Translations under genes and position numbers: made by a program
Sequence record: MK903282.1
Length of the DNA: 64,000 bases
DNA from: Escherichia phage Mansfield
Direction: 5' to 3' (one strand)
Shown: positions 1 to 64,000 of the stretch, piece by piece
How the letters are laid out: each line of letters begins with the position of its first letter
Position numbering within the stretch: the first letter of the stretch is position 1
Notes under the pieces: generated by a model
Database searches by the model: none
Told to the model about the DNA's origin: nothing
Seen by the model: the letters and a program-made list of their open reading frames with translations, nothing else

Positions 1-175
1 TTCCAGCTTCTCTTCTAAATCGGATTGGCGACGTAAAACCCATGTTAAGTCGCGGTTGCCGACTTCCAATCCATTATAATCGCAAGATGGAACGTCAATT
101 TTGATGCTGCCACCAAAGGCCATTCCGCTGCCTTTAGTATATGCGTGGTGAATAGAATCATTTTTATTTGACATA
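1..175 (-). CDS. hypothetical protein (N-terminal part; ORF runs off the left edge of the window)
   Basis: Minus-strand frame starting ATG at 173-175 (MSNKNDSIHHAYTKGSGMAFGG...) stays open to position 1; absent from ORF track because truncated. Confidence 0.35.
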
Positions 176-247
176 TCATTACCTTTCATGAGGGTGATTA
201 ACTTAAATTATAATAAAGCCGCATAGCGCGGCATTCAAATCGGTTTG

Positions 248-496
248 TTAATTGTAACGATTGGATTCATCAATCGATACCAACTGTGCTGGGTCGCCGG
301 ATACGGTCGAGCCAACGATACCCATCTGCTGAAAGAACTCTGAATAAACTTCCTTCCAGTATTTACGCGCTGCTTTCTGAGCCTGTCCTTTGCGCTTGAA
401 GCTTTTACCTTGAAAGATGAAACGGTCGCTTGCCGCTCGATACTCCACCACACCTTCCAGCCATTGTAAGAATGCTACTGATTCATTCTGATTCAT
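248..496 (-). CDS. hypothetical protein
   Basis: 82-aa ORF in a tightly packed minus-strand gene string; no recognisable motif. Confidence 0.45.
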   Translation of the reverse strand: MNQNESVAFLQWLEGVVEYRAASDRFIFQGKSFKRKGQAQKAARKYWKEVYSEFFQQMGIVGSTVSGDPAQLVSIDESNRYN

Positions 497-503
497 GTTA
501 ACC

Positions 504-899
504 TCAATATTTTAATAAGAAAGCACCCAACCAACTTTCCTCAATCTCGCGCCCAGTAGCCACACGGTCGGTCTTTGCCATGGGTCTGGATTCGCCACAT
601 GGCAATCCGTCTTGTAGTTGTGTACTATTTCCAATTCTCACCATGACCTTTCCATCAGGGGCGATATAAGCGCGACAACCCATGATTTCGAGTCGTTGTA
701 GACACTGGCGAATCGTTTTCAGCCTTTCACCGGACCGGATAGAGCGCGGTCGCGACCGCTGACCGTTCTTATTCACTGTACGCTTAACGACAGGAATCTC
801 ATTGGTGCGTTGCGCTTTCGGTCGGTAGTAGGCTTCTTCTCCAGGAGTTGCGCCTGGCGTCAATTCGCGCTTGAGAGCCTTTTCAATATCGATGATCAT
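504..899 (-). CDS. hypothetical protein, basic (Arg/Lys-rich)
   Basis: 131-aa ORF, same strand and packing as neighbours; no recognisable catalytic motif. Confidence 0.45.
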   Translation of the reverse strand: MIIDIEKALKRELTPGATPGEEAYYRPKAQRTNEIPVVKRTVNKNGQRSRPRSIRSGERLKTIRQCLQRLEIMGCRAYIAPDGKVMVRIGNSTQLQDGLPCGESRPMAKTDRVATGREIEESWLGAFLLKY

Positions 900-902
900 G
901 AT

Positions 903-1001
903 TTATGCCGCTGCAGCGTAAACAATTGCATAAGCAATTCCAAATAGCGCGGCGATGCATACCGTGCCCCAAAGTGCAAAGCGTCGTGACTCTTTATCCA
1001 T
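903..1001 (-). CDS. small hydrophobic protein (32 aa), hypothetical
   Basis: Unlisted short ORF MDKESRRFALWGTVCIAALFGIAYAIVYAAAA filling the gap exactly between two minus-strand genes; single predicted TM helix. Confidence 0.3.
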   Translation of the reverse strand: MDKESRRFALWGTVCIAALFGIAYAIVYAAAA

Positions 1002-1289
1002 TTATTTATCCCCAACGTCCATGAAATTAAACACTAATTTTGCCATGTCATCTTGTGAAACGACACTGTAGTGTTTAGGCAAATTGCTTTCTGACAATAC
1101 CTTCTGGGCTTCTTCTGCCGTCTCAAACAAAGGAATGCACCAATTAACTGCGTCGCCAGAATCATTGCTATCAACTTGTTTCAAGAAAACCAAGCGGTTG
1201 TCTTCAGGATCAATTCCGCAAATCACGTATTTAGGCAATGCTTTTGCTTTTTGGGCCTTATCGATGTCTTCAAATTTCATTTCATTCAC
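1002..1289 (-). CDS. hypothetical protein
   Basis: 95-aa ORF with upstream GAGGTG-like RBS on the minus strand. Confidence 0.45.
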   Translation of the reverse strand: MNEMKFEDIDKAQKAKALPKYVICGIDPEDNRLVFLKQVDSNDSGDAVNWCIPLFETAEEAQKVLSESNLPKHYSVVSQDDMAKLVFNFMDVGDK

Positions 1290-1327
1290 CTCACTTGTTA
1301 ACGTATAATGAGTATAACTTAATAGAG

Positions 1328-1355
1328 CATAAAGTAAAGGCGCTTTTCAGCGCCT
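1328..1355 (-). terminator. putative intrinsic terminator downstream of the tail fiber gene
   Basis: Hairpin AGGCGC-ttttca-GCGCCT followed on the minus strand by UUACUUU. Confidence 0.35.
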
Positions 1356-1363
1356 TGAGTGAA

Positions 1364-3655
1364 TTATTTTGCTGCCTTTAGCGCGGCTATCTCTGCCTTC
1401 AAATCTTCAATTTGCTTATTGAGATACTGCACACAACCCATCAAGTCCATGACGATTGGGTTGTTGTCCACTGAAGGTCGGTCGCGCGTCTTCTCGCCTA
1501 TCTTATTGCCTTCCTCATCAAAAATATCCTCATAAGGCATTTCATGATGCTTGATGTATTGTGGTGCGATCACCTCCGCTTCTTCGGCAATAATCCCGAA
1601 TCTTACGCGCTCTTGCTCGTCATCCTTGTAGACAAAGTTCACTAGACGCTGTGAATTGATTCTGTCCATCGCTTCCTTTGCATCTGCATCAACGATGTCC
1701 CTTTTATATTCAAGACCGGACGTGCCTTGAAGCGCGATTGTTCCAGATGTTGAAGTCGGGAAGTCGAGAGTGATTTCACCAGTACGGTTGCCATCCTTGC
1801 GACGGAAGAATAAACGATAGTAGCGCGTACCGTTGGTGCCCAGCGCGGCTTCAAAAAACATCATACCGCCTACAACCGTGTCAGGGACTGTTCCGCCGCC
1901 GATGTAGTTTGGCTTCATCGAAAGTTGCGGGTACTGCCCATCAATGATTGAAACGCTGCCAGCAAATACTGCGTTTCCTTTGGAAGTTATCATCCCAGGG
2001 GCAGTAAAATCACCTCTTTCGTTAAAGTCATATACCGCTGTCAATCCGCTTGTTCGGTTATACACGTTTAAACGTGCATAATACGTCGCGCCAATCGCTG
2101 CGCGGATACGCCAACTCATTTGCGCTTCTTGAACGCCATTAACGTTGTAGCGTGAAATGATTTCGCCGCCGTCAGCAGTGGTGCCTGGGCCTGGCATAGC
2201 GGAGTCACCAGTGATCACACTCCAAGATGTATTCGCTGCAACAAACCCGCCAGATGCACGAATAACCCAGACGCCTACAAAGCAGTCAGGGCGCACCTTT
2301 GACGAGCGTCCGTAAGCGGCATTCGACCTGCTTGCGCTATAGTTGAATGTTCCGTATCTGGTTTCAGAAGAAGGCGTTGCAATATTTATTGCTTGGTTGT
2401 TTTGTGAAGAAAAAGAGAATGCACCATATCCATTGCCTGTTTGATATGTATACGCGGTGAAAGAGCCTGTTATGTCTGGGGCACCGTTTTCAAACACATC
2501 ACCTGCAGCAGATGATATTCCGCCGTCACCACGTCCGAACAATTCCTTAATTGAACCCGTCTGCACGCCGTTAAAATCAGGTACGCGAAATGTCGTCGTA
2601 CCGTTACCGGAAGAATAACGACCGCGTTTTTTCGAGTCTGCAAGCCAGTCAGCATCAGCAATAGGGGAAAGCATTTGTGCATACGCCCAAAGCTCAGGCC
2701 AGTCTGCACGGTTAAGTAATTGACCGTCCGCTACGACCTCGTACGGTTGGATATATGCACGACTATTTCGTAAGTGGAAGTCCCCAACGCCATAGTTCAT
2801 AACACCGTTCATGTTTGGCCCAACGGTGCCTGTATTTACTAAGTTTTCCACCCAACGCTTTGTCGCGGCATCATAATCGTTGACTGGGTCACCAGCAAGC
2901 GGCGTTGAACCTTGTGGGCGAATGTTTAACCATGCTTGAGCATTCTCTCCAGAGCCTGTGCCGCCCATGGAAGTCGGAACAACGCTCTGATCGGCCACAG
3001 GTCCGAATCCGAATGCATCTTTCATCCCCTGAATTGTGGTTTGGCCTGTTCCACCGTTCGATATTGGGATGATGCTCTGCTCACTGTAGATTGCTTTCCA
3101 AGGACTCCAACCAACAACTGGGTCATGAACTCGAATAAATTGAGAACCATTATTGTTGTATATGGTGTATATTTGTACGCATCCATCAGCGCCATTTGCA
3201 TAATTCTGCTTAACTTCCAGAACACCAGCAATTTGGGCTGGATAGTTTAGAGCAGGTGATGCATTGCTTGATCTGTCTTGATAATAATAACCAAACCAGG
3301 TGCCAGTCAGAGCATTGAGATTTATTCCAGATGGAATAGGCCCGAAATTTCTAACAGTATTGGTCAAAGATGCGGCAGTAGTACGAATTGAAAGTAAATC
3401 ACCAGCCGCCCATGCACGTGCTGCCGTACCTTCTTGTGCACGTTGAACGGTCAGGACGTTTCCAACCACGGCTGTTACTGTGACGATTTCGAATTGGAGG
3501 CCTGTTGCAGCGTCGACGATTGTCGCCACTACACGCTCGTTTGCGCCCAAAGTCGGAAAACCCGACCCTGAGCGAATTGTTATTGTGGTGTCTGAAGTCG
3601 TCGTTGGTTGAGCCAGCGCGACCTCAAAGTTGTTTTTGAATATTAGCCTTGGCAT
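1364..3655 (-). CDS. tail fiber / tail spike protein with C-terminal intramolecular chaperone (peptidase S74-like) domain
   Basis: 763 aa; Gly/Thr/Asn-rich body with repeated GGTG motifs; C-terminal region (LVNFVYKDDEQERVRFGIIAEEAEVIAPQY ... ending in a coiled coil) resembles the auto-cleaving chaperone domain of endosialidases and T5 L-shaped fiber. Confidence 0.7.
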   Translation of the reverse strand: MPRLIFKNNFEVALAQPTTTSDTTITIRSGSGFPTLGANERVVATIVDAATGLQFEIVTVTAVVGNVLTVQRAQEGTAARAWAAGDLLSIRTTAASLTNTVRNFGPIPSGINLNALTGTWFGYYYQDRSSNASPALNYPAQIAGVLEVKQNYANGADGCVQIYTIYNNNGSQFIRVHDPVVGWSPWKAIYSEQSIIPISNGGTGQTTIQGMKDAFGFGPVADQSVVPTSMGGTGSGENAQAWLNIRPQGSTPLAGDPVNDYDAATKRWVENLVNTGTVGPNMNGVMNYGVGDFHLRNSRAYIQPYEVVADGQLLNRADWPELWAYAQMLSPIADADWLADSKKRGRYSSGNGTTTFRVPDFNGVQTGSIKELFGRGDGGISSAAGDVFENGAPDITGSFTAYTYQTGNGYGAFSFSSQNNQAINIATPSSETRYGTFNYSASRSNAAYGRSSKVRPDCFVGVWVIRASGGFVAANTSWSVITGDSAMPGPGTTADGGEIISRYNVNGVQEAQMSWRIRAAIGATYYARLNVYNRTSGLTAVYDFNERGDFTAPGMITSKGNAVFAGSVSIIDGQYPQLSMKPNYIGGGTVPDTVVGGMMFFEAALGTNGTRYYRLFFRRKDGNRTGEITLDFPTSTSGTIALQGTSGLEYKRDIVDADAKEAMDRINSQRLVNFVYKDDEQERVRFGIIAEEAEVIAPQYIKHHEMPYEDIFDEEGNKIGEKTRDRPSVDNNPIVMDLMGCVQYLNKQIEDLKAEIAALKAAK

Positions 3656-3693
3656 TTTACGGTCCTCGTTTTGTCGACAACCGTATTATAACC

Positions 3694-4035
3694 TTAATTT
3701 CTTTTGAGAGGAATATGACGGTTGCTGTCATTATTTGGTTTAATAATGAGCATAAAAACGATTAGAAAGATGATGGCTGATATACTTAATTCAATCAGCG
3801 CGGCTTGAGATATGGATTGATCTTCATGATACTGCTTTTGCATTTCCGCTCTCTTTTGAGCGCAAACTTCAGGCGATATATAATCTCCTTTTGAGTTGCC
3901 ATAATAAATCTCGCCATTCTCAGAAATAAGCCTGCCGCAAATATCCGTATCGGCCTTTGCGCTTGACATCATAATAACGGTGCCGATGATAGCAGCAATT
4001 GTCCAAATTAGCAGTTGTGATAAAGTGTTGTTCAT
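3694..4035 (-). CDS. small membrane protein (N- and C-terminal hydrophobic segments)
   Basis: 113 aa; N-terminal signal/TM segment and C-terminal TM helix; directly downstream of the tail fiber gene. Confidence 0.45.
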   Translation of the reverse strand: MNNTLSQLLIWTIAAIIGTVIMMSSAKADTDICGRLISENGEIYYGNSKGDYISPEVCAQKRAEMQKQYHEDQSISQAALIELSISAIIFLIVFMLIIKPNNDSNRHIPLKRN

Positions 4036-4050
4036 AATAACCTCTTTAAA

Positions 4051-4078
4051 TTACCCTTCCCATGTCGGGAAGGGTGAA
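4051..4078 (-). terminator. stem-loop, possible terminator/attenuator
   Basis: Perfect inverted repeat CCCTTCCC-atgtc-GGGAAGGG; flanked by AT-rich sequence, U-tract weak. Confidence 0.25.
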
Positions 4079-4232
4079 TATTATTTTACGCGAAAGAATA
4101 AGCGCGTGCCACACAGCGAGTCCCAACGGCCCTCACCATCCCATATCGACCCAACACCAGCGGTGATTGGGCCAGCAGAATTGGCGGCATTGGCCCAGGC
4201 GAGTCGTTTCAGTTTCCAACTGCACCAACGAT

Positions 4233-4466
4233 TCACAGTTCACCTCCAGACTGCAAAACAAGTCCCGCATAGAGGATTGCTAGAGCTAAAGGCGCACCAC
4301 TTCCAGCCTCTCTATTCTCTTTGATTTGAAGAGTATCCTTAAGAAATTGCAACTGAACGTTGAATTCATTTTCAATTCCAAGCACTACAGATAATTCTTT
4401 TACAGAATCTGCATATGCCTTGTCTAGAACTTCTTTTGGTAATGTTAAAGTCAATTCACTTGCCAT
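4233..4466 (-). CDS. hypothetical protein
   Basis: ORF track 4233..4496; internal ATG at 4466 preceded by GGAG gives smaller overlap with the upstream gene. Confidence 0.35.
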   Translation of the reverse strand: MASELTLTLPKEVLDKAYADSVKELSVVLGIENEFNVQLQFLKDTLQIKENREAGSGAPLALAILYAGLVLQSGGEL

Positions 4467-4677
4467 TCTCTTTCCACTCCACAAATGTGCTGCCACTTGT
4501 TTCTCTATTTAGCAGGTATCTGCCGCGCATTCCATGAAGGCTGAATTCAACCGTCGATGGATTAGATTTTGAAAGCCACATGGCCTGACCGTCGAACGGT
4601 CCGCCAACGCATGTGTATTTAGCCTTTGGCTCACTCCTTTTGGGTCGCTTTGCCCGCTCTTTGATTGATAGTCTCAT
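4456..4677 (-). CDS. hypothetical protein
   Basis: 73-aa ORF, basic N-terminus; part of minus-strand gene string. Confidence 0.35.
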   Translation of the reverse strand: MRLSIKERAKRPKRSEPKAKYTCVGGPFDGQAMWLSKSNPSTVEFSLHGMRGRYLLNRETSGSTFVEWKENGK

Positions 4678-4892
4678 CAGTCTTCACCTTGAGATTCCAG
4701 ACAAGTAAGAACAAGCCACGTCATCGGAAGAATCAAAACCAGAGAAATAAGGGACCAGATGGACCAGCACAAGATGACAGACTTGAATGTGTGAACGTCG
4801 CCAAACACAGCAGTGAAACAAAATCCCATCACAAAAGCAAGCGTGGTGGAGTGGTTATCAATGGCTTTGATGGCGCGGTCGATGAGTTTCAT
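4677..4892 (-). CDS. small membrane protein (two predicted TM helices)
   Basis: 71 aa with two long hydrophobic segments (LAFVMGFCFTAVFG, ILCWSIWSLISLVLILPMTWLVL). Confidence 0.45.
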   Translation of the reverse strand: MKLIDRAIKAIDNHSTTLAFVMGFCFTAVFGDVHTFKSVILCWSIWSLISLVLILPMTWLVLTCLESQGED

Positions 4893-4981
4893 ATTACCTC
4901 CGGTTTTGAGTTAATATGATTATAACGCAGAGTTTCAGAAAGGCAAACTTTTTGTGAATTTATGCCGTCCATGGCAAATGA

Positions 4982-5212
4982 TTAGTGAGAAGACACGACT
5001 AATGTGCCGCTTCCTTTCGCGAAAATCTCAACACCTGGCGGGATTGTGACCGTGCCAACAACTGCGATGCCGATCAACTTGTCGTCTGCTTTTTCTTCGA
5101 AACAGATCTCTGCGGCACCGCCGCGAACTTGAATAAGTGCGCCTGATACGTTTTCAACAACAGAAAGAACGGAAGTGTAAGATGGAGTGAGTTGAATATT
5201 TACTAGGGCCAT
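4982..5212 (-). CDS. hypothetical protein
   Basis: 76-aa ORF; first gene of the minus-strand left-arm operon. Confidence 0.4.
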   Translation of the reverse strand: MALVNIQLTPSYTSVLSVVENVSGALIQVRGGAAEICFEEKADDKLIGIAVVGTVTIPPGVEIFAKGSGTLVVSSH

Positions 5213-5225
5213 GATTTACTCCTGA

Positions 5226-5253
5226 TAAAAAAATGGCCAGAAAGAATCTGGCC
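5226..5253 (-). terminator. hairpin plus U7 tract (terminator-like or 5' UTR attenuator) in the divergent intergenic region
   Basis: GGCCAG-aaagaat-CTGGCC followed on minus strand by UUUUUUU; lies between a candidate minus-strand promoter (TTGCTT-N17-TAAAAT, about 5296-5324) and the first minus-strand gene. Confidence 0.3.
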
Positions 5254-5330
5254 GAAAAGATCACCCTTTATCCACTACTAAGCTGGAATCACAATTTTAC
5301 TTGATATAGCTGTCTCAAGCAAACTATAAT

Positions 5331-6791
5331 ATGAATAAAATATTAACACATAATTGGAAAGTCATGTACCAGTTGAATCCTGCTTTAAGAGAAGTTTGGA
5401 AGACGAAAGCGCGATACAAAGTAATATACGGCGGTCGTGCATCTTCCAAATCGCATGATGCCGCTGGTTTTGCTATTTATTTGGCGGCAAACTTTAAATT
5501 AAAATTCCTTTGCGTTCGACAATTCCAGAACAAGATTTCTGAATCAGTATATACGCTATTAAAAGATAAGATAGAGATTTCTGATTTTAAAGACGAGTTC
5601 AACTTATTAAAGAACTCTATTGAACACAAAAGAACAAAATCTGAATTCTTATTTTACGGTATCGCACGCAACGTTGACGAAATCAAATCAACAGAAGGCG
5701 TTGATGTTCTTTGGCTTGAAGAAGCGCATGCACTGACTGAAGAACAATGGGACATTATTGAGCCGACCATTCGTAAGGAAGGGTCAGAAATATGGATCAT
5801 ATTTAACCCTGATGAAGAGGCCGATTTCGTCTACCAGAACTTTGTCATGCGACCGCCGAAGAATGCCATCGTTAAGAAGATCAACTGGCAAGACAACCCA
5901 TTTTTGTCACAAACAATGCTGGATGTTATTGCTGGCATGTATGAGCGCGACCCGAAAAAGGCAGAACACGTTTATGGCGGAGTACCGAAGACAGGCGGCG
6001 ACAAGTCGGTCATCAACCGTGCATTCGTCAAGGCCGCGCTAAACCTCCACAAACACCCTACGCTGGGATGGAGCTTGTCAGGGTCTAACCGTATAGGCTT
6101 TGACGTGGCGGACGACGGCGACGACTTAAACGCCACAGCATTTGTCACGGGCAACGTATTGCGCGGCATCAAGACATGGGAAGGTCTGGAAGATGAATTG
6201 CTTAAGTCCGCAAGCGGAGTTTGGAAAGACGCATTGACATTCGGCGCATCAATTACCTATGACGCAATCGGTGTTGGTGCATTTGCTGGTTCAAAATTTG
6301 ATGAGCTTAATGAGTATGCAATCCATGAAAATCCAACATTCCCAAGAATCGAATTTAATGCGTTCAACGCGCAAGGTGCTGTTGATGATCCTGATGATGT
6401 TTTCCTTGAGTTACCACACGTTGAAATACTCAATAAAGACCATTTCGCAAACATAAAAGCGCAAAAATGGACTGAGATTGCCGAACGATTCAGGAAGACA
6501 TATGAATATGCGACAGGGCAAGCCGTATATCCGACCGATGAGTTGATTTCCATCGACACAGACGGCATTCCAGAACTTGGGATTCCTGCTTGGTCTGCGG
6601 AAGAGATTGAGACGTTTCTTTTTGAGATGTCAGCGCCGCGCAAAGATACGTCTGTACTTGGCAAGTTCAAAGTTGAATCGAAAAAAGATATGGCAAAGCG
6701 TGGAGTCAAATCGCCTAACAAAGCGGACGCCGCAATCATGGCATTGATGAAACCAATTGTTGCAGCATCCGGCTTCTTCTCTAACCTTTAA
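5331..6791 (+). CDS. terminase large subunit
   Basis: 486 aa; N-terminal ATPase with Walker A-like YGGRASSKS and LWLEEAH; C-terminal nuclease-like acidic residues; position immediately upstream of portal. True start may be the downstream ATG at 5364. Confidence 0.85.
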   Translation: MNKILTHNWKVMYQLNPALREVWKTKARYKVIYGGRASSKSHDAAGFAIYLAANFKLKFLCVRQFQNKISESVYTLLKDKIEISDFKDEFNLLKNSIEHKRTKSEFLFYGIARNVDEIKSTEGVDVLWLEEAHALTEEQWDIIEPTIRKEGSEIWIIFNPDEEADFVYQNFVMRPPKNAIVKKINWQDNPFLSQTMLDVIAGMYERDPKKAEHVYGGVPKTGGDKSVINRAFVKAALNLHKHPTLGWSLSGSNRIGFDVADDGDDLNATAFVTGNVLRGIKTWEGLEDELLKSASGVWKDALTFGASITYDAIGVGAFAGSKFDELNEYAIHENPTFPRIEFNAFNAQGAVDDPDDVFLELPHVEILNKDHFANIKAQKWTEIAERFRKTYEYATGQAVYPTDELISIDTDGIPELGIPAWSAEEIETFLFEMSAPRKDTSVLGKFKVESKKDMAKRGVKSPNKADAAIMALMKPIVAASGFFSNL

Positions 6792-6794
6792 CAA

Positions 6795-7034
6795 CTAAAG
6801 CATTCCGTGCTGAAGGTCGAGTTTTCTTGCGGCAAATGACCTGGCACGGAATCGCTTACCCGCTCTTACTGCCTGTCGAATTTTCTTTTGCAAACACTTA
6901 CGGTCAAAATCGTTGCGGTCGACGGCTTCGAGTAAATCACGACGCAACGCACCCAGTGTCGACTTTTCGGAGACTTCAACGCCCAGCGCGGCTGCAACGT
7001 CTTTCAAAACATCGAGTTCGGTTAAAGTTCTCAT
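6795..7034 (-). CDS. hypothetical protein
   Basis: 79-aa ORF on the opposite strand between terminase and portal. Confidence 0.4.
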   Translation of the reverse strand: MRTLTELDVLKDVAAALGVEVSEKSTLGALRRDLLEAVDRNDFDRKCLQKKIRQAVRAGKRFRARSFAARKLDLQHGML

Positions 7035-7447
7035 TTGATAATCCCCTTGATGTCTGATTCTGCCATAAAGATTGGAGTGCCGCCGCCAGGAACAATCGAG
7101 CGCGTTACTTTGTCAAAAATATCGTTCTCTTCAACTTGAATACGATAAAATTTATTTTTGGATGAAGATGGGCACAATCCCATAAATTTGCCGATGCCGC
7201 GAACGCATTCATCTTCAAAGTATACTGTTTCACCTTGAATGGATTCGATGTTGTCTACTGGATAGACCTTGCGACCCAACAACCACTCATCTAAAGTCGC
7301 CTGCAAGACGTTTCGCGCATCTAAAATCCACGGGTCAATAGTAGCACCTTCGTATCGCGCAGCAGTAGCCTTTGCCAGTTCTTCATATTCGCATACGTTA
7401 ACGACTTCGCCGTTGTGCAAGACGACAAATACAATTGTTGTGCTCAT
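7031..7447 (-). CDS. hypothetical protein
   Basis: 138-aa ORF with AAAGGAG RBS; opposite strand between terminase and portal. Confidence 0.45.
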   Translation of the reverse strand: MSTTIVFVVLHNGEVVNVCEYEELAKATAARYEGATIDPWILDARNVLQATLDEWLLGRKVYPVDNIESIQGETVYFEDECVRGIGKFMGLCPSSSKNKFYRIQVEENDIFDKVTRSIVPGGGTPIFMAESDIKGIIK

Positions 7448-7542
7448 TTCAATCTCCTTTCGTTTGGTTAACTAAAATATAACTCAAAATGATACAAAAG
7501 CAAAATATTTTATGAACTATTTATGATCACCATACATATCAT

Positions 7543-7571
7543 TTGCTTACAAACACATGAATATTTATAAT
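7543..7571 (+). promoter_or_regulatory. sigma70-like promoter upstream of portal gene
   Basis: TTGCTT-N17-TATAAT read directly from sequence. Confidence 0.4.
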
Positions 7572-7609
7572 ATAGATTGATTCCCTTTCACTGTCAGGTG
7601 GCGTTAACA

Positions 7610-9985
7610 ATGAAAATTCTTGGCATAAAACTCTGGGAGAAGACGCAACCAGAAGCCGAACCAGCGGAGATGCCGCCAGGCGACCCATTGGCACCGTTTG
7701 AACGCCTTGAAAGGCGCGGCAGCGGTCAACGCTGGGAAAAGACTGAAAGCAATCGACCGACCTTTAAAACGGTTGATGACTTCCCTTTATATGAACCTGA
7801 TATTAATGGCGACGGTGTTGCTATCATAAAAGGTCGTTCAGTCGATTCCGCAACAGTATCCAAAAAGGTTATGGATAATGCCTTGAAGAACATCAGTTCA
7901 GAAGGGCAGGTCAACCCATACACAGTCCCTATTCAACTTCAAAACTGGTATTTGTCACAGTCATTCATCGGCTATCAAGCTTGTGCCATCATCGCACAGC
8001 ACTGGCTGGTGAACAAGGCGTGTTCCATGGTAGGCCGCGATGCGGTCCGTAAAGGCTGGGAAGTCAAATCCAGTTCTGAGTCAGAATTATCAGTGCAGGC
8101 CAGCGAACGCCTAAAGCAAATTGATAAAGAATTTAATATCAAAGAGCACTTAGTTGAAGCCGAACGATTCAAAAATATTTTTGGTATCCGCGTCATCATA
8201 TTTGATGTGCGTAGTGATGACCCAGAATACTACAGCAAACCTTTTAACATTGATGGTGTGACAAAGGGGTCTTATAAGGGAATCATTCAGGTTGACCCTT
8301 ATTGGATGATGCCATTTTTGACGTCTGAAAACACCGCCGACCCTGCATCACAGCACTTCTATGATCCAGAATACTGGGTGATCAGTGGACAACGTTATCA
8401 TCGAAGCCACCTGATCATTTTGCGCAACGATGAGCCAGCTGATATTCTCAAGCCGACTTATATTTACGGCGGCATTCCTTTGACTCAGCAGATTTATGAA
8501 CGCATCTATGCCGCTGAGCGTACCGCTAACGAAGCGCCATTGCTGGCGATGTCCAAGCGTACAACCACGCTGCGGACCGACGTTGACAAGGCGATTGCCA
8601 ATGAGAGGTCTTTTGCTGAACGTCTGATGATGTGGATTAAGTACCGCGACAACTATGCAGTCAAAGTGCTTGGTCAAAAAGAAGAGATGGACCAGTTCGA
8701 CATCAACTTGTCAGACTTCGATAGCATCATCATGAACCAGTACCAGCTGGTGGCTGCAATCGCAAAAGTTCCGTCAACCAAACTTCTTGGGACTTCGCCA
8801 AAAGGCTTTAACGCCACTGGTGAATTTGAGATGGTCAGCTATCACGAAGAGTTGGAAACTTGCCAGCAGCATGACCTGACAAAAATTCTCGACCGCCATT
8901 ACAAAATCCTTCTCAAATCAGAAGGGGTGGAAGTCGATGTTAAGGTCGCATGGGAACCAGTTGGCTCACTTACTGCTACTCAACTTGCAGAAATCAACGA
9001 CAAGCGAGCTAACACTGGCAAAACTCTTATTGATGCTGGCGTCATTTCTCCTGATGAAGAGCGCGACCGCATCAAAGACGACAAAAACAGCGGCTACAAC
9101 CGTCTGCCGGAAGACGCAGCAGAAGAAACCCCAGGGATGTCTCCAGAGAATATGGCATTGCTTGGCAAGTCTGCTGGTGAAGTCCTGCAAGGCAAGGCCG
9201 ATATTGAACAGGCGAAAGCTGATGTCGTTAAGATGGGCGGCCAGTTCTATAGCGAAACAGGTATTATGCCAGAAGGTGCCGCGCGTGGTGAGTTGGCGGA
9301 AAACCCTGACAAAGCGCCTGTCGAAATCAACATGGACGATACCGATGATGAATCAAGCCATCAGGTTGATGTCCTAACGCAGTTGAAAGAAGGTCTGGAG
9401 GGTATTGCTGATTATTACCTGAAAGAAGGTCAGGATGTGGATTTTGACCCTCAAAAAGATTCACGGTCGGTACAACCGTCTACCCTTCCAAGCGTCAAAG
9501 GTAATGTCGTTAACTTACGACACAACGTTGGAAAGATGGATGCAGCATCGTTACCTAAGATGAAGTTGCACGGGCTGATTCTTGGGATTGAGAATCCTCG
9601 CAACAGCATCCGTAGAGGGAACAGCCTTGACGGTGAATGGGCAGTCAAGATGCCGCATCACTACGGATTCATCAAGGGCACTAAGGGCGCGGACGGCGAT
9701 GAAGTCGACTGCTTTGTTGGTCCAAATATGAAGTCGCCGAAGGTCTTTATCGTTAACCAGAATGATAATTACTCTGGCGAGTTTGATGAACACAAGTGCA
9801 TGCTTGGATTCGATTCAGCAGAAGAAGCGAAAGAAGCTTATCAAGCATCATTTGGTAACGGGTGGAACGGATTTGACTCAATCCACGAATTGGATGTAAA
9901 CTCGTTCAAGGAGTGGTTGAAGGGTGATTGCTCTCAAGCATACGGAGCACTCAATAATCCTACTAATTCACCGAAGCAAGGTTGA
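7610..9985 (+). CDS. portal protein with C-terminal inorganic pyrophosphatase-like domain
   Basis: ORF track 7577 is a TTG start; ATG at 7610 has AGGTGG RBS 8 nt upstream. About 790 aa, immediately after terminase; acidic linker then C-terminal domain with HYGFIKGT...GADGDEVDCFVG matching family I pyrophosphatase signature. Confidence 0.7.
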   Translation: MKILGIKLWEKTQPEAEPAEMPPGDPLAPFERLERRGSGQRWEKTESNRPTFKTVDDFPLYEPDINGDGVAIIKGRSVDSATVSKKVMDNALKNISSEGQVNPYTVPIQLQNWYLSQSFIGYQACAIIAQHWLVNKACSMVGRDAVRKGWEVKSSSESELSVQASERLKQIDKEFNIKEHLVEAERFKNIFGIRVIIFDVRSDDPEYYSKPFNIDGVTKGSYKGIIQVDPYWMMPFLTSENTADPASQHFYDPEYWVISGQRYHRSHLIILRNDEPADILKPTYIYGGIPLTQQIYERIYAAERTANEAPLLAMSKRTTTLRTDVDKAIANERSFAERLMMWIKYRDNYAVKVLGQKEEMDQFDINLSDFDSIIMNQYQLVAAIAKVPSTKLLGTSPKGFNATGEFEMVSYHEELETCQQHDLTKILDRHYKILLKSEGVEVDVKVAWEPVGSLTATQLAEINDKRANTGKTLIDAGVISPDEERDRIKDDKNSGYNRLPEDAAEETPGMSPENMALLGKSAGEVLQGKADIEQAKADVVKMGGQFYSETGIMPEGAARGELAENPDKAPVEINMDDTDDESSHQVDVLTQLKEGLEGIADYYLKEGQDVDFDPQKDSRSVQPSTLPSVKGNVVNLRHNVGKMDAASLPKMKLHGLILGIENPRNSIRRGNSLDGEWAVKMPHHYGFIKGTKGADGDEVDCFVGPNMKSPKVFIVNQNDNYSGEFDEHKCMLGFDSAEEAKEAYQASFGNGWNGFDSIHELDVNSFKEWLKGDCSQAYGALNNPTNSPKQG

Positions 9986-9986
9986 T

Positions 9987-10838
9987 ATGGCTTTTAAAGC
10001 TTCGAAAAAACGTGAACGCCGCTCACCCGATAGAATCGGGCGCGGCAGTCCGATAATCCCGTCAAACGCTATTGCGATGGCCTACCGTCGTGAGATGAAA
10101 GGTCTTTGCTATGCGATGATTGATGACTATCAAGCAGGCATTTCAGAATGGCTTGATAAGAAGCAGGTGCAGAAGTTTTTTGCGCAAGACTCTGCTGATT
10201 CTACATTCCAGACTCTCATGAAACGGCTGCAGCTGAAATGGGCAAAGGCGTTTGCACGTGTTGGGTCGAAGATTGCCGCTGATTTTATCAAATCGGTCGA
10301 AAAGGGTGCCACTTCTGCTACATTCGCAAGCCTTAAGTCCGCAGGCATAGAAGCGCCAAAGGCCACATATAACAAATTCGTTGAGAACACTCTTAGAACA
10401 AGCGAGACGTTTAACACGACTCTAGTGACTAAGGTCGGCGAGGATATTCACAACAGAGTGTACGAAGCAGTCATGCTTTCGCTGACTTCGCCCGACCCAG
10501 CCCAGCAAGGAACGTCAGGCATTCAGGCGGCGTTGCGAAACGTAAAACACTTCTCTGCAAAGAGGGTCGACTTGATCGCTAAAGACCAGACAAGCAAATT
10601 GTATTGCGTTCTAAGCGATGAAAGGATGCGCCAGAATGGAGTCGAAGAATTTGAGTGGGCGCACTCAGGAGCAGGAAAGGAGCCGCGAATCTCTCATGAA
10701 CACGTCGACGGAATGAGATTCAAACTTGACGACAAGCGACTATGGGAAGTTGACGGCGAATTGAAGTTCAAAAAGGGTGACATCGGTCCTCCTGGATGGG
10801 CAATACACTGCAAGTGCAGAAAAATACCAATCATTTGA
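9987..10838 (+). CDS. head morphogenesis protein (Mu gpF / SPP1 gp7-like minor head protein)
   Basis: Position directly after portal; C-terminal conserved HEHVDG...GWAIHCKCRK region typical of MuF-like proteins; ATG at 9987 abuts portal stop. Confidence 0.65.
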   Translation: MAFKASKKRERRSPDRIGRGSPIIPSNAIAMAYRREMKGLCYAMIDDYQAGISEWLDKKQVQKFFAQDSADSTFQTLMKRLQLKWAKAFARVGSKIAADFIKSVEKGATSATFASLKSAGIEAPKATYNKFVENTLRTSETFNTTLVTKVGEDIHNRVYEAVMLSLTSPDPAQQGTSGIQAALRNVKHFSAKRVDLIAKDQTSKLYCVLSDERMRQNGVEEFEWAHSGAGKEPRISHEHVDGMRFKLDDKRLWEVDGELKFKKGDIGPPGWAIHCKCRKIPII

Positions 10839-10845
10839 GGTCATT

Positions 10846-11766
10846 ATGACGATACCAATCAGCACGTTTCCTCTATCTGGACAAACGCCAGTATTGCCTG
10901 CTGTATATGCTAACGGTTTGGCGATTGTTTCAGATTTTACATCCGACAAAAACCTGATTGTTCCATTGAGTCCGCCATTGGCGTCTGGATACAATTCAGT
11001 TGGTCAATTCTTTATGATCGGTAATGACGGCGATTCTACCAGCAAGCCGAATCTGACACTTTCAGTTCCCAAAATGAACATAACAGACGTGCAGACTGGT
11101 TTAACTGCGTCTACAATCACCATCGCTTTTGGCGAAGCAGTGATTATAGGCATGGAGTCTGGAGGGTCCAAGAATGCTGTCGCCGTTAAGGTAGTCAAAT
11201 CCAGCGGCAATCAATACACGTTACCAGCGGCAACGGCTTCTGTTCTCGGCGGCGTCAAAATAGGAAGTGGCATAAGCGTTGCAGGTGACGGTACAATTAG
11301 CGTGACTCAATACTCGTTACCGATTGCATCAGCATCAACCTTAGGTGGCGTAAAGGTAGGCACGACATTATCAATTGATGGTTCTGGAGTTCTTAATATT
11401 CCGTCAAGCACTGTGCAAAACGCAAGCAATAGTGTAAGCAATCCTCCGACAACTCTGGTGAATCTGGCAACATTAAACCTGCCTGCAGGGAAATGGCTTG
11501 TGACGGCAAGTCAGTTGACTGTCGCGACAGCAGGAATTCAAGCGAATACCGGAATTACAGTCAAATTGTCAACGAGCAATTCAGATATTACTGATGATGC
11601 ATTTACGATGTCAGCTGGCATTCGGGCTGCAGGTCGTTTCGGCGGCAATATTCCAACAAAGATAATTACTCTTGCCGCGCCTGGCAATGTGTATCTAAAC
11701 TATCAATGCACAGATGCGTTGACGTCTACCGTTTACGGACAGATCACCGCAATTAAGTTGAACTAA
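10846..11766 (+). CDS. virion structural protein with internal tandem repeats (fiber-like)
   Basis: ATG at 10846 with GAGGT RBS; repeats ATASVLGGVKIGSGISVAGDGTISVT and ASASTLGGVKVGTTLSIDGSGVLNI. Confidence 0.45.
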   Translation: MTIPISTFPLSGQTPVLPAVYANGLAIVSDFTSDKNLIVPLSPPLASGYNSVGQFFMIGNDGDSTSKPNLTLSVPKMNITDVQTGLTASTITIAFGEAVIIGMESGGSKNAVAVKVVKSSGNQYTLPAATASVLGGVKIGSGISVAGDGTISVTQYSLPIASASTLGGVKVGTTLSIDGSGVLNIPSSTVQNASNSVSNPPTTLVNLATLNLPAGKWLVTASQLTVATAGIQANTGITVKLSTSNSDITDDAFTMSAGIRAAGRFGGNIPTKIITLAAPGNVYLNYQCTDALTSTVYGQITAIKLN

Positions 11767-11776
11767 AGAGGAAGTT

Positions 11777-11914
11777 ATGCAAAAGATTATTCAGTCACGT
11801 TATGTTAAAGTGCGAAATATTAATTGCAACTCTCTGCTTTCTTGGAAATGGGCCGTTTACGATTCGATGCTGATTGGCGTTTTAGTTGCTGGAGTGCTTT
11901 TTAATATTCACTGA
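11777..11914 (+). CDS. small hydrophobic ORF (45 aa), hypothetical
   Basis: Unlisted ORF with AGAGGAAG RBS; C-terminal hydrophobic segment MLIGVLVAGVLF. Confidence 0.25.
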   Translation: MQKIIQSRYVKVRNINCNSLLSWKWAVYDSMLIGVLVAGVLFNIH

Positions 11915-11944
11915 ATCGCCTGGCAATGGATTGCCGCAGGATTT

Positions 11945-12235
11945 TACGCGTATAATGACGTATCATCCGTATCAAGTAAGTATTTGTTTTCAAAAGAATC
12001 TTACGTATGATACGGATGATACGCGTTGCCGCGATACTTTATAGGAATTCAAATAAATTAATTTAAAATTATATATCTAATTTAATTTTATTTTTTTATA
12101 AACTCTTATATATGAAAAGTATCCGTATCATCCGTATCATCCGTAGCACACCAGTGATAGCGCGGCTTATACACCGATACGGATAAAAATACGCCTCATT
12201 TTATCCGTATCATCCGTATCACACTAATTAAGGCG
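11945..12235. repeat. iteron-like repeat region: about 10 copies of 9-mer ATCCGTATC/GATACGGAT in both orientations flanking an AT-rich stretch
   Basis: Read directly: GTATCATCCGTATCA (11960-11974), inverted TGATACGGATGATACGCG (12008-12025), tandem ATCCGTATCATCCGTATCATCCGTAGC (12121-12147), GATACGGAT (about 12176-12184), TTATCCGTATCATCCGTATCACAC (12201-12224); AT-rich block 12040-12120. Confidence 0.6.
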
Positions 12236-12278
12236 CGGCTATATCGGTTGTTATACATATTCAAACCATAATTATTGT

Positions 12279-12307
12279 TTGCCTAAGTTTTTTTCATTAG
12301 ATATAAT
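12279..12307 (+). promoter_or_regulatory. sigma70-like promoter for scaffold/capsid operon
   Basis: TTGCCT-N17-TATAAT upstream of the scaffold gene. Confidence 0.4.
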
Positions 12308-12336
12308 ACACAATACTTATTTGAGGGTGGATGCGA

Positions 12337-13752
12337 ATGCAAACGGCACGCGAAATTGACAAAAATGGATTCTTGACGATTGTGGGTTGTCCCATTTCGT
12401 CATTTGGCATTTTTGATTATTCTGCAGGTCAGGTTGGACTTGATGGTGATCCGAATCGCATCGTAAAAGTTTATCGCCCAGAGTCAGCGGTGAAAGACCC
12501 CGAAGCGATAGATTCATTCAAAAATATCCCTTTCATCGACAATCACGAAATGCTTTCTGGATTCGAAGGTGATGAGGATAACACAGCACCCGAAGAGTAT
12601 GGCGTTGATGGAGTTCTAACTGGCAATGTTTATTATGACAAGCCATGGATGCGCGGCGACCTTAAAGTGTTTAGCCGTCGTCTGAAGAAGGCCATCGACT
12701 CTGGAAAGGTTGACTTGTCTTTGGGCTATGACTGTGAATTCATCATACAGTCTGGAGAGTTTGACGGGCAGCCGTATGAAGTGGTGCAGACAACTCTTCG
12801 CGGCAACCACATTGCTCTCGTGGACGTTGGTCGAGTACCAGGTGCACGGGTGCTGGATGGTCGTTGCTTTGACCATCTTTGTTTGACGACTGTAACACCA
12901 TCCAACGAGGATTTAGACATGCCAAAACCGTTAAAAGGTAAAGCGCGTGATAACGCTGTTGAACAGCTGAAATCACTGATCCCTGCGCTCGAACAATTTC
13001 TGAATGAAGAGAGCACCGAAGCTGCTCATCAGGACGAAGTTGAAGTGAAAGCAGAAGAGAAGGATTCAACCGAAGAACGTGAAGAAGTGATGGTTGATCC
13101 AGAAGTCAAAGCAGAAGCTGAAGAGACTCCAGAAGGTGAAGAGAAGTTTGAAGTTGAAACTGAATCTCACGCTGGCGGCGAGCTTCCGCAACTGATCAGC
13201 CAAATCGAAGCACTTATTGCAAAACTGAAAGGTGGCGCGGTAGGTGATGAAGAAGAAGTTGAAGCCGAAGTCAAAGACGAAGAAGAAGTTGAAGTCAAGG
13301 CTGAAGATGTATCACCTTGCGACAAAGCTGAAGATGTGGTTAGCGGCCTGCAAAACAGCAACGTAAAGGGGGCTTCGGTCGAAAAAGATGACAAACCGAC
13401 AAAAGCGGCGAAAGCGTCGCCAGGTCCAGCAAAAGGGGAACACTCAATGGCATCTGATTCAGCAGTTGCTGCTTTCTACGCTGATTCTGCTCGTAAGAAT
13501 AGCCTCTACCAGCGCCTGTCTAAAGTTGTTGGTGCCTTTGATCATGCAACTATGGACTCCAAGTCCGTAGCGAAATATGGCGCTAAAAAGTTAGGCTTGA
13601 AGTGCGTTGATGGCGCTGAGTTTGACGTTGTGGATAACTATCTGCGCGGCGTTGAACACGGTCAAAAACAGCGTGTAGTCGCAAAACAAAAGGCCGCTGC
13701 GGATTCTGCAGCAACTGACGAAGCATTTGAAGCTTGGTTGAAAGGGGAATAA
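12337..13752 (+). CDS. capsid scaffolding protein (acidic, coiled-coil; N-terminal globular domain of unknown function, possibly protease-like)
   Basis: Glu/Val/Lys-rich low-complexity middle (EVEVKAEEKD..., DEEEVEAEVKDEEEVEVKAED), located between head morphogenesis gene and capsid gene; ATG 12337 better spaced from GAGGGTGG than 12331. Confidence 0.5.
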   Translation: MQTAREIDKNGFLTIVGCPISSFGIFDYSAGQVGLDGDPNRIVKVYRPESAVKDPEAIDSFKNIPFIDNHEMLSGFEGDEDNTAPEEYGVDGVLTGNVYYDKPWMRGDLKVFSRRLKKAIDSGKVDLSLGYDCEFIIQSGEFDGQPYEVVQTTLRGNHIALVDVGRVPGARVLDGRCFDHLCLTTVTPSNEDLDMPKPLKGKARDNAVEQLKSLIPALEQFLNEESTEAAHQDEVEVKAEEKDSTEEREEVMVDPEVKAEAEETPEGEEKFEVETESHAGGELPQLISQIEALIAKLKGGAVGDEEEVEAEVKDEEEVEVKAEDVSPCDKAEDVVSGLQNSNVKGASVEKDDKPTKAAKASPGPAKGEHSMASDSAVAAFYADSARKNSLYQRLSKVVGAFDHATMDSKSVAKYGAKKLGLKCVDGAEFDVVDNYLRGVEHGQKQRVVAKQKAAADSAATDEAFEAWLKGE

Positions 13753-13754
13753 AC

Positions 13755-14372
13755 ATGACTTTCCAAACTAGTGTAGGCCGTCAATATACAACTGGCTTTC
13801 CTGGCGACATCGTTCGCGACGGCCCACAGCGTGGGAAGCCAGGTCGAATCGTTAGCGCCAACGACGGTGCAAACGTAAACGCCATCAGCCGTGTGTTCGG
13901 TTTTAAGGCTGACGTATCTTTAATGGGTACTGGCCAAACCAAAACTTTGGGCGCGCAGGACTTTGAAGTTGAGCTGGGCGGCACCAACTACTACGGCATC
14001 CTCGGTAATAGCAAGCGTTACGCGCTGTATGGCAACTCTACTGGTCCTTTGGGTGCCAGCATGGTTCTGCCTCAATATAGCGAAGGCGAGTTCTATGATA
14101 TGTGCACGGGCCTCGTAGTTGAAGTATTCAACCCAAGCACCAGCCCGCAGACGCTGAACTACGGCGACCTGCTCGCTTATGTACCTAAAGGCATTTCAAG
14201 CGTGAACAACCCGAACAACTTGCCTATTGGTGCAATTATCGCCTATACTGGCTCACTGCCAACTGGCATGGTTGCCATCCCAGGCGGTATTGTGATTGAC
14301 CCGACTGCTATTGCCCTTTCCGGCCCAAGCGTCCAGTCTTCCACTTATACCATTGTACAATTGACTCGTTAA
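13755..14372 (+). CDS. hypothetical head protein
   Basis: ATG 13755 with AAAGGGGA RBS right after scaffold stop; sits between scaffold and capsid genes. Confidence 0.4.
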   Translation: MTFQTSVGRQYTTGFPGDIVRDGPQRGKPGRIVSANDGANVNAISRVFGFKADVSLMGTGQTKTLGAQDFEVELGGTNYYGILGNSKRYALYGNSTGPLGASMVLPQYSEGEFYDMCTGLVVEVFNPSTSPQTLNYGDLLAYVPKGISSVNNPNNLPIGAIIAYTGSLPTGMVAIPGGIVIDPTAIALSGPSVQSSTYTIVQLTR

Positions 14373-14386
14373 TAGGCAGGTGAATA

Positions 14387-15526
14387 ATGACTCGCATTAG
14401 CCAAACACACTCTCGCCTCCCAGCGAGCAAGGTGCGCCCTTTTGATATGCAATCCGTGACCGACGCGGCTGTTTCCCAGCTTGCTCGTATCGGTATTGTG
14501 TTTGATTCCGCGATTGTGCGTGATCAGATTGAGCACTTAAACCGTGCAGGCGCTTTCCGCGTAGGTGACGCCGCGTTTACCGCGCCGCAGACCACGCCAT
14601 CAATCCCGACCCCGCTGCAGTTCCTGCAACAGTGGCTGCCTGGCTTCGTCAAAATCATGACCGCTGCCCGTAAAATTGACGAGCTGGTTGGTATTGACAC
14701 CGTTGGTCAGTGGGAAGATGCAGAAATCGTTCAGGGCATCGTTGAACCAGCTGGCACCGCAGTTGAATATGGTGATTTCACTTCTATTCCTCTGGCAAGC
14801 TGGAACGTGAACTTTGAACGCCGTTCCATCGTTCGCGGTGAAATGGGCATGGCAGTCGGCATGCTGGAAGAAGGCCGCGCGTCTGCGATGCGTCTGAACT
14901 CCGCAGAGACCAAGCGCCAGCAGGCTGCTGTATCTCTGGAAATCATGCGTAACGCAATCGGCTTCTATGGTTGGTACAACGGGAACAACCGCACGTTCGG
15001 CTTCCTGAATGATCCAAACCTGCCAGCGGCGATGACTTCAAACACCACTTCCGGCTGGGCTACTGCGACCTTCCAACAGGTGACTGCAGACATCCGTTTG
15101 ATGGTTCGTCAAATTCGTGTAAACTCTCAGGATCAGATTGATCCAGAGAAGGTTGACATGACTCTGGCGTTGCCGACCAACTCTATTGATTGGCTGTCAA
15201 ACACCACAGACTTCGGTATTTCTGTACGTGACTGGATCACCCAGACTTATCCGAAGATGAAGATCAAATCTGCACCGGAACTCAACGGCGCACTTGGCAG
15301 TGACCCGACTTTCCTGAACGTGGCATATCTGTACGCTGATCACATCGATTCCTCAATTGATGGATCAAGCGATGATGGTTCCGTATTCAGTCAGCTGGTC
15401 CAGACTAAGTTCATGACTCTGGGCGTTGAGAAACGTGCTAAGAGCTACGTTGAAGACTACGCAAACGCAACAGCAGGCGTTCTGCTCAAGCGTCCTTTCG
15501 CAGTCGTCCGTATGACTGGTATCTAA
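14387..15526 (+). CDS. major capsid protein (candidate)
   Basis: 379 aa, AGGTGA RBS, strongly biased codon usage (ctg/ggc/cgt) consistent with high expression, follows scaffold, followed by GC-rich stem-loop. Confidence 0.6.
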
Positions 15527-15553
15527 TTGCTGTGATTACACAGTAAAACACAT

Positions 15554-15579
15554 GGGGCGTGGTCGAAAGGCTTCGCCCC
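15554..15579 (+). terminator. stem-loop after capsid gene (mRNA stabiliser or weak terminator)
   Basis: GGGGCG-N14-CGCCCC; no clear U-tract. Confidence 0.3.
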
Positions 15580-15641
15580 ATATCAATAGACCTCAAGGGC
15601 TGTAGGGGCTTATCTGAGGCTTATATAAATAGGACTACAAA

Positions 15642-16106
15642 ATGCCAAAATACATCGTTTCAACTATGTCTATGTCAGTCAACTACACTTTCTATACGGA
15701 AGTGAAAGAAAACCCGAACGCAAAAGCTGGTTCAGGCGCTCTTCCAAATATTCGAAAACAGATTCTGATCAAGGGCGGCGCTGGTCTTACTTCGGCAACT
15801 TCCGGCTTTGGTGAAATGGCAAAAGGCGCTGATGGTGCACCTTTGTGGACTCCTGAAGGAATCGTCACCGTTGTAAGCGATGCTGATTTTGAACATCTAA
15901 AAGATCATCACGTATTCAAGCAACACCTTGAAAAAGGTCTGGTTAAAGTCGTAAATCACGACATCGTTGGCAATCACAAAGCTGTCGCTAAAGAAGTGCG
16001 CAGCATGTCAGATGACCCGTTCGCACCTATGACGCGTGAGACGGCTGACAAGCGCATCAAGGTTAAATTGAGCGGCGACCAAGAAGATGATTTGTTCCGC
16101 GTTTAA
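15642..16106 (+). CDS. hypothetical structural protein
   Basis: 154-aa ORF in head-neck region. Confidence 0.4.
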   Translation: MPKYIVSTMSMSVNYTFYTEVKENPNAKAGSGALPNIRKQILIKGGAGLTSATSGFGEMAKGADGAPLWTPEGIVTVVSDADFEHLKDHHVFKQHLEKGLVKVVNHDIVGNHKAVAKEVRSMSDDPFAPMTRETADKRIKVKLSGDQEDDLFRV

Positions 16107-16120
16107 ATAAGGTGAATGCC

Positions 16121-16576
16121 ATGTCATTAGATTACGAAAAGTTCAGAATAAAATTTCCACAGTTTGCTGATCAGGTCAAATTCCCTGACACAACGCTTCA
16201 AGTATTCTATGACATGGCATGTGAATTTATTGAATCACAAGACAGTCCTTGTCGTGTTTTAAATGGCAGTAAATTGGAGCTGGCATTGGAATATATGACG
16301 GCTCATCTTTTATGCATATCCGCAGACCAACAGGTGTCTGTGTCTTCTGGCGACGGAGTTGAACAAGGCGGCTTCGTGACTGGTGCGACAATCGGTGACA
16401 TCACCGTGAATAAGGTAGCGCCGCCTGCGAGTGATGGTTGGGAATACTGGCTTTCAAGCACTCCTTATGGTATGGCGCTTTGGGCGCTTCTGCAAGCACT
16501 GGCTGTCGGCGGCTTGTCGTTTGGCGGTCTTCCAGAGCGCGAAGGATTCCGTAAAATTGGTGGGGTATTCTGGTGA
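16121..16576 (+). CDS. head-tail connector / neck protein (candidate)
   Basis: ORF track start 16112 is GTG; ATG 16121 has AAGGTGA RBS; position between capsid and tail genes. Confidence 0.4.
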   Translation: MSLDYEKFRIKFPQFADQVKFPDTTLQVFYDMACEFIESQDSPCRVLNGSKLELALEYMTAHLLCISADQQVSVSSGDGVEQGGFVTGATIGDITVNKVAPPASDGWEYWLSSTPYGMALWALLQALAVGGLSFGGLPEREGFRKIGGVFW

Positions 16577-16959
16577 GGATTCCTGGCGTAAACTTATATC
16601 GAGTTGCGACAAAGGTCATCGGTCGCCAACCGATTCAATATTACATGTACAAGGGGCGTACTCTTGATAAGATGCGCAACTATGTTACCACATATGAAGA
16701 ACCAATCACCCTGCTTGCTTCGGTGCAGGCTGTACTTCGAAATCAATACGTTGAGCTTGGATTAGAGCTTCAAAAGAACTATGTCAAAATTTGGGTAGAC
16801 AAAGACATTGTTGACCTTGACCGTGACGCTTCCGGCGACTATTTTGTGTTTGGTGGGAAAACGTATAAAATGGAAGATGAAACGACATGGTTTGACCAAG
16901 ATGGTTGGACGTCTTGCCTTGCCGTGGAAGTAAAACAAAGCTTTCCAGTGTCTACTTGA
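16573..16959 (+). CDS. neck / head completion protein (candidate)
   Basis: 128-aa ORF, GTG start overlapping upstream stop; gene order. Confidence 0.35.
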   Translation: MRIPGVNLYRVATKVIGRQPIQYYMYKGRTLDKMRNYVTTYEEPITLLASVQAVLRNQYVELGLELQKNYVKIWVDKDIVDLDRDASGDYFVFGGKTYKMEDETTWFDQDGWTSCLAVEVKQSFPVST

Positions 16960-16966
16960 GGTGTAT

Positions 16967-17542
16967 ATGACAGATGTCGACCTGATTGACATGCTGGCAA
17001 CGCGAATTGAAGAAGGTCTGGCGGCGTATAGTCGTGCAGACCTTTCTGCTGTTCCGGTCCAGAAAAAGTATCAACCGACTCAACAGGGTATTCCGACTGG
17101 TGACCAAATTTGGTTTAACCTTTTATTCTCAGTTCCGTTTGGATGGTCAATGAGGAAAAGTGAATTTGTCAATGATGAGTCTCAATTTGTAAACGGAAAA
17201 TTCAAAGATGTTGAAGATCAAATATACGCCACACGTTTTCAAATCAGCGGCTTATTTCCAGAAGTTCCTGGCAATCCAGAAAAGCCTACTGCTAATGACG
17301 TGTTGACTTATTTGGCAAGATTCATAACTCATAAAGCTAATCTGAGAGATTGGTTCAAAAAGCACCAAGCTTCAGTATATCGAATCGACATGAATAATAA
17401 TGAAAAGTTTTATGATGACATGTCTCAATTTGAATCATTCCCTTCTTTTGATTTAGTAATACTTCACAGAAACGCAATTTCAATTGATACTCCTGCAGTG
17501 GCAAGAGCTGTTAATAATGACTTGGGTGACGTTCCGGTGTGA
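16967..17542 (+). CDS. neck / tail completion protein (candidate)
   Basis: ATG 16967 with GAGGTG RBS (track start 16961 is GTG); gene order. Confidence 0.35.
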   Translation: MTDVDLIDMLATRIEEGLAAYSRADLSAVPVQKKYQPTQQGIPTGDQIWFNLLFSVPFGWSMRKSEFVNDESQFVNGKFKDVEDQIYATRFQISGLFPEVPGNPEKPTANDVLTYLARFITHKANLRDWFKKHQASVYRIDMNNNEKFYDDMSQFESFPSFDLVILHRNAISIDTPAVARAVNNDLGDVPV

Positions 17543-17543
17543 T

Positions 17544-18029
17544 ATGACAAAATCAAAAATGATAGAAAAACAGATAAAGGCGCTTCAATCGATGAAGGGT
17601 CTTACTGTCGAGGCAGGATGGTTTGATTCTACCAGATACCCTTCAGAAACTGGTGGAGAAGGAATGTTGGTGTCAGAAGTCGCGCGGCTTAATGAATTTG
17701 GTCACATAGCCGTTTTGAACTTTGGACAAGGGCCAGTCAGGGTAGAAGTTCCACCCAGACCATTCATGAGATATGCCTATGAATTATTCGTTAGTGAGCG
17801 CAGTGAAATAGAGAATAAAATTGCTAAAAAAATTTTTTCCGGTAAAATAGACGCTAGACAGGCATTAGGTCAAATTGGGCTTGCGATGGAAGCAAAGATT
17901 GTCGAATCAATTAAAAACGGACCTTGGCAAAGAAACGCCAGATACACCGTGCGTGTGAAAGGATTCGACAAACCTTTAATTCACAGCAGCCTTATGTGGC
18001 AATCTGTCAACAGCCAAGTCATTAAATAA
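17544..18029 (+). CDS. tail completion / sheath terminator protein (candidate)
   Basis: ATG 17544 immediately after upstream stop; gene order before sheath-like gene. Confidence 0.35.
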   Translation: MTKSKMIEKQIKALQSMKGLTVEAGWFDSTRYPSETGGEGMLVSEVARLNEFGHIAVLNFGQGPVRVEVPPRPFMRYAYELFVSERSEIENKIAKKIFSGKIDARQALGQIGLAMEAKIVESIKNGPWQRNARYTVRVKGFDKPLIHSSLMWQSVNSQVIK

Positions 18030-18041
18030 GAGGACACCGAC

Positions 18042-19580
18042 GTGATCAGTCAATCTCGTTATATTAAAATTGTATCAGGGGTCGGAGCAGGCGCGGCTGT
18101 TGCAGTTCGCAAACTGTCGCTTCGCGTCATGACTTCTAATACAGTTCTGCCGCCAGGCATTGTAGCAGAATTTTCAACTGCTGATGCCGTTGGATCATAT
18201 TTCGGTTTTTCTTCCGAAGAATACAAGCGCGCAGCACTGTATTTTGGATTCATTAGCAAGCAAATCAACTCGCCTGATTCAATCAGCTTCTCGCGTATTG
18301 TTTCAACTGCGATTCCAGCAATGGTAATCGGTGATACTGAGCCTAAAGTGCTTGCTACGTTTCAAGCATTCACTGGCGCTATCTTAAGCATCACTTACGA
18401 TGGCACAGACTACCTGACTGACGCAATTAACCTTTCAGCGGCGACAAGTCTGGCAAATGTTGCTGAACTTCTGGAAACGGCAATCAATACTAAATTCGCA
18501 GCAGAAGGTGGCACATCGGTGCCTGCACTTGCTGATGCAGAAGTGTATTGGAATGCTAACACTCAGCAGTTCACGCTGGAAGCAGCGCCGTCGACCGCTG
18601 GTGCAGGAAATCTGTCTATCAACGTCACAGGCCAACCGACCGACCCGTCTCAAGCATTGGGTTGGACCACCACTGGAACCGTAACTGTTGCAGGCCAGGG
18701 CGTTTCAAGTCCGGTAGAAGCAATCGCAGCATCTGTGGAAATCTCCAACAACTTTGGCTCATTCCTTTTTGCTGGGGCTGACCGAACTCTGGAAGAAATT
18801 ACCGCTGTGGCAGCGTGGACTCATTCGCAGAATAATATGTACATGTATTTATTCTCGACTTCGTTCGCCAATATCGGGTCATACTACACCGCTCTGAAAG
18901 GGTACTCAGGTGTTGGCATGATGATTCGCGCAACTAACCTTGCCAACGATTACATCGACCAAGCGCCTGCTGAAATCCTCGCGGCAACAAACTATAATAC
19001 TGTAAATGCAACTCAAAACTACATGTATTATCAGTTTGACACTCGCAACGTGACTGTTTCAACTGACTCTCGCGCAGATACTGCTGATCAAAACCGTGCC
19101 AACTACATCGGCGCTACTCAGCAGGCCGGACAAACATTGGCGTTCTTCCAGCGCGGTGTATTGATGGGCGGGTCAACTGCAGCAGTCGATATGAACACTT
19201 ATGCCAACGAGATGTGGCTCAAGTCCGCTATTACATCTCAGCTGTTCAGCATGTTCTTGAATCTGGGTCGCGTCCCTGCTAACGAAGAAGGGAAAGCAAC
19301 TGTACAAGCCATGATTCAGGTTGCTGTGGATAACGCAAAAGTAAACGGCACCATCTCTGTTGGCAAGGCGCTGACTGAGATTCAGAAACAATACATCACG
19401 CAAACTTCCGGTGACAACACTGCTTGGCGGCAGGTTGAAACTATCGGTTACTGGCTGACTGTAGATTTTGATACTGAAACCACTTCCGATGGGCGCACCG
19501 AATACTATGCAACATACACGCTAATCTACTCTAAAGATGATGCTGTGCGTCGCGTTGAAGGTCGTGACGTTCTTATCTAA
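18042..19580 (+). CDS. tail sheath-like major tail protein
   Basis: 512 aa, GTG start with AAGAGGA RBS, biased codon usage, followed by hairpin and a 155-aa tube-like gene. Confidence 0.45.
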   Translation: MISQSRYIKIVSGVGAGAAVAVRKLSLRVMTSNTVLPPGIVAEFSTADAVGSYFGFSSEEYKRAALYFGFISKQINSPDSISFSRIVSTAIPAMVIGDTEPKVLATFQAFTGAILSITYDGTDYLTDAINLSAATSLANVAELLETAINTKFAAEGGTSVPALADAEVYWNANTQQFTLEAAPSTAGAGNLSINVTGQPTDPSQALGWTTTGTVTVAGQGVSSPVEAIAASVEISNNFGSFLFAGADRTLEEITAVAAWTHSQNNMYMYLFSTSFANIGSYYTALKGYSGVGMMIRATNLANDYIDQAPAEILAATNYNTVNATQNYMYYQFDTRNVTVSTDSRADTADQNRANYIGATQQAGQTLAFFQRGVLMGGSTAAVDMNTYANEMWLKSAITSQLFSMFLNLGRVPANEEGKATVQAMIQVAVDNAKVNGTISVGKALTEIQKQYITQTSGDNTAWRQVETIGYWLTVDFDTETTSDGRTEYYATYTLIYSKDDAVRRVEGRDVLI

Positions 19581-19586
19581 ATAATT

Positions 19587-19604
19587 GCCGCCGTAACTGG
19601 CGGC
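19587..19604 (+). terminator. stem-loop between sheath-like and tube-like genes
   Basis: GCCGCC-gtaact-GGCGGC; no strong U-tract, likely attenuator or processing site. Confidence 0.3.
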
Positions 19605-19627
19605 CATCTCTCTGAGAGGAATCTGTA

Positions 19628-20095
19628 ATGATTAACGTTTCCGGTTTTGGCGCTTCGATTCGTTTAGTGGCATCAAACACTTTTCCAAATGGTGTAACTC
19701 TTTCTGATTTCGCAGATGATGCTGATCCGATTGACGCGCCTGATCTTCAAATCTCTGAAGCAGCAATGGGATTGAACGGTGACCTGGTAGTCTGGAACCG
19801 TGCCAACCCTCTTGAAGTAGGCGTCAACATCATCCCTACTTCTGAAAGCGATGTGAACTTAGATGTTCTGGCTGCGGCTAACCGTGTAGGCAAGCGCAAG
19901 AACTCTGCGAAAGATGTGATCACCCTTATTCTGACCTATCCTTCTGGCATGGTCATCACATTGAACAAGGGCACTTTGACGACTGGTTCAGTGATTCCTG
20001 GCATCCAGTCTCAGGGTCGTGTAAAAACACGTCAATATCGCTTTAAGTTTGAGAACGTAGTCAAAACTGGCGTGAGCAACCAAGAGATTTTATAA
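19628..20095 (+). CDS. tail tube-like protein
   Basis: 155 aa following the sheath-like gene; clear paralog of the 21046..21543 product. Confidence 0.45.
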   Translation: MINVSGFGASIRLVASNTFPNGVTLSDFADDADPIDAPDLQISEAAMGLNGDLVVWNRANPLEVGVNIIPTSESDVNLDVLAAANRVGKRKNSAKDVITLILTYPSGMVITLNKGTLTTGSVIPGIQSQGRVKTRQYRFKFENVVKTGVSNQEIL

Positions 20096-20424
20096 TGTAT
20101 CAAATACCACTTGACAGCGTACCTAACCAGAATATCAGCTTTAACGTTGACGGTGCTTATTGGCAGCTGCACATATTCGCCGCAATTGATCACATGTGCG
20201 CAGATGTTTACCGCAATGGCGAACTGTTGATTCAGGGGGTGCGTTGTTTTGGTGGTATACCAATGGTGCCTTATAAATATCTCATGATTGGGTACGGCAA
20301 CTTTATTTTTGACAGCGTACCCGATTATGAGAATTTTAACTCTGGCGGCTGTAATTTATATTACATGTCAGAATCTGAGTTGGCTGAATTCCAGAAGACT
20401 GCTGAAGCGGAGTTTGCAATTTGA
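20095..20424 (+). CDS. hypothetical tail-region protein
   Basis: 109-aa ORF, ATGA-type overlap with upstream gene. Confidence 0.4.
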   Translation: MYQIPLDSVPNQNISFNVDGAYWQLHIFAAIDHMCADVYRNGELLIQGVRCFGGIPMVPYKYLMIGYGNFIFDSVPDYENFNSGGCNLYYMSESELAEFQKTAEAEFAI

Positions 20425-20777
20425 CGACTCTAACGATTGAAGTTGATGATAACAACGACCTGTTTCTGCCTGATGGAAGAAATTTGAATATTCTGTCAGG
20501 AGAGAAGGCTATGGTACAAGTCATCAAGGCGGCGCATCAAATGCGACTTGGTGAAGACTTGTACGATGTTGAAAACGGAGTCGATTATTTAGGAACTGTT
20601 TTCAAATCGCCCGTTGATGAAGACGGTGCGAGAAAGTCGATTGCAGATGCTATTCTGAAGAAAGCAGACGTTGCCGGAATCGACTCATTGACTGTCACCA
20701 TCCAAAACGGTATTCTTGGATTCACCGCTGAAGTGGTGACTATTTATGGCGAACGTATAAAGGTGAGTAATCAATAA
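20421..20777 (+). CDS. hypothetical tail-region protein
   Basis: 118-aa ORF; track start is TTG with GGAG upstream; start uncertain. Confidence 0.35.
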   Translation: MTTLTIEVDDNNDLFLPDGRNLNILSGEKAMVQVIKAAHQMRLGEDLYDVENGVDYLGTVFKSPVDEDGARKSIADAILKKADVAGIDSLTVTIQNGILGFTAEVVTIYGERIKVSNQ

Positions 20778-21043
20778 TGGCACAAGTAATTCATTTTGCT
20801 AATGGCGTCATGAAATTTGGCGAAAAATTTGAAGACGCATCGGAATTATTCAACAAGACTTCAAATCCTGTTGCGGAGAAGAAAGAACAGGTCGAAGAGA
20901 AGACATTAGAGTCGAAAGTTGATTTTGATTCAATGAGCGTCTCTGAATTGAAGGCTTATGCAAAGGAACATGAGATTGACATCAAAGGTCTTTCTTATAA
21001 GGATGAAATTATTGCGGCAGTTAAATCTGCATCTGCGGAGTAA
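20777..21043 (+). CDS. small protein with C-terminal helix-extension-helix (SAP/Rho-N-like) motif
   Basis: 88 aa; MSVSELKAYAKEHEIDIKGLSYKDEIIAAV resembles HeH/SAP DNA-binding motif. Confidence 0.4.
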   Translation: MAQVIHFANGVMKFGEKFEDASELFNKTSNPVAEKKEQVEEKTLESKVDFDSMSVSELKAYAKEHEIDIKGLSYKDEIIAAVKSASAE

Positions 21044-21045
21044 AT

Positions 21046-21543
21046 ATGGTCAATATTAGTGGATTTGGCACAAGCATTAGAATTGTCGCTCTTCAATCTT
21101 TTCCTGTTGGGCTGAATATCAGTTCTTTGTCTGATGACCAGGATTCGCTAATTATTGAGGAAGTTGAATCAGTAGGCTATCAACTTACTTATGACGGCGG
21201 CATTTGTATTTACGACAAGGCCGCCGTCGTTCGCGTATCCATTGCGGTGATCCCAAACACTGAAGACGACATAAACCTAAAGCTTTTGCTTTCCGCTCGT
21301 AAAGGCGGATTCAAGTGGCTTCCTATACAGGATGTCACGTCAATGCTTATTACATATCCTGATGGCGGCAGAGTGGCGTTTTCAAACGGAACCATCATCA
21401 GCGGTCCGCTTGGCGACTCCATTGAGCAATCCGGTCGTCGTAAGACAAACAGATACACATTCGTGTTTGCCAGCTACGGCGGCGCACAGAGCACATCGCA
21501 AATTGCAAAAGGCGTGGTGCAGAGCATATTGGGGTCAATTTAA
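21046..21543 (+). CDS. tail tube paralog (tube initiator or second tube-like protein)
   Basis: 165 aa; N-terminus MVNISGFGTSIRIVALQSFPVGLNISSLSDDQD parallels MINVSGFGASIRLVASNTFPNGVTLSDFADDAD of 19628 product. Confidence 0.45.
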   Translation: MVNISGFGTSIRIVALQSFPVGLNISSLSDDQDSLIIEEVESVGYQLTYDGGICIYDKAAVVRVSIAVIPNTEDDINLKLLLSARKGGFKWLPIQDVTSMLITYPDGGRVAFSNGTIISGPLGDSIEQSGRRKTNRYTFVFASYGGAQSTSQIAKGVVQSILGSI

Positions 21544-22076
21544 TGGCTATCGATTTATTGTCATATAGTCTTTCCAACAGAAGCTTCACAATAAGAAGCT
21601 TCAACCTTGGGGAAGTATCAACGCTTGGTTGGGCAATTGTTAACGTTAAAATAAGACTCCAAGCGAAGATATTCAAGAACCAAAGGGAAGATGGAAGCTA
21701 TATTGTCGATGGCAGAGTCAAAATGCCTAGAATATTGACTGTGACTGTAATAGCACAGACAAAAAGCGCATCCGACGCAATCGCAAAGATGTTGCAGAAC
21801 AGGTCCACGATATACACAATAAATTCTCGTGGGCTAATATTTGAACGTATGGTGCTGCAAAATAACAATTTCAGCCAAGATGCTGACAATATAACTTCAC
21901 AACCCATACAACTGGTATTCCACGAGATATTAACACAGCAGGATGTGTCTATTCAAACAGCGCAAGCAGCCGACTCTACTGTCATTGAGCGCGGCATCGC
22001 TTATATAAAAGAAACTACTGCCAGCGTCACTGGCGTTGCAACAAAGGTGATGAATGGCATCAAGGGGATGTTCTGA
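21543..22076 (+). CDS. hypothetical tail protein
   Basis: 177-aa ORF, overlapping start/stop with neighbours. Confidence 0.4.
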   Translation: MAIDLLSYSLSNRSFTIRSFNLGEVSTLGWAIVNVKIRLQAKIFKNQREDGSYIVDGRVKMPRILTVTVIAQTKSASDAIAKMLQNRSTIYTINSRGLIFERMVLQNNNFSQDADNITSQPIQLVFHEILTQQDVSIQTAQAADSTVIERGIAYIKETTASVTGVATKVMNGIKGMF

Positions 22077-22636
22077 TGGACTTTGTTTCGATTCTGCTTT
22101 CTGGTCAATCTCTGACCATAACGAATGAGTCGACAGGGCTTCCTGTCTGGACAAGGCTTTCTCCAGTGTCTGCAGAAATAACATCACCAGCAGAAACTAC
22201 TCAATTTCCACTTGCTGGAACGGCAATGCAGGTGGTGGAAGTATCAAGCACATCCTCAGTAAGCAATTTACAGGCGGCAAAAGTTATTATGCCAGCGCAC
22301 ATGGCGCTAAACGTAATTTGCAATGACCAATCGACTATTGAAAACATAATTAATGCATTCGAAAATGATGAATTTACATTTTCAATAACTTCTCGAAGCA
22401 TAATTGCAAGCAAAATGTCGATGTCTGATGTTGAAATAACTCAGTCAGAAGAAAACCTGAATGGAGTATCAATTGTAATAACATTTGAACAGACGTCATT
22501 TAGTATTCAAGGAAGCTTTGATCCTAAACAGTCCGCAGATGAATCGTCAAATGGCGTGGCTATTAAAGAGCCAGTCAGTTTGACTACAACTGTGAGTTCG
22601 TTATATAATAAAATAAAATCAACAGTAGGAATATAA
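22076..22636 (+). CDS. hypothetical tail protein
   Basis: 186-aa ORF. Confidence 0.4.
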   Translation: MDFVSILLSGQSLTITNESTGLPVWTRLSPVSAEITSPAETTQFPLAGTAMQVVEVSSTSSVSNLQAAKVIMPAHMALNVICNDQSTIENIINAFENDEFTFSITSRSIIASKMSMSDVEITQSEENLNGVSIVITFEQTSFSIQGSFDPKQSADESSNGVAIKEPVSLTTTVSSLYNKIKSTVGI

Positions 22637-22637
22637 A

Positions 22638-23054
22638 ATGAAGATCACCAATAAACAAACTGGTCGTAAAGTAGAAATTAAAATCAGCAAAATGACTGCG
22701 ATGGAAGGTTGGAACATACAACGCCGATTTATCGAATTTGCGATGTCAAAAGACCCTGCCTTTCGTTCAGAATACACAATGGAAGTATTAAACTTTGCAA
22801 AGGTTGAACTTGATGTCGGGCAAGAAATTCCTCTGAGTACTGGCGCACTTATTGACAACCATCTTGGCGACTGGGAAAACTTGAAATTGGTTTTCGAAGC
22901 AGTGTTGATGGAAAACGGAATCAACCCAGAGACTCACGCTGAACGTGAAGGATACTGGGAACAAGCTGGCGGCGAAATGGCTGCAGCGTTTATTGGCGAA
23001 TCGATGCGATTAATCGCGCCATTCCTCAGCGGCGAGACTCCAAACAAGGGGTAA
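22638..23054 (+). CDS. tail assembly chaperone (candidate)
   Basis: 138-aa ORF immediately upstream of tape measure gene. Confidence 0.35.
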   Translation: MKITNKQTGRKVEIKISKMTAMEGWNIQRRFIEFAMSKDPAFRSEYTMEVLNFAKVELDVGQEIPLSTGALIDNHLGDWENLKLVFEAVLMENGINPETHAEREGYWEQAGGEMAAAFIGESMRLIAPFLSGETPNKG

Positions 23055-23057
23055 ACT

Positions 23058-25238
23058 GTGTCTGACTCATTAGAAAAATTTGTTCTTCAATATACGGTGG
23101 ACTTGAAAGAGTCCATCAATCGTCTTGAGCAATTGCAAGATAAGGTTGATCAGACAAACAAAAAGGCAAAGGCTGCTGGTAAAGACTTCACCGGAGCATT
23201 CAAAGATGTGTTTGGTGAGCTGAAGCCTCTCACAGCTGAACTGGGGTCTATTGACGGAATCCTTGCGCGGCTTACTTATCGCTTTGCCGCGCTTGTGCCT
23301 GTTGTCGCAGGATTGGCCGTCGTCGTCAAATCCATTGTTGATGTTCGAAAAGAATATGAAGCGCAAAGGAAGCTGGGATTTGAAGCAGGTCTTTCACCAA
23401 TTGGCGTGGAGCAGCTACAGCGACAATTGAATGAAAGTTCAGGTGGCATTCTTGGTGCGCAGGGGTCAAGGGATTTGATCAGCAAAGCTTCTAATCTCGC
23501 ATTCAACGCATACACCAACCCAGATGTGATGAACAAGGACAACTTGTTACTGAACAAGATGGGCACTAGTCCTTTCAACAGTAACGGCGGCATCAAAGAC
23601 ACAAACCAGCTTCTTGATGAAATTGGCACAAAGCTGAGAAGTGTGAATGAGCAAACCGCTCGTGCTATTGGTGCTCTGGCAGGTTTTACCGCCGATGAAG
23701 TCCGTGCGCTTCGTGAGCGAAATCAATCAGTCAAAGAAAGTACCCGTATAAGCGACGAAGAAACCGCAAAGCTGCAAAGACAGCAGGCCGCGCTTGAAAC
23801 GATACGAAACAGCATGGGCCAAATTCAAGAAGACTGGCGACGCATTGAACTGGTAATCGGTGAGAACGTGATGCCTGCATTCTCGACGCTTGTCAGCAAA
23901 ACCGCCGATACAGTCGAAGGATTCCAGATGATGTTTCAAAGGATGTCTGATGGATGGTCCGAATTTGTCGACAATTTCATTGCTGACTTGAAACACCCGT
24001 TTGATAAACAGGCGGCTGTTAACGAGCGTCACGAGCGTGCCGTTGATAGATGGATCACTCAGATGGCTGACGGCGATGTGAAACGCCAGAGGAATCAGGA
24101 GCAAAACGCGGCTGAACAACGTTCTGCGCAAGCACTTTTCACTCGCGACATCAACCTGTTTTCAAGCGCCGTATCAACCTTTGCTGGTGTCATTGATGAG
24201 CGACAAGCGTGGGCTGCATGGGCTGGTGAAATAGGACGAAGTGCAGGCCAATCCGCCATGCCTGGAACACCAGCACTAAGCACTGGTGCGACCGTAGGCA
24301 ATAACTTGGGGTCAGGCAATCCGACTGCATATGACTCAATCTATGAGGAAGCCTCCAAACGTTATGGAATCCCTGTTGCGATGATGAAGGCCGTCACAGA
24401 AGTCGAATCTGGATTCAACCCCAACGCCGTAAGCGGAGCAGGCGCGACCGGACTGATGCAAATAATGCCTTCCAACTTCAAGGGTCTTGGCATCACAGAC
24501 GGCAACGACCCAAGACAAAACATTATGGGCGGCGCTCAACTTCTCAAGGAATATTTAACTGCTGCCAATGGCGATTGGAATCTTGCTCTGACGATGTATC
24601 ACGGCGGATACGACCGCAGCGGATGGGGTAAGAACACCCGTGCATATCCTGGCAAGGTCATGGCTGCTCTCGACCGACAGGCGAATGGAGAATACGCCAC
24701 AGGAGCGCCGCAAGGTGCACCAGTGACTCCCGTCCTTAGCGGTAGCGGAGCAGAAGCGCCGAAAGGAAGCTATGCACCAGTACAAGGCCAATCCCGCCAA
24801 ACGGTGCAATACAGACAGTTGCAAGAAGCCATCGCGGGATACTTAAACGTGCCAGTTGAGCAGTTGATGCAAGGGCAAGTTAACAAAGGTGATATTGACT
24901 TTGCTCAAACTTACCTTAAACTTGGAACGCAAAGGGATTATATTAAAAACATGCAGCTGGCTTCAACTCCAGGTGTAAGACCGAACATTCAGGCTGAAGC
25001 GATGAAGAATGCTCGTCTTGCGGCATTCCAGCTTGAGGCATTCCAGAAATACGGCGGCGACCTTTCCGCGAATAGTCGACCTGGTGGGCGTGATATCACT
25101 ATGGGTCAGAAAAACGTTGTCATCAACGTCAACGGCGCTCAAGACCCACGCAGCACGGCATTCGAAACAAAACGAGTGCTTGAACAAGATGATATCAACG
25201 ACATAAACAACCTTACTGCTACACCTTTGAAGTGGTGA
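23058..25238 (+). CDS. tail tape measure protein with lytic transglycosylase (SLT) domain
   Basis: 726 aa; N-terminal coiled coil and hydrophobic segment; SLT motif AVTEVESGFNPNAVSGAGATGLMQIMPSNF; GTG start with RBS. Confidence 0.7.
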   Translation: MSDSLEKFVLQYTVDLKESINRLEQLQDKVDQTNKKAKAAGKDFTGAFKDVFGELKPLTAELGSIDGILARLTYRFAALVPVVAGLAVVVKSIVDVRKEYEAQRKLGFEAGLSPIGVEQLQRQLNESSGGILGAQGSRDLISKASNLAFNAYTNPDVMNKDNLLLNKMGTSPFNSNGGIKDTNQLLDEIGTKLRSVNEQTARAIGALAGFTADEVRALRERNQSVKESTRISDEETAKLQRQQAALETIRNSMGQIQEDWRRIELVIGENVMPAFSTLVSKTADTVEGFQMMFQRMSDGWSEFVDNFIADLKHPFDKQAAVNERHERAVDRWITQMADGDVKRQRNQEQNAAEQRSAQALFTRDINLFSSAVSTFAGVIDERQAWAAWAGEIGRSAGQSAMPGTPALSTGATVGNNLGSGNPTAYDSIYEEASKRYGIPVAMMKAVTEVESGFNPNAVSGAGATGLMQIMPSNFKGLGITDGNDPRQNIMGGAQLLKEYLTAANGDWNLALTMYHGGYDRSGWGKNTRAYPGKVMAALDRQANGEYATGAPQGAPVTPVLSGSGAEAPKGSYAPVQGQSRQTVQYRQLQEAIAGYLNVPVEQLMQGQVNKGDIDFAQTYLKLGTQRDYIKNMQLASTPGVRPNIQAEAMKNARLAAFQLEAFQKYGGDLSANSRPGGRDITMGQKNVVINVNGAQDPRSTAFETKRVLEQDDINDINNLTATPLKW

Positions 25239-25242
25239 TAAT

Positions 25243-26115
25243 TTGAAAAAGAGAATCCTTAAAGTCACCTTATCTATGCCGGATGGCACAAGCCAAGTGC
25301 TTGATGAAGGATTGATGCTTAGATGCCGAATCAAAAAGGCAGCACTTTCCGTTCAGAATAAGGCCACGATTGAAGTTGCAGGATTGACAGGTTACTTGAG
25401 AGAGTACCTGCTTTCTAACTTCACGGCATTCAACAAACGTCTGCGCGACCAAGGCCAGCTGGCGGCGAACTACGTCAACGTGACTATTGAAGCTGGATAC
25501 AGAGAGGGGAGCGTAATCAGCAGCAACTTGGTATACAAGGGGCAGGTGACGACGGTGGAGATAACAGCGCCGCCGCCGAATATTGTCATCAGAATTACTT
25601 GCTACACTAACCAAATAAACAGAACGAAGTTCATCACTCAAGCTGCGCCATCCAACCCGACTTTCAAAGAGTTCGTGGAATGGTCTGCAAAGCAAATGGA
25701 CATCGATACTGTTATTTGTGATACGTCGATTAACAATCAGCGCCTTGTGAATCCAGGAAGAACGACATATGTTGCTGCTGCGCTGCTGCTTGAGATCCAG
25801 AACTATCAACGCAACTCCATCGCGGCATACATTGATGACGATACGTTAATTGTTAAGGATAAAGACAAAATTCTAAATCCAGACCAGATTACAATCATTG
25901 AGGAATTTGTCGGAATACCGATGTGGAACGAGTGGGGTGCAGACTTCACTTGTATGTATAACGCAGATTTGAAGCTTGCACAAGGTGTTAAATTCAAATC
26001 AGTCTTAAACCCAAGCTTGAACGACACCACATTTGTCATCATGCAACTTGAATATGATTTAGCGAGTCGTGATGATATATTTACGGTGACGGGCGGCGTT
26101 GCACCATCGGCATAA
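25243..26115 (+). CDS. baseplate/tail hub protein (candidate)
   Basis: 290 aa directly after tape measure; TTG start with GGTGA RBS. Confidence 0.4.
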   Translation: MKKRILKVTLSMPDGTSQVLDEGLMLRCRIKKAALSVQNKATIEVAGLTGYLREYLLSNFTAFNKRLRDQGQLAANYVNVTIEAGYREGSVISSNLVYKGQVTTVEITAPPPNIVIRITCYTNQINRTKFITQAAPSNPTFKEFVEWSAKQMDIDTVICDTSINNQRLVNPGRTTYVAAALLLEIQNYQRNSIAAYIDDDTLIVKDKDKILNPDQITIIEEFVGIPMWNEWGADFTCMYNADLKLAQGVKFKSVLNPSLNDTTFVIMQLEYDLASRDDIFTVTGGVAPSA

Positions 26116-26117
26116 AT

Positions 26118-26639
26118 ATGAGAAAGAATAAAATAATCGACTTGTTTGGCGTAACTTATGAAATTCATCAATTCAGCGCAATAGATGCATTTGAAATGGT
26201 TGATGACATAAGTATATTAACTCCACTTGAATTATTGAGTGAATGTTATGTAATCAAGTATGACGGGTCCAAAGTAAGGCTTAACTCTGAAAAAGTAATT
26301 AGTGAGGAAGTGAAAAGTATTCCTAATCACTTGCCGCCTAATCTCGTGTTGAAAGTATTGATGGAAGCCGTTAAAAAGCACAACTTTGGATTCCTTAGCG
26401 ATTGGAAAAGCACCAAAATTCCAAATAGATTCTTGGCTGATGCACCGACAGTAGAGCCTAATTATCTTGAGCCAATGGTTGCAAGCCTAATAAATAACGG
26501 CCTTGCATCTTTAAAGGAGTTGGAAGAATACTATTCACTGCGTGATGCATTCGCTATGTTTGATGGACTAATAGCAAAATCACTTAATGAAGCATACTCA
26601 AACGAAGCTGCCATTAAAGAATCAAAGTCAAATCGCTAA
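26118..26639 (+). CDS. hypothetical baseplate-region protein
   Basis: 173-aa ORF. Confidence 0.4.
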   Translation: MRKNKIIDLFGVTYEIHQFSAIDAFEMVDDISILTPLELLSECYVIKYDGSKVRLNSEKVISEEVKSIPNHLPPNLVLKVLMEAVKKHNFGFLSDWKSTKIPNRFLADAPTVEPNYLEPMVASLINNGLASLKELEEYYSLRDAFAMFDGLIAKSLNEAYSNEAAIKESKSNR

Positions 26640-26696
26640 AATATTGCTTATAGACTCCTTATAGATTATAATTTGTTGATCAGATATAAGGAGTCT

Positions 26697-27425
26697 ATGA
26701 TGGCAGAAAAGTTAACACAACTTACAAGCCCCAACCAAACTGACAAATCAAGTATGTTTGCCGCGCTGCAGGGAATGCTGGACCGTGGCAAGTATACCAC
26801 TGACGGTATGATTCCTGCGCAAGTAATATCTTATGACCGCAAGAAAAATTTAGCAGTCATAAAACCTGTTATTCATTTCGTAAGTCTTGATGATAAGCCA
26901 GTGGAGCGTCAACCTTTGGTGTCAATTCCTGTATTGGCAATCGGCGGCGGCGGCTTCGTGATCAACTTTCCTTTGAAAGAAGGTGATTTGGGTTGGATAT
27001 TCGCTGGCGACCGCGAGTTGTCGACATTCCTTGAAGAATTGAAGCCGACCGCGCCCACCAATGGCCGTGTAAAAACTTTCGCTGATGGACTGTTCATACC
27101 GGATGTATTCCGAAAATACACCATAAGCGGAGAGGATGCAGGGTCAATGGTAATCCAGTCCCTCAGTGGCGCTGTGAGAATTGCACTAAGTGATGACTCA
27201 ATAAACATTACTGCATCTGCTGGAGTAAACATCAAGACCCCGATAACCACTATCGATCAACAATTGATAGTGAATGGAAAGGCAACATTCAATGGCGGGA
27301 TAGAAGGCAAAGAAGGAACGACGGCAACGCTTCCGACTGGCACAACGGTCGGCGGCATTGATGTATCCACTCACGGGCATATCGGCAACGGGCCTGGAAA
27401 CAGAACTGGGAATATGATAGAATGA
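26697..27425 (+). CDS. baseplate central spike (gpV/gp45-like) protein
   Basis: ATG 26697 with AAGGAG RBS; OB-fold-like N-terminal region, Gly-rich segment, C-terminal GIDVSTHGHIG. Confidence 0.45.
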   Translation: MMAEKLTQLTSPNQTDKSSMFAALQGMLDRGKYTTDGMIPAQVISYDRKKNLAVIKPVIHFVSLDDKPVERQPLVSIPVLAIGGGGFVINFPLKEGDLGWIFAGDRELSTFLEELKPTAPTNGRVKTFADGLFIPDVFRKYTISGEDAGSMVIQSLSGAVRIALSDDSINITASAGVNIKTPITTIDQQLIVNGKATFNGGIEGKEGTTATLPTGTTVGGIDVSTHGHIGNGPGNRTGNMIE

Positions 27426-28693
27426 GTGCACAATATTCTTACATAGTAAGCACTGGTGTAATAACCATCGACACAGCCGATTTACTGGCTGACGTTCAAA
27501 GTGAATGGATTGAGTCATTAGGGGTCGGGCTTGACGTTGATGCCTCGACACCGCAAGGCACGCTAATCGCAACAGAGACGTTGGCAAGAACTTCAGTGAT
27601 GAAGAACAATGCCGAATTGGGAAGTCTCATCAACCCTAACTACTCATATGGAGTATACCTTGATGCAATCGCGGCGCTTCTTGGCATCGAGCGCACAAAG
27701 AATGTAAGCACAATGTTGAAAGGTGTGACTGCAGAGGGAACACCGCTGTTGGAAATTCCTGCTGGAAGTCTTCTCACTGATTCAAATGGCACATACTGGT
27801 ATGTGCTGGAAGACGTTCAAATCACTTCGACTGGCAAGACAAGCAACATGACTCTTGCGTCAAAAGAGTATGGCTCATTTACTGTTGCGCCTGATGAAGA
27901 GTTTACAGTGGTGCAAGGTTATGACGTCATCGGATGGTCAAGAACTTATTCAACGTCTGCAACGACGACCGTTCCAGGAACACAATACATGGGCGACGGA
28001 GCATTAAAGGCCGCTCGTGTTAAGCGTCTTTACCAGCAGGGCATCGCATCGCTTGGTGCCATCCGCGCTCGCGCCATGTCGGTCGACGGTGTAGAATCTG
28101 TGATGGTCGTGGAGAATGACACAGGAGTCCCTGGAACGGTGCGCGGCATTACGTTCTCAACGCCTAACGGTGTTTGGGTATGCGCAAGCGGAACATTTGA
28201 CAAGCAAGTGTTTGCGGAGACGATATTCAAGGCGAAGATGGGCGGTCAACCTTGGGACTTTGGTGCTACTAATCAAGGCAATCCGGTAAACTCTCCTGAT
28301 GGAATCGAAGTGGTTGATTCAGAATCACAGCTTTCTTATTTCGTCAAATTTAACACTGCAGTGATATATGATTTGTATGTTGATATAACCGTTTCAAGAG
28401 GGACGGCGACCGCTGATGCAGAGTCTATTATTGCCGCCGTACTGAATTACGGCAATGGCAATTTTAACGGTGAGCAGGGGTATACAGTAGGACAATCTCA
28501 ATCTTCTTTTGAAATTGCTTCAGCAGTATCCTGCGAATATCCAGGACTTTATATCAAAGATTGCAAAATTGCAGCAGTCAAAAGCGGACAGGCAGCGCCA
28601 ACTTATCCTTCCGATTATGGCAGCGAGTGGGTCGCAAATCCTTGGGATAAGGCCAATACTATGCGCGGCTTCATCAACGTTAAATTTGTGTGA
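27422..28693 (+). CDS. baseplate J-like protein
   Basis: 423 aa; position after spike; size and composition typical of gpJ/gp47 family. Confidence 0.5.
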   Translation: MSAQYSYIVSTGVITIDTADLLADVQSEWIESLGVGLDVDASTPQGTLIATETLARTSVMKNNAELGSLINPNYSYGVYLDAIAALLGIERTKNVSTMLKGVTAEGTPLLEIPAGSLLTDSNGTYWYVLEDVQITSTGKTSNMTLASKEYGSFTVAPDEEFTVVQGYDVIGWSRTYSTSATTTVPGTQYMGDGALKAARVKRLYQQGIASLGAIRARAMSVDGVESVMVVENDTGVPGTVRGITFSTPNGVWVCASGTFDKQVFAETIFKAKMGGQPWDFGATNQGNPVNSPDGIEVVDSESQLSYFVKFNTAVIYDLYVDITVSRGTATADAESIIAAVLNYGNGNFNGEQGYTVGQSQSSFEIASAVSCEYPGLYIKDCKIAAVKSGQAAPTYPSDYGSEWVANPWDKANTMRGFINVKFV

Positions 28694-28699
28694 GGAACT

Positions 28700-31438
28700 A
28701 TGCAAAAGTTTGACACAAACCTGTTGCAAAACCTTAAGTGGATGCAAAACAACGCGCCGAACATCACATCTTTGGTTCAAAAGAAAAGTGACTGGTATGA
28801 GCGATATCAAGATCAGTTTTGGATTGACTGGTACAAGAACATATTCAACATTGATACTTGTGATGCAATGGGCATTTATATTTGGTGTGACATCCTATGC
28901 ATACCAAGGGATTTTGTTGACTTAAGCAACTATGAGCACAACTGGGCGTTTGGACCCACACGCGACAACTTCGAAGGGCCGGACAACATCGGCGGCAACT
29001 TCTTTGGTGCTGGCGGAAAGGTTGTGAAAAACATTGAAGAAGCGCGAATCCTTCTTAAGCTTCGTTATTTGACGCTCACAAGCGATGGCCGCATAGAAAG
29101 CATCAACCGTATGCTTAAGTGGATTTTTAACCGTGGAGAAGCTTGGGATTATTCTTCATCGCGATACGCATACGTGACAGACAATACTCAAGGCGCGGTG
29201 TCTTCTTCTGAATCAACAAACGGTTCATTCCTTCTGTACGACTGGCAGGGGTCAACTGAGATTCAGCACGATTATAAACAAGTTCTTTTGAGTCACGGCA
29301 ACAACGCAGGACTGACCATAAGTGGGGTGGCAGGGACCGTTTCGCGAATGGCACACCCAGACTGGTATTCATGGGGCAACGGGTCCGGCGCTGGTATTGT
29401 CGGCGGTGATACACGCCAATATGGCGGCCCTGACTATTACGGCCAACTGTGCGGTGATTACCCAGGGGAGGCCATCGAGAACTTTGCCAACGCAGTACGG
29501 GTCATCAAAACGGCTTCCAGCGGTGAGCCTGTGTATTCGTTGGCCAATAATCCAAGCGCCCAATCTATTTCGCTTCCTTCTCAGGCTGGCGTCAACGTTT
29601 GCTATAGCTTCTACATAAAAGTGCTTTCTGAAAACGTGGCTTCTGTTTCCGTAACAGAGAACAGTGATGCATCGAGTAATGGAAAGCTTTTCGACCCAGT
29701 GACTGGGCAATTCAACCTTGACCCTTCTTTGAGTTATTTTATCACAGGCAAGTTCGACGGTGTTAGAAGGGAATCAAGCCGTGGTGGCATCAAGGCCATC
29801 GGCGGCGATTGGTACAGAATCTGGATTGTAGAGCAAACTGCAAACGCTACAGCTGGAGTTAAAACAAGCTTTTCAATTGAGTTGAAAGCAACTGCCGCTG
29901 GATCAACACAAACTCGCGAATTGCCTGAAGGGTCTGATGCGCTTCTTTTTGGATACTCCATTTGTGTTTGCGACCCTGTTCAGAATCCTAATGGGCCTGA
30001 GCCTTATTTCTATGGGACTCAAAATCCTCCTGCGGATGGCACGGCAATCTTGTCCGTTACGGCAGGAACGCTCAACAACATCTCTTGCGCAAACGGTCCG
30101 TTGACCACAAGAGATGGCGTGGTAGGTGAATCATTCATGCAGCCTGGTTCATCACTTGCATACTCTGGTTCAATCGGCGGCTATCCGTACCCAGGGAACG
30201 CCACCCTCATTGCAGAGACAGATGGAATCAGACGCTCATGGAACGTTAGCCGATTGGACGGAGTACCGCCGCCGCCGACCGCTGACTATTACATGGAATA
30301 TGTCATCGGGCCTTATTTTGCCAACAACTTGTCTGATAACTTTAAGACGCTAGTTGGCGACAGGAATGAAGGATTCTTGCCAGCAAACGCTGGGATACGT
30401 TGGCAGCTTTACCAAGAAGTTGCAGACCTTTCAGATATTGACTTGACAGTGAGCGACATCACAGACACCCGAATCGGATTTGAAACGGAAGGTGTTGCAT
30501 GGATTAACACTGACGGGATTATCAGAGTTGGCGGCATTAACGAGTGGCCGTTGAACAATTTTAACGGTGTCATAAGACAGCTTGAATCTTTGAAAGGTGT
30601 AAACCAAGTAATCGACGGCGCTCTTGTCAACGACTATTCAATCTCAAAAGCTTCAAGAGATGACTTTGGGCGTGAAATTCCACGTGCTGCAATCACTAAC
30701 TACTGGCGATACACACAGCCGAATGATGGTACATCTTTTGGCAATATCGTCAAGGACGGAGCTAACACGGTCACGGCAACGCCAATCAGCGGTGTTCCCA
30801 ACCAGTTTCCATCATTCAAGCTTTCAGCTACAATAGGGACTGTGCCCGCATCCGGTTATGCACGCGCTGTACTTGCCACTAAATACACTGGCACCCTGAC
30901 TGGGCCTTTGTCGTTTATCGCAATAGTTAAAAACAACACGGTAAACGGTCAAAAACTTTTTGTAACCGTACCGGATGGGATGGGCGGCTATATCCCTAAA
31001 TTCTACAACATAGGCGTAGGTGATTTGCAGCGTATCGAAATTGACCTTGCCGCTGAGATTGTTGCAGGAGCGACTTGGGACGGTTCGACAGGTGGGATCA
31101 GTATTGGTTTGATATCAGGGAAAGACTTGCCGACCGAAGTTGGCACAACTCTTGAACTTGACATTTTAAGCTTGATGCTTGTGTCTGGTGATACGATGAA
31201 TGCGCTTGCGATTTCAACAAGCGAAGATTTTGCAAAGAAAACTGCAACTTCTATATACATCAAAAACCCAGGGTCACTGGCGACTGGAGTTCAATTGATA
31301 GCTTCAAATGGGGATGTTGTAGCGACAGTAAACTTTCCAAGAAGTGCTGCTGGCGGTTATGTTTCAAGCATGAATATAACTGACTTAACTGGTGATTGGG
31401 CATCGACCCTTTTATCAAAAATTAAATACATCGTGTAG
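28700..31438 (+). CDS. large baseplate wedge / proximal tail fiber protein
   Basis: 912 aa, Gly/Thr/Ser/Asn-rich; between baseplate J-like and distal fiber genes. Confidence 0.5.
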   Translation: MQKFDTNLLQNLKWMQNNAPNITSLVQKKSDWYERYQDQFWIDWYKNIFNIDTCDAMGIYIWCDILCIPRDFVDLSNYEHNWAFGPTRDNFEGPDNIGGNFFGAGGKVVKNIEEARILLKLRYLTLTSDGRIESINRMLKWIFNRGEAWDYSSSRYAYVTDNTQGAVSSSESTNGSFLLYDWQGSTEIQHDYKQVLLSHGNNAGLTISGVAGTVSRMAHPDWYSWGNGSGAGIVGGDTRQYGGPDYYGQLCGDYPGEAIENFANAVRVIKTASSGEPVYSLANNPSAQSISLPSQAGVNVCYSFYIKVLSENVASVSVTENSDASSNGKLFDPVTGQFNLDPSLSYFITGKFDGVRRESSRGGIKAIGGDWYRIWIVEQTANATAGVKTSFSIELKATAAGSTQTRELPEGSDALLFGYSICVCDPVQNPNGPEPYFYGTQNPPADGTAILSVTAGTLNNISCANGPLTTRDGVVGESFMQPGSSLAYSGSIGGYPYPGNATLIAETDGIRRSWNVSRLDGVPPPPTADYYMEYVIGPYFANNLSDNFKTLVGDRNEGFLPANAGIRWQLYQEVADLSDIDLTVSDITDTRIGFETEGVAWINTDGIIRVGGINEWPLNNFNGVIRQLESLKGVNQVIDGALVNDYSISKASRDDFGREIPRAAITNYWRYTQPNDGTSFGNIVKDGANTVTATPISGVPNQFPSFKLSATIGTVPASGYARAVLATKYTGTLTGPLSFIAIVKNNTVNGQKLFVTVPDGMGGYIPKFYNIGVGDLQRIEIDLAAEIVAGATWDGSTGGISIGLISGKDLPTEVGTTLELDILSLMLVSGDTMNALAISTSEDFAKKTATSIYIKNPGSLATGVQLIASNGDVVATVNFPRSAAGGYVSSMNITDLTGDWASTLLSKIKYIV

Positions 31439-31448
31439 AGGAACGGCA

Positions 31449-33236
31449 ATGCCAACACTTATTAACAGACCTTTCGCGCAAAGCGGTGATGTATCCGTGG
31501 TGCCGGATGCAAGCCCAAGCGGTTATGTGAACTTCCAGCGCGGCTACACACCTGACTATGCGCTTGCTCTGGAGGCTGGAAACGTCGCCGCGAAAGCTGT
31601 TGAGCGCGAATCGATGAACTGGTTGCTGAATTTGATTACAGACAACCTTATGTTTATTCAAGACCATGGCGCTCAACAATATTTCTCTTCTGACTTGAAG
31701 CCGGATGGATACCCGAAAAATGCCATTGTTGTCAGCAACTCTGGAACGCCTTCAGCGCCTGAGTGGCGCATCTTTCAAAGCGTGGTCGACGGCAACACAA
31801 GCGCCGTACCAGCTAACGGAGAAACGGAATCTTGGCAGGAATTAACACTGCCCAGCGAAGCGCGAAAATACATTCCGATGCCTGCTGGCGGCGATGCGCA
31901 AAACCCGTACTTTGTTCGCGGATTGATTTCAAGCTTTGTGGACTTCGATAATATCACGACTTCCACAACTATCGTCATTCAATCAGATGCAGTCGCCGCT
32001 CTTTGCTCTAACATCCCGAATGCGGTTGGCGCAACAAAGGTTGCAGGTCGACTGCAGGTCTGCGCTTGGCAGGTCGATGCGCAAACGTTTGCCTTGCAGC
32101 AATATACATCAATGAATGGCTATTTGTTTACTCGCTCTTACACTTCTGGTGCTTGGAGTGCTTGGATTCAAAACGCAACCATTCAAGATGTGCAAATCGG
32201 AACGCCAAACCTTGCATCTGGTAAAGGCGCGCAAGATATAATCCTCACCGTTCCAGCAGGGTATTCATGGCCACCTTCTGCGGGTAGCCGTTTAACCATC
32301 GTCAATGATGTGACTACTACCGGACCTGTCACCGTGACCATTGGTGCGAACAAGGTTGCCGTTCTTGGATTCGACGGCGGCGAGTTACCAGCTGGCGCTA
32401 TCGTAGGTTTGTTGCCATTCACCATCATTTATGACGGCACCGTGTGGCGTCTCCTTCAGGCGTTTGGCGCGGCGCAAATCGGCGTTGACGCTACTGAGCC
32501 GCAGCAGTTTGTGACCAAAAGACAGCTTGATGCGCTTGCTGAAAAGTTGATCACCATGGGTGATGTGTTCGAAGTCGGTGAGACTCGATTCCTGACAAAC
32601 GGGACCAACCCAAACACCAAACTGGGTGCTTACGGTCAGGTATGGACACGACTGCCTGATAACATGGTGATTCGCACGTCCGGCACGGCACGGAACGGGC
32701 TTGCAACTGGCGGCGCGGACTCTGTCACCCTTACCGCCGCCATGCTTCCTCTCCACAATCACAGTGTGAACATTACCACACGACAAAGTGGCCCATGGTC
32801 CAATACCACTGGAGACGCAGGCAATCACAATCACACAGGGGATACAAGCCAAAACGGTGCTCACGTGCACGGAATGGACACTGCAGGCAACCACCACCAT
32901 GACAGCAGCTGGGGTGAAGCGAATACACACGATGCGCGGTATGGTGTGTATGATAATACGCGCAACAACTTCGGAAGTCGCAAAGGCGGCGACTGGGATA
33001 ACTACAAATACAACACTTCAACTAATGGCAACCACGTCCACAATATTCAATCTTCTGGGTCACACACCCATGGGTTGAATATAAATTACGCTGGCAATCA
33101 CAGCCACAGTTATACCCTTCCCGCTCACACTCACGATGTGGTCGGTAACACTGGCAATGCAGGGCAGTCGGTGCCAACGGCTGTTGCGACTTTGCCGCGA
33201 TACGTTGTTTTGAATGGCTGGTACAGAAGCGCATAA
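31449..33236 (+). CDS. tail fiber (receptor-binding) protein with histidine-rich HxH repeat tip
   Basis: ATG 31449 with GAGGA RBS; C-terminal run of HxH motifs (NHNHTG, AHVHG, NHHHD, NHVHN, SHTHG, NHSHS, AHTHD) like metal-binding needle tips of T4-type fibers. Confidence 0.6.
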   Translation: MPTLINRPFAQSGDVSVVPDASPSGYVNFQRGYTPDYALALEAGNVAAKAVERESMNWLLNLITDNLMFIQDHGAQQYFSSDLKPDGYPKNAIVVSNSGTPSAPEWRIFQSVVDGNTSAVPANGETESWQELTLPSEARKYIPMPAGGDAQNPYFVRGLISSFVDFDNITTSTTIVIQSDAVAALCSNIPNAVGATKVAGRLQVCAWQVDAQTFALQQYTSMNGYLFTRSYTSGAWSAWIQNATIQDVQIGTPNLASGKGAQDIILTVPAGYSWPPSAGSRLTIVNDVTTTGPVTVTIGANKVAVLGFDGGELPAGAIVGLLPFTIIYDGTVWRLLQAFGAAQIGVDATEPQQFVTKRQLDALAEKLITMGDVFEVGETRFLTNGTNPNTKLGAYGQVWTRLPDNMVIRTSGTARNGLATGGADSVTLTAAMLPLHNHSVNITTRQSGPWSNTTGDAGNHNHTGDTSQNGAHVHGMDTAGNHHHDSSWGEANTHDARYGVYDNTRNNFGSRKGGDWDNYKYNTSTNGNHVHNIQSSGSHTHGLNINYAGNHSHSYTLPAHTHDVVGNTGNAGQSVPTAVATLPRYVVLNGWYRSA

Positions 33237-33244
33237 GGTGATTT

Positions 33245-33889
33245 ATGATTAACGCAAACGTAATATCTAAAGGGACCGGATGCAGCATGGATGTTGCAGA
33301 GAAATGGGTGGACCCTTTCAAGCAGGCTTGTGAGCACTACGGAATCAAAAGCAAGAGTGCCATCGCGGCATTCCTTGCAAACGTAGGAGTAGAAACGGGC
33401 AGCTTGAAGACCTTTGTGGAAAATCTCAACTACTCTGCACAGGGTCTTGCCAATACATGGCCTAGTCGTTACAGCGTCAACGGTCGTGCTGGAAGCGCCC
33501 CGAACTCATTGGCCCTGTCGATTGCCCGTAAACCTGTGGAAATCGCCAATAATACATATGCAAACCGCATGGGAAACGGTTCGGTAGCGTCTGGTGACGG
33601 TTGGAAGTACCGTGGCCGTGGTGCCATTCAGTTGACTGGCAAAGCAAACTATGCGGAATATACGCGTCAATCAGGCTATGATGCATTGAATAACCCCGAC
33701 ATTTTGACTGAGCCGAAATACATCGCTGACAGCGCGGCATGGTTCTTCAAGAATAGTGGTTGTATTCCTCTTGCTGACGCAGGTAATTTTGATTCAACCG
33801 TTAAGCGGATTAACGGGGCCGCGCCGAACGCAGCAAACCACGGTGAGTTGCGAAGAAAGCGTTACAAGGATGCATTAGCAGTTATGTAA
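33245..33889 (+). CDS. endolysin, glycoside hydrolase family 19 (chitinase-like lysozyme)
   Basis: IAAFLANVGVETGSL and YRGRGAIQLTGKANYAEY match GH19 endolysin signature regions. Confidence 0.8.
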   Translation: MINANVISKGTGCSMDVAEKWVDPFKQACEHYGIKSKSAIAAFLANVGVETGSLKTFVENLNYSAQGLANTWPSRYSVNGRAGSAPNSLALSIARKPVEIANNTYANRMGNGSVASGDGWKYRGRGAIQLTGKANYAEYTRQSGYDALNNPDILTEPKYIADSAAWFFKNSGCIPLADAGNFDSTVKRINGAAPNAANHGELRRKRYKDALAVM

Positions 33890-33895
33890 GAAAAA

Positions 33896-33922
33896 GGCCC
33901 ATATGGGCCTTTGTTTATTTTA
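33896..33922. terminator. bidirectional intrinsic terminator between convergent genes
   Basis: GGCCC-atat-GGGCC flanked by A5 upstream and TTTGTTTATTTT downstream. Confidence 0.55.
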
Positions 33923-34145
33923 CGGCTTCAACTTGGACGGGCGGAGCGGAACTTGTATCAATGTCTGGCAAGTCGAAGTAATACCCCGCCATACCAATCA
34001 CACCTACAATCGCGGCCCGTGCCACCTTGTTGCTAATTGACTCCCCAATAAGCTTTACCAACAGGGATAAGATTTGAGACGTCAAAGCCTTTTTCAGCCT
34101 TTTGTTTTCTTCCAAATCTTTCTGCATAACTACCACCCATGTCAA
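33915..34145 (-). CDS. small membrane protein (single TM), possible holin-like or accessory protein
   Basis: 76 aa; hydrophobic segment AAIVGVIGMAGYYF; ATGA overlap with upstream gene. Confidence 0.4.
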   Translation of the reverse strand: MTWVVVMQKDLEENKRLKKALTSQILSLLVKLIGESISNKVARAAIVGVIGMAGYYFDLPDIDTSSAPPVQVEAVK

Positions 34146-34684
34146 CGCACTTCCTGTGTCTTAACATTACCTGAAGCATCTCTCAAGGGCAGTGGATAGT
34201 AGGCCATTTGGTAGTCTGATACGCCTTCAATGTGATAAAACACGATTACGTCTTTGCTGTTGATGAGCATGTTAACGACATCTGATTTATCTTCTGGAGT
34301 GAGTATTAGTGCGCCGCCTGTCCTGCTGTCTACTGCAACAGGGTATGTCTTGTCGACAAGGCCGCTGTCCAATGTATTATACCTGACAACGATTTCAGGG
34401 GCATCAACTTTTGCCATTGACATTCCGAACACAAACGACACGACCTGCCGACCGCGATCATTCATTACGCACATCTTTTCTTTGTCAAATCTTTCTTTTA
34501 TTACGTCGTATTTATTCCAGCAGAACTCAAAGGATTGACCATTGTTGAAATATCTTGTAAGAACTTTTGCACTTCCATTTGGCGGCGTAAACATATTTTC
34601 AGCCGCTGCAGCCTTGGTGAAGAATATAACTGTCAGCATAGCCATGATGATGATCAAAACAATCTTTAATTTGTTCGCTTTCAT
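34142..34684 (-). CDS. secreted/periplasmic protein with N-terminal signal peptide
   Basis: 180 aa; MKANKLKIVLIIIMAMLTVIFFTKAAAAE signal-peptide-like N-terminus; strong AAAAGGTGA RBS. Confidence 0.5.
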   Translation of the reverse strand: MKANKLKIVLIIIMAMLTVIFFTKAAAAENMFTPPNGSAKVLTRYFNNGQSFEFCWNKYDVIKERFDKEKMCVMNDRGRQVVSFVFGMSMAKVDAPEIVVRYNTLDSGLVDKTYPVAVDSRTGGALILTPEDKSDVVNMLINSKDVIVFYHIEGVSDYQMAYYPLPLRDASGNVKTQEVR

Positions 34685-34757
34685 TATAATTCACCTTTTG
34701 ATTATGAATATTAATAGTATAGGCTTAAGGTTTTGAAAGTAAATACGCCGAAAGTAA

Positions 34758-34785
34758 ATAAAAGAAAAGCCGGAAATTTCCGGCT
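34758..34785 (-). terminator. intrinsic terminator downstream of DNA ligase gene
   Basis: AGCCGG-aaattt-CCGGCT followed on minus strand by UUUCUUUU. Confidence 0.45.
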
Positions 34786-34859
34786 TTATGTATACACTGC
34801 ATATTAAATTCTATAAAACGGCGCGATAGATTATACGCAACAATTATTTATCCAGTGTG

Positions 34860-35837
34860 TTAAAAATACTCCATATCGGTAATATCACGGAAGCACTTAT
34901 ACAAGGCAGAGCGCGGCACGTCAACGATGCCAAAGTTAAAGAATTTATATGTCAGATACTTGTTGCGATAATTCTCGCGATTCTCCCAAAGCATTTTTCT
35001 CTCTGCCATAGGCATTGAACCAGCGGAGACGCGGAAAGGAATCATTTCCCCTTTCTCATCAACATATTTTGGATTGACAACTACGAATGAGCCAAGGTAT
35101 CCTTTTGCGACTAAGCCTTCAGCCTCTTTTGAACGCTTAGTGCGACCCAACTCATCAATGAATGCTTCGTTGTTGTTCTCCATCATCTCAACGAAGTCTA
35201 TGATCAGTCCTTCTTCATCGGTCCACGGCTTATCCTTCCACACATCACGTGACTTTGGCGTCGCGCGGCCATGCTTGTATTTGCCCGTCCAAGACTTGCC
35301 ATACAAGCCTTCATAGCCAAGCTGGTCTGCTTCGATTTGCATTGCCGCGTACTGTTCCATATTTTCGATGTTTCGATATTCGAGAGCGCGAAGGAATGGG
35401 CGTCGACCATGGTTGATGAGGTGCTGATTGACTTCAGCAACTCTAGCGCGATAGTTTGCATAACGTTTTTCAAAAGGCAAATCAGGGTCGCTGAAGTCAT
35501 CAAACACCCACCATGTAAAGTTAGTGATTGCATCAGTGTTCATACATGCAGTATAGGCCTGTTGCATGACGTTCTTGTCGTTCGGATTGCCGTCAATTAG
35601 CTCTCCATCAAGTCCGTGAATCAATTCACCCAAGAACAGGAACTCTTTTTTGATTTGAATGTTGCGCAGCGCCATGCCGGAAGTGCCCATTGGCAAGTTG
35701 TCATACGCCATCGCGCGTATGCCATCGACCTTGAAGGATAATCCGCAAGGCAGCGGCACATCTTCACCGCGCTCGATAATTTGCTTACGCTGGCAACCTT
35801 TCATTGGTTTTAATGCTTTGATTTCCCCTGCCATCAC
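34860..35837 (-). CDS. ATP-dependent DNA ligase
   Basis: 325 aa; nucleotidyltransferase motif I KVDGIR (KxDGxR) and downstream ligase-like motifs. Confidence 0.75.
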   Translation of the reverse strand: MMAGEIKALKPMKGCQRKQIIERGEDVPLPCGLSFKVDGIRAMAYDNLPMGTSGMALRNIQIKKEFLFLGELIHGLDGELIDGNPNDKNVMQQAYTACMNTDAITNFTWWVFDDFSDPDLPFEKRYANYRARVAEVNQHLINHGRRPFLRALEYRNIENMEQYAAMQIEADQLGYEGLYGKSWTGKYKHGRATPKSRDVWKDKPWTDEEGLIIDFVEMMENNNEAFIDELGRTKRSKEAEGLVAKGYLGSFVVVNPKYVDEKGEMIPFRVSAGSMPMAERKMLWENRENYRNKYLTYKFFNFGIVDVPRSALYKCFRDITDMEYF

Positions 35838-36427
35838 TCGCGACCCTCATTCATTACTTGTTCCATTGCGTAGGCATAAGCCTGATCAGTCGATTTGATA
35901 AAAGTTCCGTTATACATCACGCCTTTACGGTCCTTGATGTCTTCATAGGCGGCTTGAGCGCAATCAGACAGTCGAAGTCCATAATCATGCGCTACGCCGG
36001 AAAGATAATCGACTGCGGCCATGATGGTGACATCAATATCCATACTCTGATTTTTAGCAATGGCGTCACCAAGCCGTCCGAGAGTCTTTGCTAAGCGAAG
36101 GATAAACGAGTGAGGGTGGGCACCTTTGTCAGCGCAACCGCCGCCGTTGACATCTTCGATTTTTGCACCATTTTGCGCAGCAAGAATAGTTAACACAACA
36201 AGGCAATCGCCGATGTCATCCTTGATTGCGGCTTGTAAATCACAGATGGCCTGCTCTGTATATCCGATTTCAGGGTCAAAGAACACAAGGTCATGGAGTT
36301 GATCAACGTGGTCGGTCAACTCCCCAAACTCGCTAATAAGCTTCGGGTATTGGTCTTTAAGACCGCAACCTTTGATGATGTTACGGTCAGAAGCCCACTG
36401 GCGAATGTTTGCATAAATCTGGTTCAT
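35834..36427 (-). CDS. mazG: MazG-like nucleoside triphosphate pyrophosphohydrolase
   Basis: 197 aa; all-alpha NTP-PPase motifs EFGELTDH and DIGDCLVVL, second degenerate repeat. Confidence 0.55.
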   Translation of the reverse strand: MNQIYANIRQWASDRNIIKGCGLKDQYPKLISEFGELTDHVDQLHDLVFFDPEIGYTEQAICDLQAAIKDDIGDCLVVLTILAAQNGAKIEDVNGGGCADKGAHPHSFILRLAKTLGRLGDAIAKNQSMDIDVTIMAAVDYLSGVAHDYGLRLSDCAQAAYEDIKDRKGVMYNGTFIKSTDQAYAYAMEQVMNEGRE

Positions 36428-36942
36428 TTATTTTCCTTTGATGCGTTGAATTGATCGATTTTAATTTTAGCCTGATTATAAGTATCAATCAAGCTATTAA
36501 CCTTCTCTTTTAATCTGTTTGTTTCTGCGGCGAACTGAACAAGAAATCGGACATCCTCTTCTGATAGTCCACAGTTTCCTTCTGGGATAGAGAGGCGTCC
36601 AGTGGTCGCAGAGTCGGGCACACTCCTGAGTAATTCACGGGAGCAGCTGAGTTGCTCGCGCAACTTGATATTCCCAGACTTGTAACGAGCAATAGTGTCA
36701 TCAGCAACCAGTTGCGCTTCCTGGCGACCCTTCTCATATGCCGATGCCGATTCAACCTGTAAAGATGCAATTTGCTCTTCGAGTGCATTTATCTTGTCCT
36801 TACGCTCATTAAGCGATGTCAGATATTGATTATCCTTGGCCAGTGATGCGTTGGTTTGCTGAAGGTCTTCAACGTATGATCCAGCGGCGAACGCGCCAAC
36901 AAGGGCCAGAATCTTCAGAAGCGGTACAATTCTTTCTATCAT
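36424..36942 (-). CDS. i-spanin (Rz-like) lysis protein
   Basis: 172 aa; N-terminal TM helix LLKILALVGAFAAGSYV followed by long charged coiled coil; contains an embedded lipoprotein ORF in another frame. Confidence 0.5.
   Translation of the reverse strand: MIERIVPLLKILALVGAFAAGSYVEDLQQTNASLAKDNQYLTSLNERKDKINALEEQIASLQVESASAYEKGRQEAQLVADDTIARYKSGNIKLREQLSCSRELLRSVPDSATTGRLSIPEGNCGLSEEDVRFLVQFAAETNRLKEKVNSLIDTYNQAKIKIDQFNASKENK
36510..36737 (-). CDS. o-spanin (Rz1-like outer-membrane lipoprotein), embedded within i-spanin gene
   Basis: Embedded frame MRRVARKRNWLLMTLLLVTSLGISSC with lipobox-like ISSC, Pro-containing mature region; start chosen at internal Met of track ORF 36510..36788. Confidence 0.4.
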   Translation of the reverse strand: MRRVARKRNWLLMTLLLVTSLGISSCASNSAAPVNYSGVCPTLRPLDASLSQKETVDYQKRMSDFLFSSPQKQTD

Positions 36943-36954
36943 GATGCACCAGAT

Positions 36955-36984
36955 AAATAAAAGGCCGCCAATCGGCAGCCTTGT
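36955..36984 (-). terminator. putative terminator between SSB-like gene and spanin genes
   Basis: Imperfect hairpin GGCCGCC-aatc-GGCAGCC followed on minus strand by UUUUAUUUAU. Confidence 0.35.
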
Positions 36985-36999
36985 TGATTTGATTGTCGA

Positions 37000-37860
37000 T
37001 TAAAACTCTTCTGCGTCGGTCGGAGTTTCGTTGACAGGACCAGCAGCACCGCTTGCTTCTTCCTGCTTGCTGCGATCAATGTTAACGTTGCCGCCAACTA
37101 CGTCGTTGTGGAATGCTTTGGCGACTTCATACAGACCTTTGTCCTGCACCAGACCTTCCAGCTCAAACTTCAGGACGGACCAGGTGTTGCCGTCTTTGGA
37201 CTGAGACGCAGTACCCATGCGAACGATGTTCATAAAGGTCGGCGGAGTTTTCAGACCCTGCGGAGTCTGAACTTTCTTCTGTTGCAGCGCGGTCATCAGC
37301 ATGCGAGACGGCTTGATCATGGAAGAAGTCAAAGACAGCATTGCACTACCAAATTCACCAGTTTCTTCGTTCAACAGAATCACGAAGTGGTTGCGTGTAT
37401 CAGCGTAGTAAGGTGATTTCTTCTCGTGCACTTTGCCGTTTTCATCCGGCACAAACACCTTACCGTTGATCTCAACAGCGCGGCCTGTCGCGACTTCTGC
37501 ATCAACGTGCTCTTTGGTGAATTCACCTTTAAAGCCTTTATCGTCGGACTCGCGACCGCCCCAAAGGATGAAGGTGCGTTTGAATGCGCAAGGGATGATC
37601 TGCACGCCTTTCTTGCCGTCATACAACTCACCAGTAACGGTGTTGTACAGCATACCAGCTTTTGCGCCAGGCACGTGTTTTGGATCATCTTCGTCGACCA
37701 TCGGAGACATCTTTTGCAGTACGACGATAAAAGGAATGGCATAAGCGTCGGCATCGGCACCTTCAAAACCAGCGCCAAAATCGGTCATATCGACAAAATC
37801 AGCCATAGCGGACATCTGGGTGTTTTTCACTGCAACTTCGGTAGTTTCTTTCTTAGACAT
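37000..37860 (-). CDS. single-stranded DNA-binding protein (T7 gp2.5-like, candidate)
   Basis: 286 aa; acidic C-terminal tail ending in Phe (TPTDAEEF) as in T7 gp2.5; location within replication module. Confidence 0.4.
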   Translation of the reverse strand: MSKKETTEVAVKNTQMSAMADFVDMTDFGAGFEGADADAYAIPFIVVLQKMSPMVDEDDPKHVPGAKAGMLYNTVTGELYDGKKGVQIIPCAFKRTFILWGGRESDDKGFKGEFTKEHVDAEVATGRAVEINGKVFVPDENGKVHEKKSPYYADTRNHFVILLNEETGEFGSAMLSLTSSMIKPSRMLMTALQQKKVQTPQGLKTPPTFMNIVRMGTASQSKDGNTWSVLKFELEGLVQDKGLYEVAKAFHNDVVGGNVNIDRSKQEEASGAAGPVNETPTDAEEF

Positions 37861-37919
37861 TTGATGTTTTCCTATAGTATCAAGTTTCGTGGCAACCTGA
37901 TTTCAAGATAAAGGTTAAA

Positions 37920-38477
37920 TTACTTTTTGCTTTTAGGCAAGGTTATTTTAGCTTCTTTATACTCAAAGACGCTAATATCTTCACTGACTGGATTACCCGC
38001 TTCCAGCTGTTCTTTTACGAATGACTTCAGTGTAGCAGAATGAACGCCTTGTTTCAATGTGGCTTCAACACCGTCTTCACGCAGTGCGGCAACAATCTCT
38101 TGCGCTTGTTCGATTTCTTCGCGACCGAACTCAGCCGTGACGCTGGACTTGATCAAGCCGCCGTAACCGTTGTTGACAAGCCAATCGAATACCTTCAATT
38201 CATTTTCTTTCTTAATTGAAGCATTAACTTTTGACTCGACCTTGATCTTGGTCTTGTCTTCAAGCTTGATTTCGGACACGCCAAGCTCATCCATAACGCC
38301 AGGAAGCAGAACAGTTTTGATTTCACTGATGCGCTGCTTTTGCATATCAGCTTCATCTTCAAGCTCTGTCAAAGCTTCTTGGCGTTCTGCCAATTCCGAT
38401 ACTAAGCGCGCAAGGCGCTCTTGGATGCTCTCAGGAGCGACCTGCGGCAAATCATCTTCCCAATTAATATTGCTCAT
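37920..38477 (-). CDS. hypothetical protein (coiled-coil, acidic)
   Basis: 185-aa ORF adjacent to SSB-like gene. Confidence 0.4.
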   Translation of the reverse strand: MSNINWEDDLPQVAPESIQERLARLVSELAERQEALTELEDEADMQKQRISEIKTVLLPGVMDELGVSEIKLEDKTKIKVESKVNASIKKENELKVFDWLVNNGYGGLIKSSVTAEFGREEIEQAQEIVAALREDGVEATLKQGVHSATLKSFVKEQLEAGNPVSEDISVFEYKEAKITLPKSKK

Positions 38478-38737
38478 ATTTTACCTTCTTGCATTAGCCC
38501 TTCAACACGGGTCATTTGATAACGTTCAGGTTTCCAAGCCGCCAAAGCCTTCTCAGCGCCTTTTAAAGTTTTATATGCCTTGATGCCAGGCATAATGACG
38601 GTATTCACCCCAGCACCGTTGCCATAATCAAACTCTTTTACAACGCGGAACATGCCGTCAATTTCTTTGACCAAAAGACGTTTGAACGCGATTGCGCCAG
38701 TAGATTCATTTTTGTAACGTTCAAGGATGCGTACCAT
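38474..38737 (-). CDS. hypothetical protein
   Basis: 87-aa ORF. Confidence 0.4.
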   Translation of the reverse strand: MVRILERYKNESTGAIAFKRLLVKEIDGMFRVVKEFDYGNGAGVNTVIMPGIKAYKTLKGAEKALAAWKPERYQMTRVEGLMQEGKI

Positions 38738-38811
38738 TTTGTATTCCTCTATTTCGTTTCGATGAAGTAATTATGACTCATCTTCCGTGACAAGTCAAAT
38801 TATTTTTGATA

Positions 38812-40335
38812 TTAATTCATCTTTTTGCCGTCGAGGATGTGATCAGCAAGCATAGACTTCATACTTAGTGAACGCTGAATTTCTTCGTCGATGGTATCAA
38901 CACCAATAAAATCAACATACAACACGCTTGATTTTGTACCGATGCGGTGATTTCGGTCTTCGGATTGCTTGCGCAACTCGTTGTCGTAGTTGCAAGAATA
39001 ATAAATTGCCAAATCGGCGGCGGTAAGCGTGATGCCGATGCCTGCCGCTGCAGCGTGGCAAACCAAGACTTGCGTTCCACCGTTCTCGACTGTGTTTTTC
39101 TGGAAGTCATCAATCAAGAACTCGCGTTGCTCTTTTGACGTTTCACCGTTGTATACACCAGTGACCACACCTTCGGACTCAAGCCAATCCTTAATCTGGT
39201 TCATCTCTTCCTTAAAGATGGCCCAAACAATGAATTTACGTTCTGGGTCGTCTTCCAACACCCCTTCCACATAATCCTTAAAGGCCGTGAATCGTGGGTT
39301 GTCTTCCATGTAGACCATCTCATCATACACCTTAACAAAGCCGGATGTCACCTGCTTCATCTTAGTGCGCGACGCGATCATCTCAAACTTGACGTTTTCT
39401 TCTTCGCCCTTGTATTCCATCAAATAGTTGTACTCATTCTTGAGTTCATCGTAAACATCGCGTTGTTTAGGCGAAAGCTCAAAGTCGATAAACTTGTACA
39501 CCTTCTCTGGAAGGTCCGGCAAGTATTCCGCTTTTGTCGCACGAAAATAGTGCGGTTCCATCAGCCGGATAAGCTTGTCAAGGTTTTTGTACATCGGTCG
39601 GCCAAACTGGTCTTTGCGCGGCACTTGCGGAATCCCATGGCCATTGCCGCCGATTTTCTTGAGGATGGCTTGCATCTCTGGGTCGTGCGCTTCAAGTAGC
39701 ACAGTGAATTCAGAGTTGAATGCACGGAATGATTTGGTGCCGAGCAATCCTGCTTCAAGAAAGTGATATTGCATGTAAATATCCGCAGGCGAGCGCGGCA
39801 ACGGCGTGCCAGAAAGGATTCGACGGGCCTTTGCCAGCCGTCCCAATTCCACAACCTTGATGGAGCGTTTGGCTGTGTTATTCTTGATGCGCGTTGATTC
39901 GTCGATAATCATCAGGCAGCGGTATTTCTTCAAGACCGACTCAATGTGTTGATAACCGACTGGTGTGTTGACGGTATCAATGTTGAATGAGAAAATGCGT
40001 GCAGGCACTTCACCTTCAGGGTAGTGATCAGCAAACATCTTCTCCCAAAGCGCCTTGCCCTTTTTAGTCTTCATCTTGTCATTGCCGCGCCAGTAGTGCC
40101 CAATCCATTTGATGGAAAGGTGTTCTGGTGCTTCACGACGAATCCAGTTTGAGTGGACACCGTTTGGAGCGATGACGACCATGGCATCGAACGCGCCAGC
40201 GGCGAAGTGCTTTTCAAACTCTGCCAAAGCGGTCCAGGTTTTGCCAAGACCCTGTTCCATGAAATAGGCAAAGTATTTTCTGCGGCCTGCTTTATCAAGC
40301 GCCAGAAGCTGGTGGCGCATCCCTTGTGTTTTCAT
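38812..40335 (-). CDS. SNF2/DEAD-like superfamily 2 helicase
   Basis: 507 aa; motif I EQGLGKTWTA, motif II MIIDESTRIKN, motif VI QSEDRNHRIG. Confidence 0.8.
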   Translation of the reverse strand: MKTQGMRHQLLALDKAGRRKYFAYFMEQGLGKTWTALAEFEKHFAAGAFDAMVVIAPNGVHSNWIRREAPEHLSIKWIGHYWRGNDKMKTKKGKALWEKMFADHYPEGEVPARIFSFNIDTVNTPVGYQHIESVLKKYRCLMIIDESTRIKNNTAKRSIKVVELGRLAKARRILSGTPLPRSPADIYMQYHFLEAGLLGTKSFRAFNSEFTVLLEAHDPEMQAILKKIGGNGHGIPQVPRKDQFGRPMYKNLDKLIRLMEPHYFRATKAEYLPDLPEKVYKFIDFELSPKQRDVYDELKNEYNYLMEYKGEEENVKFEMIASRTKMKQVTSGFVKVYDEMVYMEDNPRFTAFKDYVEGVLEDDPERKFIVWAIFKEEMNQIKDWLESEGVVTGVYNGETSKEQREFLIDDFQKNTVENGGTQVLVCHAAAAGIGITLTAADLAIYYSCNYDNELRKQSEDRNHRIGTKSSVLYVDFIGVDTIDEEIQRSLSMKSMLADHILDGKKMN

Positions 40336-40754
40336 GACAATTCCTCTAAATACTTGATGATGTGATGAATAGTTCCCTTCACGATTATCTCACGTTGAAC
40401 GTCTGCAATATTATAACGCTTTAATTCAATCGAAGGGTGGACTAAATAAAACATCTTCTCAGAATCGACTTTAAGCAAAACAAATGATGGGTATTTCCAA
40501 TCATTCCACGAAGAAAGAAAGCTGCACTGACCTTTCTCAAATGCATTTCTGAAAGGTGCAGTGGTGGCCCTTGCAGGCCACGATTCAAAGAACTTCATTT
40601 CAAGCCAAAAGCCGCGCCCTTTCCGGTTGGTGCCGATTACATCCGGCACGCCATCACCAGTCATCGATTCGATTCGTTGAAGCTTCAATATTGATTCTGA
40701 ATGCTTCTTCAAAGGTACGAATATGTATTTCTGTTCACGGTTATTTGTTGCCAT
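40332..40754 (-). CDS. VRR-NUC (PD-(D/E)xK) nuclease
   Basis: GVPDVIG...WLEMKF matches PD...(D/E)xK core; start moved to internal ATG 40754 (CAGGTG RBS) to avoid overlap with polymerase. Confidence 0.5.
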   Translation of the reverse strand: MATNNREQKYIFVPLKKHSESILKLQRIESMTGDGVPDVIGTNRKGRGFWLEMKFFESWPARATTAPFRNAFEKGQCSFLSSWNDWKYPSFVLLKVDSEKMFYLVHPSIELKRYNIADVQREIIVKGTIHHIIKYLEELS

Positions 40755-43638
40755 CTGGATACACCTGTTTGATAACGTCGACGATGAACATATCAATGCC
40801 TTCAAGCTTGCGCCCTTTCATCAGGAAGAATGCACCGTTCCCAACGTTCTCTGCAATGTATTTCCCGTACTTCTGGAACTTCTCTGGGCGAATCCTGAAA
40901 CGCATTGGCGAATCGGTCGAATCGTCTTTGCACATAAGGTCAATGAACTGAGTTTCAAGCTTGTTTCCATACTGGTCAAACTCTGCGTAGCGGCCATCGG
41001 ACTGAAGACCTTTTTTAAGCTTGCCGTGCTTTGTATAAATGCCGCGCTCAAGACGTTTACGTATGCGTGTCGCTTCGTTCTCGTCAGCCAGCACTTTCTT
41101 GGTCAACTTGCCGATTACTATTGCACGCTCGTCATCGCCGACTTCCTTCATCTGGCGTATTGAAGCACCGGAAGTAACGCCAATCAGATAGGGGTCATTA
41201 TACGCCCAGCCGAACTTTGTGTGCATTTCTGTAAGGTCGCCGTATTTGACTTCAGCATTGGCCAATGCGTCCTTTTGTTTTTGCGTTAAGGTTCCGGCTT
41301 CACGTGCTTCGATGTACTTCATCGCCTTCACCATTCCGTACCCTTTAGCGTTCATGATTCCGCCGATTAGCTTTCCGTTAGCGATGGTCCAGTTCATTGA
41401 AGAGTGGTCAGGGTCGATTGGCACATAATCCACGCCTTCCTTTGCAAGTTCACGTAATATCGCAATCGTCTGGTCTTCGTCCTTGGCAGCGCGTAAGCAA
41501 GCAGCGGCAAATTCCAACGGGTAGTGTCGTTTAAGCCACAAGGTCCAGTAGGTCACGACCGCGTATGATACGGAGTGTGACTTGTTAAAGCCCCATGACC
41601 CGAACGTCGCCATCGCCTGCCAAAGCTTTCTTGCATCCGCTTCCGGTACGCCGTTATTTATTGCGCCTGCAACGAAGTCTTCGCCAAGCTTGTTAAAGTA
41701 TTCCTCACCCTTACGACCTGACATCGCCTTACGCACAGCTGACGTTTTCGCCCAGTCGAATGAACCAATCTCTTTAACCACGGCCATGATTTGCTCTTGG
41801 TAAAGAAACACGCCGTAAGTCTCTTTTAAGTATGGCTCAAGCTGCGGCACATCATACTCAATCGGCGCACGCCCTGCCGCGCGTTCGATGTATTTCTGGG
41901 CCATACCGGATGACAACGGGCCAGGTCGGCCAAGTGCTGTCAGGTTATCGATTTTGTTAAAGTTATCAACGTGCACAAAGTTGGTTACTGAGCGTACAGC
42001 ATCGCCTTCAAACTGAAATATGCCTGACATCTTGTTTTCGTTAAGGATGTCAAGGACGCTTTGATCATTGAGCTTGATTCCGTACAGCGTTTCAGCATCT
42101 ATCACGCCAGTATCAGAAATGATGCCGAGGGTGCGAAGGCCCAACGCATCAAGCTTCAAAAGGTTAAGATATTCGCTGTCAGGCTTATCAATTTGTGCAA
42201 TCCCTTCCGCCGTTACCGTACAGTAATCAGAGATTGGGTCGTTACACACAATGATTCCTGCTGCGTGAACGCCAGTGTGGGAAGGGTGAATCTCAAGGTC
42301 ACCCATGCATCGCGCGGCATCAGGATATTTAGCCACAAACTCTTGGCCCGTGGTCGTTGTTGCAAAGGTATCCTCCAGGCCGTGACCATAACGGGCGTCA
42401 CCGGATGAGTATTCAAGCAATGCGTTTTTAATGTTGGCCGTTTCGTGATAGCCAATGTTAAACTTCTTACCAACCTGAGCCATTACTGAGTTGGCCTTAA
42501 GCGTGTTGATGTTGCCAAGCTTTGCAACGTTCATTTCGCCGTATTTTTCTTTAAGGTAATCAAACACCATATAGCGTTTGGTATCCTCAAAGTCAATATC
42601 AATATCAGGAAGGTCGGCGCGGCTTACGTCGATGAATCGGGCAAAAAGCAGCTTATACGGGATTGGATCAACTTCCGTGATGCCGAGGCAATAACAAACC
42701 AATGAACCAGCCGATGAGCCGCGAGCGGGTCCAACGAGCATTTTTGTTTTTGCGAATCGTACAAGGTCCGCTACCACCAGAAAGTATGAGTCAAAATCTT
42801 TCAGCTGAATCTGGTGAATCTCTTCGTTGAATCGGTCCTCATATTCCTGAGTCCATTCTTTGATGTGACCTGCCTTAAGTCGGTACTCCATCCCCTCACG
42901 AGCAAGCTTTACCATGTCACCAGCAAGGTGGATAATCGGTGCCTTGCGCAGCTTCAGGTCAAGCCCCACAATTCCGTTTGCGATGTCAACTGCATTGGCC
43001 GTTGCTTGATTCAGCTCATCTTCTGTCAGGATTCCTTTAAGCTGTTTGCGCAAGTCTTCCGCGTCAACGATGCAGTGCGGCTTGACCGTGTCGCGAACTT
43101 CCCAAGCATAAGCAAAGTCAACGTGCTCAGGTGAAGGCATGTGGTTGTATCCGGTTAAAACCAGCGGCCTTCCGTTGCTGCGGTGAGCCAATGCCTGGCG
43201 CTTAGCCAAAAGGAACGATGATGGGTTGACGTCTATATAATCGTAGTCCTCTGGTCGCAGCAACTCCACGGCACCGCCACAGAATTTAACGACGCCATCC
43301 AACGCCCCGAACTCTGCACGGGTCAGTCCGCCGCGCTGTGTTGCAAGTGTCGTAGCGTTGTAAAAGGATTTCAGGTCAAGCGCCAATATCCAAGCCTTCG
43401 GTTTGAATCCCTTTTTCGGGTCCGCATCAGGGTCGATGATTGGAATCTCCATGCCGAACATAGGCTTGATATCATTCTTCTGACATTCCTTTTCCCAGCG
43501 AACGTGACCCCATGTATTGTTATCAACTAATGCCGCGACTTCGCAGCCCAACTCTTTGAGCCGTGCTATAATTTCAGGATGCCGTCCATATACTTCTTTG
43601 AACGTGTAACCGCTGCGAACTCTCAATTGTGGAAACAT
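40741..43638 (-). CDS. dnaE: DNA polymerase III alpha subunit (DnaE-type replicative polymerase)
   Basis: 965 aa; N-terminal PHP region, PARGSSAGSLVCYCLGITEVDP and FNKSHSVSYA motifs characteristic of DnaE. Confidence 0.9.
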   Translation of the reverse strand: MFPQLRVRSGYTFKEVYGRHPEIIARLKELGCEVAALVDNNTWGHVRWEKECQKNDIKPMFGMEIPIIDPDADPKKGFKPKAWILALDLKSFYNATTLATQRGGLTRAEFGALDGVVKFCGGAVELLRPEDYDYIDVNPSSFLLAKRQALAHRSNGRPLVLTGYNHMPSPEHVDFAYAWEVRDTVKPHCIVDAEDLRKQLKGILTEDELNQATANAVDIANGIVGLDLKLRKAPIIHLAGDMVKLAREGMEYRLKAGHIKEWTQEYEDRFNEEIHQIQLKDFDSYFLVVADLVRFAKTKMLVGPARGSSAGSLVCYCLGITEVDPIPYKLLFARFIDVSRADLPDIDIDFEDTKRYMVFDYLKEKYGEMNVAKLGNINTLKANSVMAQVGKKFNIGYHETANIKNALLEYSSGDARYGHGLEDTFATTTTGQEFVAKYPDAARCMGDLEIHPSHTGVHAAGIIVCNDPISDYCTVTAEGIAQIDKPDSEYLNLLKLDALGLRTLGIISDTGVIDAETLYGIKLNDQSVLDILNENKMSGIFQFEGDAVRSVTNFVHVDNFNKIDNLTALGRPGPLSSGMAQKYIERAAGRAPIEYDVPQLEPYLKETYGVFLYQEQIMAVVKEIGSFDWAKTSAVRKAMSGRKGEEYFNKLGEDFVAGAINNGVPEADARKLWQAMATFGSWGFNKSHSVSYAVVTYWTLWLKRHYPLEFAAACLRAAKDEDQTIAILRELAKEGVDYVPIDPDHSSMNWTIANGKLIGGIMNAKGYGMVKAMKYIEAREAGTLTQKQKDALANAEVKYGDLTEMHTKFGWAYNDPYLIGVTSGASIRQMKEVGDDERAIVIGKLTKKVLADENEATRIRKRLERGIYTKHGKLKKGLQSDGRYAEFDQYGNKLETQFIDLMCKDDSTDSPMRFRIRPEKFQKYGKYIAENVGNGAFFLMKGRKLEGIDMFIVDVIKQVYPDGNK

Positions 43639-44180
43639 TATTTACTCCAGATGTCATATACGCCAATTTGTTGGCAGACTTTGTGCAGTAATATTACGTC
43701 GTCTAATGCACGGTGTTTCTGTTCATATTTTCCGAAATATAATTCATACAACTCTTGAAGCTTAACTCTTCGGCCAAAAATAGGCAAGGTTTGCTCGACT
43801 GTACAAATGTTTATTTCTGGAAAATTAACATCACCAAGTGTAAGACCTTCGCGCTGTAATGCATAGTCAAGAATGTTTTTATCAAACGCATGGTTGTGCG
43901 CGATAGTTGCATCCGTCTTCTTGAATATTTCTTTTAGCTGCGGAACGAAATGAATAAATGGTGGATTGCACTCAAGGTCTTCGTTGGTTAATCCGGTAAT
44001 CTTCGTGATGATTTCTTCAATCACAATTTCAGGATTAATTATGAACTCGAAGGTTTCAAGAATCTCTTTGCCATCCGTCAACAGGCCTGCAAATTCAATA
44101 GGGCGCGGCTGCATTCCAAGCGGTGCTTTCGGGTGCACGGTTAATCCGGTTGTTTCGAAGTCATAAGGGAGAAATAACAC
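43638..44180 (-). CDS. DnaQ-like 3'-5' proofreading exonuclease (DEDDh)
   Basis: Exo motifs DFETTG, HNHAFD and HRALDD; immediately upstream of and translationally coupled to polymerase. Confidence 0.85.
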   Translation of the reverse strand: MLFLPYDFETTGLTVHPKAPLGMQPRPIEFAGLLTDGKEILETFEFIINPEIVIEEIITKITGLTNEDLECNPPFIHFVPQLKEIFKKTDATIAHNHAFDKNILDYALQREGLTLGDVNFPEINICTVEQTLPIFGRRVKLQELYELYFGKYEQKHRALDDVILLHKVCQQIGVYDIWSK

Positions 44181-44191
44181 ATTGGCCTCCT

Positions 44192-44218
44192 ACAAAAAGG
44201 CCGCCCATTAGGACGGCC
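44192..44218 (-). terminator. intrinsic terminator between metabolic island and replication genes
   Basis: GGCCGCC-N-GGACGGCC hairpin followed on minus strand by UUUUU, then AGGAGG RBS. Confidence 0.45.
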
Positions 44219-44234
44219 ACAGATTCAAGATTCG

Positions 44235-44786
44235 TTATGCAGTGTACGGAGTACCGTCTTGATTCAACCGCACGATGAACTTAAGGTCGACACCAATGAT
44301 TTCACGAGTATCAAAGATCACATAGTTGTAACGACGCTGACCAGCAATATTTGGGTTGGTGTGAGAGTCAGTTACGACTTCCTGCGCAACCTGAATGCCT
44401 TCTTCTTTAAAGAACTTACGCCATTCAGCAAGTTCAGCGGCAGTCACATGCATACCAAGATGGCTGACCTGATTATCGTGCGCATCAAGCATGTCGATGT
44501 TTTCGTTGATCCAGTTGCAACCCATTGTGTAGTCAAGGATTTCAAGCTCAAGAGGCTTACCAGCGCCGCCATCGGTGCCGTTGCCAGCCTGATAGTTGAA
44601 TCGCAAGTCAGCTTCGTTGGTGCAATCGTCGCGACGACCTTTAAATTCGTCATTTTCAAATACGCGACCAGTAGCAACAACATGATCATGGAACCATTCT
44701 GTCAGGCCGATTTTAGCCAGAAAATCCTGTGCACGCTTAGCATCTGGAATTGACAGGGCGATTTGTTCAATTTTAAAGTGTGGCAT
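44235..44786 (-). CDS. VOC/glyoxalase-fold protein (candidate)
   Basis: 183 aa; two beta-alpha-beta-beta-beta-like halves with His/Glu positions paralleling glyoxalase I (HFKIEQIALSIPDAKRAQDFLAKIG..., SHLGMHVTAAELAEWRKFF...). Confidence 0.4.
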   Translation of the reverse strand: MPHFKIEQIALSIPDAKRAQDFLAKIGLTEWFHDHVVATGRVFENDEFKGRRDDCTNEADLRFNYQAGNGTDGGAGKPLELEILDYTMGCNWINENIDMLDAHDNQVSHLGMHVTAAELAEWRKFFKEEGIQVAQEVVTDSHTNPNIAGQRRYNYVIFDTREIIGVDLKFIVRLNQDGTPYTA

Positions 44787-44806
44787 TTTGTTTCCTTAAT
44801 TAAATA

Positions 44807-45022
44807 TTATTGATTAATTACTGTGTTGTCTTCGTCCTGTTGCTTTTCAGGAGCGGGTGTGACAATTTCAAATTTAGGTTTGGGTAATTCACCTTTAGCG
44901 CCTGGGACTTCAACGACAATCTTTTTGTCAGACTCAACAGGATTTGGAACTTCAAATTTGGTTGTGTATCCTAATACAACAAGAAGCACTAAACCGATTA
45001 CCGCTACCCAGGCTTTGTTCAT
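44807..45022 (-). CDS. small membrane-anchored protein
   Basis: 71 aa; N-terminal hydrophobic anchor WVAVIGLVLLVVLGY, Pro/Lys/Glu-rich tail. Confidence 0.4.
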   Translation of the reverse strand: MNKAWVAVIGLVLLVVLGYTTKFEVPNPVESDKKIVVEVPGAKGELPKPKFEIVTPAPEKQQDEDNTVINQ

Positions 45023-45025
45023 GAT

Positions 45026-45709
45026 TTATTTCCCAAATGGAATATCAGTACCAGACATAAAGCGCCATGCGCCCGTAATTAAGATATGGCGAATGAAGTC
45101 AGCAATTACTTGCGGCTCAGTCTCCAATCCATTCATCAACGCCTTTTTCTGGTATTCAGCAGCATACTCAGGAGTCCAGCCGCGAGTCGCACAAACAGCA
45201 TCTTCAATCTGTTTAGACATGCCAGTGCCGCGCAACTTGTTAGGACTAATAGAGAATACCGTAATCCCGTATTTAGGCGTAAGTTCGTGGGCCATCTGCT
45301 TACTGATCATAAGTGCAGCGGCCTTGGAAGCATTATAACACAAGCTGGACGTCATAGGAATATGCGCAGCGTTGGAAACGATATTGATCACAAAACCTTT
45401 GTTGTCGATAAGACTTTTCAGTGCAGCCTGAGTCGTGTTAACGAAAGAGAAGGCGTTGGTATGCATAACGCGGTTAAATTCTTCGTAGTTGACATCTTCA
45501 AACCAGTTGTTGGAGTTGACGCCAGCACAGTTGATCAAGCCTTCCACGTCGTATTGAGAGAGAAGCTCTTTCATTTGTTTCGCGTTACGGATGTCATAAC
45601 CGTTGTCCAAATCAATACCGACGACTTCATGACCGTAAGCACCAAGGGTGTCAAAAATTGATTTACCAAGACCGGAATTGCAGCCAGTTACAACAATTAC
45701 TTTTTTCAT
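45026..45709 (-). CDS. short-chain dehydrogenase/reductase (SDR)
   Basis: 227 aa; cofactor motif VTGCNSGLGKS and catalytic YNASKAA. Confidence 0.8.
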   Translation of the reverse strand: MKKVIVVTGCNSGLGKSIFDTLGAYGHEVVGIDLDNGYDIRNAKQMKELLSQYDVEGLINCAGVNSNNWFEDVNYEEFNRVMHTNAFSFVNTTQAALKSLIDNKGFVINIVSNAAHIPMTSSLCYNASKAAALMISKQMAHELTPKYGITVFSISPNKLRGTGMSKQIEDAVCATRGWTPEYAAEYQKKALMNGLETEPQVIADFIRHILITGAWRFMSGTDIPFGK

Positions 45710-45775
45710 TTATTTATCCTTTTTTGGACTTCGTTTCGATGAGATAAATATAACTCATCGAAACGCACAAGTAAA

Positions 45776-46648
45776 CTATTTATTGAAATTAATATTATGG
45801 GTGTTGACGAGACGTTCACACATGGCGCTGTAAACACCATCATCGTGTATAGAGTCTTCGTGCTTCAGGCCGCTAATTGCGAAGCGTGTAAGCTTGACAA
45901 TCTTAAGCTCGAAAAGGTGCCACATGTGATAGTCTTCCGGCGTTTTCAACGTCACGCCATTAGGGAAAAGTACCTGCATAACCTGACCTACCATCACAGC
46001 GTTATCGCCATATACGGCGTTGCGTTCACGGAAAGTCGCGGCCATCGCATCAAGAATATCGGCGGCGGTTGCCGGAGATTGTTCAATTTCCACAGCCTTA
46101 TTCTCTTCTTGCCCCGTTGCGCTTGGATCAATTGCTAATTGTTGCACCACTTCACCTGCCTTGCAAAGATTAAATGTAAAGGCGATTTTATTTTGTGCCA
46201 TGGAATTATAATCCATAGCTTCCTTACGCATTGCCGCGAGAATGTCTTGTCTGTCATCAAATACGTTGATGATTCGATAATCGCCATGCCGCAACACATA
46301 CTGCAACCACTTTGATTTGATGGTCATTGACGGACGTTTGTCACCATCGTCTCTCATCTTGATGATAAATTCATCGAAAGGAAAAACATTGTCAAGACGT
46401 TCAAAGGTTGCTTGTCTGTATTTTTTTGGTCTTGCCGTCCAATATTCAACCGACTCACCGCGAAGAGTTGCAGACTCTACTGATGATGCGATGTCAGGAT
46501 AGAACTGATCATAACCAATGCCGCTGTGATAATCATCATAGTCTGACAACGGGCCTGCCACCTTGATGCGGTCTAAGCGCCAACGGTCATCAAACAGCGT
46601 TCCGTCAAGGTCGAATGCGTTTAAGATTTGGTGACTTTTAATGCTCAT
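45776..46648 (-). CDS. HAD-superfamily phosphatase (nucleotidase or 3'-phosphatase-like) with extra C-terminal domain
   Basis: HAD motif I FDLDGTLFDD and motif IV VFDDRQD; no kinase P-loop. Confidence 0.55.
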   Translation of the reverse strand: MSIKSHQILNAFDLDGTLFDDRWRLDRIKVAGPLSDYDDYHSGIGYDQFYPDIASSVESATLRGESVEYWTARPKKYRQATFERLDNVFPFDEFIIKMRDDGDKRPSMTIKSKWLQYVLRHGDYRIINVFDDRQDILAAMRKEAMDYNSMAQNKIAFTFNLCKAGEVVQQLAIDPSATGQEENKAVEIEQSPATAADILDAMAATFRERNAVYGDNAVMVGQVMQVLFPNGVTLKTPEDYHMWHLFELKIVKLTRFAISGLKHEDSIHDDGVYSAMCERLVNTHNINFNK

Positions 46649-47448
46649 CCTTTTGACACTCCATCTTTAGCCACTGGATTGTTGGTGATTGGCATTGCAT
46701 TCCAAAACTGGATGCGTAATTCTTCTTGCTGTGCAGTTGTATCCATCCAATCACGATACCAAGGGCAATGGGCTTTGCCATGACGAGGAAACGCGCATTT
46801 ACCCATACCGATGCATTGCGGCTGTAGTAAAGGATTAGCCCACGGGTGCACCTTGAGGACTTCCGCAACCATTGCGCGAAATACTTCTTGATACTCGCCT
46901 TGTGTGCGCGTGCACAAGCGGTTTGACGCCATCTGCTGCAGCGTGCGCAAGTTGAACTTTGCCATGATATGCGTTTGCATATTAGAAGGCAAAACGGCAC
47001 GTGCATCTTGAATCTCTGCGCCAGCCGCGCGAAGTTCTTGGTATAGGGCGTCAATGGTCGCCATTGCATCATCCCACTTCTCTGCCAGTGCAGCAGCCTT
47101 CTCGTCATGGCGAGTCCAGCCCTTTGGATCATCCTCTGGGTAAGTAAATTTGGCAGGACGAATCGCATCAAAAGCAGAAGATTCCTGAGCGCGGCTTGTG
47201 CGTTCTTGATATGCGCCTGTGCGTGTGCGTACCATCTGATGAGTCATATTCTTTGATACATCAGTAATGTCAAAGATATAGTCCACAAAGTCAAAAGGTG
47301 ACTTGATTGTATCAAGCATGTAGCGCCAGTGCTCTTGCTTCTCTGATTCCGTCATTTCAGAGACAGGCTTGCCAGTCATGCGCGTGTTCTTTGTTTCCAG
47401 CAAAAGGTCAAGTGCATCTTGGGTGTATCGAATTAATTCAACTTTCAT
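46645..47448 (-). CDS. thyX: ThyX-like flavin-dependent thymidylate synthase homolog
   Basis: 267 aa; SPFDFVDYIFDITDVSKNMTHQMVRTRTGAYQERTSR aligns with the ThyX RHR-X7-S region but reads RTR; ARAVLPSNMQTHIMAKFNLRTLQQMASNR matches second ThyX conserved block. Confidence 0.7.
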   Translation of the reverse strand: MKVELIRYTQDALDLLLETKNTRMTGKPVSEMTESEKQEHWRYMLDTIKSPFDFVDYIFDITDVSKNMTHQMVRTRTGAYQERTSRAQESSAFDAIRPAKFTYPEDDPKGWTRHDEKAAALAEKWDDAMATIDALYQELRAAGAEIQDARAVLPSNMQTHIMAKFNLRTLQQMASNRLCTRTQGEYQEVFRAMVAEVLKVHPWANPLLQPQCIGMGKCAFPRHGKAHCPWYRDWMDTTAQQEELRIQFWNAMPITNNPVAKDGVSKG

Positions 47449-47461
47449 TTTAATTATCCTA

Positions 47462-47908
47462 TTAACGGTAATTCACTAATTGTTGATCACCAGAGAAGGT
47501 GCAATGATAAACGAATTGTGCGTTGTAAAGCAATTGAAAACTTTTCTTTGGTTCATTATTAGCACTCATCGATGTGAATACTTCTGCACCGGAACGGTTT
47601 TCACCAATCAGATTGATAAAGCCGCCAGTTGAACGAGGTTGAACGAAAGTGAAACGTTGCATCCACGGAGTACGGTTGGCACCTTTCCCTGTGAATCCCT
47701 GAATCTGAATATTCAGACCTTCTTGCTCGTTAACACCGATGTAAGTGGTAATCGTTGCACCAGTTGTCGCTGCGGTCTTACCGTCCATCGCTTCACAATC
47801 GTAAACAGCGATTGAATCGGAAGTACGGACGGCAGCTTCAGTCGCTTCCATATACATGGTGCCGAGAATAGCAGTTGCGGCAAGCGCGATTCCAGTGATT
47901 CGTTTCAT
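47462..47908 (-). CDS. secreted protein with signal peptide
   Basis: 148 aa; MKRITGIALAATAILGTMYMEATEAA signal-peptide-like N-terminus. Confidence 0.45.
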   Translation of the reverse strand: MKRITGIALAATAILGTMYMEATEAAVRTSDSIAVYDCEAMDGKTAATTGATITTYIGVNEQEGLNIQIQGFTGKGANRTPWMQRFTFVQPRSTGGFINLIGENRSGAEVFTSMSANNEPKKSFQLLYNAQFVYHCTFSGDQQLVNYR

Positions 47909-47973
47909 TTTCGTTTCCTCTATGAGTTCTGCTTCAATGATTAAAGTATACGCCCATTGAAGCAGAAAGCAAA

Positions 47974-48969
47974 TTATTTATTAGCAATATAAGCAAATTT
48001 TTGATAGTTATTTGCTTTGATGAGTTTTTCAACTTCAGCAAGGTCATGAGCGACGTCATCAAGCAAAATGTTGCGCCAGGTAGCAAATCGACCGACACTA
48101 AACACATTCAAATCCATAGTCAGCTGCAGGAGTAGGGCGTGTCGCAAGTCCTTCGGAATGTCGACAATCTTGCCATATTTCTGGTCGACCTTTTCAACTT
48201 CTTCAAGAGCAATGTCACTCCATGAGAGGCCAAAGGCTGTCAACACTTCGTCGACTTCTGCGCGCAACTTCATGTCACGGTAACGAGTGATGCCGCCAGC
48301 GGCTTCAACTGCAGCTGCACTTACGCTGACCAAAGGAATAGTTTCAATGATAAGCGTGTCACCAGTGATTGATGCGCGGTAAGTTCTGACGGAGTAGTCA
48401 GGGAAGTAAATCGTCTGATACAACTCGCACTTACGTTTAATCTTAAAGCGATAAACACGAATATTTGCCTTATCAAATGAGAAATCAAGCTTTTGATCAA
48501 TCCCAGCCAGCTTCATCATGACTGGCAGCGGCGACGTGTTGATGATTGGCGTCTCGCTATAGCCGCAAAGAGTATCAACCGGAGTATTAAAGAATATGCG
48601 GTCACCCAGTTTGTCGACAAGCTGATCATAAAAGTCATCAGGTGCAATATAACGCGTTGCAGTTTTAAGCTTCATAATTGAACGGCTGCCAAACTGATTG
48701 GTGACCTTCATGGAATACATATTGGCAAGGTTGATTGGGCAATGGTCGTGGTAGTAGTTGCCGCGAAAATACACAGCCTTGTCAACTGTCACGGCCTTGA
48801 AAGGGATTCCGGTAATACGGCTTACTTCTTCGCCGCGAAAGCGTAGAAGCGCCTTGTGCTGTTGCGCTCGTTCCCCTGCTTCGTACACAATAGAGTTCGG
48901 GAAGTGACACGCTGTGATAAGTCCTGCCAGTCCGCCGCCGATAATCATTACAGGTTGTTTCATGTTCAT
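47974..48969 (-). CDS. FAD/NAD(P)-binding oxidoreductase
   Basis: 331 aa; N-terminal Rossmann dinucleotide-binding motif VMIIGGGLAGLITA. Confidence 0.55.
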   Translation of the reverse strand: MNMKQPVMIIGGGLAGLITACHFPNSIVYEAGERAQQHKALLRFRGEEVSRITGIPFKAVTVDKAVYFRGNYYHDHCPINLANMYSMKVTNQFGSRSIMKLKTATRYIAPDDFYDQLVDKLGDRIFFNTPVDTLCGYSETPIINTSPLPVMMKLAGIDQKLDFSFDKANIRVYRFKIKRKCELYQTIYFPDYSVRTYRASITGDTLIIETIPLVSVSAAAVEAAGGITRYRDMKLRAEVDEVLTAFGLSWSDIALEEVEKVDQKYGKIVDIPKDLRHALLLQLTMDLNVFSVGRFATWRNILLDDVAHDLAEVEKLIKANNYQKFAYIANK

Positions 48970-49102
48970 TTGTCCTTTGTGGGTGATATGAGAAGTATAA
49001 TAGCTAAATTATTTTACAGCAACAAGTCATTTTATTTAGTACAGATGAAAAAAAGACCCACAACAAGTGTGGGTCAATTACCGCTGCATAACCGTCCTAA
49101 GG

Positions 49103-49948
49103 TTATTCCGCTTGATCACCGTCTTCGGCATCTTCGTTGGATTCAACATCGACAAACTCGATGTGACCCATCTCTTCCAGCTTGCTCAGGTAGGAGCGAA
49201 CTGAAGCGCCAAACAGTTGATCTTTAACTTTTTCGCCCAGCTCATCGATAGACTGTGCCACGCCAACTTCGCCTTCTTTGATCGCCGCCAGAACGCGTCC
49301 ACGGGTGGAATGCTCTTGCGGCTGACTCAGGCCATTGCCAGTGTAGATGAAGTGAGTAGCTTTTGCACGACGCTGACCATTGGCCTTTTTGGCAGCCTTA
49401 CGTTCTGCGATGGCTTTGCGACGTTCTTCAGCTTCTTGCTTACGCTGTTCTTTCTGCTGTTCTGCAGCTTCTTTCGCCGCAATCTTAGCAGCTTCACGCT
49501 CTGCCTTGCGTTTCGCTTTGGCTTCTTCTTTGGCCTTCTCTTTTTCGGCCTTCGCTGCAGCACGGGCTTGATCACGCTCTGCTTTCTTAGCAGCAGCTTG
49601 TTCAGCTTTCAGGCGCTTGGCTTCTTCTTTAGCCTTTGCCTTTTCGATTTCTTTCGCTGCTTTAGCGGCTTCACGCTCTGCTTTCTTAGCAGCAGCCTTT
49701 TCTGCACGCTCTTTGGCCTTCTTGGCTGCTTCTTCAGCACGCTTCTGAGCCTTCTCATCAGCAGCCTGCTTGCGTTTCAGGGCAGCTTCTTCACGCTTGG
49801 CTTGTTTTTCCTGCTCACGCTTCTGGCGTTTTTCTTCGGCTTCTTTCTTTTTAGCCAGACGTTTTTCTTCAGCCACGCGACGACGTTCTGCTGCAGCTGC
49901 TTGTTTTTCTTCTTTAGATAATACTTTGATTGCTTCGGCCATGTTCAC
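49103..49948 (-). CDS. charged single-alpha-helix (ER/K-rich) protein with C-terminal globular domain
   Basis: 281 aa; about 200 residues of near-pure K/A/E/R/Q, then a globular segment and acidic tail. Confidence 0.6.
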   Translation of the reverse strand: MNMAEAIKVLSKEEKQAAAAERRRVAEEKRLAKKKEAEEKRQKREQEKQAKREEAALKRKQAADEKAQKRAEEAAKKAKERAEKAAAKKAEREAAKAAKEIEKAKAKEEAKRLKAEQAAAKKAERDQARAAAKAEKEKAKEEAKAKRKAEREAAKIAAKEAAEQQKEQRKQEAEERRKAIAERKAAKKANGQRRAKATHFIYTGNGLSQPQEHSTRGRVLAAIKEGEVGVAQSIDELGEKVKDQLFGASVRSYLSKLEEMGHIEFVDVESNEDAEDGDQAE

Positions 49949-50101
49949 AGTCCTTAAATAAATTAGTTTATTTTATATTCCCCGTTTGGGATAACTTAAT
50001 TATGCCTTCAGTCGCCGCCAGTAGCAACTAAAAACTCTGGCGGCAATGCCACTTTAATTAAACTGATTTTCAGTTTTATTTTTCGTAAATTTACGTCAAC
50101 A

Positions 50102-51286
50102 TTAACGCGCTTTCAAATCACGGTACACGGTCAGATTCTTTTTAGCGCGGGTAATAGCGGTGTACATCATCTTTGCATACGGAACGCCGCGCAGGATTTC
50201 TTCCAACACGCACACATTGTCCCACTCGCTGCCTTGCGATTTGTGCACCGTTATGACATAGCCATAGTCCATGCCTCCAACGGCTCGTTGGGCCTCTTTG
50301 CGCACTTCCTGATCAGTAGAGAAGGAAAGAGGATTTATCTTCACCTTTATATCTTTGCCATCGGTAAGCGAGCGCAAGTTGACATACATGATTTCATTAG
50401 ACTCGTCTTCATCCCTTTCAAAGTCCGGCACTGGCTCATAACTAATAACAATCCCTTGCTCGCCATTACAGAATCCTGGACCGTGTTGGTTGAATGTGCA
50501 AATAACTTTCTCTCCGATTCCTGGCATCGGCGTTATACGTCCGCTCACTTGCCGCAATAATGAATTCCATTTATCTTTGGTGCTATTATATGAGCAAATA
50601 ATTTGATCATCTTCGCCCATGAATTTCTTCAACGCAGTAACGCGCGGCGATTCAGCCAACACCTTGACATCATCGTATTCGCGCGGAGGAAGTCGGTTGC
50701 CCTGTCGCACGAAGAAGGAAGCGCGGATGATGTTGGACTCTTTCCCTTGCCGCATGATTTCGGTTAACAGTACGTCAACGGCATCTTCAGTAAAGTAGGC
50801 GGCGGCTTTTACCGGAGGGACTTGTCCAATGTCGCCTAATGCCAGAACAGGGATGCGGTGATCAAGAAGGCGCTCTGTGTCCCACTCGCCAACCATTGAA
50901 GCTTCATCAAGGACGACAAGATGCGGCCTTTCATCAAGCGTTGACTTCCTTGCAAAGATTGGTTCATTGTCATCGTTAACGCCGCGCACGTTATAGATGA
51001 ACTGGTGAAGGGTCTTAGCGCCACGACACCCTTTCTGCTTCAATCGGCTGGCGGCCTTTCCGGTCGGCGCAATATAAATGGCACCGTACTCACCGACACA
51101 ACGGCGCACAATCTCACGCGCAATAGAGGTTTTACCTGTTCCTGCATAGCCAGCGATGAAAAACACGCGCTTCGTTGTTTTGCCGTCCTGCAATCGCTTG
51201 TACCATGCAACGGCCTTTTCGATGGCGTCAATCTGTTGCGCGTTAAACTGAATCACTGGCTCATCATTAAATTCTGGAATGTTCAT
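50102..51286 (-). CDS. Dda/RecD/Pif1-like superfamily 1 DNA helicase
   Basis: Walker A GYAGTGKTS, Walker B VLDEASMV, motifs LGDIGQ, TVHKSQGSEWD, YTAITRAK. Confidence 0.85.
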   Translation of the reverse strand: MNIPEFNDEPVIQFNAQQIDAIEKAVAWYKRLQDGKTTKRVFFIAGYAGTGKTSIAREIVRRCVGEYGAIYIAPTGKAASRLKQKGCRGAKTLHQFIYNVRGVNDDNEPIFARKSTLDERPHLVVLDEASMVGEWDTERLLDHRIPVLALGDIGQVPPVKAAAYFTEDAVDVLLTEIMRQGKESNIIRASFFVRQGNRLPPREYDDVKVLAESPRVTALKKFMGEDDQIICSYNSTKDKWNSLLRQVSGRITPMPGIGEKVICTFNQHGPGFCNGEQGIVISYEPVPDFERDEDESNEIMYVNLRSLTDGKDIKVKINPLSFSTDQEVRKEAQRAVGGMDYGYVITVHKSQGSEWDNVCVLEEILRGVPYAKMMYTAITRAKKNLTVYRDLKAR

Positions 51287-51612
51287 TATAACTCCACTAC
51301 GCTTTCAAGGTCCAGATATACTGGAATAAAATGGCAATCTTCTTTTCGTTCAAACATCTCACCGTCAACATGACTGAAGAAAACAGTTGTGTTTGGTATC
51401 TTCCACCCTTGCTCGCCGCGCACTAGGTATGCCATGGATTCAACAGGGATGTAAAGCGATACCGGATTTGCGGCAAAGATGAATTTGATTCTGTCTGGTT
51501 GACCAAGGAATCGCATAATTGTAAGACTTGAATTCAGTCTTGTATTAAGGAAGGACTCAACGATGCCGACGTGTGTTGCACGTTCGCGTTGCTTCGTATC
51601 TTTTTCGTTCAT
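51286..51612 (-). CDS. hypothetical protein
   Basis: 108-aa ORF, first gene of minus-strand block; 1-nt overlap with helicase gene. Confidence 0.45.
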   Translation of the reverse strand: MNEKDTKQRERATHVGIVESFLNTRLNSSLTIMRFLGQPDRIKFIFAANPVSLYIPVESMAYLVRGEQGWKIPNTTVFFSHVDGEMFERKEDCHFIPVYLDLESVVEL

Positions 51613-51715
51613 TTCAGGCGACCTTTGTTAGTGCGGAAATATTTTCTGATAGTATAATTGCAGATATAGTATAAAGCAAAGTAAATCGAAATTGTGAACT
51701 AAATGGTAAATATTG

Positions 51716-51743
51716 TTGACTTTGTATCACTCAATATTATACT
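51716..51743 (+). promoter_or_regulatory. sigma70-like promoter for plus-strand early operon
   Basis: TTGACT-N16-TATACT; a mirror TTGCTT-N17-TATACT reads on the minus strand about 51640-51670 (divergent promoters). Confidence 0.4.
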
Positions 51744-51772
51744 GCAGGTATTGATCACCGAAGGAAAGAAAG

Positions 51773-52855
51773 ATGGCTAGTTTAAGAGAAGAAGCAAAAA
51801 TAATCGAAGAGTTTTTGACAGAACTCCAAAGAGGCATTCCAGAAGATGAACGCGTCATGACCGTGTTTGCGCCTGAAGCAACGGTGCAGACCGACGAGCG
51901 CGGCAAAAAGATTAACAGCAGCTTCTGGCCTAAGCCTTGGAAGCTTGGCAAGCCGCTGATGCAACATCAGAACGGTTACGCCTGCATAAGTTCAATGCGT
52001 AAGTCTCCCAACCCAAAGACAGGCGAGATGCGATACTGGCGCACGGAATCGGCTTTCGGTCATGGCATGGCGATGATGGTCGACGACATCGGTCACGGTA
52101 AAGGGTCCAAAGGCGATTTAGATTTAGAGTTCTTTTTCGAGAGTCTGAAGCCAACCGTCATTGTTGAGACTTCACCGAACAACCACCAGCTGTGGTATTT
52201 CTTTAAAGACCCGATTGACCATCTTATCCAGTTCAAAGCATTCCTTGGGTCTTTCGTAAACATGGTACTCAAGAAGGGCGGCGACAACACGATTAAAGAC
52301 GTGACGCGCGTGGGCCGTGTTCCTGGTTGCATCAACAACAAGCGTGTGACTCACGACGGCCCTTACAAATATGTCGATGAGAACGGCGACCCGTTCCGCT
52401 GCCGACTTGTCCATGCAGACTATTCTTTGCGATACACAATCGAAGAGATTTGCCAAGCCTTCGGTTTCCACGTCGTTATGCCGCAAAAGCGTGAAATTCA
52501 AATCGACGTTGACGAATACAAATATGATGCTGTTTGGTATAAAATAGCCCAGCAAATCCTTGCTCGCAATAAGATGGGTGAAGGGTCCGATGGCGATGTT
52601 GTTGAAAACATGTCAGGTAAATGCCGCATCATCTGCCCTTGGGGTGAAGAGCACACCAACGGCGACCCATATGGCGCTTACTTTCGCGGCCCAATCCCTG
52701 GCGCTGAACATGAATTCGTTTTCGGTTGCGCTCACGACTGTCACCGGAAAGGTGAAGGTAAGAAAGGCTGGACAGCTTTTGTTGAAGCAGTAGTCATGCC
52801 TTATATTGAGAATCAACTTGATATGATAAATCGTCGCGCAGGTGGCATAAAATAG
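51773..52855 (+). CDS. primase-polymerase (archaeo-eukaryotic primase-type Prim-Pol) with C-terminal Cys/His cluster
   Basis: AEP-like motifs MMVDDIGH, NHQLWYFF, RVGRVPGCINNK; C-terminal CRIICPWGEEH...CAHDCH zinc-binding-like cluster. Confidence 0.55.
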   Translation: MASLREEAKIIEEFLTELQRGIPEDERVMTVFAPEATVQTDERGKKINSSFWPKPWKLGKPLMQHQNGYACISSMRKSPNPKTGEMRYWRTESAFGHGMAMMVDDIGHGKGSKGDLDLEFFFESLKPTVIVETSPNNHQLWYFFKDPIDHLIQFKAFLGSFVNMVLKKGGDNTIKDVTRVGRVPGCINNKRVTHDGPYKYVDENGDPFRCRLVHADYSLRYTIEEICQAFGFHVVMPQKREIQIDVDEYKYDAVWYKIAQQILARNKMGEGSDGDVVENMSGKCRIICPWGEEHTNGDPYGAYFRGPIPGAEHEFVFGCAHDCHRKGEGKKGWTAFVEAVVMPYIENQLDMINRRAGGIK

Positions 52856-52913
52856 TTTGCTTTTATTTTTCTAGCAACTATAATCATTTTATGAACTGAA
52901 GCAGAGGTGATTT

Positions 52914-53060
52914 ATGAAAAGCGAAGAATTGAATATCGAGCTTGAAGGTCTGTTAAAGTCGTTAGAACCTAAGCCCGTAGAGCTTCCCACCCTTGAAGGT
53001 GTCATGGCTCACCACCAATCGGCTGCGGCCAAACACTACTATGAATTTATTAAGGAATAA
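52914..53060 (+). CDS. small hypothetical protein (48 aa)
   Basis: Unlisted ORF with GAGGTGA RBS and preceding TTGCTT-N16-TATAAT promoter (52857-52884). Confidence 0.35.
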   Translation: MKSEELNIELEGLLKSLEPKPVELPTLEGVMAHHQSAAAKHYYEFIKE

Positions 53061-53062
53061 AA

Positions 53063-53353
53063 ATGAACGAACCAAAAATGATGACTCCTGAAGAAGCACA
53101 AAAACTTCGCGTGGAAAACGAGCTGAAGCTTGTAAATGAAATTCTTCCTCTGTTTAAAGGCTATGCGGTTGAAGAAGTCGTTGGCGCAATCCTTAATGTG
53201 TCGACTCACGTGGCGATGAATCTGAATGCAGAGCGTTTCAATACTTTGCTGACGATCAACAACTTTACTGTCAGTGCAACATTTACAGTTGAGCCAGTAA
53301 ATTTTGAAGAAGCTGCAGCCGCAATTCAACAACAGCGAGATCAAGAGGTGTAG
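53063..53353 (+). CDS. hypothetical protein
   Basis: 96-aa ORF with AAGGAA RBS. Confidence 0.45.
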   Translation: MNEPKMMTPEEAQKLRVENELKLVNEILPLFKGYAVEEVVGAILNVSTHVAMNLNAERFNTLLTINNFTVSATFTVEPVNFEEAAAAIQQQRDQEV

Positions 53354-53354
53354 C

Positions 53355-53618
53355 ATGGGCGCTTTCCGCAACGAGTTCATTTGGAACGTCACAAGCAGTC
53401 TTTCGACTTGTCCTAACTGTGCGAGCGATGTGATCAAGGTGCGGCAGCATCGCAACGCAGAGGAAGGTGCCTGGGAGGACGGCGACCTTGTAGAGTGCCA
53501 GTGCTGCTCTCACGAAGGCGTGGTGGAGCTTTACGCAGGAGAAGGTTGTCCACCAGCAGAACGTTCAGCACGCGTTGAATGGGATGCGACAGACTCCATC
53601 GGTGATCCTCAACAGTAA
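53355..53618 (+). CDS. hypothetical zinc-ribbon protein
   Basis: Start at ATG 53355 (AGAGGTG RBS); CPNC ... CQCC cysteine pairs. Confidence 0.4.
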   Translation: MGAFRNEFIWNVTSSLSTCPNCASDVIKVRQHRNAEEGAWEDGDLVECQCCSHEGVVELYAGEGCPPAERSARVEWDATDSIGDPQQ

Positions 53619-53636
53619 ATTTAGGTATAGATACAT

Positions 53637-53741
53637 ATGAAAGCCGTAAAGAAATACACATTAATCATTTCCCTTGTTATCATCCTGGGGCTATTATATG
53701 TATTGGATATGGCATATTATTTGGCAGGGGTGAGTAAATGA
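53637..53741 (+). CDS. small membrane peptide (34 aa)
   Basis: Unlisted ORF MKAVKKYTLIISLVIILGLLYVLDMAYYLAGVSK; stop overlaps ATG of next gene (ATGA). Confidence 0.3.
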   Translation: MKAVKKYTLIISLVIILGLLYVLDMAYYLAGVSK

Positions 53742-54028
53742 ATATTGTAATTCTTTATGGTGAGAATATCAGCGATGACGACATCGAAGTTGCCGTTGAT
53801 GTTTACGGTATCGATGAGGTGAAACGTGTTGAAGAAATTAATGGCTCAAATCTTAATGAGATTGCCAAAGAAGCTGGTTGCCCTTCGGAAGAGATTCTGG
53901 TGGTTACTAACGATGACCTGTCTTCTATGGATTGTTTGCGCCGCATCTTCACCGATTGCCAATACCTTCATTCTGTTCAGTCAGTAAACAAATTGAGAAA
54001 GGCATACGCTGACCAATTTCCTTGCTGA
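53738..54028 (+). CDS. hypothetical protein
   Basis: 96-aa acidic ORF. Confidence 0.45.
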   Translation: MNIVILYGENISDDDIEVAVDVYGIDEVKRVEEINGSNLNEIAKEAGCPSEEILVVTNDDLSSMDCLRRIFTDCQYLHSVQSVNKLRKAYADQFPC

Positions 54029-54080
54029 TAGTTCACCAGTTATATTGCTTTAAACTGAGTTTTACTATATTAATATACAA

Positions 54081-54104
54081 CGCCAGATTTCTGGCGTTTA
54101 TTTA
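54081..54104 (+). terminator. intrinsic terminator
   Basis: CGCCAG-attt-CTGGCG followed by TTTATTT. Confidence 0.5.
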
Positions 54105-54164
54105 CCGCACCCTGAAAGGATATATCCATGCAACAATATAACAAAGCCGTATCAGGAGGATTAA

Positions 54165-55835
54165 ATGTCAATTGAACATGACAATCTTCCAGAGGATACA
54201 GGTGATGAATTTGGTGCAATCTTTGACGAAATTCAAGACGCTGGTGTTTCAGAAGAAATGCAAGCGGCAGAGCAGCAAGGCACCAGAGCTAAAATCAGCC
54301 TACAGCACAAGGCTGTTGAGAAAGATGCAGAGCGCATGGAATGCTACGGTGAAGAAGACTTGGTTGAAAGGGCACGTTTGCTCGCCTCACTTCAGGTAAT
54401 CAAGTTCCCTCACTACAAACCGACGAAAGATGATTTTGTTCTTCAGGCGGACCGGACGAGTGACATGAACCGTTATGCGGTTTTCGACGCGTTGTTTGAT
54501 AAGGGAAGTGGCGTTGTTCCATTCCCTCACAAAGATACTTTTCGTGGACGCTTAGTCGACCATCGCGGCGAAACTTTCACCGACCGGACGTTGGAAGTTA
54601 CAGAGATAGTTGCCGCTGTCGATGCAGCAGGACTGTCCAACCCAAACTCACGTCAGGTCGCTCAATCCTATAAGGAATGGGCCATGCGTTATCAGCGCGA
54701 CGACCTGATGGACTTCTTCTACAAGAAGCTGCCTGAATGGGACGGTACTGCGCGCATTGAGAAATACCTTATCGAGCTATTCCGACCGTTCGATACAGAG
54801 TTAAACCGACAAATCGGTGTGTATTTTTGGCTATCGCTCTATAACCGCCTGACCAACCCTGGCTGTCAAGCGCCAATCTCCATCGCGCTCATCGGCGGCC
54901 AGAACGCAGGGAAGAGTTATTTTAGCAAGCTGCTTTGCGAAGCTATTATGAACGACCGCCACGCAACACCGATTCCGTTGAACTTGGCCGCGCAGAACTT
55001 CAACCCGTTCTTGCGAGCTATTACGGGTCGCTCAATTATCGCGAACGTTGGCGAGATGACAGGCTTTAAAAAGGCTGACATCGAAAACATGAAAGCATTC
55101 CTGACTAAGACGGAAGATGACCTGGACTTCAAATTTGAGGACACGCAGGTTAAACCACGCCAGTGGATTGCTATCATGGACGGCAACGAATACGCAGGCA
55201 TGCAGCGTGACGACACGGGCAACCGTCGTGTATACCCTATATTTGTTGGCCAACTCGCTGACAAGGACGGGCAACCGAACTGGTCTAAAGACTTCCAAGC
55301 TGACCTTTCCACTTTGAAAGAAGACGTTTGGCAGCTGATGGCTGAGTGCGCTGCTTGGATGGAGAAGCACGGCGAAGCAGGTTACAATGCCTTTGTTGGT
55401 GAAACGTCTCGCATGCTTACTGAGTTCAGTAAGAACGAAATGGAACGCGCTCGCGGCGTTATCCGTGATGAGATGGTCGACAACGACCTTGTTGAAGTCG
55501 TCATCACCGCGCCTTATGACCGACATCACAGCGGACGCTGGCACATCACCAGTGGTGCAATCGCTATGGGATTCAGAGCTAAGTGCGGCAAGTCGCCTTT
55601 CTCACGTACCCTTGCGCCGCACATGTCGAAGCTTGGATTTGAGCCTGCGACCTATCGCAACCAGCGCGGTTACTTTACGCCGCTGATTAAGAATGAAGCA
55701 GGGGAATACATTTCTGACCTGATGACTATTTTGGCGTATCTTATCCGCGACGAATCTGACCCTGAAGATATTGAATTCTTGAAGAAGGTTATTGAGCGCA
55801 AACGTTCTTTAGGAAGAGATAAGGATGAATTCTGA
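54165..55835 (+). CDS. VirE-like P-loop NTPase (primase-associated SF3 helicase-like protein)
   Basis: 556 aa; Walker A IALIGGQNAGKSYF, Walker B-like QWIAIMDGNE; architecture typical of phage/plasmid VirE/primase C-terminal domain proteins. Confidence 0.6.
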   Translation: MSIEHDNLPEDTGDEFGAIFDEIQDAGVSEEMQAAEQQGTRAKISLQHKAVEKDAERMECYGEEDLVERARLLASLQVIKFPHYKPTKDDFVLQADRTSDMNRYAVFDALFDKGSGVVPFPHKDTFRGRLVDHRGETFTDRTLEVTEIVAAVDAAGLSNPNSRQVAQSYKEWAMRYQRDDLMDFFYKKLPEWDGTARIEKYLIELFRPFDTELNRQIGVYFWLSLYNRLTNPGCQAPISIALIGGQNAGKSYFSKLLCEAIMNDRHATPIPLNLAAQNFNPFLRAITGRSIIANVGEMTGFKKADIENMKAFLTKTEDDLDFKFEDTQVKPRQWIAIMDGNEYAGMQRDDTGNRRVYPIFVGQLADKDGQPNWSKDFQADLSTLKEDVWQLMAECAAWMEKHGEAGYNAFVGETSRMLTEFSKNEMERARGVIRDEMVDNDLVEVVITAPYDRHHSGRWHITSGAIAMGFRAKCGKSPFSRTLAPHMSKLGFEPATYRNQRGYFTPLIKNEAGEYISDLMTILAYLIRDESDPEDIEFLKKVIERKRSLGRDKDEF

Positions 55836-56482
55836 TGAATAAAGCAATCAACATCGCTAAATTCTTTCAACATCTCGGTGAACTGAACAAAGAGAGTGAC
55901 GTTCACGGAGAAGAAATGAACCGGATGATTTCAACCGTGTTGCGTGGTTTTGGTTACGATAAAGACTCCATCACCTGTAAACGCACGAAGCTTGTCGATG
56001 AGACATACCTTTACTACGTTGAATTGCGCGTAGGGAAAGATTTGATGATCATCGACCCTAAATTGGAAGGGGCGCACTGTTTTGGCGCTCACCCTCGTGC
56101 AAGTGAATTCAAGGGGCGCGGTCGTAACCGACTCCAGAAGCTTGATGATGCAGGCGACTTGAACATCTCGATGTTCCTCAAAGAGTTCCTTGCTTTGCCG
56201 AAGGTTGCGTCTTCAACGGGTCGTGATGACCTTTGCAAGATTGGATTCAGAACTAAAGATTTGCGCAATGCGCTACGCAAGAAGGGATTTGTGCCTTCTT
56301 ATGATAACGTCGCCGCGCTGATGGCTTCCATGGAGGAAGCTGAAGCAATGGACAAGGTGCGCGGCTATTTCCTGAATACAGGCTGCACAATGTATGAGTG
56401 GCACACCAAAGGATTGACGGTCGCCGACTTCATCTATTCATTAGAGCAGAAGTATGTACGCAATATGCAGGCCACAGGATAA
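55835..56482 (+). CDS. hypothetical protein
   Basis: 215-aa ORF, ATGA overlap with upstream gene. Confidence 0.45.
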   Translation: MNKAINIAKFFQHLGELNKESDVHGEEMNRMISTVLRGFGYDKDSITCKRTKLVDETYLYYVELRVGKDLMIIDPKLEGAHCFGAHPRASEFKGRGRNRLQKLDDAGDLNISMFLKEFLALPKVASSTGRDDLCKIGFRTKDLRNALRKKGFVPSYDNVAALMASMEEAEAMDKVRGYFLNTGCTMYEWHTKGLTVADFIYSLEQKYVRNMQATG

Positions 56483-56521
56483 TTATCATCAAAATATTTG
56501 CTTTTCTGAAGAGGTGATATT

Positions 56522-56746
56522 ATGATTAATTTAGACAGGATTGAGTTAGCACTTAGTACCTTAATCAAATATTACCAGTTTGCTTTTAAGGCCAGTTTGT
56601 TCGGCTTGTTCAATCCTCATCAAGCAGCAAAGGCGCGAAGCAATGCAAACCGCCTGCGTTGTACTGGTATAGTCATCCACGACCGGATATTGACAGAGGG
56701 TAGATCCAGCCATGAATACACAAGGGAGAATAACAAATCAGCGTAG
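56522..56746 (+). CDS. hypothetical protein
   Basis: 74-aa ORF with strong GAGGTG RBS; coding status of the 56700-56920 region is ambiguous. Confidence 0.35.
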   Translation: MINLDRIELALSTLIKYYQFAFKASLFGLFNPHQAAKARSNANRLRCTGIVIHDRILTEGRSSHEYTRENNKSA

Positions 56747-56917
56747 GGCTTTACAAGTCCTCGTCCACTACCTGACACGCCTTTATCCAACGGCGCACGA
56801 GCAGAATCCATCAACGGGTCACCTGTTTAAGCGCCGTAACCTTTCGTTGAAAACATTCGCTTTAATCCAATACGACCGCTACCTGGACGGGCGCTACAGC
56901 GGCCCGAAGGACTCACT

Positions 56918-57196
56918 ATGATTACTACATACAAAATATTCTTTGTCAAGTGCACATCATCGATTGATGACCAGTTTACTGCTGGAAAGAATTATCCCGT
57001 GATTTCTGAGTCAAAACTAGATATAATCTTGAATGATCATGAAATCTATGAGCCAATGCCAGCGACTGCGTTTGATGTTATCGGTCACGTTCGGATTAAG
57101 ACGAATGTTGAAACGATGCATGACCCGTTGTTCAAGAAGCAAATTAAGAATGCCATGCAAGACTTTTGCGCGGCAATGTTTAAATACTATAAGTGA
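56918..57196 (+). CDS. hypothetical protein
   Basis: 92-aa ORF. Confidence 0.4.
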   Translation: MITTYKIFFVKCTSSIDDQFTAGKNYPVISESKLDIILNDHEIYEPMPATAFDVIGHVRIKTNVETMHDPLFKKQIKNAMQDFCAAMFKYYK

Positions 57197-57203
57197 GTTG
57201 AAG

Positions 57204-57425
57204 ATGAGCAAGAAAACTCTTAAGGCTGGCGACCGTATCCGTTGGGTGTCAGGACAGAATATGCGCGCAGGCACCATCCTTGAGTTGGATGAATACCTTA
57301 CCGATTCGCGCGGTCGCAATCATTACCGCGTTCGAATCGATACGGTAAAAGAAGATGACAAGTCACTGGTTGGTGAAGTGGTCATCGTTACTCCACGTCA
57401 AATTAAGGCGGCTTGTGAAGCGTGA
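57204..57425 (+). CDS. hypothetical protein
   Basis: Internal ATG of track ORF 57033..57425, avoids overlap with upstream gene. Confidence 0.35.
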   Translation: MSKKTLKAGDRIRWVSGQNMRAGTILELDEYLTDSRGRNHYRVRIDTVKEDDKSLVGEVVIVTPRQIKAACEA

Positions 57426-57579
57426 ATAAATTTCAATTTAGCGATAATAAAATCAGTAAGGCAGATGCAATCAAGCAGCTTCGCCGCGTACTTGAAGCCA
57501 GCGGCCATACGAAAGAGCGTTCACGCGTCCTAGCCAAAGAACATTATAAACGTTTTGTGTCACAAATCAGAGGTTAATT

Positions 57580-58074
57580 ATGATCATCCATCGCCCTTTA
57601 ATGTTAAAGAAAGAAGAGTGTGAAGAAATCTTACACGCATTGAGACGTGCAGAAGCAGATGTTAACCTTCGTGTAAGGGTAAGAGACTTCATCATGAAGG
57701 AGTTTGAAAGTGATGATGTTGACTATGCCATTGATGAATTGCTGAAGCGCAACGTCAAGGGTGCAACAATACCTATTTACCATCAATCTCGTTGCGTACA
57801 AGTTCCTATCAAGACTTATGTTGATAAAAAGCCGCGCCTTAAGCCTGTTCCGGCTGATAAAATAGAAGTCGGTGATGTTATCGTCTGCGTCTATTACGGC
57901 AGTCAGATTTTCAATGCTGTTGTAGTAAGACGATACAGCATAAACGGATGCCAATACATGGAAGTGACAAACGCAAAGAAAGAACCTGGCAGCTTGAACG
58001 TGGCTTATGCATTAAGGGAATTCAGCAGCCCTTCTTGCACTCTTTATAAGGTACTCGACCATGGCTCATGTTAA
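57580..58074 (+). CDS. hypothetical protein
   Basis: 164-aa ORF. Confidence 0.45.
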   Translation: MIIHRPLMLKKEECEEILHALRRAEADVNLRVRVRDFIMKEFESDDVDYAIDELLKRNVKGATIPIYHQSRCVQVPIKTYVDKKPRLKPVPADKIEVGDVIVCVYYGSQIFNAVVVRRYSINGCQYMEVTNAKKEPGSLNVAYALREFSSPSCTLYKVLDHGSC

Positions 58075-58408
58075 AGACGAAGTGTTGTTTGGCGCAGAGA
58101 TTAAGAAGCGTGTCAGAGAAATGGCAGGAGAAGAAAGAATGAAACCGCTGCGAAAAGGCTTTGATCACATCAATGGCGTATCCGGCACGAAGGAGATGGG
58201 CGTGTTGGTAAAAGACATTCGCGTTGGCGATGTCATGGTCATCGACCGACAAGCGCGAGTCGTTATCCAGGTGCAACCGAACGATGATGAAGGATGTGTC
58301 CTATTGAAGCTGAAGAAACTTTCATCCAGCCCAGCAAAGGCCGTCATCAAGAAGGTATGGCCCGAAGGATTACGCAAACTCATCCGTAGACCCGTGGAGA
58401 ATTTGTAA
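58061..58408 (+). CDS. hypothetical protein
   Basis: 115-aa ORF. Confidence 0.45.
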   Translation: MAHVKDEVLFGAEIKKRVREMAGEERMKPLRKGFDHINGVSGTKEMGVLVKDIRVGDVMVIDRQARVVIQVQPNDDEGCVLLKLKKLSSSPAKAVIKKVWPEGLRKLIRRPVENL

Positions 58409-58644
58409 TGGAAGATTATATCAACGCTATGTATATGGCATTCTATGTCGTGCAACTTCCGAATGGCGCGGTATTCTATGGCGAGTATACCTTTGACGTT
58501 CAATATGACGTTTCAGAGCGTACAGTGTTAACAAGGGAGTTGATTGCGGACCTTAAGGACGACATCAAACGCGTCGCGCGACAGCAGTTCAATTTGGATG
58601 ACACAGTCATCGTTCGAATTACCGGAATAACAGAGGTGCAGTAA
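58408..58644 (+). CDS. hypothetical protein
   Basis: 78-aa ORF. Confidence 0.45.
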   Translation: MEDYINAMYMAFYVVQLPNGAVFYGEYTFDVQYDVSERTVLTRELIADLKDDIKRVARQQFNLDDTVIVRITGITEVQ

Positions 58645-58973
58645 TGACCCGTGATCAGATACTCGCCGCGCATGAGCGTGAGAAGGTTAAAGAGATTTGT
58701 AAAAGGCACAGATCATTTGCCGATTCTTACGCCTTCTTAAAGTCCTGTATCAAGCAAAATGCAAGGATGGACAATACTGTATTGACATTCAACCTTTTGT
58801 CTAACGGAGCAAAGCTTGATGCAATATGCGGCTGCAGAATTGCCAGCATGACGTTTGAGCGATGTGCTCACAAAGACTCTTTCTTCTATCAATTCTCCCA
58901 CCGGACGGGTGATACAAAGATAACAAGGACAAGGCACGAGATAGAGATTGACTTACTCCACTATGTAAAATGA
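58644..58973 (+). CDS. hypothetical protein
   Basis: 109-aa ORF. Confidence 0.45.
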   Translation: MTRDQILAAHEREKVKEICKRHRSFADSYAFLKSCIKQNARMDNTVLTFNLLSNGAKLDAICGCRIASMTFERCAHKDSFFYQFSHRTGDTKITRTRHEIEIDLLHYVK

Positions 58974-58997
58974 ATATCAAAAAGGTGAGCTAAATGC

Positions 58998-59026
58998 TTG
59001 CCTTTTATTTTATCAATACTTATACT
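58998..59026 (+). promoter_or_regulatory. conserved early promoter-like element, copy 1
   Basis: TTGCCT-N17-TATACT inside a block (AAAAAGGTGAGCTAAATGCTTGCCTTTT) that is repeated at 60241. Confidence 0.4.
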
Positions 59027-59058
59027 CTTTTCATCAAGACTAACAAGCGAGGTGAATT

Positions 59059-59376
59059 ATGATTTACTTAGGCATTGACCAGGAACAAGACGAGCGGTTA
59101 GGAAGCGTGTTAAACGTAGACTTAAACACAGCTGTACACATCAGGCCTTGGCCAGAGGCGCATCCCGACGTAGTTGTACCCGTTGCGCCTTGGACGCGTT
59201 ACGTTGCCATTGACAATGATGGCCTTGTCCATTGCTACTCAGAAAAGCCGACATACTTCGAAAAGTATCACCAATGGCTTATGACTGGTTGGGCAAAGGT
59301 GCGATGCTGCGGCGAAGTCGGTCTGGAAGGCTGGAGCTTCGAGGCTAGTGAATCGTGTGTCGAGGTGCAATTATGA
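59059..59376 (+). CDS. hypothetical protein
   Basis: 105-aa ORF with GAGGTG RBS. Confidence 0.45.
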   Translation: MIYLGIDQEQDERLGSVLNVDLNTAVHIRPWPEAHPDVVVPVAPWTRYVAIDNDGLVHCYSEKPTYFEKYHQWLMTGWAKVRCCGEVGLEGWSFEASESCVEVQL

Positions 59377-59591
59377 ATGCCACGCTGGGTAAGCTGTCTT
59401 TCAACAAGCGCAATGAGCTGCGCATGGTGTCTCGTTTTCAGTTTTTATTGAATGCTATGTCAAGCGTTGCCATAACAATGCTTCGCGCTGATTGCCCTGC
59501 TGAAAAGCGTGAGACTTTATTCAAACGTCACCAACAATTAAGAAATGCTGCTTATAAACTGCAGCAATATGCTATGGAGTATGCAAAATGA
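59373..59591 (+). CDS. hypothetical protein
   Basis: ATG 59373 with GAGGTG RBS (track start 59355 is GTG). Confidence 0.4.
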   Translation: MNATLGKLSFNKRNELRMVSRFQFLLNAMSSVAITMLRADCPAEKRETLFKRHQQLRNAAYKLQQYAMEYAK

Positions 59592-59980
59592 GAATGAAAC
59601 GTTGTCCTTATTGCCACGATGTGATGCATCTTCCACACGAAGATTTTGTGCAGCACATGACTAATTGTGATAAGAATCCTAAGAGCGAAAGCCAGCTTGA
59701 AGAAAGGATGTTTCTGGTGTCATTCAAGTATTCAGCTTATGACGTGCAACTGGCTTATGGCGCGAGCGGCGCACCAAGTGCTATCAACTGCCCAACAACA
59801 TTGAGAAGTGACATCGACTCGATGCAGCTTGCGGCTTGGATTAACGTTAAGGAAGGCATCACGCCGCACTTTATCGCGCGCATCCAATCCCAGATTCTAC
59901 AAATCAAGCGCGAATACAACCGTGACATCACTGAAGTGAAGGTGCTGTCCATAACGCCGATGAACAAGGAGTTACCGTGA
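59588..59980 (+). CDS. hypothetical zinc-finger protein
   Basis: N-terminal CPYCHDVMHLPHEDFVQHMTNC Cys/His cluster. Confidence 0.45.
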   Translation: MRMKRCPYCHDVMHLPHEDFVQHMTNCDKNPKSESQLEERMFLVSFKYSAYDVQLAYGASGAPSAINCPTTLRSDIDSMQLAAWINVKEGITPHFIARIQSQILQIKREYNRDITEVKVLSITPMNKELP

Positions 59981-60237
59981 ACAAGGGTCCGATGACTAAG
60001 CTGGCCGTTGCCGCACGGAAGCTTCGACAAGCCGTTAATGGGTCGCGGCCCGTGGTGTTAACACTAGACGATGCAAAGGCACTGGTAGAACTACTCGACG
60101 AGCACAACCGACGCAAGAATCTGGAGAACACATTACGCTGGCGCGTCACTCCAGCCGGACGGGAAAGCGAGAAGAAAGCTTACTTGCGACGTAAGCTAAG
60201 GTCAGTCGGCCTACACGAAGAGGCGAAGAAGATTTGA
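59977..60237 (+). CDS. hypothetical protein
   Basis: GTG start with AAGGAG RBS 7 nt upstream. Confidence 0.45.
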   Translation: MNKGPMTKLAVAARKLRQAVNGSRPVVLTLDDAKALVELLDEHNRRKNLENTLRWRVTPAGRESEKKAYLRRKLRSVGLHEEAKKI

Positions 60238-60259
60238 TTCAAAAAGGTGAGCTAAATGC

Positions 60260-60287
60260 TTGCCTTTTTATTTGCCTGTATTATACT
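60260..60287 (+). promoter_or_regulatory. conserved early promoter-like element, copy 2
   Basis: TTGCCT-N16-TATACT within repeated block AAAAAGGTGAGCTAAATGCTTGCCTTTTT. Confidence 0.4.
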
Positions 60288-60315
60288 TAGTTCATCAAGC
60301 AAAGGAGATTTGATT

Positions 60316-60621
60316 ATGAGTTATGACGAAAGGTTTGGCAGAAGCGGATTGTTTCACGATTGCGTTTGGATGGACAGCCAGGATGTCGTCTGCGTAGCAT
60401 TGAATGAATCTTACAACGGCGTGTTCAAGCCGTTCAAAATCGGGGAGACATACGAATTGTTTCACGGCTGGTTGACGCGTCGCAACAACTTGCCTGACGT
60501 GGAGGTGTGGTGGATAGAATACAAGGGTCAGGCTCATCGGTGCAAGGTTGTAGAGATGCACGGCGTCAAATACTATCAATCGATCATCAGCGGCTTTGTT
60601 TTTAAAGAGGGTGAGCTATGA
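60316..60621 (+). CDS. hypothetical protein
   Basis: ATG 60316 with AAGGAG RBS; track ORF 60256 begins inside the repeated element. Confidence 0.45.
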   Translation: MSYDERFGRSGLFHDCVWMDSQDVVCVALNESYNGVFKPFKIGETYELFHGWLTRRNNLPDVEVWWIEYKGQAHRCKVVEMHGVKYYQSIISGFVFKEGEL

Positions 60622-60920
60622 GTACAGAAGCGATGAAGAAAAAGATTTTGAACGCTTTGCAAGAAGCCGTGAACTGTGGTGCCATTAAAGAGTTTAACGA
60701 GGCGCAAGTCAGCGGAGAAAATGCAATAGGATTTAGTAATAATCAAGGCGGCATCGCGGCAATCCTTTTGTTAAATAACACCGATGATAAGTTTATACTT
60801 TACGTCGGAGGGTATGAGCTTATTGTTGATGATTTATTCATCACTTGTGCCGATGGACTTAATCCTATGTTAACATTTGAACGTTGCGGCATCCGTGTTG
60901 CAACATTTGGAGGTAAGTGA
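60618..60920 (+). CDS. hypothetical protein
   Basis: 100-aa ORF. Confidence 0.45.
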   Translation: MSTEAMKKKILNALQEAVNCGAIKEFNEAQVSGENAIGFSNNQGGIAAILLLNNTDDKFILYVGGYELIVDDLFITCADGLNPMLTFERCGIRVATFGGK

Positions 60921-60925
60921 ATATT

Positions 60926-61162
60926 ATGACATCCAACCTTAAAGCCCGTTTATTATTCATCAAGCCGCATGTGCCGTATAAGATTAGCAAGCGCACCTGG
61001 CTCAACATTTACAACCGCAGCGGCGACCGTTGCTTGTACAAGGCAAAGCGACGCAAGAAGGTATATTTAAAAGCGGTGATGTCACAGCCCGTCGATGCCT
61101 TTAACATCGGCGAAAATGAATTGTCAATCGGCTATCAAATTGAACTCGGAGCAAAGAAATGA
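60926..61162 (+). CDS. hypothetical protein (basic)
   Basis: ATG 60926 (track start 60917 is GTG). Confidence 0.4.
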   Translation: MTSNLKARLLFIKPHVPYKISKRTWLNIYNRSGDRCLYKAKRRKKVYLKAVMSQPVDAFNIGENELSIGYQIELGAKK

Positions 61163-61485
61163 AAATCGAACAACTAGAAGCAGTACTGGAAATGGCTGTA
61201 AAGGCTGGAGCAATTAAAAGCTGTCGCCGCGAGAAGTCCGATGATGCTGCGCACTTTTGTCGAAACTTCTATATCGTCGGCAACCTTAACGACCGCTACA
61301 CCATCGAGTGGTATACTAACATGATGACCCTTAAGTCGCGCACCATGGAGCTTTGGTGCGATGACGTTTGTCTTTCTCATAGCCACCCGTGCTACGACGT
61401 TGCGCTTGGATTCTTTTACAAAAGCAACCAGCCAATCGCCCACATCGGAGAGAAGTACGACCACTTGAAGGAGAAGGTTGAATAA
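61159..61485 (+). CDS. hypothetical protein
   Basis: 108-aa ORF. Confidence 0.45.
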   Translation: MKIEQLEAVLEMAVKAGAIKSCRREKSDDAAHFCRNFYIVGNLNDRYTIEWYTNMMTLKSRTMELWCDDVCLSHSHPCYDVALGFFYKSNQPIAHIGEKYDHLKEKVE

Positions 61486-61826
61486 TGGAAGAGCAAGAAG
61501 GTCGTGAGCTAACGTTCGACGAACAAATGAAAGAGCTTCAGCGCACATCGCCGCTGCGCGGTAAGATTGTTGACATCGAGGCGAGCGAATCCAATCTCAC
61601 CCAGTGGCGGCTCAAGTGCACCAGCACAAGCAAGGATATGTTAAGCTTCAAAGTCGGTCATACTTATTTGCTTTATGAGGCAAAAGGACTTATTATTGAT
61701 GGAAGGCAAATTGTCTTCACCGTCGTCAACGGCATGCGTTGGTTCGTGAAGCGTGATGTCGAGGGCCGTGACATGTTTGTCGCAGGCTTTCCAGAAACAA
61801 GATTCCAATTGGAGAAGGTTAAATGA
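61485..61826 (+). CDS. hypothetical protein
   Basis: 113-aa ORF with AAGGAGAAGG RBS. Confidence 0.45.
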   Translation: MEEQEGRELTFDEQMKELQRTSPLRGKIVDIEASESNLTQWRLKCTSTSKDMLSFKVGHTYLLYEAKGLIIDGRQIVFTVVNGMRWFVKRDVEGRDMFVAGFPETRFQLEKVK

Positions 61827-62155
61827 AATTGAAATGGTACGTGGACCCTGAGCCAACAGGCCAATACAGGTCATTCCAACGTCGCGGCTGGCCGACTTGT
61901 TACAGCGGCAATCCCGATAAAGAAGATTGCGAGCTGCTTGCCGCCATCGTAAGCCTCGACCATCACGGCTATGAAGGCCACTACGCGAGAGCAACCAACC
62001 TTCGGCTCAAGGTGCGCATCCATTTCAAGGTCGCAGGCGAGGACCGCACCGGACTCTCCAAGGAAGAGTTCAGCAGCATCGCCGACGCAAAGGCGTGGCT
62101 CAAGGCTTTCTATAAGAACAACCCTAAATTCTATCCAACTAAGGATGCATCATGA
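61823..62155 (+). CDS. hypothetical protein
   Basis: 110-aa ORF. Confidence 0.45.
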   Translation: MKLKWYVDPEPTGQYRSFQRRGWPTCYSGNPDKEDCELLAAIVSLDHHGYEGHYARATNLRLKVRIHFKVAGEDRTGLSKEEFSSIADAKAWLKAFYKNNPKFYPTKDAS

Positions 62156-62646
62156 CTAATAAAACTCAGCGCATCAAGTTCGAAGGCAAAGAATACAAAA
62201 TAGACGTTCGTGCAAGATTCATTGCGCGCGATTCCAATGGCAGCATTTGGTTGTATGAGTCAAAACCTGTATGGGAAGAGCGGCGCGGCCAGTGGTTGTA
62301 CGAGACTTGTGGTTCGGTTTGGTGCGAGCGCATCGACCAAGTGAAGACGTTGAAAAAGAACCGACCAGCATCACGAGATTCTCTGCAAGAAGTCGAATCA
62401 ATCAAAATCCAAGACCCAGCAACGTCGACCGATAAACAATACGCAGTCGGGCAACGTGACATCGAGCAACTCGACGAGGGTGGCTATTATACGCGCCACA
62501 TCTATGCCATGACTCATGAAGGACTTTACAGCAAGTCAGACATCGCCGCTGAACTGGCTCACCGTGACTTGCAAATTGACATGTTGCGTCTTGCGCTTGA
62601 GAAACAGACGCAAATCGCTATTGAAATTTTGGAGAAGTTAGAATGA
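62152..62646 (+). CDS. hypothetical protein
   Basis: 164-aa ORF. Confidence 0.45.
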   Translation: MTNKTQRIKFEGKEYKIDVRARFIARDSNGSIWLYESKPVWEERRGQWLYETCGSVWCERIDQVKTLKKNRPASRDSLQEVESIKIQDPATSTDKQYAVGQRDIEQLDEGGYYTRHIYAMTHEGLYSKSDIAAELAHRDLQIDMLRLALEKQTQIAIEILEKLE

Positions 62647-63071
62647 TACAACGTTACGATGTTGATTATTGCACGCAGCACGCTTGCACTTGCGAAGTTG
62701 TAAAGGATAATGAAGGCGAGTATGTTGAATATGAGGACTATGCCGCGCTGGAAGCGAAATATAGTGAAGCGCAACGAGAGTTGGTTGCATTACGCTCACA
62801 GGTCCGTGATGCGTCGGCGCTCGTTAAGCAGTTACATGATGTTGTTGCTACTATAGGCGTGGGCGCTGATGCTTGCGAAAAGCAGGATGAAGCGTGGACT
62901 GTGTGGGAGTCTAACGCAACCAATCCCGTCCCAGCACAAATGGTCATGTATAAGTTGCGCGACGGCTATGAATCAAAAGCGCCTGTCATCTCGAACGAGT
63001 TGCGATGGGAGATGATGGGAATGCCACACGGAACAGACATCGTTGCTTATCGGGTCGTTAAGGAGGGGTGA
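62643..63071 (+). CDS. hypothetical protein
   Basis: 142-aa ORF. Confidence 0.45.
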   Translation: MIQRYDVDYCTQHACTCEVVKDNEGEYVEYEDYAALEAKYSEAQRELVALRSQVRDASALVKQLHDVVATIGVGADACEKQDEAWTVWESNATNPVPAQMVMYKLRDGYESKAPVISNELRWEMMGMPHGTDIVAYRVVKEG

Positions 63072-63520
63072 TGGGTAAACGGCTTATCGCCGCTGGTTGG
63101 GCCATACCGAAGTGGGGCCATCGTGCGCATTACTTTGACGAAGGAGAAGTGCAAAGCCTTTGCGGTCGCGCAACATATTTCGGTGATGAGCGCGTCAGCG
63201 GCGATTATATCGACTCGCTTTTAGGTAAAGGTGATTGCAAGAAGTGCCAGAATATATTAAGGGATATTCTCACGCAAAAAGGATTGCTTGAGCTTGATGA
63301 ATCGGAAGAAGTAATTGAACTTAAGCTTGAAGCAAATTACCTTATTTATACGTTCAAGAACTATTACGCAACTAATATGCGCTCAAAAATGAGCGAGGAA
63401 GTAATAGAAAAGGTGTTCACCTACAATCCGCTAAGGATGAATAAAACTAAATTGAAGAAGTTTAATATAATGTTAAGGAAAGAATTTAAAAGGCTAGGAG
63501 TGAAGAATTTTATATTTTAA
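63071..63520 (+). CDS. hypothetical protein
   Basis: ATG 63071 with AGGAGG RBS (track start 63068 is GTG). Confidence 0.45.
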   Translation: MGKRLIAAGWAIPKWGHRAHYFDEGEVQSLCGRATYFGDERVSGDYIDSLLGKGDCKKCQNILRDILTQKGLLELDESEEVIELKLEANYLIYTFKNYYATNMRSKMSEEVIEKVFTYNPLRMNKTKLKKFNIMLRKEFKRLGVKNFIF

Positions 63521-63538
63521 CTTTGACTAATGTTAAGA

Positions 63539-63561
63539 GGGCCGATTGGCCCTTTTGTTTG
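63539..63561 (+). terminator. intrinsic terminator ending the early operon
   Basis: GGGCC-gatt-GGCCC followed by TTTTGTTTG. Confidence 0.55.
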
Positions 63562-63800
63562 TCCGTGTGGTGTGAGTCTTTATTATTGGATAAAGCGATT
63601 GATTTGTGTAAATCTATTAGAGGATTGTGGGAAGTGAGTATTGTGACGTGAATTTTGCGTCTTGAATATGTGTGCGAATCTGGAAGATTATCGTACTGTG
63701 GTGCTGTTGGATTGGAGAGGGAATCACTAGGAATTGGAGCGTGTACCGTGGTGTGTGGTCCTGTGTGGTGCGCCGTCTATGGGATTGCCGCTTGAAATTA
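63562..63800. other. noncoding block with strong G+T strand skew
   Basis: About 240 nt with almost no C-rich stretch on the plus strand; repeated GTGTGG / GGATTG / GGAATTGG words; no ORF. Confidence 0.5.
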
Positions 63801-63839
63801 AAAAGGAGATATAGTTAGCTGGCTAACCTTACGCATAGA

Positions 63840-63980
63840 ATTTAAACGTATAATGACGTAAGATTTGGACCTATCCGTAGTTCACTCCACACACTTCTAT
63901 GGTGCGCCGCGACTGGGTTCAGTGGTACATCTTACGGATGATACGGATGATACGCGTCGCCGCTATACTTTATACAACTT
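63840..63980. repeat. second copy of the repeat module found at 11945-12050
   Basis: ACGTATAATGACGTA (63844-63858) and CTTACGGATGATACGGATGATACGCGTCGCCGCTATACTTTATA (63930-63973) match the same two blocks at 11946-11960 and 12000-12043 with few mismatches. Confidence 0.55.
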
Positions 63981-64000
63981 TGAAAAAAACAATTAACTCC

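Follow-up and report, generated by a model that had tools for sequence, protein, structure and literature searches.

At the left end of the window, by which we mean the whole 64,000-nucleotide stretch of Escherichia phage Mansfield analyzed here (MK903282.1), a tail fiber gene lies apart from the other tail genes and next to several small genes, two of which encode predicted membrane proteins. The locus thus raises the question of which part of it serves host range: the fiber together with its small neighbors, as a sequence-only reading of this DNA had proposed, or some part of the fiber gene itself.

The fiber locus and its place in the genome

The window very probably represents a genome of Wifcevirus, a genus of E. 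coli myoviruses with genomes of roughly 68 kb, and its minus-strand ORF 1364..3655 the variable receptor-binding tail fiber of that genus. Nucleotide identity to phages WFH, ECML-117 and ECO71P1 is 94–96% with identical gene order, and the order of genes around the fiber is kept in nine relatives. The features of the locus and the distant landmarks are as follows.

1337..1356, minus strand: terminator-like hairpin AAGGCGCTGAAAAGCGCCTT, 7 nt after the fiber stop codon; consensus match only
1364..3655, minus strand: fiber gene, 763 aa, ATG start; full length 82.3 kDa, predicted mature form 68.7 kDa
3694..4035, minus strand: ORF of the 113-aa membrane protein
4051..4077, no strand assigned: GC-rich hairpin in the gap separating the 113-aa gene from the 51-aa ORF; consensus-type prediction
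4081..4236, minus strand: 51-aa ORF, conserved, non-membrane, between the two small membrane-protein genes
4233..4496, minus strand: 77/87-aa ORF, likewise conserved, non-membrane and between those genes
4456..4677, minus strand: 73-aa ORF, likewise conserved, non-membrane and between those genes
4677..4892, minus strand: ORF of the 71-aa membrane protein
4919..4946, minus strand: sigma-70-like promoter candidate TTGCCT-16-TATAAT, 10 of 12 consensus matches; consensus match only
18042, 25243 and 27422: sheath, baseplate hub and wedge of the tail module
31449..33236: second fiber, eight HxH motifs
33245..33889: endolysin
36424..36942: spanins, separate from the endolysin

The three minus-strand ORFs of 763, 113 and 71 aa have exactly the coordinates given by the sequence-only reading. 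With the hub at 25243 and the second fiber at 31449, the fiber gene is separated from the former by at least 21.6 kb and from the latter by 27.8 kb, which bears out both the claimed separation of more than 20 kb from the tail and baseplate genes and the presence of a second, HxH-rich fiber type. The claim that the 113-aa and 71-aa membrane proteins follow the fiber stands as to their membrane character and fails as to their position, since both are encoded upstream of it: on the coding strand the order is 71-, 73-, 77-, 51- and 113-aa genes and then the fiber, so that the small genes precede it in transcription, the 113-aa gene ending 38 nt before the fiber start.

The promoter candidate heads this leftward string, with the 71-aa gene as the first after it, and the terminator-like hairpin closes it. 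The stem of the latter is invariant in nine phages, its loop differing in one, and the WFC record annotates a terminator at the equivalent position. The hairpin at 4051..4077 keeps an unchanging 8-bp stem (CCCTTCCC/GGGAAGGG) around a variable loop. As all these genes lie on the same strand within one promoter-to-terminator string, the small genes are probably co-transcribed with the fiber.

Identity and domain architecture of the fiber

The fiber protein matches PHROG 6921, "tail fiber protein", over aa 23–763 (E=7e-193), and its orthologs include Bas99_0109 (Gp114 of the respective paper), WFC gp013, PI34_gp24 and vBEco4M7_27. With 890 database homologs of the fiber at E<=1e-10, and with pN/pS ratios of 0.05 for the 113-aa and 0.08 for the 71-aa protein that reflect strong purifying selection on both, these ORFs are not chance ones. 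For a Wifcevirus ortholog, the published description is of a T-shaped fiber whose RBD1 is Gp12-like and RBD2 T5-like and which includes an intramolecular chaperone, along with a conserved second fiber carrying HxH motifs and the full dependence of phages Bas98–101 on the O16 O-antigen (Humolli et al. 2025, PMC11990801). The kind of fiber has therefore been known for the genus since 2025, and the window carries a new allele of it. Its architecture is resolved into the following parts, all on the minus strand.

aa 1–100, 3356..3655: N-terminal anchor, genus-conserved, presumed baseplate attachment
aa 105–192, 3080..3343: R-pyocin-type knob, hypervariable
aa 201–360, 2576..3055: shaft and collar/gp12-like core of RBD1, conserved
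aa 361–440, 2336..2575: variable part of RBD1, 18–70% identity to relatives, 32 clusters at 70% in 65 homologs
aa 441–480, 2216..2335: linker VWVIRASGGFVAANTSWSV, conserved, single cluster
aa 481–640, 1736..2215: distal tip RBD2, closest to T5-like Salmonella phage SP3 and Kuravirus Paul
aa 646–763, 1367..1720: Peptidase_S74 intramolecular chaperone, predicted cut before Ser646 (codon 1718..1720), Lys651 at 1703..1705

Among nine Wifceviruses the anchor is 98–100% identical over aa 1–80 and 75–92% identical over aa 81–120; its mean identity in 65 homologs is 94%, its pN/pS is 0.06, and aa 4–99 match the N-terminus of the fiber chain 8jov_1 (E=2.8e-7). The knob matches that of R-type pyocin fibers by both sequence profile and fold. 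The next segment, aa 201–360, is 85–100% identical within the genus, and its part from aa 241 on is 75–92% identical to T5-like LtfA/LtfB and Dhillonvirus fibers and 88–100% identical to the Bas99 fiber, whose RBD1 is described as Gp12-like. The Pfam Collar match at aa 347–363 scores 15.7 bits, below the cut-off of 24, in a region with pLDDT <50 in the monomer model. Across all relatives, T5-like, Dhillonvirus and Kuravirus fibers among them, the linker is 68–82% identical. The T shape and the T5-like character of RBD2 would carry over to the window's fiber from published multimer models of a 57%-identical homolog. The variable patches at aa 401–440 and 561–640 are unlike those of every phage with a known receptor.

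The SP13 record calls the orthologous protein "endo-N-acetylneuraminidase", which would make the fiber an enzymatic tailspike. This reading is hardly credible, as only the C-terminal chaperone matches an endosialidase (3gw6), no catalytic domain family was detected in the protein, and the remaining matches are fiber modules (pyocin knob, collar, LtfA). A match to 6eu4 spans just 149 residues of a low-confidence model, and Humolli et al. 2025 (PMC11990801) class such proteins as fibers, not as enzymatic tailspikes.

The C-terminal chaperone and its fate in virions

The proposal of an S74-type chaperone at the fiber's C-terminus was confirmed by the domain search: Pfam PF13884 (Peptidase_S74) matches aa 650–700 at 31.3 bits, above the gathering cut-off of 22 (E=2.5e-7, covering profile positions 5–56 of 58), and further profile matches are to the MyRF ICA, the GA-1 gp12 chaperone and 8jov_1. 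The chaperone fold was matched as well and ends in a long C-terminal helix able to form a trimeric coiled coil. The Ser-Lys dyad, set beforehand as the test that could refute this assignment, occupies the domain's N-terminal edge as S646-G-L-E-Y-K651, the two residues lying five apart, and it is invariant in 65 divergent homologs, in 12 representatives of divergent classes and across chaperone sequences that fall into at least nine classes. Ser646 coincides in alignment with the first residue of the released GA-1 chaperone fragment (3gud_A), and 8jov_1 and 6f45 have their SD..K motifs at the same place. From these alignments we infer that the fiber may cleave itself before Ser646. The 21 residues preceding the predicted cut (aa 625–645) read TGEITLDFPTSTSGTIALQGT.

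Virion mass spectrometry is available in published tables for two relatives of the window's phage, vB_Eco4M-7 and ECML-117, both analyzed as CsCl-purified virions in the same study. The tail fiber was expected to be a virion component, and its ortholog is the top-scoring protein in vB_Eco4M-7 virions and is also detected in those of ECML-117. On the release of the chaperone the two data sets conflict. In vB_Eco4M-7, 6 of 34 fiber peptides and 498 of ~2013 PSMs (about 25%) fall inside the chaperone, after the predicted cleavage residue Ser671, as would be the case if the S74 domain folded the tip but stayed on the virion, uncleaved or held non-covalently. In the ECML-117 table none of nine chaperone tryptic peptides searched for occurs, though a peptide ending at aa 669, eight residues before the site at Ser677, is present. 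Carry-over is possible in the vB_Eco4M-7 preparation, in which non-structural proteins, a DNA helicase for one, were also detected; the invariance of the Ser and Lys would argue for catalysis, and the window's chaperone belongs to another sequence class than that of vB_Eco4M-7. Retention of the chaperone on the virion is considered improbable, and release by cleavage would be the preferred reading.

Recombination within the fiber gene

In comparisons with relatives, nucleotide identity drops only at 1397..~3450, within the fiber gene, and the flanks, including both small membrane-protein genes, stay above 90% nearly throughout. The variable unit thus begins near codon 70 and ends 33 nt short of the fiber stop, with a sharp 3′ boundary. 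The 65 fiber homologs display 57 different module combinations, in which the knob and RBD1 assort freely and each of the 21 RBD2 clusters pairs with one chaperone cluster only. A stretch of the fiber, aa 236–761, matches LtfA of phage DT57C (E=3.5e-225), and the modules are shared with siphoviruses, both T5-like and Dhillonvirus, and with Kuravirus podoviruses. Recombination inside the fiber gene exchanges modules between conserved linkers, namely aa 201–360, aa 441–480 and the last 11 codons with the terminator. It is the distal part of the fiber gene itself that forms the host-range unit; in DT57C, switching of O-antigen specificity by the homologous C-terminal region has been demonstrated by recombination.

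The wider unit of the sequence-only reading, a host-range cassette of the fiber with accessory or exclusion proteins, taken here as one mobile unit whose membrane proteins would act as allele-specific accessory or superinfection-exclusion factors, draws on the adjacency and common strand of the genes, with 38 nt between the 113-aa gene and the fiber start, on the predicted inner-membrane location of both proteins, and on Dhillonvirus JLBYU37, in which a "putative super-infection exclusion protein" is annotated beside the fiber gene. The comparison of the locus among relatives speaks against it, since the small genes are constant and the variability is confined to the fiber gene. No co-variation is seen: the 113-aa protein is 95–99% identical in all 28 Wifcevirus records, whereas fibers in records covering the query essentially in full are only 55–71% identical. 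Moreover, the module donors (T5-like phages, Dhillonvirus, Kuravirus) are devoid of the small genes, and the small proteins match no exclusion or defense family. A cassette of this kind is very improbable, and exchange within the fiber gene is the reading retained here.

The small membrane proteins

Both the 113-aa and the 71-aa gene belong to the conserved core and show no variation in step with the fiber. The 71-aa gene is 91–99% identical in all relatives, relatives of its protein being found only at 76–94% identity; because both small proteins are conserved whatever the fiber allele, they lie outside the variable unit. The 113-aa protein is hydrophobic at aa 3–27, a segment ending in AKA, and again at aa 74–103, ahead of a basic tail. 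The predicted layout is a signal or TM helix at the N-terminus and a TM helix toward the C-terminus, separated by ~45 periplasmic aa that include two Cys; the ortholog's entry in the vB_Eco4M-7 record carries the remark "transmembrane domain and signal peptide found with Phobius". In the 71-aa protein, two hydrophobic segments (aa 17–33 and 36–67) are predicted TM helices. Searches of 5.8e9 and 1.84e9 proteins yielded no homolog of either outside the genus, and Pfam, PHROGs, NCBIfam and PADLOC gave no significant match to exclusion, defense, immunity, lysis or fiber-assembly families. For the 71-aa protein nothing beyond weak matches below threshold appeared (YijD/DUF1422, KwaA), and for the 113-aa protein no family or fold match. 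The 113-aa protein is absent from the vB_Eco4M-7 virion table and, as PI34_25, from that of ECML-117; the 71-aa protein was seen in neither.

One of the two might be the holin or antiholin still missing from the phage's gene list, in which case lysis timing would be coupled to a late structural gene through the leftward string. Neither the 50 kb examined of the curated Bas99 genome nor the fiber locus has an annotated holin; the endolysin carries neither a signal nor a SAR sequence and therefore needs one, and the separately encoded spanins imply a dispersed arrangement of lysis genes in this genus. Within the window only these two conserved small proteins have two strong hydrophobic segments, and virion mass spectrometry of the two relatives picked up neither, which fits a lysis role too. 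On the other hand, Pfam, PHROGs and NCBIfam returned no holin family, the tail of the 71-aa protein is acidic (ESQGED) where holins are usually basic, and the periplasmic stretch, two Cys and signal-peptidase-like AKA site of the 113-aa protein are atypical for holins. The genes also lie about 29 kb from the endolysin, with the spanins not nearby either, and other candidates adjoin the endolysin at 33915..34145 and 34142..34684. A holin role is thus rather unlikely. Our best guess, weakly held, is that the small proteins may act in the inner membrane of the infected cell, in superinfection exclusion or lysis control.

A model of fiber assembly and host recognition

By homology, three fiber chains would trimerize, and the anchor (aa 1–100) would dock the fiber on the baseplate. 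The knob (aa 105–192), RBD1 (aa ~300–440) and RBD2 (aa 481–640) would be presented as exchangeable modules, which may recognize a variable surface glycan, most probably the O-antigen. The S74 chaperone (aa 646–763) would drive trimer folding of its cognate tip and then cut itself off before Ser646 by means of Ser646 and Lys651, leaving the 68.7-kDa mature fiber.

Comparison with known systems

With the S74 family (K1F endosialidase 3GW6, GA-1 gp12 3GUD, MyRF ICA 7DC3) the window's chaperone shares Pfam membership, the S-x4-K dyad, the fold and the C-terminal coiled-coil helix, but its motif is S-G-L-E-Y-K instead of the usual S-D-x-x-x-K. Unlike the R-type pyocin fiber (6CL5, 6CL6, 6CT8), in which tandem knobs precede a C-terminal foot, the window's fiber has a single, hypervariable knob near its N-terminus, beside the anchor. 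The tip and chaperone of pb1, the L-shaped tail fiber of phage T5 (4UW7/4UW8), were matched in sequence by neither the fiber protein nor its profile; the structural match to 4UW8 comes from a low-confidence monomer model and is to be read as such.

The closest system is Gp114 of phage ManiWeber/Bas99 (Bas99_0109; PMC11990801), an ortholog likewise placed and oriented, with the leftward small genes on one side and the terminase on the other. The anchor is identical or nearly so, aa 201–360 fall within the genus-wide range given above, both proteins end in an S74 chaperone, and both phages carry the conserved HxH second fiber. Overall identity is nevertheless only 57%, and the knob, RBD1 loops, RBD2 and chaperone fall into other sequence clusters, the Bas99 chaperone being 28–45% identical. 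The receptor of Bas99 is the O16 O-antigen.

LtfA of DT57C (PDB 8HQZ chain d; Golomidova 2016; Ayala 2023) differs in its N-terminal attachment to a siphovirus tail, where it forms a lasso within the LtfC ring, in its length of 1076 aa and in carrying LtfB as a branch; its counterparts of the patches at aa 401–440 and 561–600 are only 22–30% identical, and the part homologous to the window's fiber is unresolved in the 8HQZ structure. Yet aa 236–761 of the window's fiber align with LtfA 541–1074 at 65.7% identity by tblastn, and the cleavage motif TSG(L/I)EYK is the same. For LtfA it has been shown experimentally that this C-terminal region sets O-antigen specificity.

Genomic setting of the fibre gene

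The variable receptor-binding tail fibre of phage Mansfield and two small membrane-like proteins were found exactly where they had been placed from the sequence alone:

1364..3655, minus strand: 763-aa tail fibre with a C-terminal Peptidase_S74 chaperone
3694..4035, minus strand: 113-aa protein
4677..4892, minus strand: 71-aa protein

Over its full length the fibre matches PHROG 6921 ‘tail fiber protein’ (E=7e-193), with Pfam Peptidase_S74 at aa 650-700 (31.3 bits versus a gathering score of 22), and strong hydrophobic segments bear out the membrane-like character of both small proteins. Transcription of all of them runs along the minus strand, which puts the 113-aa and 71-aa genes upstream of the fibre rather than following it as had been described, and three further conserved ORFs (51, 77/87 and 73 aa) separate them. 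Megablast of window positions 1-8000 matched 39 phage records, the top matches belonging to the genus Wifcevirus, myoviruses of ~66-72 kb (WFH, ECO71P1, ECML-117, Ro157lw, FEC19, WFC and Bas98-101; 88-96% identity, same gene order). Terminal repeats of ~3.7 kb are present in WFC and WFH, and in their linear records the orthologous fibre gene sits 5.6-8.0 kb from the left end, so that the term ‘left arm’ is fair. The tail module comprises:

18042: sheath
25243: hub
27422: wedge
31449 (ATG) to 33236: second fibre
33245: endolysin

With the module spanning sheath to endolysin, a distance of at least 21.6 kb separates the fibre gene from those of the baseplate, remote from the tail module as had been proposed, and the second fibre, with eight HxH motifs, is indeed of the HxH type. 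The head module contains the gene of a third fibrous protein (10777..11766, plus strand), which PHROGs match weakly through repeats of head fibres and tail fibres; its presumed orthologue by gene position and size only, vB_Eco4M-7_38, is among the top-scoring virion proteins, and the product may be a head fibre.

Host-range variation is confined to the fibre gene

In a nucleotide profile of eight relatives, the flanks are >90% identical over nearly all of their sequence and the collapse of identity is confined to ~1397..3450. The 3' boundary of the variable block is sharp, as conservation returns 33 nt before the stop (codons EAEIAALKAAK) and continues through the hairpin beyond it, which places the variable unit within the fibre gene. 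No phage-collection record exceeds 71% identity to the fibre, and public assemblies hold one identical protein together with relatives at 77-83% identity; judged from these sequence comparisons, curated phage genomes had lacked this allele, but sequence space had not. In practice, Wifcevirus host range is set at this gene, and several genus members are candidates for E. coli O157 biocontrol.

Modular architecture of the fibre

The fibre resolves into conserved and variable segments:

aa 1-100: anchor; aa 1-80 are 98-100% and aa 81-120 75-92% identical among nine Wifceviruses
aa 105-192: pyocin-type knob
aa 201-360: conserved shaft and collar-like core, 85-100% identity within the genus
aa 361-440: variable part of RBD1, 18-70% identity
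aa 441-480: conserved linker, kept in all relatives
aa 481-640: variable distal tip (RBD2), nearest to T5-like Salmonella phage SP3 (60-82%) and Kuravirus Paul (57-88%)
aa 646-763: intramolecular chaperone

Within the core, where a Pfam Collar match stays below threshold, aa 241-360 are 75-92% identical to T5-like DT57C LtfA and LtfB, to SP3 and to a Dhillonvirus fibre. The match to LtfA extends over fibre aa 236-761 (E=3.5e-225); the LtfA structure resolves the N-terminus only. The full-length AF2 monomer has a mean pLDDT of 56, its anchor and shaft/RBD1 region being unusable; the chaperone region is modelled confidently (pLDDT 75-92), with a terminal helix at aa 731-762. A solved fibre, PDB 8jov chain 1 (439 aa, 18 chains), has both anchor and S74 chaperone in common with the Wifcevirus fibre (E=2.8e-7, its N-terminus matching fibre aa 4-99, and E=1.6e-13, respectively), and would serve as a structural template for anchor docking; a literature search for 8JOV found no paper. 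An endosialidase reading, taken from the annotation of SP13, was discarded, no catalytic domain match being found.

The knob forms 25 sequence clusters among 65 homologues, with 93-94% conservation in the segments on either side of it. Knob and RBD1 loops combine freely with all other modules, giving 57 combinations in the 65 sequences. One could see in the knob, which adjoins the baseplate anchor, a third module for receptor binding or host range, exchanged on its own and not belonging to a conserved ‘attachment domain’; separately, the genus-restricted small membrane proteins could include a novel exclusion factor or the holin that is missing. We regard either proposal as rather unlikely. 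If true, the reading of the knob would yield a fibre with three specificity modules.

The distal tip and its chaperone behave differently, in that each of the 21 RBD2 clusters (21/21, in the same 65 homologues) is paired with one chaperone cluster only, as expected of a dedicated tip-folding chaperone. The mapped module boundaries and conserved linkers mark sites for designed fibre swaps, and the exclusive pairing suggests that the tip and its chaperone class should be moved together.

The chaperone and its predicted release

The absence of a Ser-Lys dyad had been named beforehand as grounds for rejecting a self-cleaving chaperone. The dyad is present: S646 and K651 (S-G-L-E-Y-K) are invariant in all 65 homologues, whose chaperone regions otherwise split into at least nine divergent classes. 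A twelve-class chaperone profile matches the MyRF ICA (E=1.6e-14), the C-terminus of 8jov_1, S16 gp37 (6f45) and the chaperone of GA-1 gp12, of which the crystallised fragment starts at the residue aligned with S646. Two peptides of the fibre frame the predicted cleavage:

aa 625-645: TGEITLDFPTSTSGTIALQGT, semi-tryptic, ending at the predicted cleavage site before Ser646
across the predicted cleavage site: TGEITLDFPTSTSGTIALQGTSGLEYK

CsCl-purified virions of two relatives, vB_Eco4M-7 and ECML-117, have been analysed by MS (Necel et al. 2020, PMC7048862). The orthologous fibre, encoded at 1684..4023 in vB_Eco4M-7 and at 1583..3940 in ECML-117, was the top-scoring virion protein of vB_Eco4M-7 (34 peptides, 80% coverage) and was found in ECML-117 with 18 peptides (PMC7048862); the fibre is clearly a virion protein. 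Mapping of the published peptides places 6 peptides and 498 of ~2013 PSMs of vB_Eco4M-7 beyond the predicted cleavage at Ser671, whereas the published MS of ECML-117 contains a peptide ending at residue 669 but not one of the nine tryptic peptides located past Ser677. Release of the chaperone is supported in ECML-117 and contradicted in vB_Eco4M-7, a conflict between two relatives within one MS study; for the chaperone class of the Mansfield fibre it is a prediction.

The small membrane proteins are not part of a host-range unit

The sequence-only reading had likened the layout of the fibre and the membrane proteins to a host-range cassette with accessory or exclusion proteins. Its key test, co-variation, failed: the 113-aa protein is 95-99% identical in 28/28 Wifcevirus records (including WFH, where it is unannotated), whatever fibre is carried. 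The 71-aa gene shows 91-99% nucleotide identity, and with pN/pS of 0.05 (113-aa gene) and 0.08 (71-aa gene) both are under strong purifying selection. Virion MS of vB_Eco4M-7 and of ECML-117 revealed orthologues of neither. The neighbouring membrane proteins are thus not part of the host-range unit, which removes a tempting but wrong annotation.

A word-indexed search of 5.8e9 proteins returned only Wifcevirus orthologues of both small proteins, as did a full HMMER scan of 1.84e9 representatives for the 113-aa protein. Nothing significant was found for the small ORFs in Pfam, PHROGs, NCBIfam or PADLOC, where DUF1422/YijD and KwaA were weak, TM-driven matches only, and the AF2 model of the 113-aa protein (pLDDT 64) had no Foldseek match in BFVD at E<=0.001. 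The lysis genes are scattered:

33245..33889, plus strand: endolysin without signal or SAR sequence
33915..34684, minus strand: two ORFs converging on the endolysin, one of 76 aa and one of 180 aa that bears a signal
36424..36942, minus strand: i-spanin with embedded o-spanin (36510..36788; candidate lipobox ISSC, read by eye)

The spanins lie among replication genes, 2.5 kb from the endolysin. Annotation of the examined Bas99 regions shows no holin, the endolysin has neither signal nor SAR sequence and the spanins are elsewhere, so the small membrane proteins may act in lysis or in exclusion of a generic kind.

Predicted expression elements

Consensus matches delineate the following elements around the fibre:

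4946..4919, minus strand: sigma-70-like site preceding the 71-aa gene
4077..4051, minus strand: hairpin preceding the 113-aa gene, with an invariant 8-bp GC stem (CCCTTCCC/GGGAAGGG)
3690..3685, minus strand: perfect TATAAT 29 nt before the fibre ATG, invariant in nine phages, with a poor -35 element and a wider motif that is not repeated in the window
1356..1337, minus strand: terminator-like hairpin after the fibre stop, its stem invariant and its loop different in one phage

The hairpin at 4077..4051, located between the stop of the 51-aa ORF and the 113-aa ribosome-binding site, has four loop sequences among nine phages; it may serve in attenuation, in RNA processing or in stabilising the RNA. 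Eight relatives are 94-100% identical over 3450..3800, which takes in the 3' half of the 113-aa gene and the first ~70 fibre codons. This stretch is more conserved than neighbouring genes, and in its 113-aa part few synonymous sites have changed. It may act as an arm for recombination or contain a regulatory element, the perfect TATAAT lying inside it. The invariant AAGGTTATAATAC upstream of the fibre was dismissed as a recurring promoter motif, its 2 matches in the window versus 0.96 expected showing no enrichment.

Within 5301..5364 (plus strand), the strongest sigma-70-like site of the region (TTGATA-18-TATAAT, 11/12 matches) ends at 5330, directly before the ATG at 5331 of the longest terminase ORF (486 aa). 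Given this adjacency, a start equivalent to 5364 (475 aa, as in WFH and Bas99) is more likely.

Variable and conserved neighbours

Between the terminase and the 71-aa gene, a 76-aa ORF (4982..5212, minus strand) constitutes an insertion/deletion, present in the window, ECML-117, TH32 and vB_Eco4M-7 and absent from WFH, Bas99, ECO71P1, Ro157lw, SP13 and WFC. On one side it is flanked by a terminator-like hairpin (5253..5235), on the other by the promoter-like site (4946..4919). CsCl-purified virions of vB_Eco4M-7 and ECML-117 yield its orthologues in good measure (390 and 49 PSMs, respectively), so the product may be an accessory protein of the virion.

A 95-aa gene (1002..1289, minus strand) that directly follows the terminator of the fibre gene is variable in the genus (pN/pS 0.19) and missing or replaced in ECO71P1 and ECML-117; its vB_Eco4M-7 orthologue has 89 PSMs in virion MS. 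WFH and Ro157lw carry an extra 210-nt gene around 900..1289, and WFH also a 99-nt gene. Co-variation of the 95-aa gene with the fibre tip was rejected, the window allele being nearest to WFH, Bas99 and WFC, whose chaperone class differs. The terminase and portal genes, both on the plus strand, enclose two minus-strand genes of 79 and 138 aa (6795..7447) that all of the genus conserves.

Relation to known fibres

Much of this architecture is established. Humolli et al. 2025 (PMC11990801) described a T-shaped genus fibre in which a Gp12-like RBD1 is combined with a T5-like RBD2 and a chaperone, and reported that its modules have spread horizontally among Wifcevirus, Tequintavirus and Gordonclarkvirinae. 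The same paper covers the conserved second fibre with its HxH motifs and shows that Bas98-101 depend on O-antigen. The S74 domain is already noted in the records of WFC and vB_Eco4M-7. Added here are the exact module boundaries, the dyad test, the tip-chaperone pairing, the hypervariable knob and the negative result for the neighbouring genes. The observation on the Mansfield fibre holds but is unremarkable: the fibre is a new allele of a type already known, and the current understanding of phage fibres stays unchanged.

Follow-up and report, generated by a model that had tools for sequence, protein, structure and literature searches.

The window analyzed here is a stretch of 64,000 nucleotides from Escherichia phage Mansfield (MK903282.1). 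Its positions 5300-10000 are matched at 92-97% identity by 28 records of Wifcevirus, a genus of Escherichia and Shigella myoviruses. These records include WFH, WFC, ECML-117, vB_Eco4M-7 and Bas98-101, and the source phage is a member of the genus. Two short minus-strand genes, arranged as an operon, lie between the plus-strand terminase (TerL) and portal genes. The junction contains the following features.

5331/5364..6791, plus strand: TerL gene (PF04466, E = 3e-37), convergent with the operon
6788..6857, minus strand: terminator-like end of the operon, made up of a hairpin (6857-6798) and a U-tract, from folding
6795..7034, minus strand: 79-aa gene, second gene of the operon, from the ORF list
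7031..7447, minus strand: 138-aa gene, first gene of the operon, from the ORF list
7448..7609, between the divergent genes: control region of 162 nt with back-to-back promoter-like sites for operon and portal
7476..7503, minus strand: operon promoter-like site, TTGCTT (7503-7498), N16, TATATT (7481-7476), from a pattern search
7543..7571, plus strand: portal promoter-like site, TTGCTT-N17-TATAAT, from a pattern search
7610..9985, plus strand: portal gene (PF06381, E = 4e-88), divergent from the operon

The initial annotation described two minus-strand reading frames of 79 and 138 aa between terminase and portal, each with its own RBS. The frames are exactly as in the ORF list, and Shine-Dalgarno-like sequences can be read upstream of each ATG. 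The RBS of the 138-aa gene is AAAGGAGA, located 6 nt before the start codon, and that of the 79-aa gene is AAGGGG, located 8-9 nt before it. The two frames overlap in an ATGA sequence, and TerL and the 79-aa gene converge, with only 3 nt between their stop codons. The neighboring portal protein carries an InPase domain at its C-terminus. An Rfam scan of positions 6500-7800 gave no match, and a tRNA scan found none.

Selection and sequence variation were assessed in an alignment of 10 Wifcevirus genomes. When read in the minus-strand frames, 24 of the 29 variable sites in the 79-aa ORF and 51 of the 62 in the 138-aa ORF fall at third codon positions. The corresponding dN/dS values are 0.053 and 0.073, compared with 0.013-0.014 for TerL and portal. 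Because substitutions are biased toward third positions and dN/dS is low, both ORFs are real genes under purifying selection. The GC content of the operon (0.43-0.48) matches the surrounding sequence and the rest of the genome, and thus gives no sign of foreign origin.

A promoter of the form TTTGCT-N16-TATATT had been proposed at about 7480-7510, within a divergent promoter region common to the operon and the portal gene. This site is present with an offset of about 1-4 nt, and the control region does contain back-to-back promoter-like sites. Sequences of this type are enriched in the window, where TTGCT-N16-19-TATAWT matches five times against 0.29 expected by chance, and the relaxed pattern TTGCTT-N15-18-TANNNT matches 13 times against 2.7 expected. 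No enrichment of TTGACA-type sites is seen in the window. Strong early promoters of phage T5, PN25 among them, have TTGCTT and TATAAT as their two boxes. Since the portal gene carries the same type of promoter, early versus late expression of the operon cannot be deduced from promoter class. The Wifcevirus cycle is reported to be very short (PMC11990801), which may blur temporal classes. No temporal expression data for the orthologous genes of Pbunavirus 14-1 were found in the accessible literature, and one data set (bioRxiv 10.1101/248849) covers host data only.

The operon promoter-like site is identical in seven of seven Wifcevirus genomes. In an alignment with Pantoea phage Kyle and four metagenomic relatives (L091-L094), the -35 and -10 boxes of both sites are kept, as is the spacing between the two sites. 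In 14-1, the position orthologous to the portal site is an annotated sigma-70 promoter. The 39-nt AT-rich spacer between the two sites contains two phased TTTnTGA motifs. Altogether, the architecture of the control region is kept across six lineages whose flanking proteins are only 25-55% identical. The divergent promoter pair is thus old and looks functional, given that its boxes, spacing and TTTnTGA motifs are retained despite this divergence.

Within Wifcevirus, only three of the 162 intergenic columns vary in the 10-genome alignment, whereas the genes on either side vary at 13-15% of positions. One reading of this constraint is that the 138-aa protein, with or without the 79-aa protein, binds the intergenic region and sets the balance or timing of the leftward unit relative to the portal/morphogenesis operon. 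The control region is far more conserved than neighboring coding DNA, its phased repeats are kept in five lineages, and the 138-aa gene always abuts it across genera. However, AT-rich phased repeats could instead be UP elements common to two strong promoters, and some relatives (Pbunavirus and locus L017) keep the 138-aa gene and the control region without the 79-aa protein. Together with properties of the 138-aa protein discussed below, these observations make local regulation of transcription improbable.

The other end of the operon is occupied by a hairpin (6857-6798) with a stem of about 20 bp, including a bulge, that covers the final 20 codons of the 79-aa gene. Downstream of this hairpin on the minus strand comes UUUAGUUGUU, which includes the stop codon of the 79-aa gene. 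On the plus strand, the same hairpin lies 7 nt past the TerL stop codon. Its folding energy is -27 to -28 kcal/mol, with a fold z-score of -2.5 on the plus strand and only -1.7 on the minus strand. Among the 10 aligned genomes, the stems hardly vary and the variable sites lie in the loop, a depletion (about four expected, one observed) that is suggestive only. A consensus terminator scan does not flag this hairpin because of its long loop. The combination of hairpin and U-tract is terminator-like. A weaker second minus-strand hairpin, at 6744-6727 within TerL, was flagged by the consensus scan.

Both genes are found by tblastn in all 28 Wifcevirus records with 95-100% amino-acid identity, and neither protein matches anything outside these records at E < 0.01 in this search. 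More distant homologues emerge from direct comparisons. Kyle gp028 resembles the 138-aa protein (E = 8e-10) and Kyle gp026 resembles the 79-aa protein (E = 6e-11). In this phage, a gene for a lipoprotein trypsin-like protease lies between gp028 and gp026, and two more genes are present on the TerL side. Homologues in the same order occupy the same junction in Kyle, L008 and L091-L094.

The TerL-portal junction was surveyed in 80 loci that were retrieved with a TerL query and mapped by tblastn and ORF calling. Among relatives of 65-73 kb whose TerL is at least 57% identical, the gap measures 717, 785, 822, 2092, 2334, 2420, 2588, 3714, 4685 or about 6600 bp and is occupied by minus-strand genes, mostly of unknown function. 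In two loci whose TerL is at most 51% identical (L028 and L035), the same strand carries a small ORF, TerL and portal without interruption, and the gap block is missing. These two loci bear out the premise of the initial annotation, at least for this TerL family, that terminase and portal genes are normally adjacent.

The 138-aa family extends further than its partner. A jackhmmer search recovers it in Kyle, L008, L017 and three high-GC loci (L011, L012 and L022) that belong to Pbunavirus, and it always adjoins portal. About 300 Pbunavirus records carry the family. In Pbunavirus 14-1 (NC_011703), the family member gp17 is the first of 14 minus-strand genes (gp04-gp17) that are flanked by TerL (gp03) and portal (gp18). 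The Mansfield protein itself matches PHROGs family phrog_5124 with an E-value of 2.9e-4, seven of 11 aligned relatives match the same family (best 1.4e-88), and tblastn with a Pbunavirus family protein reaches a Wifcevirus at 5e-5. By these sequence matches, the 138-aa protein is a member of the phrog_5124/14-1 gp17 family. The gene for this family is the first minus-strand gene, divergent from portal, in all loci compared. The jackhmmer survey found no homologue of the 79-aa protein in Pbunavirus or L017.

An exhaustive HMMER search with the 138-aa profile against 1.84 billion representatives added only four further proteins, all from related phage contigs. These contigs read, from portal to TerL, as a 138-like gene, in some cases the protease, a 79-like gene, one to four small genes and a DUF2786/DUF7168 gene. 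Among 41 proteins from such blocks, Pfam recognizes only DUF2786/DUF7168, DUF6011 and Trypsin_2.

The relatives carry a longer block in the same order at the same junction, and the Wifcevirus operon is therefore a reduced, two-gene form of an ancestral leftward block. By the same synteny, the operon is an old, ancestral resident of the lineage and neither a recent insertion nor cargo of a single strain. Recent insertion of cargo is not supported by this comparison, as homologues are present in Kyle, metagenomic relatives and about 300 Pbunavirus records. The related idea that the junction is an accessory site holds in part. An opposite-strand block of variable size (0.7-6.6 kb) does reside there, but these two genes are fixed in 28 of 28 Wifcevirus records and have genome-typical GC content. 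Conservation across genera, and retention after all other block genes were lost, are unlike the behavior of dispensable cargo and would fit a core role, for example in morphogenesis or packaging assistance.

Searches for function returned little. Scans of both proteins with Pfam and NCBIfam found nothing significant, PADLOC models gave no match at E <= 1, and PHROGs matches were to families of unknown function only. Word-indexed protein searches with both proteins returned only close relatives, and PDB sequence searches with both family profiles gave nothing below E = 0.39. Remote homology searches and structure prediction, which had been recommended as a check, were run on both proteins and assigned neither to a family with known activity.

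The 138-aa protein is acidic, with a pI of 4.7 and a net charge of -7. Its AF2 model (pLDDT 77, from an alignment of eight sequences) has a predicted beta-beta-alpha-beta unit at the N-terminus (residues 4-42) and a beta-barrel at the C-terminus (residues 59-137), and the linker that joins them is poorly defined. The modeled barrel resembles SH3, Sm, Tudor and KOW folds, although the fold matches are generic (5-19% identity) and no family-specific motifs of these folds are found in the protein. A BFVD search with the model returned only Wifcevirus and Kyle proteins, and no paralogue of the barrel is present in the window. The predicted likeness to KOW and Sm folds would suit a protein that acts locally on transcription. 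However, its negative charge and the lack of a recognizable DNA-binding motif argue against such a role.

The 79-aa protein is basic (pI 10.3, 9.0 kDa), with a net charge of about +10 over its C-terminal 34 residues. The AF2 model (pLDDT 82) predicts a helix at residues 6-17, a loop at 18-26 and a long helix at 27-77. A pattern of L..L.DVAAALGV.V......L...L is conserved in the family. By eye, the N-terminus is like the helix-extension-helix of HeH, SAP and Rho_N domains, with Foldseek matches that are non-significant only, and the Pfam models for these three domains do not match the protein at E <= 1. Neither PDB sequence nor fold searches with the 79-aa protein yield a significant match, and the window encodes no paralogue of it.

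Mass spectrometry has been reported for preparations of vB_Eco4M-7 and ECML-117, in which 33 and 28 proteins were identified (PMC7048862). These lists contain many structural proteins, including portal, as well as some non-structural ones, and they include neither operon product (gp34 and gp35 of vB_Eco4M-7; PI34_gp32 and gp33 of ECML-117, the latter tags inferred from gene order). Both proteins are small, so their absence is weak negative evidence against a location in the virion. In a separate study, vB_Eco4M-7 gp35, which is the 138-aa protein, was among 20 proteins chosen for HiBiT tagging; genes directly behind expected transcription start sites were among the categories used for this choice (PMC11074155). 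Synthetic vB_Eco4M-7 with HiBiT-tagged gp35 gave an unchanged plaque yield (336 versus 332; PMC11074155).

Absence from phage preparations would also be expected of an effector pair that neutralizes bacterial immunity or host machinery, for example RNA polymerase or Rho. The operon has its own sigma-70-type promoter-like site, and the small, acidic 138-aa protein has a predicted fold of a protein-binding type. In addition, the orthologous block of 14-1 includes gp12 (DUF6011), a reported binder of the RNA polymerase alpha subunit and inhibitor of host transcription, according to the papers that cite the original work (Van den Bossche 2014, cited in PMC10914365 and PMC6748951). However, neither operon protein is similar to any characterized inhibitor, and the Pbunavirus anti-defence genes named in one study have gene numbers outside the gp04-gp17 block (PMC12390725). 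Patchy distribution and fast evolution are the usual pattern for anti-defence genes, whereas these two are fixed in the genus, strongly constrained and common to phage genera that infect Escherichia, Pantoea and Pseudomonas. Wifcevirus phages are also still inhibited on many strains (PMC11990801). The anti-defence or host-takeover role that had been put forward for these genes gains no supporting match in Pfam, NCBIfam or PADLOC, and the fold matches are uninformative. We consider an effector pair doubtful, if somewhat less so than a local regulator.

A different role is suggested by the neighbors of the operon. The two proteins could be core morphogenesis or packaging helpers that stay outside the virion, such as a portal/procapsid chaperone or a DNA-recognition partner of TerL, and would be kept near TerL and portal through joint work. 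The 79-aa protein might even be the missing small terminase subunit (TerS) of Wifcevirus, a genus whose genomes have no annotated TerS. Retention of the pair between TerL and portal in every Wifcevirus, adjacency of the 138-aa gene to portal across genera and low dN/dS all agree with such a function, as does the likely nucleic-acid-binding character of the modeled 79-aa protein.

Comparison with Pbunavirus weakens this case. The experimentally defined TerS of that genus is gp76 (PDB 7UXE), which is encoded about 58 kb from TerL (PMC9611059). We confirmed that 14-1 gp76 corresponds to 7UXE; its gene follows that of the primase. Known TerS protomers are 15-21 kDa and consist of an N-terminal helix-turn-helix, a helical oligomerization core and a C-terminal barrel (PMC9611059). 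The 138-aa protein is excluded as a TerS, as its Pbunavirus homologue gp17 is distinct from gp76. Its own predicted architecture, an alpha/beta domain with an SH3-like barrel, also differs from that of TerS. The 79-aa protein was judged unlikely to be a TerS, since at 9.0 kDa it is too small and its model of two helices lacks the helix-turn-helix, the helical-hairpin core and the barrel. Profiles of both families gave no PDB sequence match to E217/14-1 gp76 (7UXE).

Other candidates for a Wifcevirus TerS were sought in the window. An ORF at 55835..56482 (215 aa) is syntenic with Pbunavirus gp76 and has a 30% identical counterpart in Kyle, and no similarity between this ORF and gp76 is detectable. 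A phmmer search of 23 concatenated small ORFs of the window against the PDB also gave no match. The dissimilarity of the syntenic ORF favors the packaging interpretation. However, if the 79-aa protein were essential to TerL, it should have been kept alongside a TerL that is 60% identical, and no homologue of it was detected in Pbunavirus or L017; the protein has no PDB sequence or fold match to lend support, and both genes are opposite in strand to all morphogenesis genes. On balance, packaging or morphogenesis helpers are unlikely, yet they are a more credible alternative than an effector pair.

The explanation that we favor, with slightly better than even confidence, is that positions 6788-7503 form a compact, autonomous leftward unit that is the minimal form of a variable non-virion block and whose products act in the cell. 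The unit would read, in order, as a host sigma-70-type promoter, an RBS, the 138-aa gene, the ATGA-coupled 79-aa gene and a terminator composed of a hairpin and a U-tract. A terminator in this position would end transcription before it runs antisense into TerL. In the Pbunavirus/Wifcevirus/Kylevirus lineage, a block of this kind stands between TerL and portal, with the 138-aa gene as its conserved portal-proximal anchor. The operon is an ancestral accessory operon and is probably non-structural.

The observed features of the locus are two real genes under purifying selection, their conservation and synteny, and the conserved promoter and terminator motifs. From these we infer the timing, binding partners and cellular role of the operon products. 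Most likely, host RNA polymerase would transcribe the unit from the start of infection, and translational coupling would yield roughly equal amounts of both products, which would act inside the cell and outside the virion. Neither protein has functional homology, so the mechanism is read from shape and charge alone. The 79-aa protein probably binds nucleic acid, which it would do through its arginine/lysine-rich helix. The SH3/Sm-like barrel of the 138-aa protein would bind a partner protein, which may come from the host or the phage or may be the 79-aa product itself. Jointly, the two might adjust nucleic-acid transactions of the host or the phage.

A more ambitious proposal is that the two proteins constitute a conserved two-component transcription switch specific to this myovirus lineage. 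An acidic Sm/SH3-like protein and a basic protein with an HeH-like N-terminus and an arginine-rich helix would act on a host termination or elongation factor, or on the 162-nt control region. Such a switch would bring the leftward accessory genes into step with the rightward morphogenesis operon, and it would help to make the Wifcevirus cycle unusually fast. This is a long shot, and we rate it below even simple local regulation.

The block is of wider interest in that the Pbunavirus/Wifcevirus/Kylevirus group includes phages in therapeutic use against P. aeruginosa, and at least one reported effector of host transcription (14-1 gp12) is encoded within it. Wifcevirus has retained these two genes while all others were lost, which makes them the best candidates for the indispensable function of the block. 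They are also amenable to testing, because they are small, tagging is tolerated and the phage now grows on engineered E. coli K-12. Public records already list the products of both genes as hypothetical proteins, and the new part of this analysis is therefore the synteny picture only.

Several known systems share features with this operon. At the protein level, the 138-aa barrel can be compared with SH3, Sm, Tudor and KOW barrels by generic matches only, with no significant Pfam model. Like the TerS of E217/14-1 (PDB 7UXE), the 79-aa protein is encoded by a small gene beside TerL and has a basic character that suggests nucleic-acid binding. Unlike this TerS, it has no sequence or fold similarity, is of the wrong size and is encoded on the opposite strand, and the TerS of the sister genus is found elsewhere.

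At the level of gene organization, a comparable general model is the moron, which Juhala, Hendrix and colleagues reportedly described as an autonomous promoter-gene-terminator unit inserted between late genes of lambdoid phages. Classical morons are patchy in distribution, often have deviant composition and are expressed from prophages. The operon may likewise be self-contained between two conserved morphogenesis genes, with a conserved promoter-like site of its own and a hairpin plus U-tract that is terminator-like. Unlike morons, it resides in a virulent phage, is fixed in its genus (28 of 28), is common to several genera and is normal in GC content; variation from one genus to another is limited to the wider block.

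The closest counterparts are the blocks of related phages. In Kyle (gp024-gp028), L091, L093 and L094, the 138-like gene is first and the 79-like gene is downstream of the same divergent control region, as in Wifcevirus. These blocks differ by a protease gene between the two, by one to three extra small genes and by a DUF2786/DUF7168 gene beside TerL, all of which are missing in Wifcevirus. The gp04-gp17 block of Pbunavirus 14-1 also places minus-strand genes between plus-strand TerL and portal genes and begins with a homologue of the 138-aa protein. Its 14 genes include gp12, a methyltransferase gene and a gene for a DUF2786/DUF7168 protein, whereas the Wifcevirus operon consists of only two.

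Promoter-like sites in the window carry a -35 box of the form TTGCTT. The pattern TTGCTT-N15-18-TANNNT occurs at 13 sites, compared with 2.7 in shuffled sequences, and canonical TTGACA promoter sites showed no enrichment in a window-wide pattern count. Eight examples from across the window are listed here.

Promoter-like sites with a TTGCTT -35 box
7476-7503, minus strand
7543-7571, plus strand
26644-26672, plus strand
47504-47533, minus strand
51651-51679, minus strand
52857-52884, plus strand
54045-54071, plus strand
56498-56526, plus strand

The -35 boxes of the two-gene operon and of the portal gene are separated by a 39-nt spacer (7504-7542). Two TTTnTGA motifs, 11 bp apart, lie within it, and ATACATAT adjoins the portal -35 box. 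These spacer elements are also present in Pantoea phage Kyle and in the metagenomic relatives L091-L094, though the proteins have strongly diverged; UP elements and an operator are both possible readings of them.

TerL is a single plus-strand gene with minus-strand genes on either side (504-7447). This layout could equally well be described as a leftward gene region in which TerL is embedded. Promoter-like sites overlap back to back at the TerL 5' end.

Promoter-like sites at the TerL 5' end
within 5294-5330, plus strand, TTGATA-N18-TATAAT
within 5294-5330, minus strand, TTGCTT-N17-TAAAAT

Inside the TerL 3' end, a second strong hairpin on the minus strand (6720-6776; -31.7 kcal/mol, z -2.9, with 0 of 200 shuffles as stable) is followed by CUUUGUU. 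It may be a back-up terminator of leftward transcription or an antisense element. Just upstream of TerL, a 76-aa ORF (4982-5212, minus strand) is the counterpart of gp32 of vB_Eco4M-7 and PI34_gp30 of ECML-117. Both proteins were found by mass spectrometry of phage preparations, gp32 with a high score (PMC7048862), and the ORF product may therefore belong to the virion or be made in large amounts.

Metagenomic Wifcevirus-like contigs encode variants of the operon proteins. The C-terminal third of the 138-aa homologue P0008 is out of frame, and the 79-aa homologue P0010 differs in its last 8 residues and has a 4-residue extension. Errors of assembly, or natural frameshift variation at the hairpin region, probably account for these oddities.

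The portal protein (gene 7610-9985) carries a C-terminal InPase domain (PF18823, residues 649-771, E 2e-46), a fusion shared by the L091 and L094 portals. The related PHROG matches are very large proteins of the polyvalent or DarB-like type.

Zinc-finger proteins of the DUF6011 family, to which the RNAP alpha binder 14-1 gp12 belongs, are found repeatedly in the block between TerL and portal in several lineages, at four Pbunavirus loci (L011, L012, L022 and L088) and at L021 and L024; none occurs in the Wifcevirus block. Elsewhere in the Kyle genome, gp086 is annotated as a DnaJ-type zinc-binding protein.

No Wifcevirus has an annotated small terminase. A 215-aa ORF (55835-56482, plus strand), whose Kyle homologue is gp093 at 30% identity, is a TerS candidate by synteny only, because BLASTP and hhalign detected no similarity to 14-1 gp76. 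It follows the primase gene, as does gp76, the experimentally defined TerS of Pbunavirus (PDB 7UXE).

Follow-up and report, generated by a model that had tools for sequence, protein, structure and literature searches.

What is a pyrophosphatase-like domain doing at the C-terminus of a phage portal protein? The question arises in a 64,000-nucleotide window (the whole stretch of DNA analyzed here; MK903282.1) from Escherichia phage Mansfield, a Wifcevirus with 97% identity to Escherichia phage kaset. An initial annotation had read the end of the portal open reading frame as a family I inorganic pyrophosphatase (PPase)-like domain attached through an acidic linker, and our analysis bears this out: an InPase profile match, an hhalign alignment to E. 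coli Ppa, and residue conservation all point to such a fusion. The portal C-terminus almost certainly carries a genuinely fused InPase domain. Our preferred composite reading, to which we give a probability of roughly 0.6, is that this domain is a catalytically active hydrolase that the portal holds within the head.

The portal gene occupies the expected position in a head-packaging module, beside terminase, MuF, protease, and capsid genes:

5331 to 6791, plus strand: terminase large subunit (Pfam Terminase_3, E = 3e-37; WFH annotation)
7610 to 9985, plus strand: portal gene, 791 amino acids and a stop codon (open reading frame list; the WFH CDS is also 2376 nt)
9987 to 10838, plus strand: MuF/SPP1 gp7-like head morphogenesis protein (Phage_Mu_F, E = 6e-07; WFH annotation)
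12331 to 13752, plus strand: head maturation protease, DUF2213 (Pfam, E = 4e-35; WFH, PB1, and Carpasina annotations)

The portal frame is open from 7577 to 9985 on the plus strand, with a likely start at the ATG at 7610, as annotated in WFH, and it runs as a single unbroken frame to the TGA at 9983–9985. The MuF-like gene, which begins at 9987, lies directly downstream of the portal gene. Relatives label the portal gene "minor head protein" or "portal protein", and the order of genes in the head module is shared with WFH, PB1, Carpasina, Spe5P4, and Karil-Mokiny-1. The DUF2213 protease has an acidic C-terminal extension and is a candidate enzyme for any processing of the portal.

The portal protein itself divides into three parts:

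7928 to 9223, plus strand: portal-core region (aa 107–538) homologous to the resolved E217 portal, including the C-terminal helical barrel
9224 to 9544, plus strand: acidic, poorly conserved linker (aa 539–645), from a six-portal alignment and composition
9554 to 9922, plus strand: InPase domain PF18823 (aa 649–771), from the Pfam profile

The protein is identified as a portal by profile searches and by its homology to a dodecameric portal whose structure has been solved by experiment. PHROG 4660 matched aa 16–777, and Pfam Phage_portal_3 (PF06381) covered a core at aa 122–468 (7973–9013; E = 4e-88); NCBIfam gave no curated name for the portal, only sub-threshold HI1409 portal-like and sub-threshold PPase matches. 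Pa193 gp19 (PDB 9b41) matched aa 14–779 (E = 2e-250) and E217 gp19 matched with E = 4e-189, and the chain 8fvh_O (433 aa, modelled residues 97–528) paired with aa 107–538. The gp19 proteins of Pa193 (9b41) and E217 (8fvh) are orthologous over their full length and have the same three parts, a portal core with barrel, a linker, and an InPase domain; the portal is 53% identical to that of PB1. Pbunavirus also shares the gene neighborhood (terminase, portal, MuF, protease, and major capsid protein), whereas Pa193 and E217 differ from Mansfield in host genus and in the sequence and length of the linker. That the linker is acidic, as initially described, was confirmed by its composition (20% D+E versus 16% for the whole protein), which includes the stretch MDDTDDESS. 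When six portals from five genera were aligned, conservation collapsed and indels appeared from PGMSPEN (aa 508–514) to the InPase domain, and the linker sequence differed from genus to genus. One conserved amphipathic helix-like motif, VDVLTQLKEGLEGIADYY (aa 586–603, 9365–9418), is found within the linker, the counterpart of which has no density in Pa193 (within residues 529–765).

The C-terminal part matched the InPase profile at 157.4 bits against a gathering cut-off of 26.8 (E = 2.4e-46; profile positions 12–135 of 135), a match far beyond chance. Within it, HYGFIKGTKGADGDEVDCFVG (aa 684–704, 9659–9721) contains DGDEVDC (aa 695–701, 9692–9712), which fits the PROSITE family I PPase signature (PS00387, D-[SGDN]-D-[PE]-[LIVMF]-D-[LIVMGAC]), as had been proposed, and is the sole match to it in all six frames of the window. 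The description of the domain as a PPase holds for the family-I-like fold and the DxDxxD motif but not for membership of the classical family: the domain missed the PF00719 gathering score (18.3–20.6 bits versus 23.5, with 26 residues aligned), and it belongs to a divergent sister family. In the reverse comparison, E. coli Ppa scored 13.9 bits on the InPase profile. Aligned by hhalign to E. coli Ppa (sequence checked against PDB 4um4), the domain gave 89%–91% probability over the Y55/D65/D67/D70 block, the only securely aligned part, with confidence near zero outside it; phmmer paired the HYGFIKGTKGADGDEVDCFVG block with the PPases of H. pylori and M. leprae. Judged by profile-profile alignment and by how the secondary-structure elements are ordered, on which the comparison with Ppa rests, the domain has the PPase fold. 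It is about 45 residues shorter than family I PPases, with ∼15%–20% identity to them, and is tethered to a virion protein, whereas E. coli Ppa is a free hexamer. The equivalents of E20 and Y55 are separated by 24 residues rather than the 35 of Ppa, consistent with a deletion, and InPase has been described as lacking the additional β-hairpin that separates core strands 1 and 2 in classical PPases (Iyer et al., 2017). An AF2 model of 176 aa, however, keeps a short hairpin at model residues 52–65.

We then mapped the active-site residues of Ppa onto three segments of the domain:

9590 to 9613, plus strand: E661 and R668 (IENPRNSIR), proposed counterparts of Ppa E20 and K29, from a low-confidence hhalign extension
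9659 to 9721, plus strand: HYGFIKGTKGADGDEVDCFVG, with Y685, D695, D697, and D700 equivalent to Ppa Y55, D65, D67, and D70, from hhalign
9782 to 9796, plus strand: FDEHK, with D726, E727, and K729 as proposed counterparts of Ppa E101, D102, and K104, from secondary-structure position

None of the metal-site acidic residues (E661, D695, D697, D700, D726, and E727) is missing, and conservation across 191 InPase domains is 96%–99%: 96% for E661, 97%–99% for the block formed by Y685, D695, D697, and D700 (position 697 is D or E in 96%), and 98% each for D726 and E727. R668 (96%) and K729 (97%) are similarly conserved, and over the whole set, these PPase active-site positions (the six acidic residues, the Y, the R, and the K) range from 92% to 99%. 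The 191 domains are very diverse and include solo proteins and portal-less polyvalent proteins. Counterparts were found for Ppa E20, K29 (as R), Y55, D65, D67, D70, D102 (as E), and K104, and Y744 is probably the counterpart of Y141. The full active-site set of E. coli Ppa, however, is not present: in the alignment of the 191 domains, we observed no conserved counterparts of E31 (G here), R43, D97, and K142, the last position being Q in Mansfield and L in most InPase members. Free pyrophosphate (PPi) may therefore not be the substrate, or the activity may be weak.

The assignment of FDEHK follows from topology. In the AF2 model, this segment would open the second strand of a β-hairpin (96–103/110–117), mirroring Ppa 84–96/101–109, which agrees with the initial pairing of EFDEHK with GEDAK by the order of secondary-structure elements. 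An hhalign pairing of FDEHK with Ppa YDHIK (117–121) was rejected on the same topological grounds in favor of EDAK (101–104). A further resemblance noted initially, between EAKEAYQASF and AAKAEIVASF, is probably coincidental, since the phage segment forms the first helix after the β-hairpin and is the equivalent of Ppa helix A, whereas AAKAEIVASF lies in helix B. The InPase domain is under strong purifying selection, with a dN/dS of 0.011–0.015 and 31 synonymous versus 2 non-synonymous changes relative to Bas100.

The initial annotation had also allowed for a frameshift, introduced by sequencing or assembly, that joins the portal to a separate downstream gene. The chance of this is negligible: the 2376-nt portal gene is unbroken in 28 independently sequenced Wifcevirus genomes (92%–97% nucleotide identity), more than 300 distant relatives also have a continuous frame, the fusion is found in PB1, in phages of Serratia, Burkholderia, and Xanthomonas, and in the PDB entry of the Pa193 portal (765 aa), PHROG 4660 spans the full length, and synonymous changes dominate across the junction. 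We also considered a separate InPase product starting from the in-frame ATG at 9536 and rejected it, as the ATG is preceded by only a weak GGA that is sited too close; no promoter-like sites for such a product were found above shuffled expectation.

The architecture had not been recognized as a standard one; in fact, portals of the Pbunavirus/Wifcevirus lineage are normally built in this way. The portal-InPase fusion occurs in Pbunavirus (PB1, E217, and Pa193) and in Serratia, Burkholderia, and Xanthomonas phages, and is kept across five genera with portals that share only about 50% identity. It is shared by hundreds of sequenced phages and is already known, because Iyer, Burroughs, Anand, de Souza, and Aravind defined InPase, reported its portal fusions (for example, BcepF1.124), and inferred that it is packaged in virions (Iyer et al., 2017). 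The Mansfield protein has the same domain family and the same portal-plus-InPase architecture class, with Wifcevirus of E. coli as a new host and genus, and is a simple two-module protein compared with the multi-effector polyvalent proteins. Other InPase carriers include a ClpP-type prohead protease in Cellulophaga phage phiST, the HK97-type portal P0126, and giant polyvalent proteins that also contain ART and lysozyme domains. A word-indexed search with the domain alone returned 29 short metagenomic proteins and no portal fusions; the true size of the family is visible only by exhaustive profile search. In the literature on phage InPase and portal pyrophosphatases, we found no experimental work beyond the prediction of Iyer et al. 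(2017), nor any InPase domain that had been examined biochemically or genetically.

The likely position of the domain in the virion can be read from the homologous structures. In the high-resolution cryo-EM structures of E217 and Pa193, the C-terminal barrel of the portal extends into the head, while the final ∼237 residues (529–765) are invisible and unmodelled; the enzyme-like domain goes unmentioned. Because the barrel points inward and these residues are invisible, twelve domains would most likely lie inside the capsid, and we regard the presence of the Mansfield domain inside the capsid of the mature virion as quite likely, a placement drawn from homologues whose InPase domain was itself invisible. 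The twelve domains initially placed at the portal vertex would thus be there, but beyond the C-terminal barrel in the capsid interior and not on the outside. The fusion of InPase to other head-internal carriers also supports a head-internal location or virion role. The same missing density could instead mean that the DUF2213 protease, encoded 2.3 kb downstream, cuts the linker, so that the domain is discarded or confined to the procapsid and mature virions are without it. LC-MS did not detect the first 93 residues of the Pa193 portal, which may therefore be processed; however, the authors list only these N-terminal residues as undetected, and C12 averaging would be expected to hide flexibly tethered domains in any case. 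In proteomics of ghost particles of the Pbunavirus SCUT-S1, moreover, the 84.5-kDa portal protein was covered to 59%, whereas residues 94–528 alone, without the N- and C-terminal parts, could yield at most 57%. If anything, this suggests that the C-terminal part stays with the particle, and we consider loss of the domain from mature virions by cleavage highly improbable.

In the preferred reading, the domain is a compact, divergent relative of the family I soluble PPases in which E661, D695, D697, D700, and D726/E727 would bind catalytic Mg2+ and activate water, with Y685, R668, and K729 also kept; the domain is probably catalytically active. It comes after the barrel and a flexible acidic linker of about 105 residues, twelve copies most likely being tethered within the capsid of each virion around the end of the packaged DNA, and the particle would most likely bring along a pre-made metal-dependent phosphoanhydride hydrolase whose substrate would be either PPi or a pyrophosphate-containing nucleotide-like molecule. 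Iyer et al. (2017) arrived at this reading as well. The portal remains on the capsid once the genome has been ejected, so a domain tethered to it would have to be cut free to enter the host. If the linker were cut and the domain exited with the DNA, the enzyme would be on hand from the first moments of infection; otherwise, it would act at the portal or inside the capsid. That it acts in the newly infected cell is a tentative proposal, with the odds somewhat against it.

Two other roles must be weighed against a hydrolase carried in the head. The domain could be a true PPase working in the cytoplasm of the producing cell, where it would clear the PPi released as the phage makes DNA and RNA very fast. 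Being joined to the abundant, late portal would then be an expression route only and encapsidation incidental. The PPase fold and signature are present, Wifcevirus phages are reported to be unusually fast replicators, and Iyer et al. (2017) name PPi clearance as an alternative. However, E. coli already has abundant Ppa, the portal is a late protein made once most nucleic-acid synthesis is under way, and the PPi-clamping R43 and K142 are without conserved counterparts. Furthermore, the domain has been fused repeatedly to head-internal carriers of different kinds (portals from two unrelated families, a prohead protease, and polyvalent proteins of the virion), and this recurrence points to packaging as the selected feature. 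We consider PPi clearance in the producing cell improbable. Alternatively, the domain could be a non-enzymatic internal element of the head or its assembly, for example binding Mg2+ or a DNA end, aiding portal incorporation, or serving as a plug or spacer above the barrel. A tether at the portal crown beside the DNA, the missing classical PPase residues, and the apparent retention of the domain with ghost particles are consistent with this idea, but the 92%–99% conservation of the active-site acidic residues and of Y, R, and K among the 191 domains extends to carriers that have no portal, a pattern typical of catalysis and not of a portal-specific structural role. A purely structural domain is, in our judgment, very improbable.

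A more specific version of the hydrolase carried in the head is suggested by other fusions of the same design. Portal and MuF effector fusions (2H phosphoesterase, PBECR RNase, and MuF toxins) likewise place a C-terminal enzyme on a head-internal structural protein that is presumed to travel in the capsid; they differ from InPase in fold and chemistry, and delivery is only presumed for these portal fusions, that of Mansfield included. The 2H family includes the anti-CBASS enzyme Acb1, and nucleotide-signal degradation is therefore a reasonable analogy for InPase. The portal InPase might, then, not hydrolyze PPi but a pyrophosphate-containing nucleotide made by the host upon infection, for example a second messenger of immunity, an alarmone, or a signal derived from NAD or ADP-ribose. 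The twelve copies in each capsid would then be cleaved off the portal and leave together with the DNA. Taken jointly, these propositions are unlikely to all hold.

Overall, the Mansfield fusion was correctly recognized, but as a domain architecture that had already been catalogued; it does not represent a new type of system. Each Pbunavirus and Wifcevirus particle would, if the domain is active, carry twelve copies of an enzyme, and Pbunavirus phages are in wide use in phage therapy. Should the unlikely nucleotide-signal reading be true, therapeutic Pbunavirus phages and Wifcevirus would carry a virion-delivered counter-defence enzyme.

The InPase-like region lies within the final fifth of one long plus-strand gene. 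The ORF is listed from a TTG at 7577, 33 nt (7577-7609) before the ATG that RefSeq annotations take as the start. That ATG, at 7610, is the likely start: with it the CDS has the 2376 nt given in the annotation of Escherichia phage vB_EcoM_WFH, and the product is 791 aa long; we use its numbering throughout. The TGA stop codon occupies 9983-9985, and the following gene begins at 9987. By Pfam and the WFH annotation, the neighbors constitute a standard head module.

Portal gene, its domains and the head module
5331-6791: large terminase
7577-9985, plus strand: portal ORF, TTG start
aa 122-468, plus strand: Phage_portal_3 (PF06381), Pfam, E 4e-88
aa 649-771, plus strand: InPase (PF18823), Pfam, 157 bits, E 2.4e-46
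aa 684-704, 9659-9721, plus strand: HYGFIKGTKGADGDEVDCFVG, portal C-terminal domain
aa 695-701, 9692-9712, plus strand: DGDEVDC, fits the PROSITE family I pyrophosphatase pattern
9987-10838: MuF/gp7-like protein
12331-13752: DUF2213 head maturation protease

The DUF2213 protease looks like a protease-scaffold fusion: it is extended at the C-terminus by a long E/K-rich stretch (aa ~200-340) of extreme acidity. Between terminase and portal, two small minus-strand ORFs (6795-7447; 79 and 138 aa; hypothetical proteins gp019 and gp020 in WFH) run opposite to the head genes, an unusual break in a packaging module; in PB1 and Spe5P4, too, the portal is preceded by small hypothetical genes on the opposite strand.

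The initial annotation had read the end of the portal ORF as a pyrophosphatase-like domain bearing a family I signature, and both points held: the InPase score compares with a curated cut-off of 26.8 bits, and DGDEVDC is the sole match to the PROSITE pattern in six frames of the whole window. The classical family, PF00719, scored 18-21 bits, under its 23.5-bit cut-off, over a 26-residue stretch that includes the DGDEVD motif. PHROG 4660 ('minor head protein') aligned with aa 16-777 over nearly its entire profile, so the portal-InPase fusion is a family in itself. The C-terminal domain alone also matched PHROGs of very large virion-associated and DarB-like proteins.

The fusion is real. Megablast matched the portal gene, with 92-97% identity, to 28 phage records, every one from Wifcevirus or from an unclassified myovirus of E. 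coli or Shigella (kaset, WFH, WFC, ECML-117, FEC19, Bas98-100), and the window therefore represents the greater part of a Wifcevirus genome. Phage kaset shares the last 152 aa at 100% identity. A frameshift joining two genes, an early concern, is contradicted by an unbroken frame in 28/28 of these relatives and in PB1 (Pbunavirus), Serratia phage Spe5P4, Burkholderia phage Karil-Mokiny-1 and Xanthomonas phage Carpasina, phages with portals that share just 49-53% identity with the window's, as well as by the PDB-deposited gp19 portal of Pseudomonas phage Pa193 (9b41, 765 aa), which aligned with aa 14-779 (E 2e-250; C-terminal domain alone, E 1.9e-50). Compared with WFH and Bas100, dN/dS was 0.011-0.015 for the InPase domain (31 synonymous and 2 non-synonymous differences from Bas100), 0.016-0.017 for the linker and 0.006-0.007 for the portal core. 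The InPase domain is maintained at the protein level.

An AlphaFold2 model of aa 616-791, built from 27 sequences, had a mean pLDDT of 82 (core blocks roughly 84-98). In Foldseek, a check proposed at the outset, its best 50 PDB matches were all family I inorganic pyrophosphatases (E from 2.4e-4, TM 0.39-0.46). The top BFVD match was 'Portal protein [Serratia phage MTx]', and that database already lists several phage proteins as 'Inorganic pyrophosphatase domain-containing protein'. Profile-profile alignment of the InPase family with E. coli Ppa (sequence identical to PDB 4um4) gave 89-91% probability and was confident solely over WxxxMxxxYGxIxGTxGxDGDxVD, where Y685, D695, D697 and D700 aligned with Ppa Y55, D65, D67 and D70. 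We then audited conservation across 191 aligned InPase domains from 177 retrieved proteins; the window protein has every one of the 11 residues.

Conservation in 191 InPase domains (176-aa model numbering; add 615 for full-length numbering)
E46: 96%
R53: 96%
Y70: 99%
D80: 97%
D82: D 79%, E 18%
D85: 98%
Q102: 94%
D111: 98%
E112: 98%
K114: 97%
Y129: 92%

A low-confidence hhalign extension paired IENP...IR with IEIP...IK of Ppa, which suggests that E661 may correspond to E20 and R668 to K29. Judged by secondary-structure order, the InPase hairpin 96-103/110-117 (176-aa numbering) would be the Ppa hairpin 84-96/101-109; FDEHK would thus match (E)DAK, with E727 equivalent to D102 and K729 to K104, in keeping with the EFDEHK/GEDAK parallel drawn initially. 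The companion parallel, EAKEAYQASF with AAKAEIVASF, is probably not an equivalence because the phage helix matches Ppa helix A rather than helix B. Conserved counterparts of Ppa E31, R43, D97 and K142 were not found in the 191 domains and the hhalign alignment to Ppa. Classical enzymes clamp PPi with four basic residues, and for two of these, R43 and K142, retention is therefore not evident, which would be compatible with a different leaving group and is no proof of one.

The cryo-EM studies of the Pseudomonas phages E217 (8fvh) and Pa193 modeled portal residues 97-528 and 94-528 of 765, respectively; residues 529-765, equivalent to window 9224-9982, have no density, and neither paper mentions a pyrophosphatase-like domain. 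The Pa193 paper remarks solely that LC-MS did not detect the N-terminal 93 residues in virions. The modeled E217 chain aligned with aa 107-538, so aa 539-791 (linker and InPase) should sit beyond the barrel. By homology, then, the twelve domains envisaged at the portal vertex should indeed number twelve per virion, flexibly tethered and placed inside the capsid past the barrel. The linker (aa 539-645) is acidic by composition, as first described, and poorly conserved across genera except for one short amphipathic motif, VDVLTQLKEGLEGIADYY (aa 586-603, 9365-9418), whose leucines L589, L592 and L596 are invariant in five phage genera; its role may be that of a docking or helix element. In LiCl 'ghost' particles of Pbunavirus SCUT-S1, proteomics recovered the 84.5-kDa portal orthologue with 44 peptides at 59% coverage. 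Residues 94-528 alone make up only 57% of the protein, which points indirectly to the probable presence of some of the C-terminal region.

By tblastn, the InPase domain occurs in 474 phage records (294 Pseudomonas, 70 Vibrio, 26 Escherichia; also Serratia, Nodularia, Xanthomonas, Leptospira, Burkholderia, Cellulophaga and others). Run exhaustively against 1.84 billion representative proteins, a profile search returned 12,216 clusters, of which 8,871 had E-values of 1e-30 or lower; the best matches were mostly proteins of 1,000-6,650 aa.

Architectures containing InPase
PF06381 portal + InPase: lineage of the window phage
PF04860 (HK97-type) portal + C-terminal InPase: metagenomic representative P0126, 742 aa, independent fusion
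InPase + ClpP-type protease: Cellulophaga phage phiST gp026 (L005:3908-5980), 690 aa, 'putative tail protein'
ART-PolyVal + InPase
Tail lysozyme + InPase
Hva1_TUDOR + InPase: Nodularia phage
Polyvalent protein with LPD3: Achromobacter CF418P1, ~2,684 aa from annotated CDS coordinates
Solo InPase: Vibrio phage YC, ~190 aa

Portal-InPase fusion thus arose in at least two portal families. In phiST gp026, InPase (aa 21-155) precedes the Clp protease domain (aa 209-347), a prohead-protease-type carrier. Two InPase-matched stretches each in the representatives P0030 and P0031 (the latter only 320 aa) and several others suggest tandem domains.

We reasoned that InPase is most likely a predicted metal-dependent phosphoanhydride hydrolase, anchored to the portal inside the capsid and carried in the particle. 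What speaks most strongly for catalysis is that six acidic residues, together with Y, R and K, are near-universal across very different protein contexts, and a non-catalytic, structural role fits this conservation and the architectures less well. That packaging matters is argued most strongly by repeated, independent fusion of InPase to different head-internal carriers; cytoplasmic PPi clearance within the producing cell, or removal of the domain during maturation, would likewise fit both sets of data more poorly than a capsid-internal hydrolase.

The architecture, initially regarded as non-standard for a portal, is already known. Iyer et al. 2017 (PMC5512222) defined InPase, describing an OB-fold akin to type I PPases but without a beta-hairpin, reported versions fused to a portal domain (BcepF1.124), and suggested that the domain is injected into the host, with an infection-induced nucleotide-like molecule as substrate or PPi clearance as the role. 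PF18823 is catalogued in Pfam, and hundreds of phages in GenBank carry it; our literature search found no experimental work on InPase after that study. A useful by-product of our analysis is that it ties the 2017 prediction to the unmodeled C-terminal third of the E217 and Pa193 portals.

Follow-up and report, generated by a model that had tools for sequence, protein, structure and literature searches.

SaPI replicons carry a primase gene, pri, followed by rep, and their origin lies directly downstream of rep (PMC9371898). This origin consists of 6-12 penta- or hexanucleotide iterons and an AT-rich centre, which is flanked on either side by two or more iterons running in opposite directions, and the iterons are read by the C-terminal winged-helix domain of Rep (PMC9371898). 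Phage SPP1 has two origins, oriL and oriR, with common repeats and an AT-rich unwinding element that are bound by one protein; oriL lies at the initiator gene, and oriR breaks up the morphogenesis genes in a segment that separates gene 7 (MuF-like) from gene 11 (scaffold); a further proposed role of oriR is to stall forks and set off the change to concatemer synthesis (PMC6316719). The PB1-like phages, Pbunavirus and Wifcevirus with their relatives, still lack a defined replication origin, although Pbunaviruses rank with the most widely used Pseudomonas phages in therapy and are being rebuilt synthetically. In satellite phage P4, whose initiator is an SF3-type primase-helicase, the same short iterons also occur at two distant loci, ori and crr. 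The latter acts in cis as an auxiliary element, 4.5 kb away from ori, and its architecture and sequence are unrelated to the locus described below. Repeats may likewise mark packaging sites: in the pac sites of P1 and SPP1 (pacL/pacC/pacR) they flank the cut, and repeat arrays adjoin the terminal repeat of T7.

The window that we analysed, a stretch of 64,000 nucleotides, belongs to a Wifcevirus genome, that of a PB1-like myovirus of E. coli. Its segment 11000-13500 is 94-98% identical to about 28 E. coli and Shigella Wifcevirus myoviruses (FEC19, WFH, kaset, ECML-117 and others), and its more distant kin are Pbunavirus (PB1-like), Serratia, Xanthomonas and Burkholderia phages. According to annotated relatives, the genes run in the order terL, two small reverse genes, portal, MuF-like head morphogenesis and head-fibre (10777-11766), then an ORF of 45 codons, a gap, the head protease/scaffold gene (12331-13752), scaffold and the major capsid protein. 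The initial annotation treated the whole of 11767-12330 as a 560-bp noncoding gap. The small ORF, which is annotated in relatives, falls within that interval, and the strictly noncoding part shrinks to 416 bp (11915-12330). This part contains the module that we refer to as locus 1, whose components are listed in the table together with the other features discussed.

Features of the protease-proximal module, its paralog and the putative replication genes (window coordinates)
Feature	Position	Strand	Basis
Small conserved ORF, 45 aa, between head-fibre gene and module; outside the element	11777..11914	+	annotated in relatives
Second left-side GC box	11930-11940		reading of sequences
Iteron array A1, three 9-bp units CGCGTATAA / TGACGTATC / ATCCGTATC	11947..11973	+	repeat count; 7-genome comparison
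Iteron array A2, three inverted units; left arm of 22-nt inverted repeat	12000..12026	-	repeat and inverted-repeat search
GC box TTGCCGCGATAC, inverted GCGGC type	12026..12037	-	reading of sequences
AT-rich centre, 91% A+T, candidate DNA-unwinding element	12039..12118	.	A+T of 80-nt windows
Iteron array A3, ATCCGTATC / ATCCGTATC / ATCCGTAGC; right arm of inverted repeat	12121..12147	+	repeat search
GC box GATAGCGCGGCTTAT	12156..12170	+	sequence; 7-mer scan
Iteron array A4, GATACGGAT and degenerate unit AAAAATACG	12176..12193	-	repeat search
Iteron array A5, ATCCGTATC twice	12203..12220	+	repeat search
GC box AAGGCGCGGCTATA	12230..12243	+	sequence; 7-mer scan
Sigma70-type promoter of protease-scaffold-capsid operon, TTGCCT-17-TATAAT	12279..12307	+	best sigma70-like match in region
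RepB-type primase (candidate "pri" partner)	51773..52855	+	domain search
Candidate initiator: VapE-like SF3 helicase, full-length structural homolog of SaPI1 Rep1	54165..55835	+	Pfam, phmmer, AF2/Foldseek
Left half of paralogous module (locus 2), GATACGGAT repeats and GC boxes	63780..64000	+	self-BLAST; alignment with WFH

Locus 1 had been described as about ten direct and inverted copies of a 9-mer, ATCCGTATC or its complement GATACGGAT, on both sides of an AT-rich 80-bp block at 12040-12120, and both parts of this description held. The 9-mer has nine exact copies in the 64 kb, where shuffled sequences gave an expectation of 0.22; seven of the nine lie inside 11965-12220, and an eighth copy, at 12139, differs by one mismatch. 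When degenerate units with a CGTAT(C) core are counted, the module comprises about 13 units (about five of them degenerate) in five arrays of two or three, each with a 9-bp period, placed round the AT-rich centre. This centre is the most A+T-rich of all 80-nt stretches in the window, the runner-up reaching 80%, and it includes AATTAATTTAAA, a segment common to the AT block at the genome terminus. The inner arrays A2 and A3 enclose the AT block as a 22-nt inverted repeat (12002-12023 and 12124-12145), whose arms are 95% complementary and separated by 100 nt. Boxes of the GCGGC type face away from the centre on both sides, at both loci and in other genera. Elsewhere in the 64-kb window we found no further iteron-like cluster, the next best being an 8-mer with four copies inside coding sequence.

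Among Wifcevirus genomes, the module has changed less than the coding DNA next to it. The window differs from the WFC/Bas100 clade at only about 5 of 330 noncoding positions, versus 95% identity over the surrounding 2.5 kb. Array A1 is nearly invariant across seven Wifcevirus genomes, with 3 of 27 positions differing in the WFC/Bas100 clade. A private G-to-T change at position 12007 affects the left-arm array A2 of the window (TACGTATG); the six further Wifcevirus genomes in the comparison all carry TACGGATG at this place, which makes three perfect units.

These features agree with a SaPI origin in several respects. The iterons of locus 1 have a hexamer core, they flank an AT-rich centre in opposite orientation, two or more to a side, and their number (seven exact, one near-exact and about five degenerate units) is similar to the 6-12 iterons of the SaPI plan. 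The phage module differs in its strict 9-bp period within arrays of two to three units and in its extra GCGGC boxes, a family-wide component that the SaPI model leaves unexplained. A plasmid- or chromosome-type iteron origin, taken as 17-22-bp iterons with DnaA boxes and an IHF site, is a poorer likeness: the interval 11900-12330 contains neither a strict DnaA box nor an IHF consensus, and GATC does not occur in it. One candidate DnaA box, TTATCCGTA, was dropped for its two mismatches. A TATAAT at 11951-11956 was also rejected as a promoter element; it stands 14 nt from TTGCCG and more plausibly belongs to a degenerate 9-mer unit. Rfam returned only sub-threshold, hairpin-like matches to the element (E 0.18-0.41), caused by the inverted repeats.

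The window also encodes a candidate for the protein that would read these repeats. The product of the gene at 54165-55835 has a Pfam VapE-like domain and is matched by phmmer to SaPI1 Rep1 (PDB 7PDS, E 4e-11). An AF2 model of this protein (pLDDT 84) returned the same structure as its top Foldseek match (E 2.5e-16, about 480 columns, TM 0.62 on the target). In the predicted structure, residues ~436-504 follow the H-E-H-H-E-E order of a winged helix, and among 39 homologs this region has a mean pairwise identity of 24%, compared with 57% for the ATPase core. By sequence and model, the VapE-like protein is a nearly full-length homolog of SaPI1 Rep1 and a candidate initiator-helicase with a divergent C-terminal winged-helix-like domain. 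The replication genes among the scanned ORFs comprise this VapE/SF3 helicase, the RepB primase, a PIF1/Dda-like helicase and an SNF2 helicase; an SPP1 gp38/gp39/gp40-type set was absent from the ORFs scanned. The likeness to the SaPI/PICI pri-rep-ori system thus extends from the iterons to a homologous initiator with the same three-tier build and a winged-helix-like C-terminal domain, to a primase gene located upstream, and to a repeat specificity that differs by lineage. The hosts of the two replicons are unlike, a virulent 68-kb myovirus here and a satellite in the case of SaPI.

Self-comparison of the window revealed that 11998-12043 recurs at 63929-63974. The second occurrence belongs to the left half of another module, locus 2; this left half runs up to the final base of the window. 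Base 64000 directly precedes the left end of the direct terminal repeat (DTR), and the AT centre, the right arm and terS lie beyond the window. In WFH, the region upstream of terS can be aligned colinearly with locus 1 over about 350 bp, through the left arrays, the GC box, the AATTAATTTAAA AT block and the right arrays. Locus 1 is, on the evidence of these alignments, a colinear paralog of the region at the DTR left end, just upstream of terS. The records of WFH, Ro157lw and WFC (deposited DTRs of 3701, 3533 and 3784 bp, respectively) begin at an identical base inside the locus-2 AT block, between AATTAACTCC and ATTTTGAATTAATTT. Since the window ends one base before this DTR start, its source record was opened at the physical terminus; the Mansfield record was opened at a PhageTerm DTR boundary, the base at which the window also ends. 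The terS gene starts about 360 nt downstream of the terminus, and its product is homologous to the E217 small terminase (PDB 7UXE, E 1.6e-32).

Several minor features of this terminal region deserve mention. The terS gene (WFH gp001, WFH 361-834) lies inside the terminal repeat, about 9 kb from terL; it is labelled "hypothetical protein" in nearly all Wifcevirus records, and its start is placed 53 codons earlier in the WFH annotation than in those of WFC and Ro157lw. The right boundary of the DTR falls immediately before a conserved TGGTGCG(T/A)TTT in WFH (3701/3702) and Ro157lw as well as in Serratia phage MyoSmar, boundaries that had been predicted independently, and the WFC record ends 83 nt past this boundary. 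To the left of the terminus, Wifceviruses possess two unrelated versions of DNA, a WFH type and a Ro157lw/WFC type (the segments compared were extract coordinates 1317-1647 and 1359-1689 versus 7253-7583), and both versions retain several GATACG/CGTATC repeats.

The two-locus design recurs, by sequence comparison, in Myosmarvirus, Pbunavirus, BcepF1 and about eight uncultured lineages, each with a repeat word of its own that is common to both loci of that lineage. In MyoSmar, a 470-bp gap upstream of the head protease is paralogous to the DTR boundary region of the same phage and carries the repeat ACTTTTCGTTTTTT. In the Pbunaviruses Pa193 and JG024, the pre-protease gap of about 510 bp is colinear with their own terS-upstream region, the repeat being GGTAATTTG. 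BcepF1 has TTAGTTA/TAACTAA at both loci. For IMG/VR contigs we determined which 7-mer recurs most often within the 650 nt before the protease and looked for it in the region downstream of rep on the same contig. This top 7-mer was also clustered within a few hundred nucleotides (~0-250 nt) past the stop codon of the VapE-like rep, as in the cases of ATAGTTG (10 copies at locus 1 and 6 at locus 2), CCGCAAC (7 and 6), ATCCGAT (7 and 7), TAACTAA (9 and 7) and ACTTTCC (11 and 8). BLASTN detected paralogy between the two loci in six more IMG/VR contigs.

Because both loci follow the repeat word of each lineage, binding specificity must have diverged repeatedly with both sites tracking it. This recurrence with co-varying words, combined with near-invariance within Wifcevirus, argues that the element is functional, and the sequences point to both copies being read by one sequence-specific factor whose specificity has changed many times.

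The surroundings of the second copy bear on what that factor may be. In most lineages the rep stop codon is followed by an AT peak at +170 to +620 nt and by the terS start at +515 to +1090 nt, so that one copy lies directly downstream of rep, as the origin does in SaPI. Wifcevirus departs from this arrangement: locus 1 is about 42 kb from rep and locus 2 is 8 kb downstream of it, and neither copy adjoins the gene. Where rep and terS are separated, the module stays with rep in Carpasina-like phages and in contig c67962, and with terS in the Wifcevirus clade. Xanthomonas phage Carpasina itself has a single module with CGCGGCGTAT repeats right after rep, 3.4 kb upstream of terS; its pre-protease gap holds a small ORF, a hairpin and a promoter and is free of repeats. 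Wifcevirus and Carpasina both have CGTAT-type repeats. The winged-helix regions of their Rep proteins are 19% identical, which is no closer than average, and TerS similarity does not track the common repeat type either. The protease-proximal copy is missing from some relatives (Carpasina and several contigs) and is thus dispensable.

Likeness to SPP1 lies in the placement of the two copies. Both here and in other genera, two distant loci have a matching organisation of repeats and unwinding element, and the second SPP1 origin occupies the head-gene slot between the MuF-like and scaffold genes, which is the position of locus 1. The machinery is unlike: the gp38 initiator of SPP1, which works with a DnaB-type helicase and a loader, is unrelated to SF3 Rep, the SPP1 repeats are direct, and pac is separate from both origins. 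The phage design differs from SaPI in turn by having two copies per genome, one of which includes the packaging start.

On balance, we favour the reading, derived from these sequence comparisons, that locus 1 is the second of two paralogous Rep-bound iteron origins. Only one copy is a genome end; therefore, the function common to both copies cannot be the making of a genome end. The simplest common function would, we are modestly inclined to think, be that of an origin to which a Rep-type initiator binds; the packaging cut would be an addition peculiar to the copy proximal to rep or terS. An iteron-type origin with an unwinding element had been suggested for locus 1 in the initial annotation, and much of that suggestion stands: the layout, an SF3 Rep accompanied by a RepB primase, a paralog that adjoins rep in relatives and the co-varying repeats all speak for it. 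Cumulative GC skew, proposed there as a check, did not bear it out, since there is no inflection at 12 kb and the skew follows the direction of transcription. Its turning points and those of AT skew, at ~7, ~34 and ~51 kb, all track transcription, and we regard skew as uninformative about an origin here. Also counting against an origin is that the centre of the paralog is a genome end or packaging start in three genera, and that the common repeats could be TerS sites. The distance of both Wifcevirus copies from rep, the loss of the protease-proximal copy in some relatives, the dissimilar Rep winged-helix regions of Wifcevirus and Carpasina and the GCGGC boxes outside the SaPI plan weigh on the same side.

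By analogy with SaPI, we infer Rep binding, melting and origin firing in the following form. The Rep1-like SF3 initiator-helicase would recognise the CGTATC-core repeats through its C-terminal winged helix, as homology suggests, and Rep assemblies would load on the oppositely oriented inner arrays A2 and A3. The 80-bp centre, with its 91% A+T, would then melt, the RepB-type primase would prime, and the phage PolIII-alpha-like polymerase would extend. The terS-adjacent copy, which is rep-adjacent in most relatives, would represent the rep-proximal origin that also bears the packaging start, in Wifcevirus the left end of the terminal repeat. Locus 1, between the MuF-like and head-fibre genes and the protease-scaffold-capsid operon, would be the counterpart of SPP1 oriR. 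It might act as a second firing origin, or as a Rep-bound site that stalls forks and aids the switch to concatemer-producing replication.

A closer coupling of the two processes is possible, if rather doubtful. The origin module may double as a packaging-initiation site, the first terminase cut being made inside the unwinding centre of the rep-proximal origin. That cut would create the DTR left end in Wifcevirus and Myosmarvirus and would start the headful series in Pbunavirus, so that replication initiation and genome-end formation would be physically linked; perhaps Rep-melted or newly primed DNA would be the substrate that lets the terminal repeat be duplicated. Locus 1, which has no cut motif, would then be an origin only.

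That the repeats are instead TerS recognition sites seems unlikely to us, even though much about the paralog invites this explanation. Locus 2 would be the true pac site or terminus and locus 1 a TerS-binding pac paralog without cleavage, which could serve, for example, in two-site synapsis, in TerS titration or as a rarely used second packaging start. Genome ends do map to the dyad centre of the paralog. Besides the Wifcevirus ends, the PhageTerm DTR boundary of MyoSmar lies at the homologous place, about 390 nt upstream of terS. In JG024, 36 of 161 long reads start at 59,376 +/- 5, which fits a restriction "pac fragment" (PMC10913387); this position is enclosed by the inverted GC-box arms of the module upstream of terS, and it is also the first base of the Pa193 record. 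Thus, three genera, including both DTR and headful packagers, put the packaging start inside the locus-2 centre. Pbunavirus termini deduced from assembly repeats (PASA16, DRL-P1) were uninformative. With the terS gene for a 7UXE homolog directly downstream, locus 2 has repeat arrays on both sides of a genome-end site, as do the P1 and SPP1 pac sites and, in the form of arrays adjoining its terminal repeat, T7. The E217 TerS homolog forms a decameric ring, and by our own estimate the 9-bp period would correspond to about one subunit per repeat. For T4, a "twin-ring pac synapsis" model has been put forward (PMC9611059).

The same evidence sits poorly with locus 1. All published ends and record termini (WFH, Ro157lw, WFC, Mansfield, MyoSmar, JG024, Pa193) are at the paralog and none is at locus 1, which has head-fibre and protease genes as neighbours and is not beside terS; minor ends may still occur there. 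Locus 1 has neither the Wifcevirus cut sequence (cut between ACTCC and ATTTT) nor the ~21 bp round the cut of Pbunavirus nor the locus-2 box GCGCCGCGACTGGGTT. The packaging site that had been offered as an alternative for this locus is true of its paralog, whose centre contains the ends; at locus 1, a published end and the conserved cut sequence are both missing. A conserved but uncut pac copy has no established function, and locus 1 is conserved in DTR and headful packagers alike. Moreover, E217 TerS did not bind DNA to any appreciable extent in vitro (PMC9611059). In Carpasina-like phages, finally, the module adjoins rep, whereas terS lies 3.1-3.5 kb away and has no repeats upstream.

The box GCGCCGCGACTGGGTT (63902-63917) lies about 90 nt to the left of the terminus. 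It is kept in MyoSmar and, as GCCGCGTGGGTT, in JG024, and it is absent from the protease-proximal copy. Its sequence resembles a non-sigma70 "CTGGG" promoter motif reported for phage 14-1, but it could instead be the true terminase recognition element.

Transcriptional control is a still less probable basis for the design than terminase binding. A phage or host factor on the arrays would switch strong late promoters of the sigma70 type, that of the protease-scaffold-capsid operon here and that of terS at locus 2. Near-consensus sigma70 promoters do lie downstream of both copies and read away from them. The one at locus 1, already pointed out in the initial annotation, is the best such site in the region and is a sequence homolog of promoter P014 of phage 14-1, mapped by ONT-cappable-seq (TSS 13257). 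The terS-proximal promoter corresponds to P041 of 14-1, likewise a mapped TSS, and another 14-1 promoter, P040, arises from the locus-2 tandem repeats. Earlier work had taken the AT block of PB1-like phages for a putative sigma70 promoter and had mentioned "AT-rich boxes" whose function was unclear (PMC3008698). Nevertheless, the repeats neither overlap nor abut promoter hexamers. At locus 1, 59 nt separate the end of the last 9-mer (12220) from the downstream -35 element, and at locus 2 the distance is about 150 nt. ONT-cappable-seq found no TSS between 9247 and 13257 in 14-1, and the locus-1 module is thus transcriptionally silent there, the only mapped TSS being that of the gene-proximal promoter. 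Arrays of this sort are missing from the other late operons (terL, portal, tail), Carpasina retains the promoter but not the module, and a 300-bp dyad module with a 91% AT core far exceeds what a promoter needs. The operator array that had been named as an alternative is accordingly weak.

P040 of 14-1 (sigma70-type, TSS 59399) is itself built from tandem GGTAATTTG repeats (JG024 extract 648-681) and yields a leader of about 500 nt before terS.

That locus 1 is a neutral or selfish duplication without function is hardly credible: the protease-proximal copy is indeed missing in some relatives, but at least four genera and several uncultured lineages keep it in the same place, its repeats have been re-matched to the other copy in every lineage, and in Wifcevirus it is better conserved than the coding DNA beside it.

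Rep-type iteron origins and dual phage origins are already known in kind. What the comparisons add is a candidate for such origins in a family of virulent myoviruses without a described origin, together with a duplicated, co-varying design across many lineages and a packaging start inside one of the copies. If locus 1 and its paralog are indeed Rep-bound origins, these phages would gain two specific candidate origins and a named initiator, along with a short recognition word in each lineage, and the conserved gap of about 500 bp that splits the head genes would be explained. The overlap of an origin with a packaging start would be unusual. Two origins may also have to do with the reportedly very short latent period of Wifcevirus, and genome designs for rebooting or minimising phages should then leave the two modules and the spacing between them intact.

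Two further compositional features of the window were recorded. The heptamer GCGCGGC (either strand) occurs 61 times in the 64 kb, compared with a mean of 17 (maximum 25) in order-3 Markov simulations. Its copies are scattered inside genes on both strands without common flanks, and two of them fall in the right half of the module (12160-12166 and 12233-12239). We rejected the heptamer as a phage-specific promoter akin to the "CTGGG" class of 14-1 on account of this scatter and of the absence of 14-1 TSSs at such boxes. The segment 49000-50000 has an extreme AT skew (-0.355), with a cluster of GAAGAAGC repeats inside the reverse-strand gene 49103-49948, which suggests that the product of this gene contains a low-complexity acidic segment.
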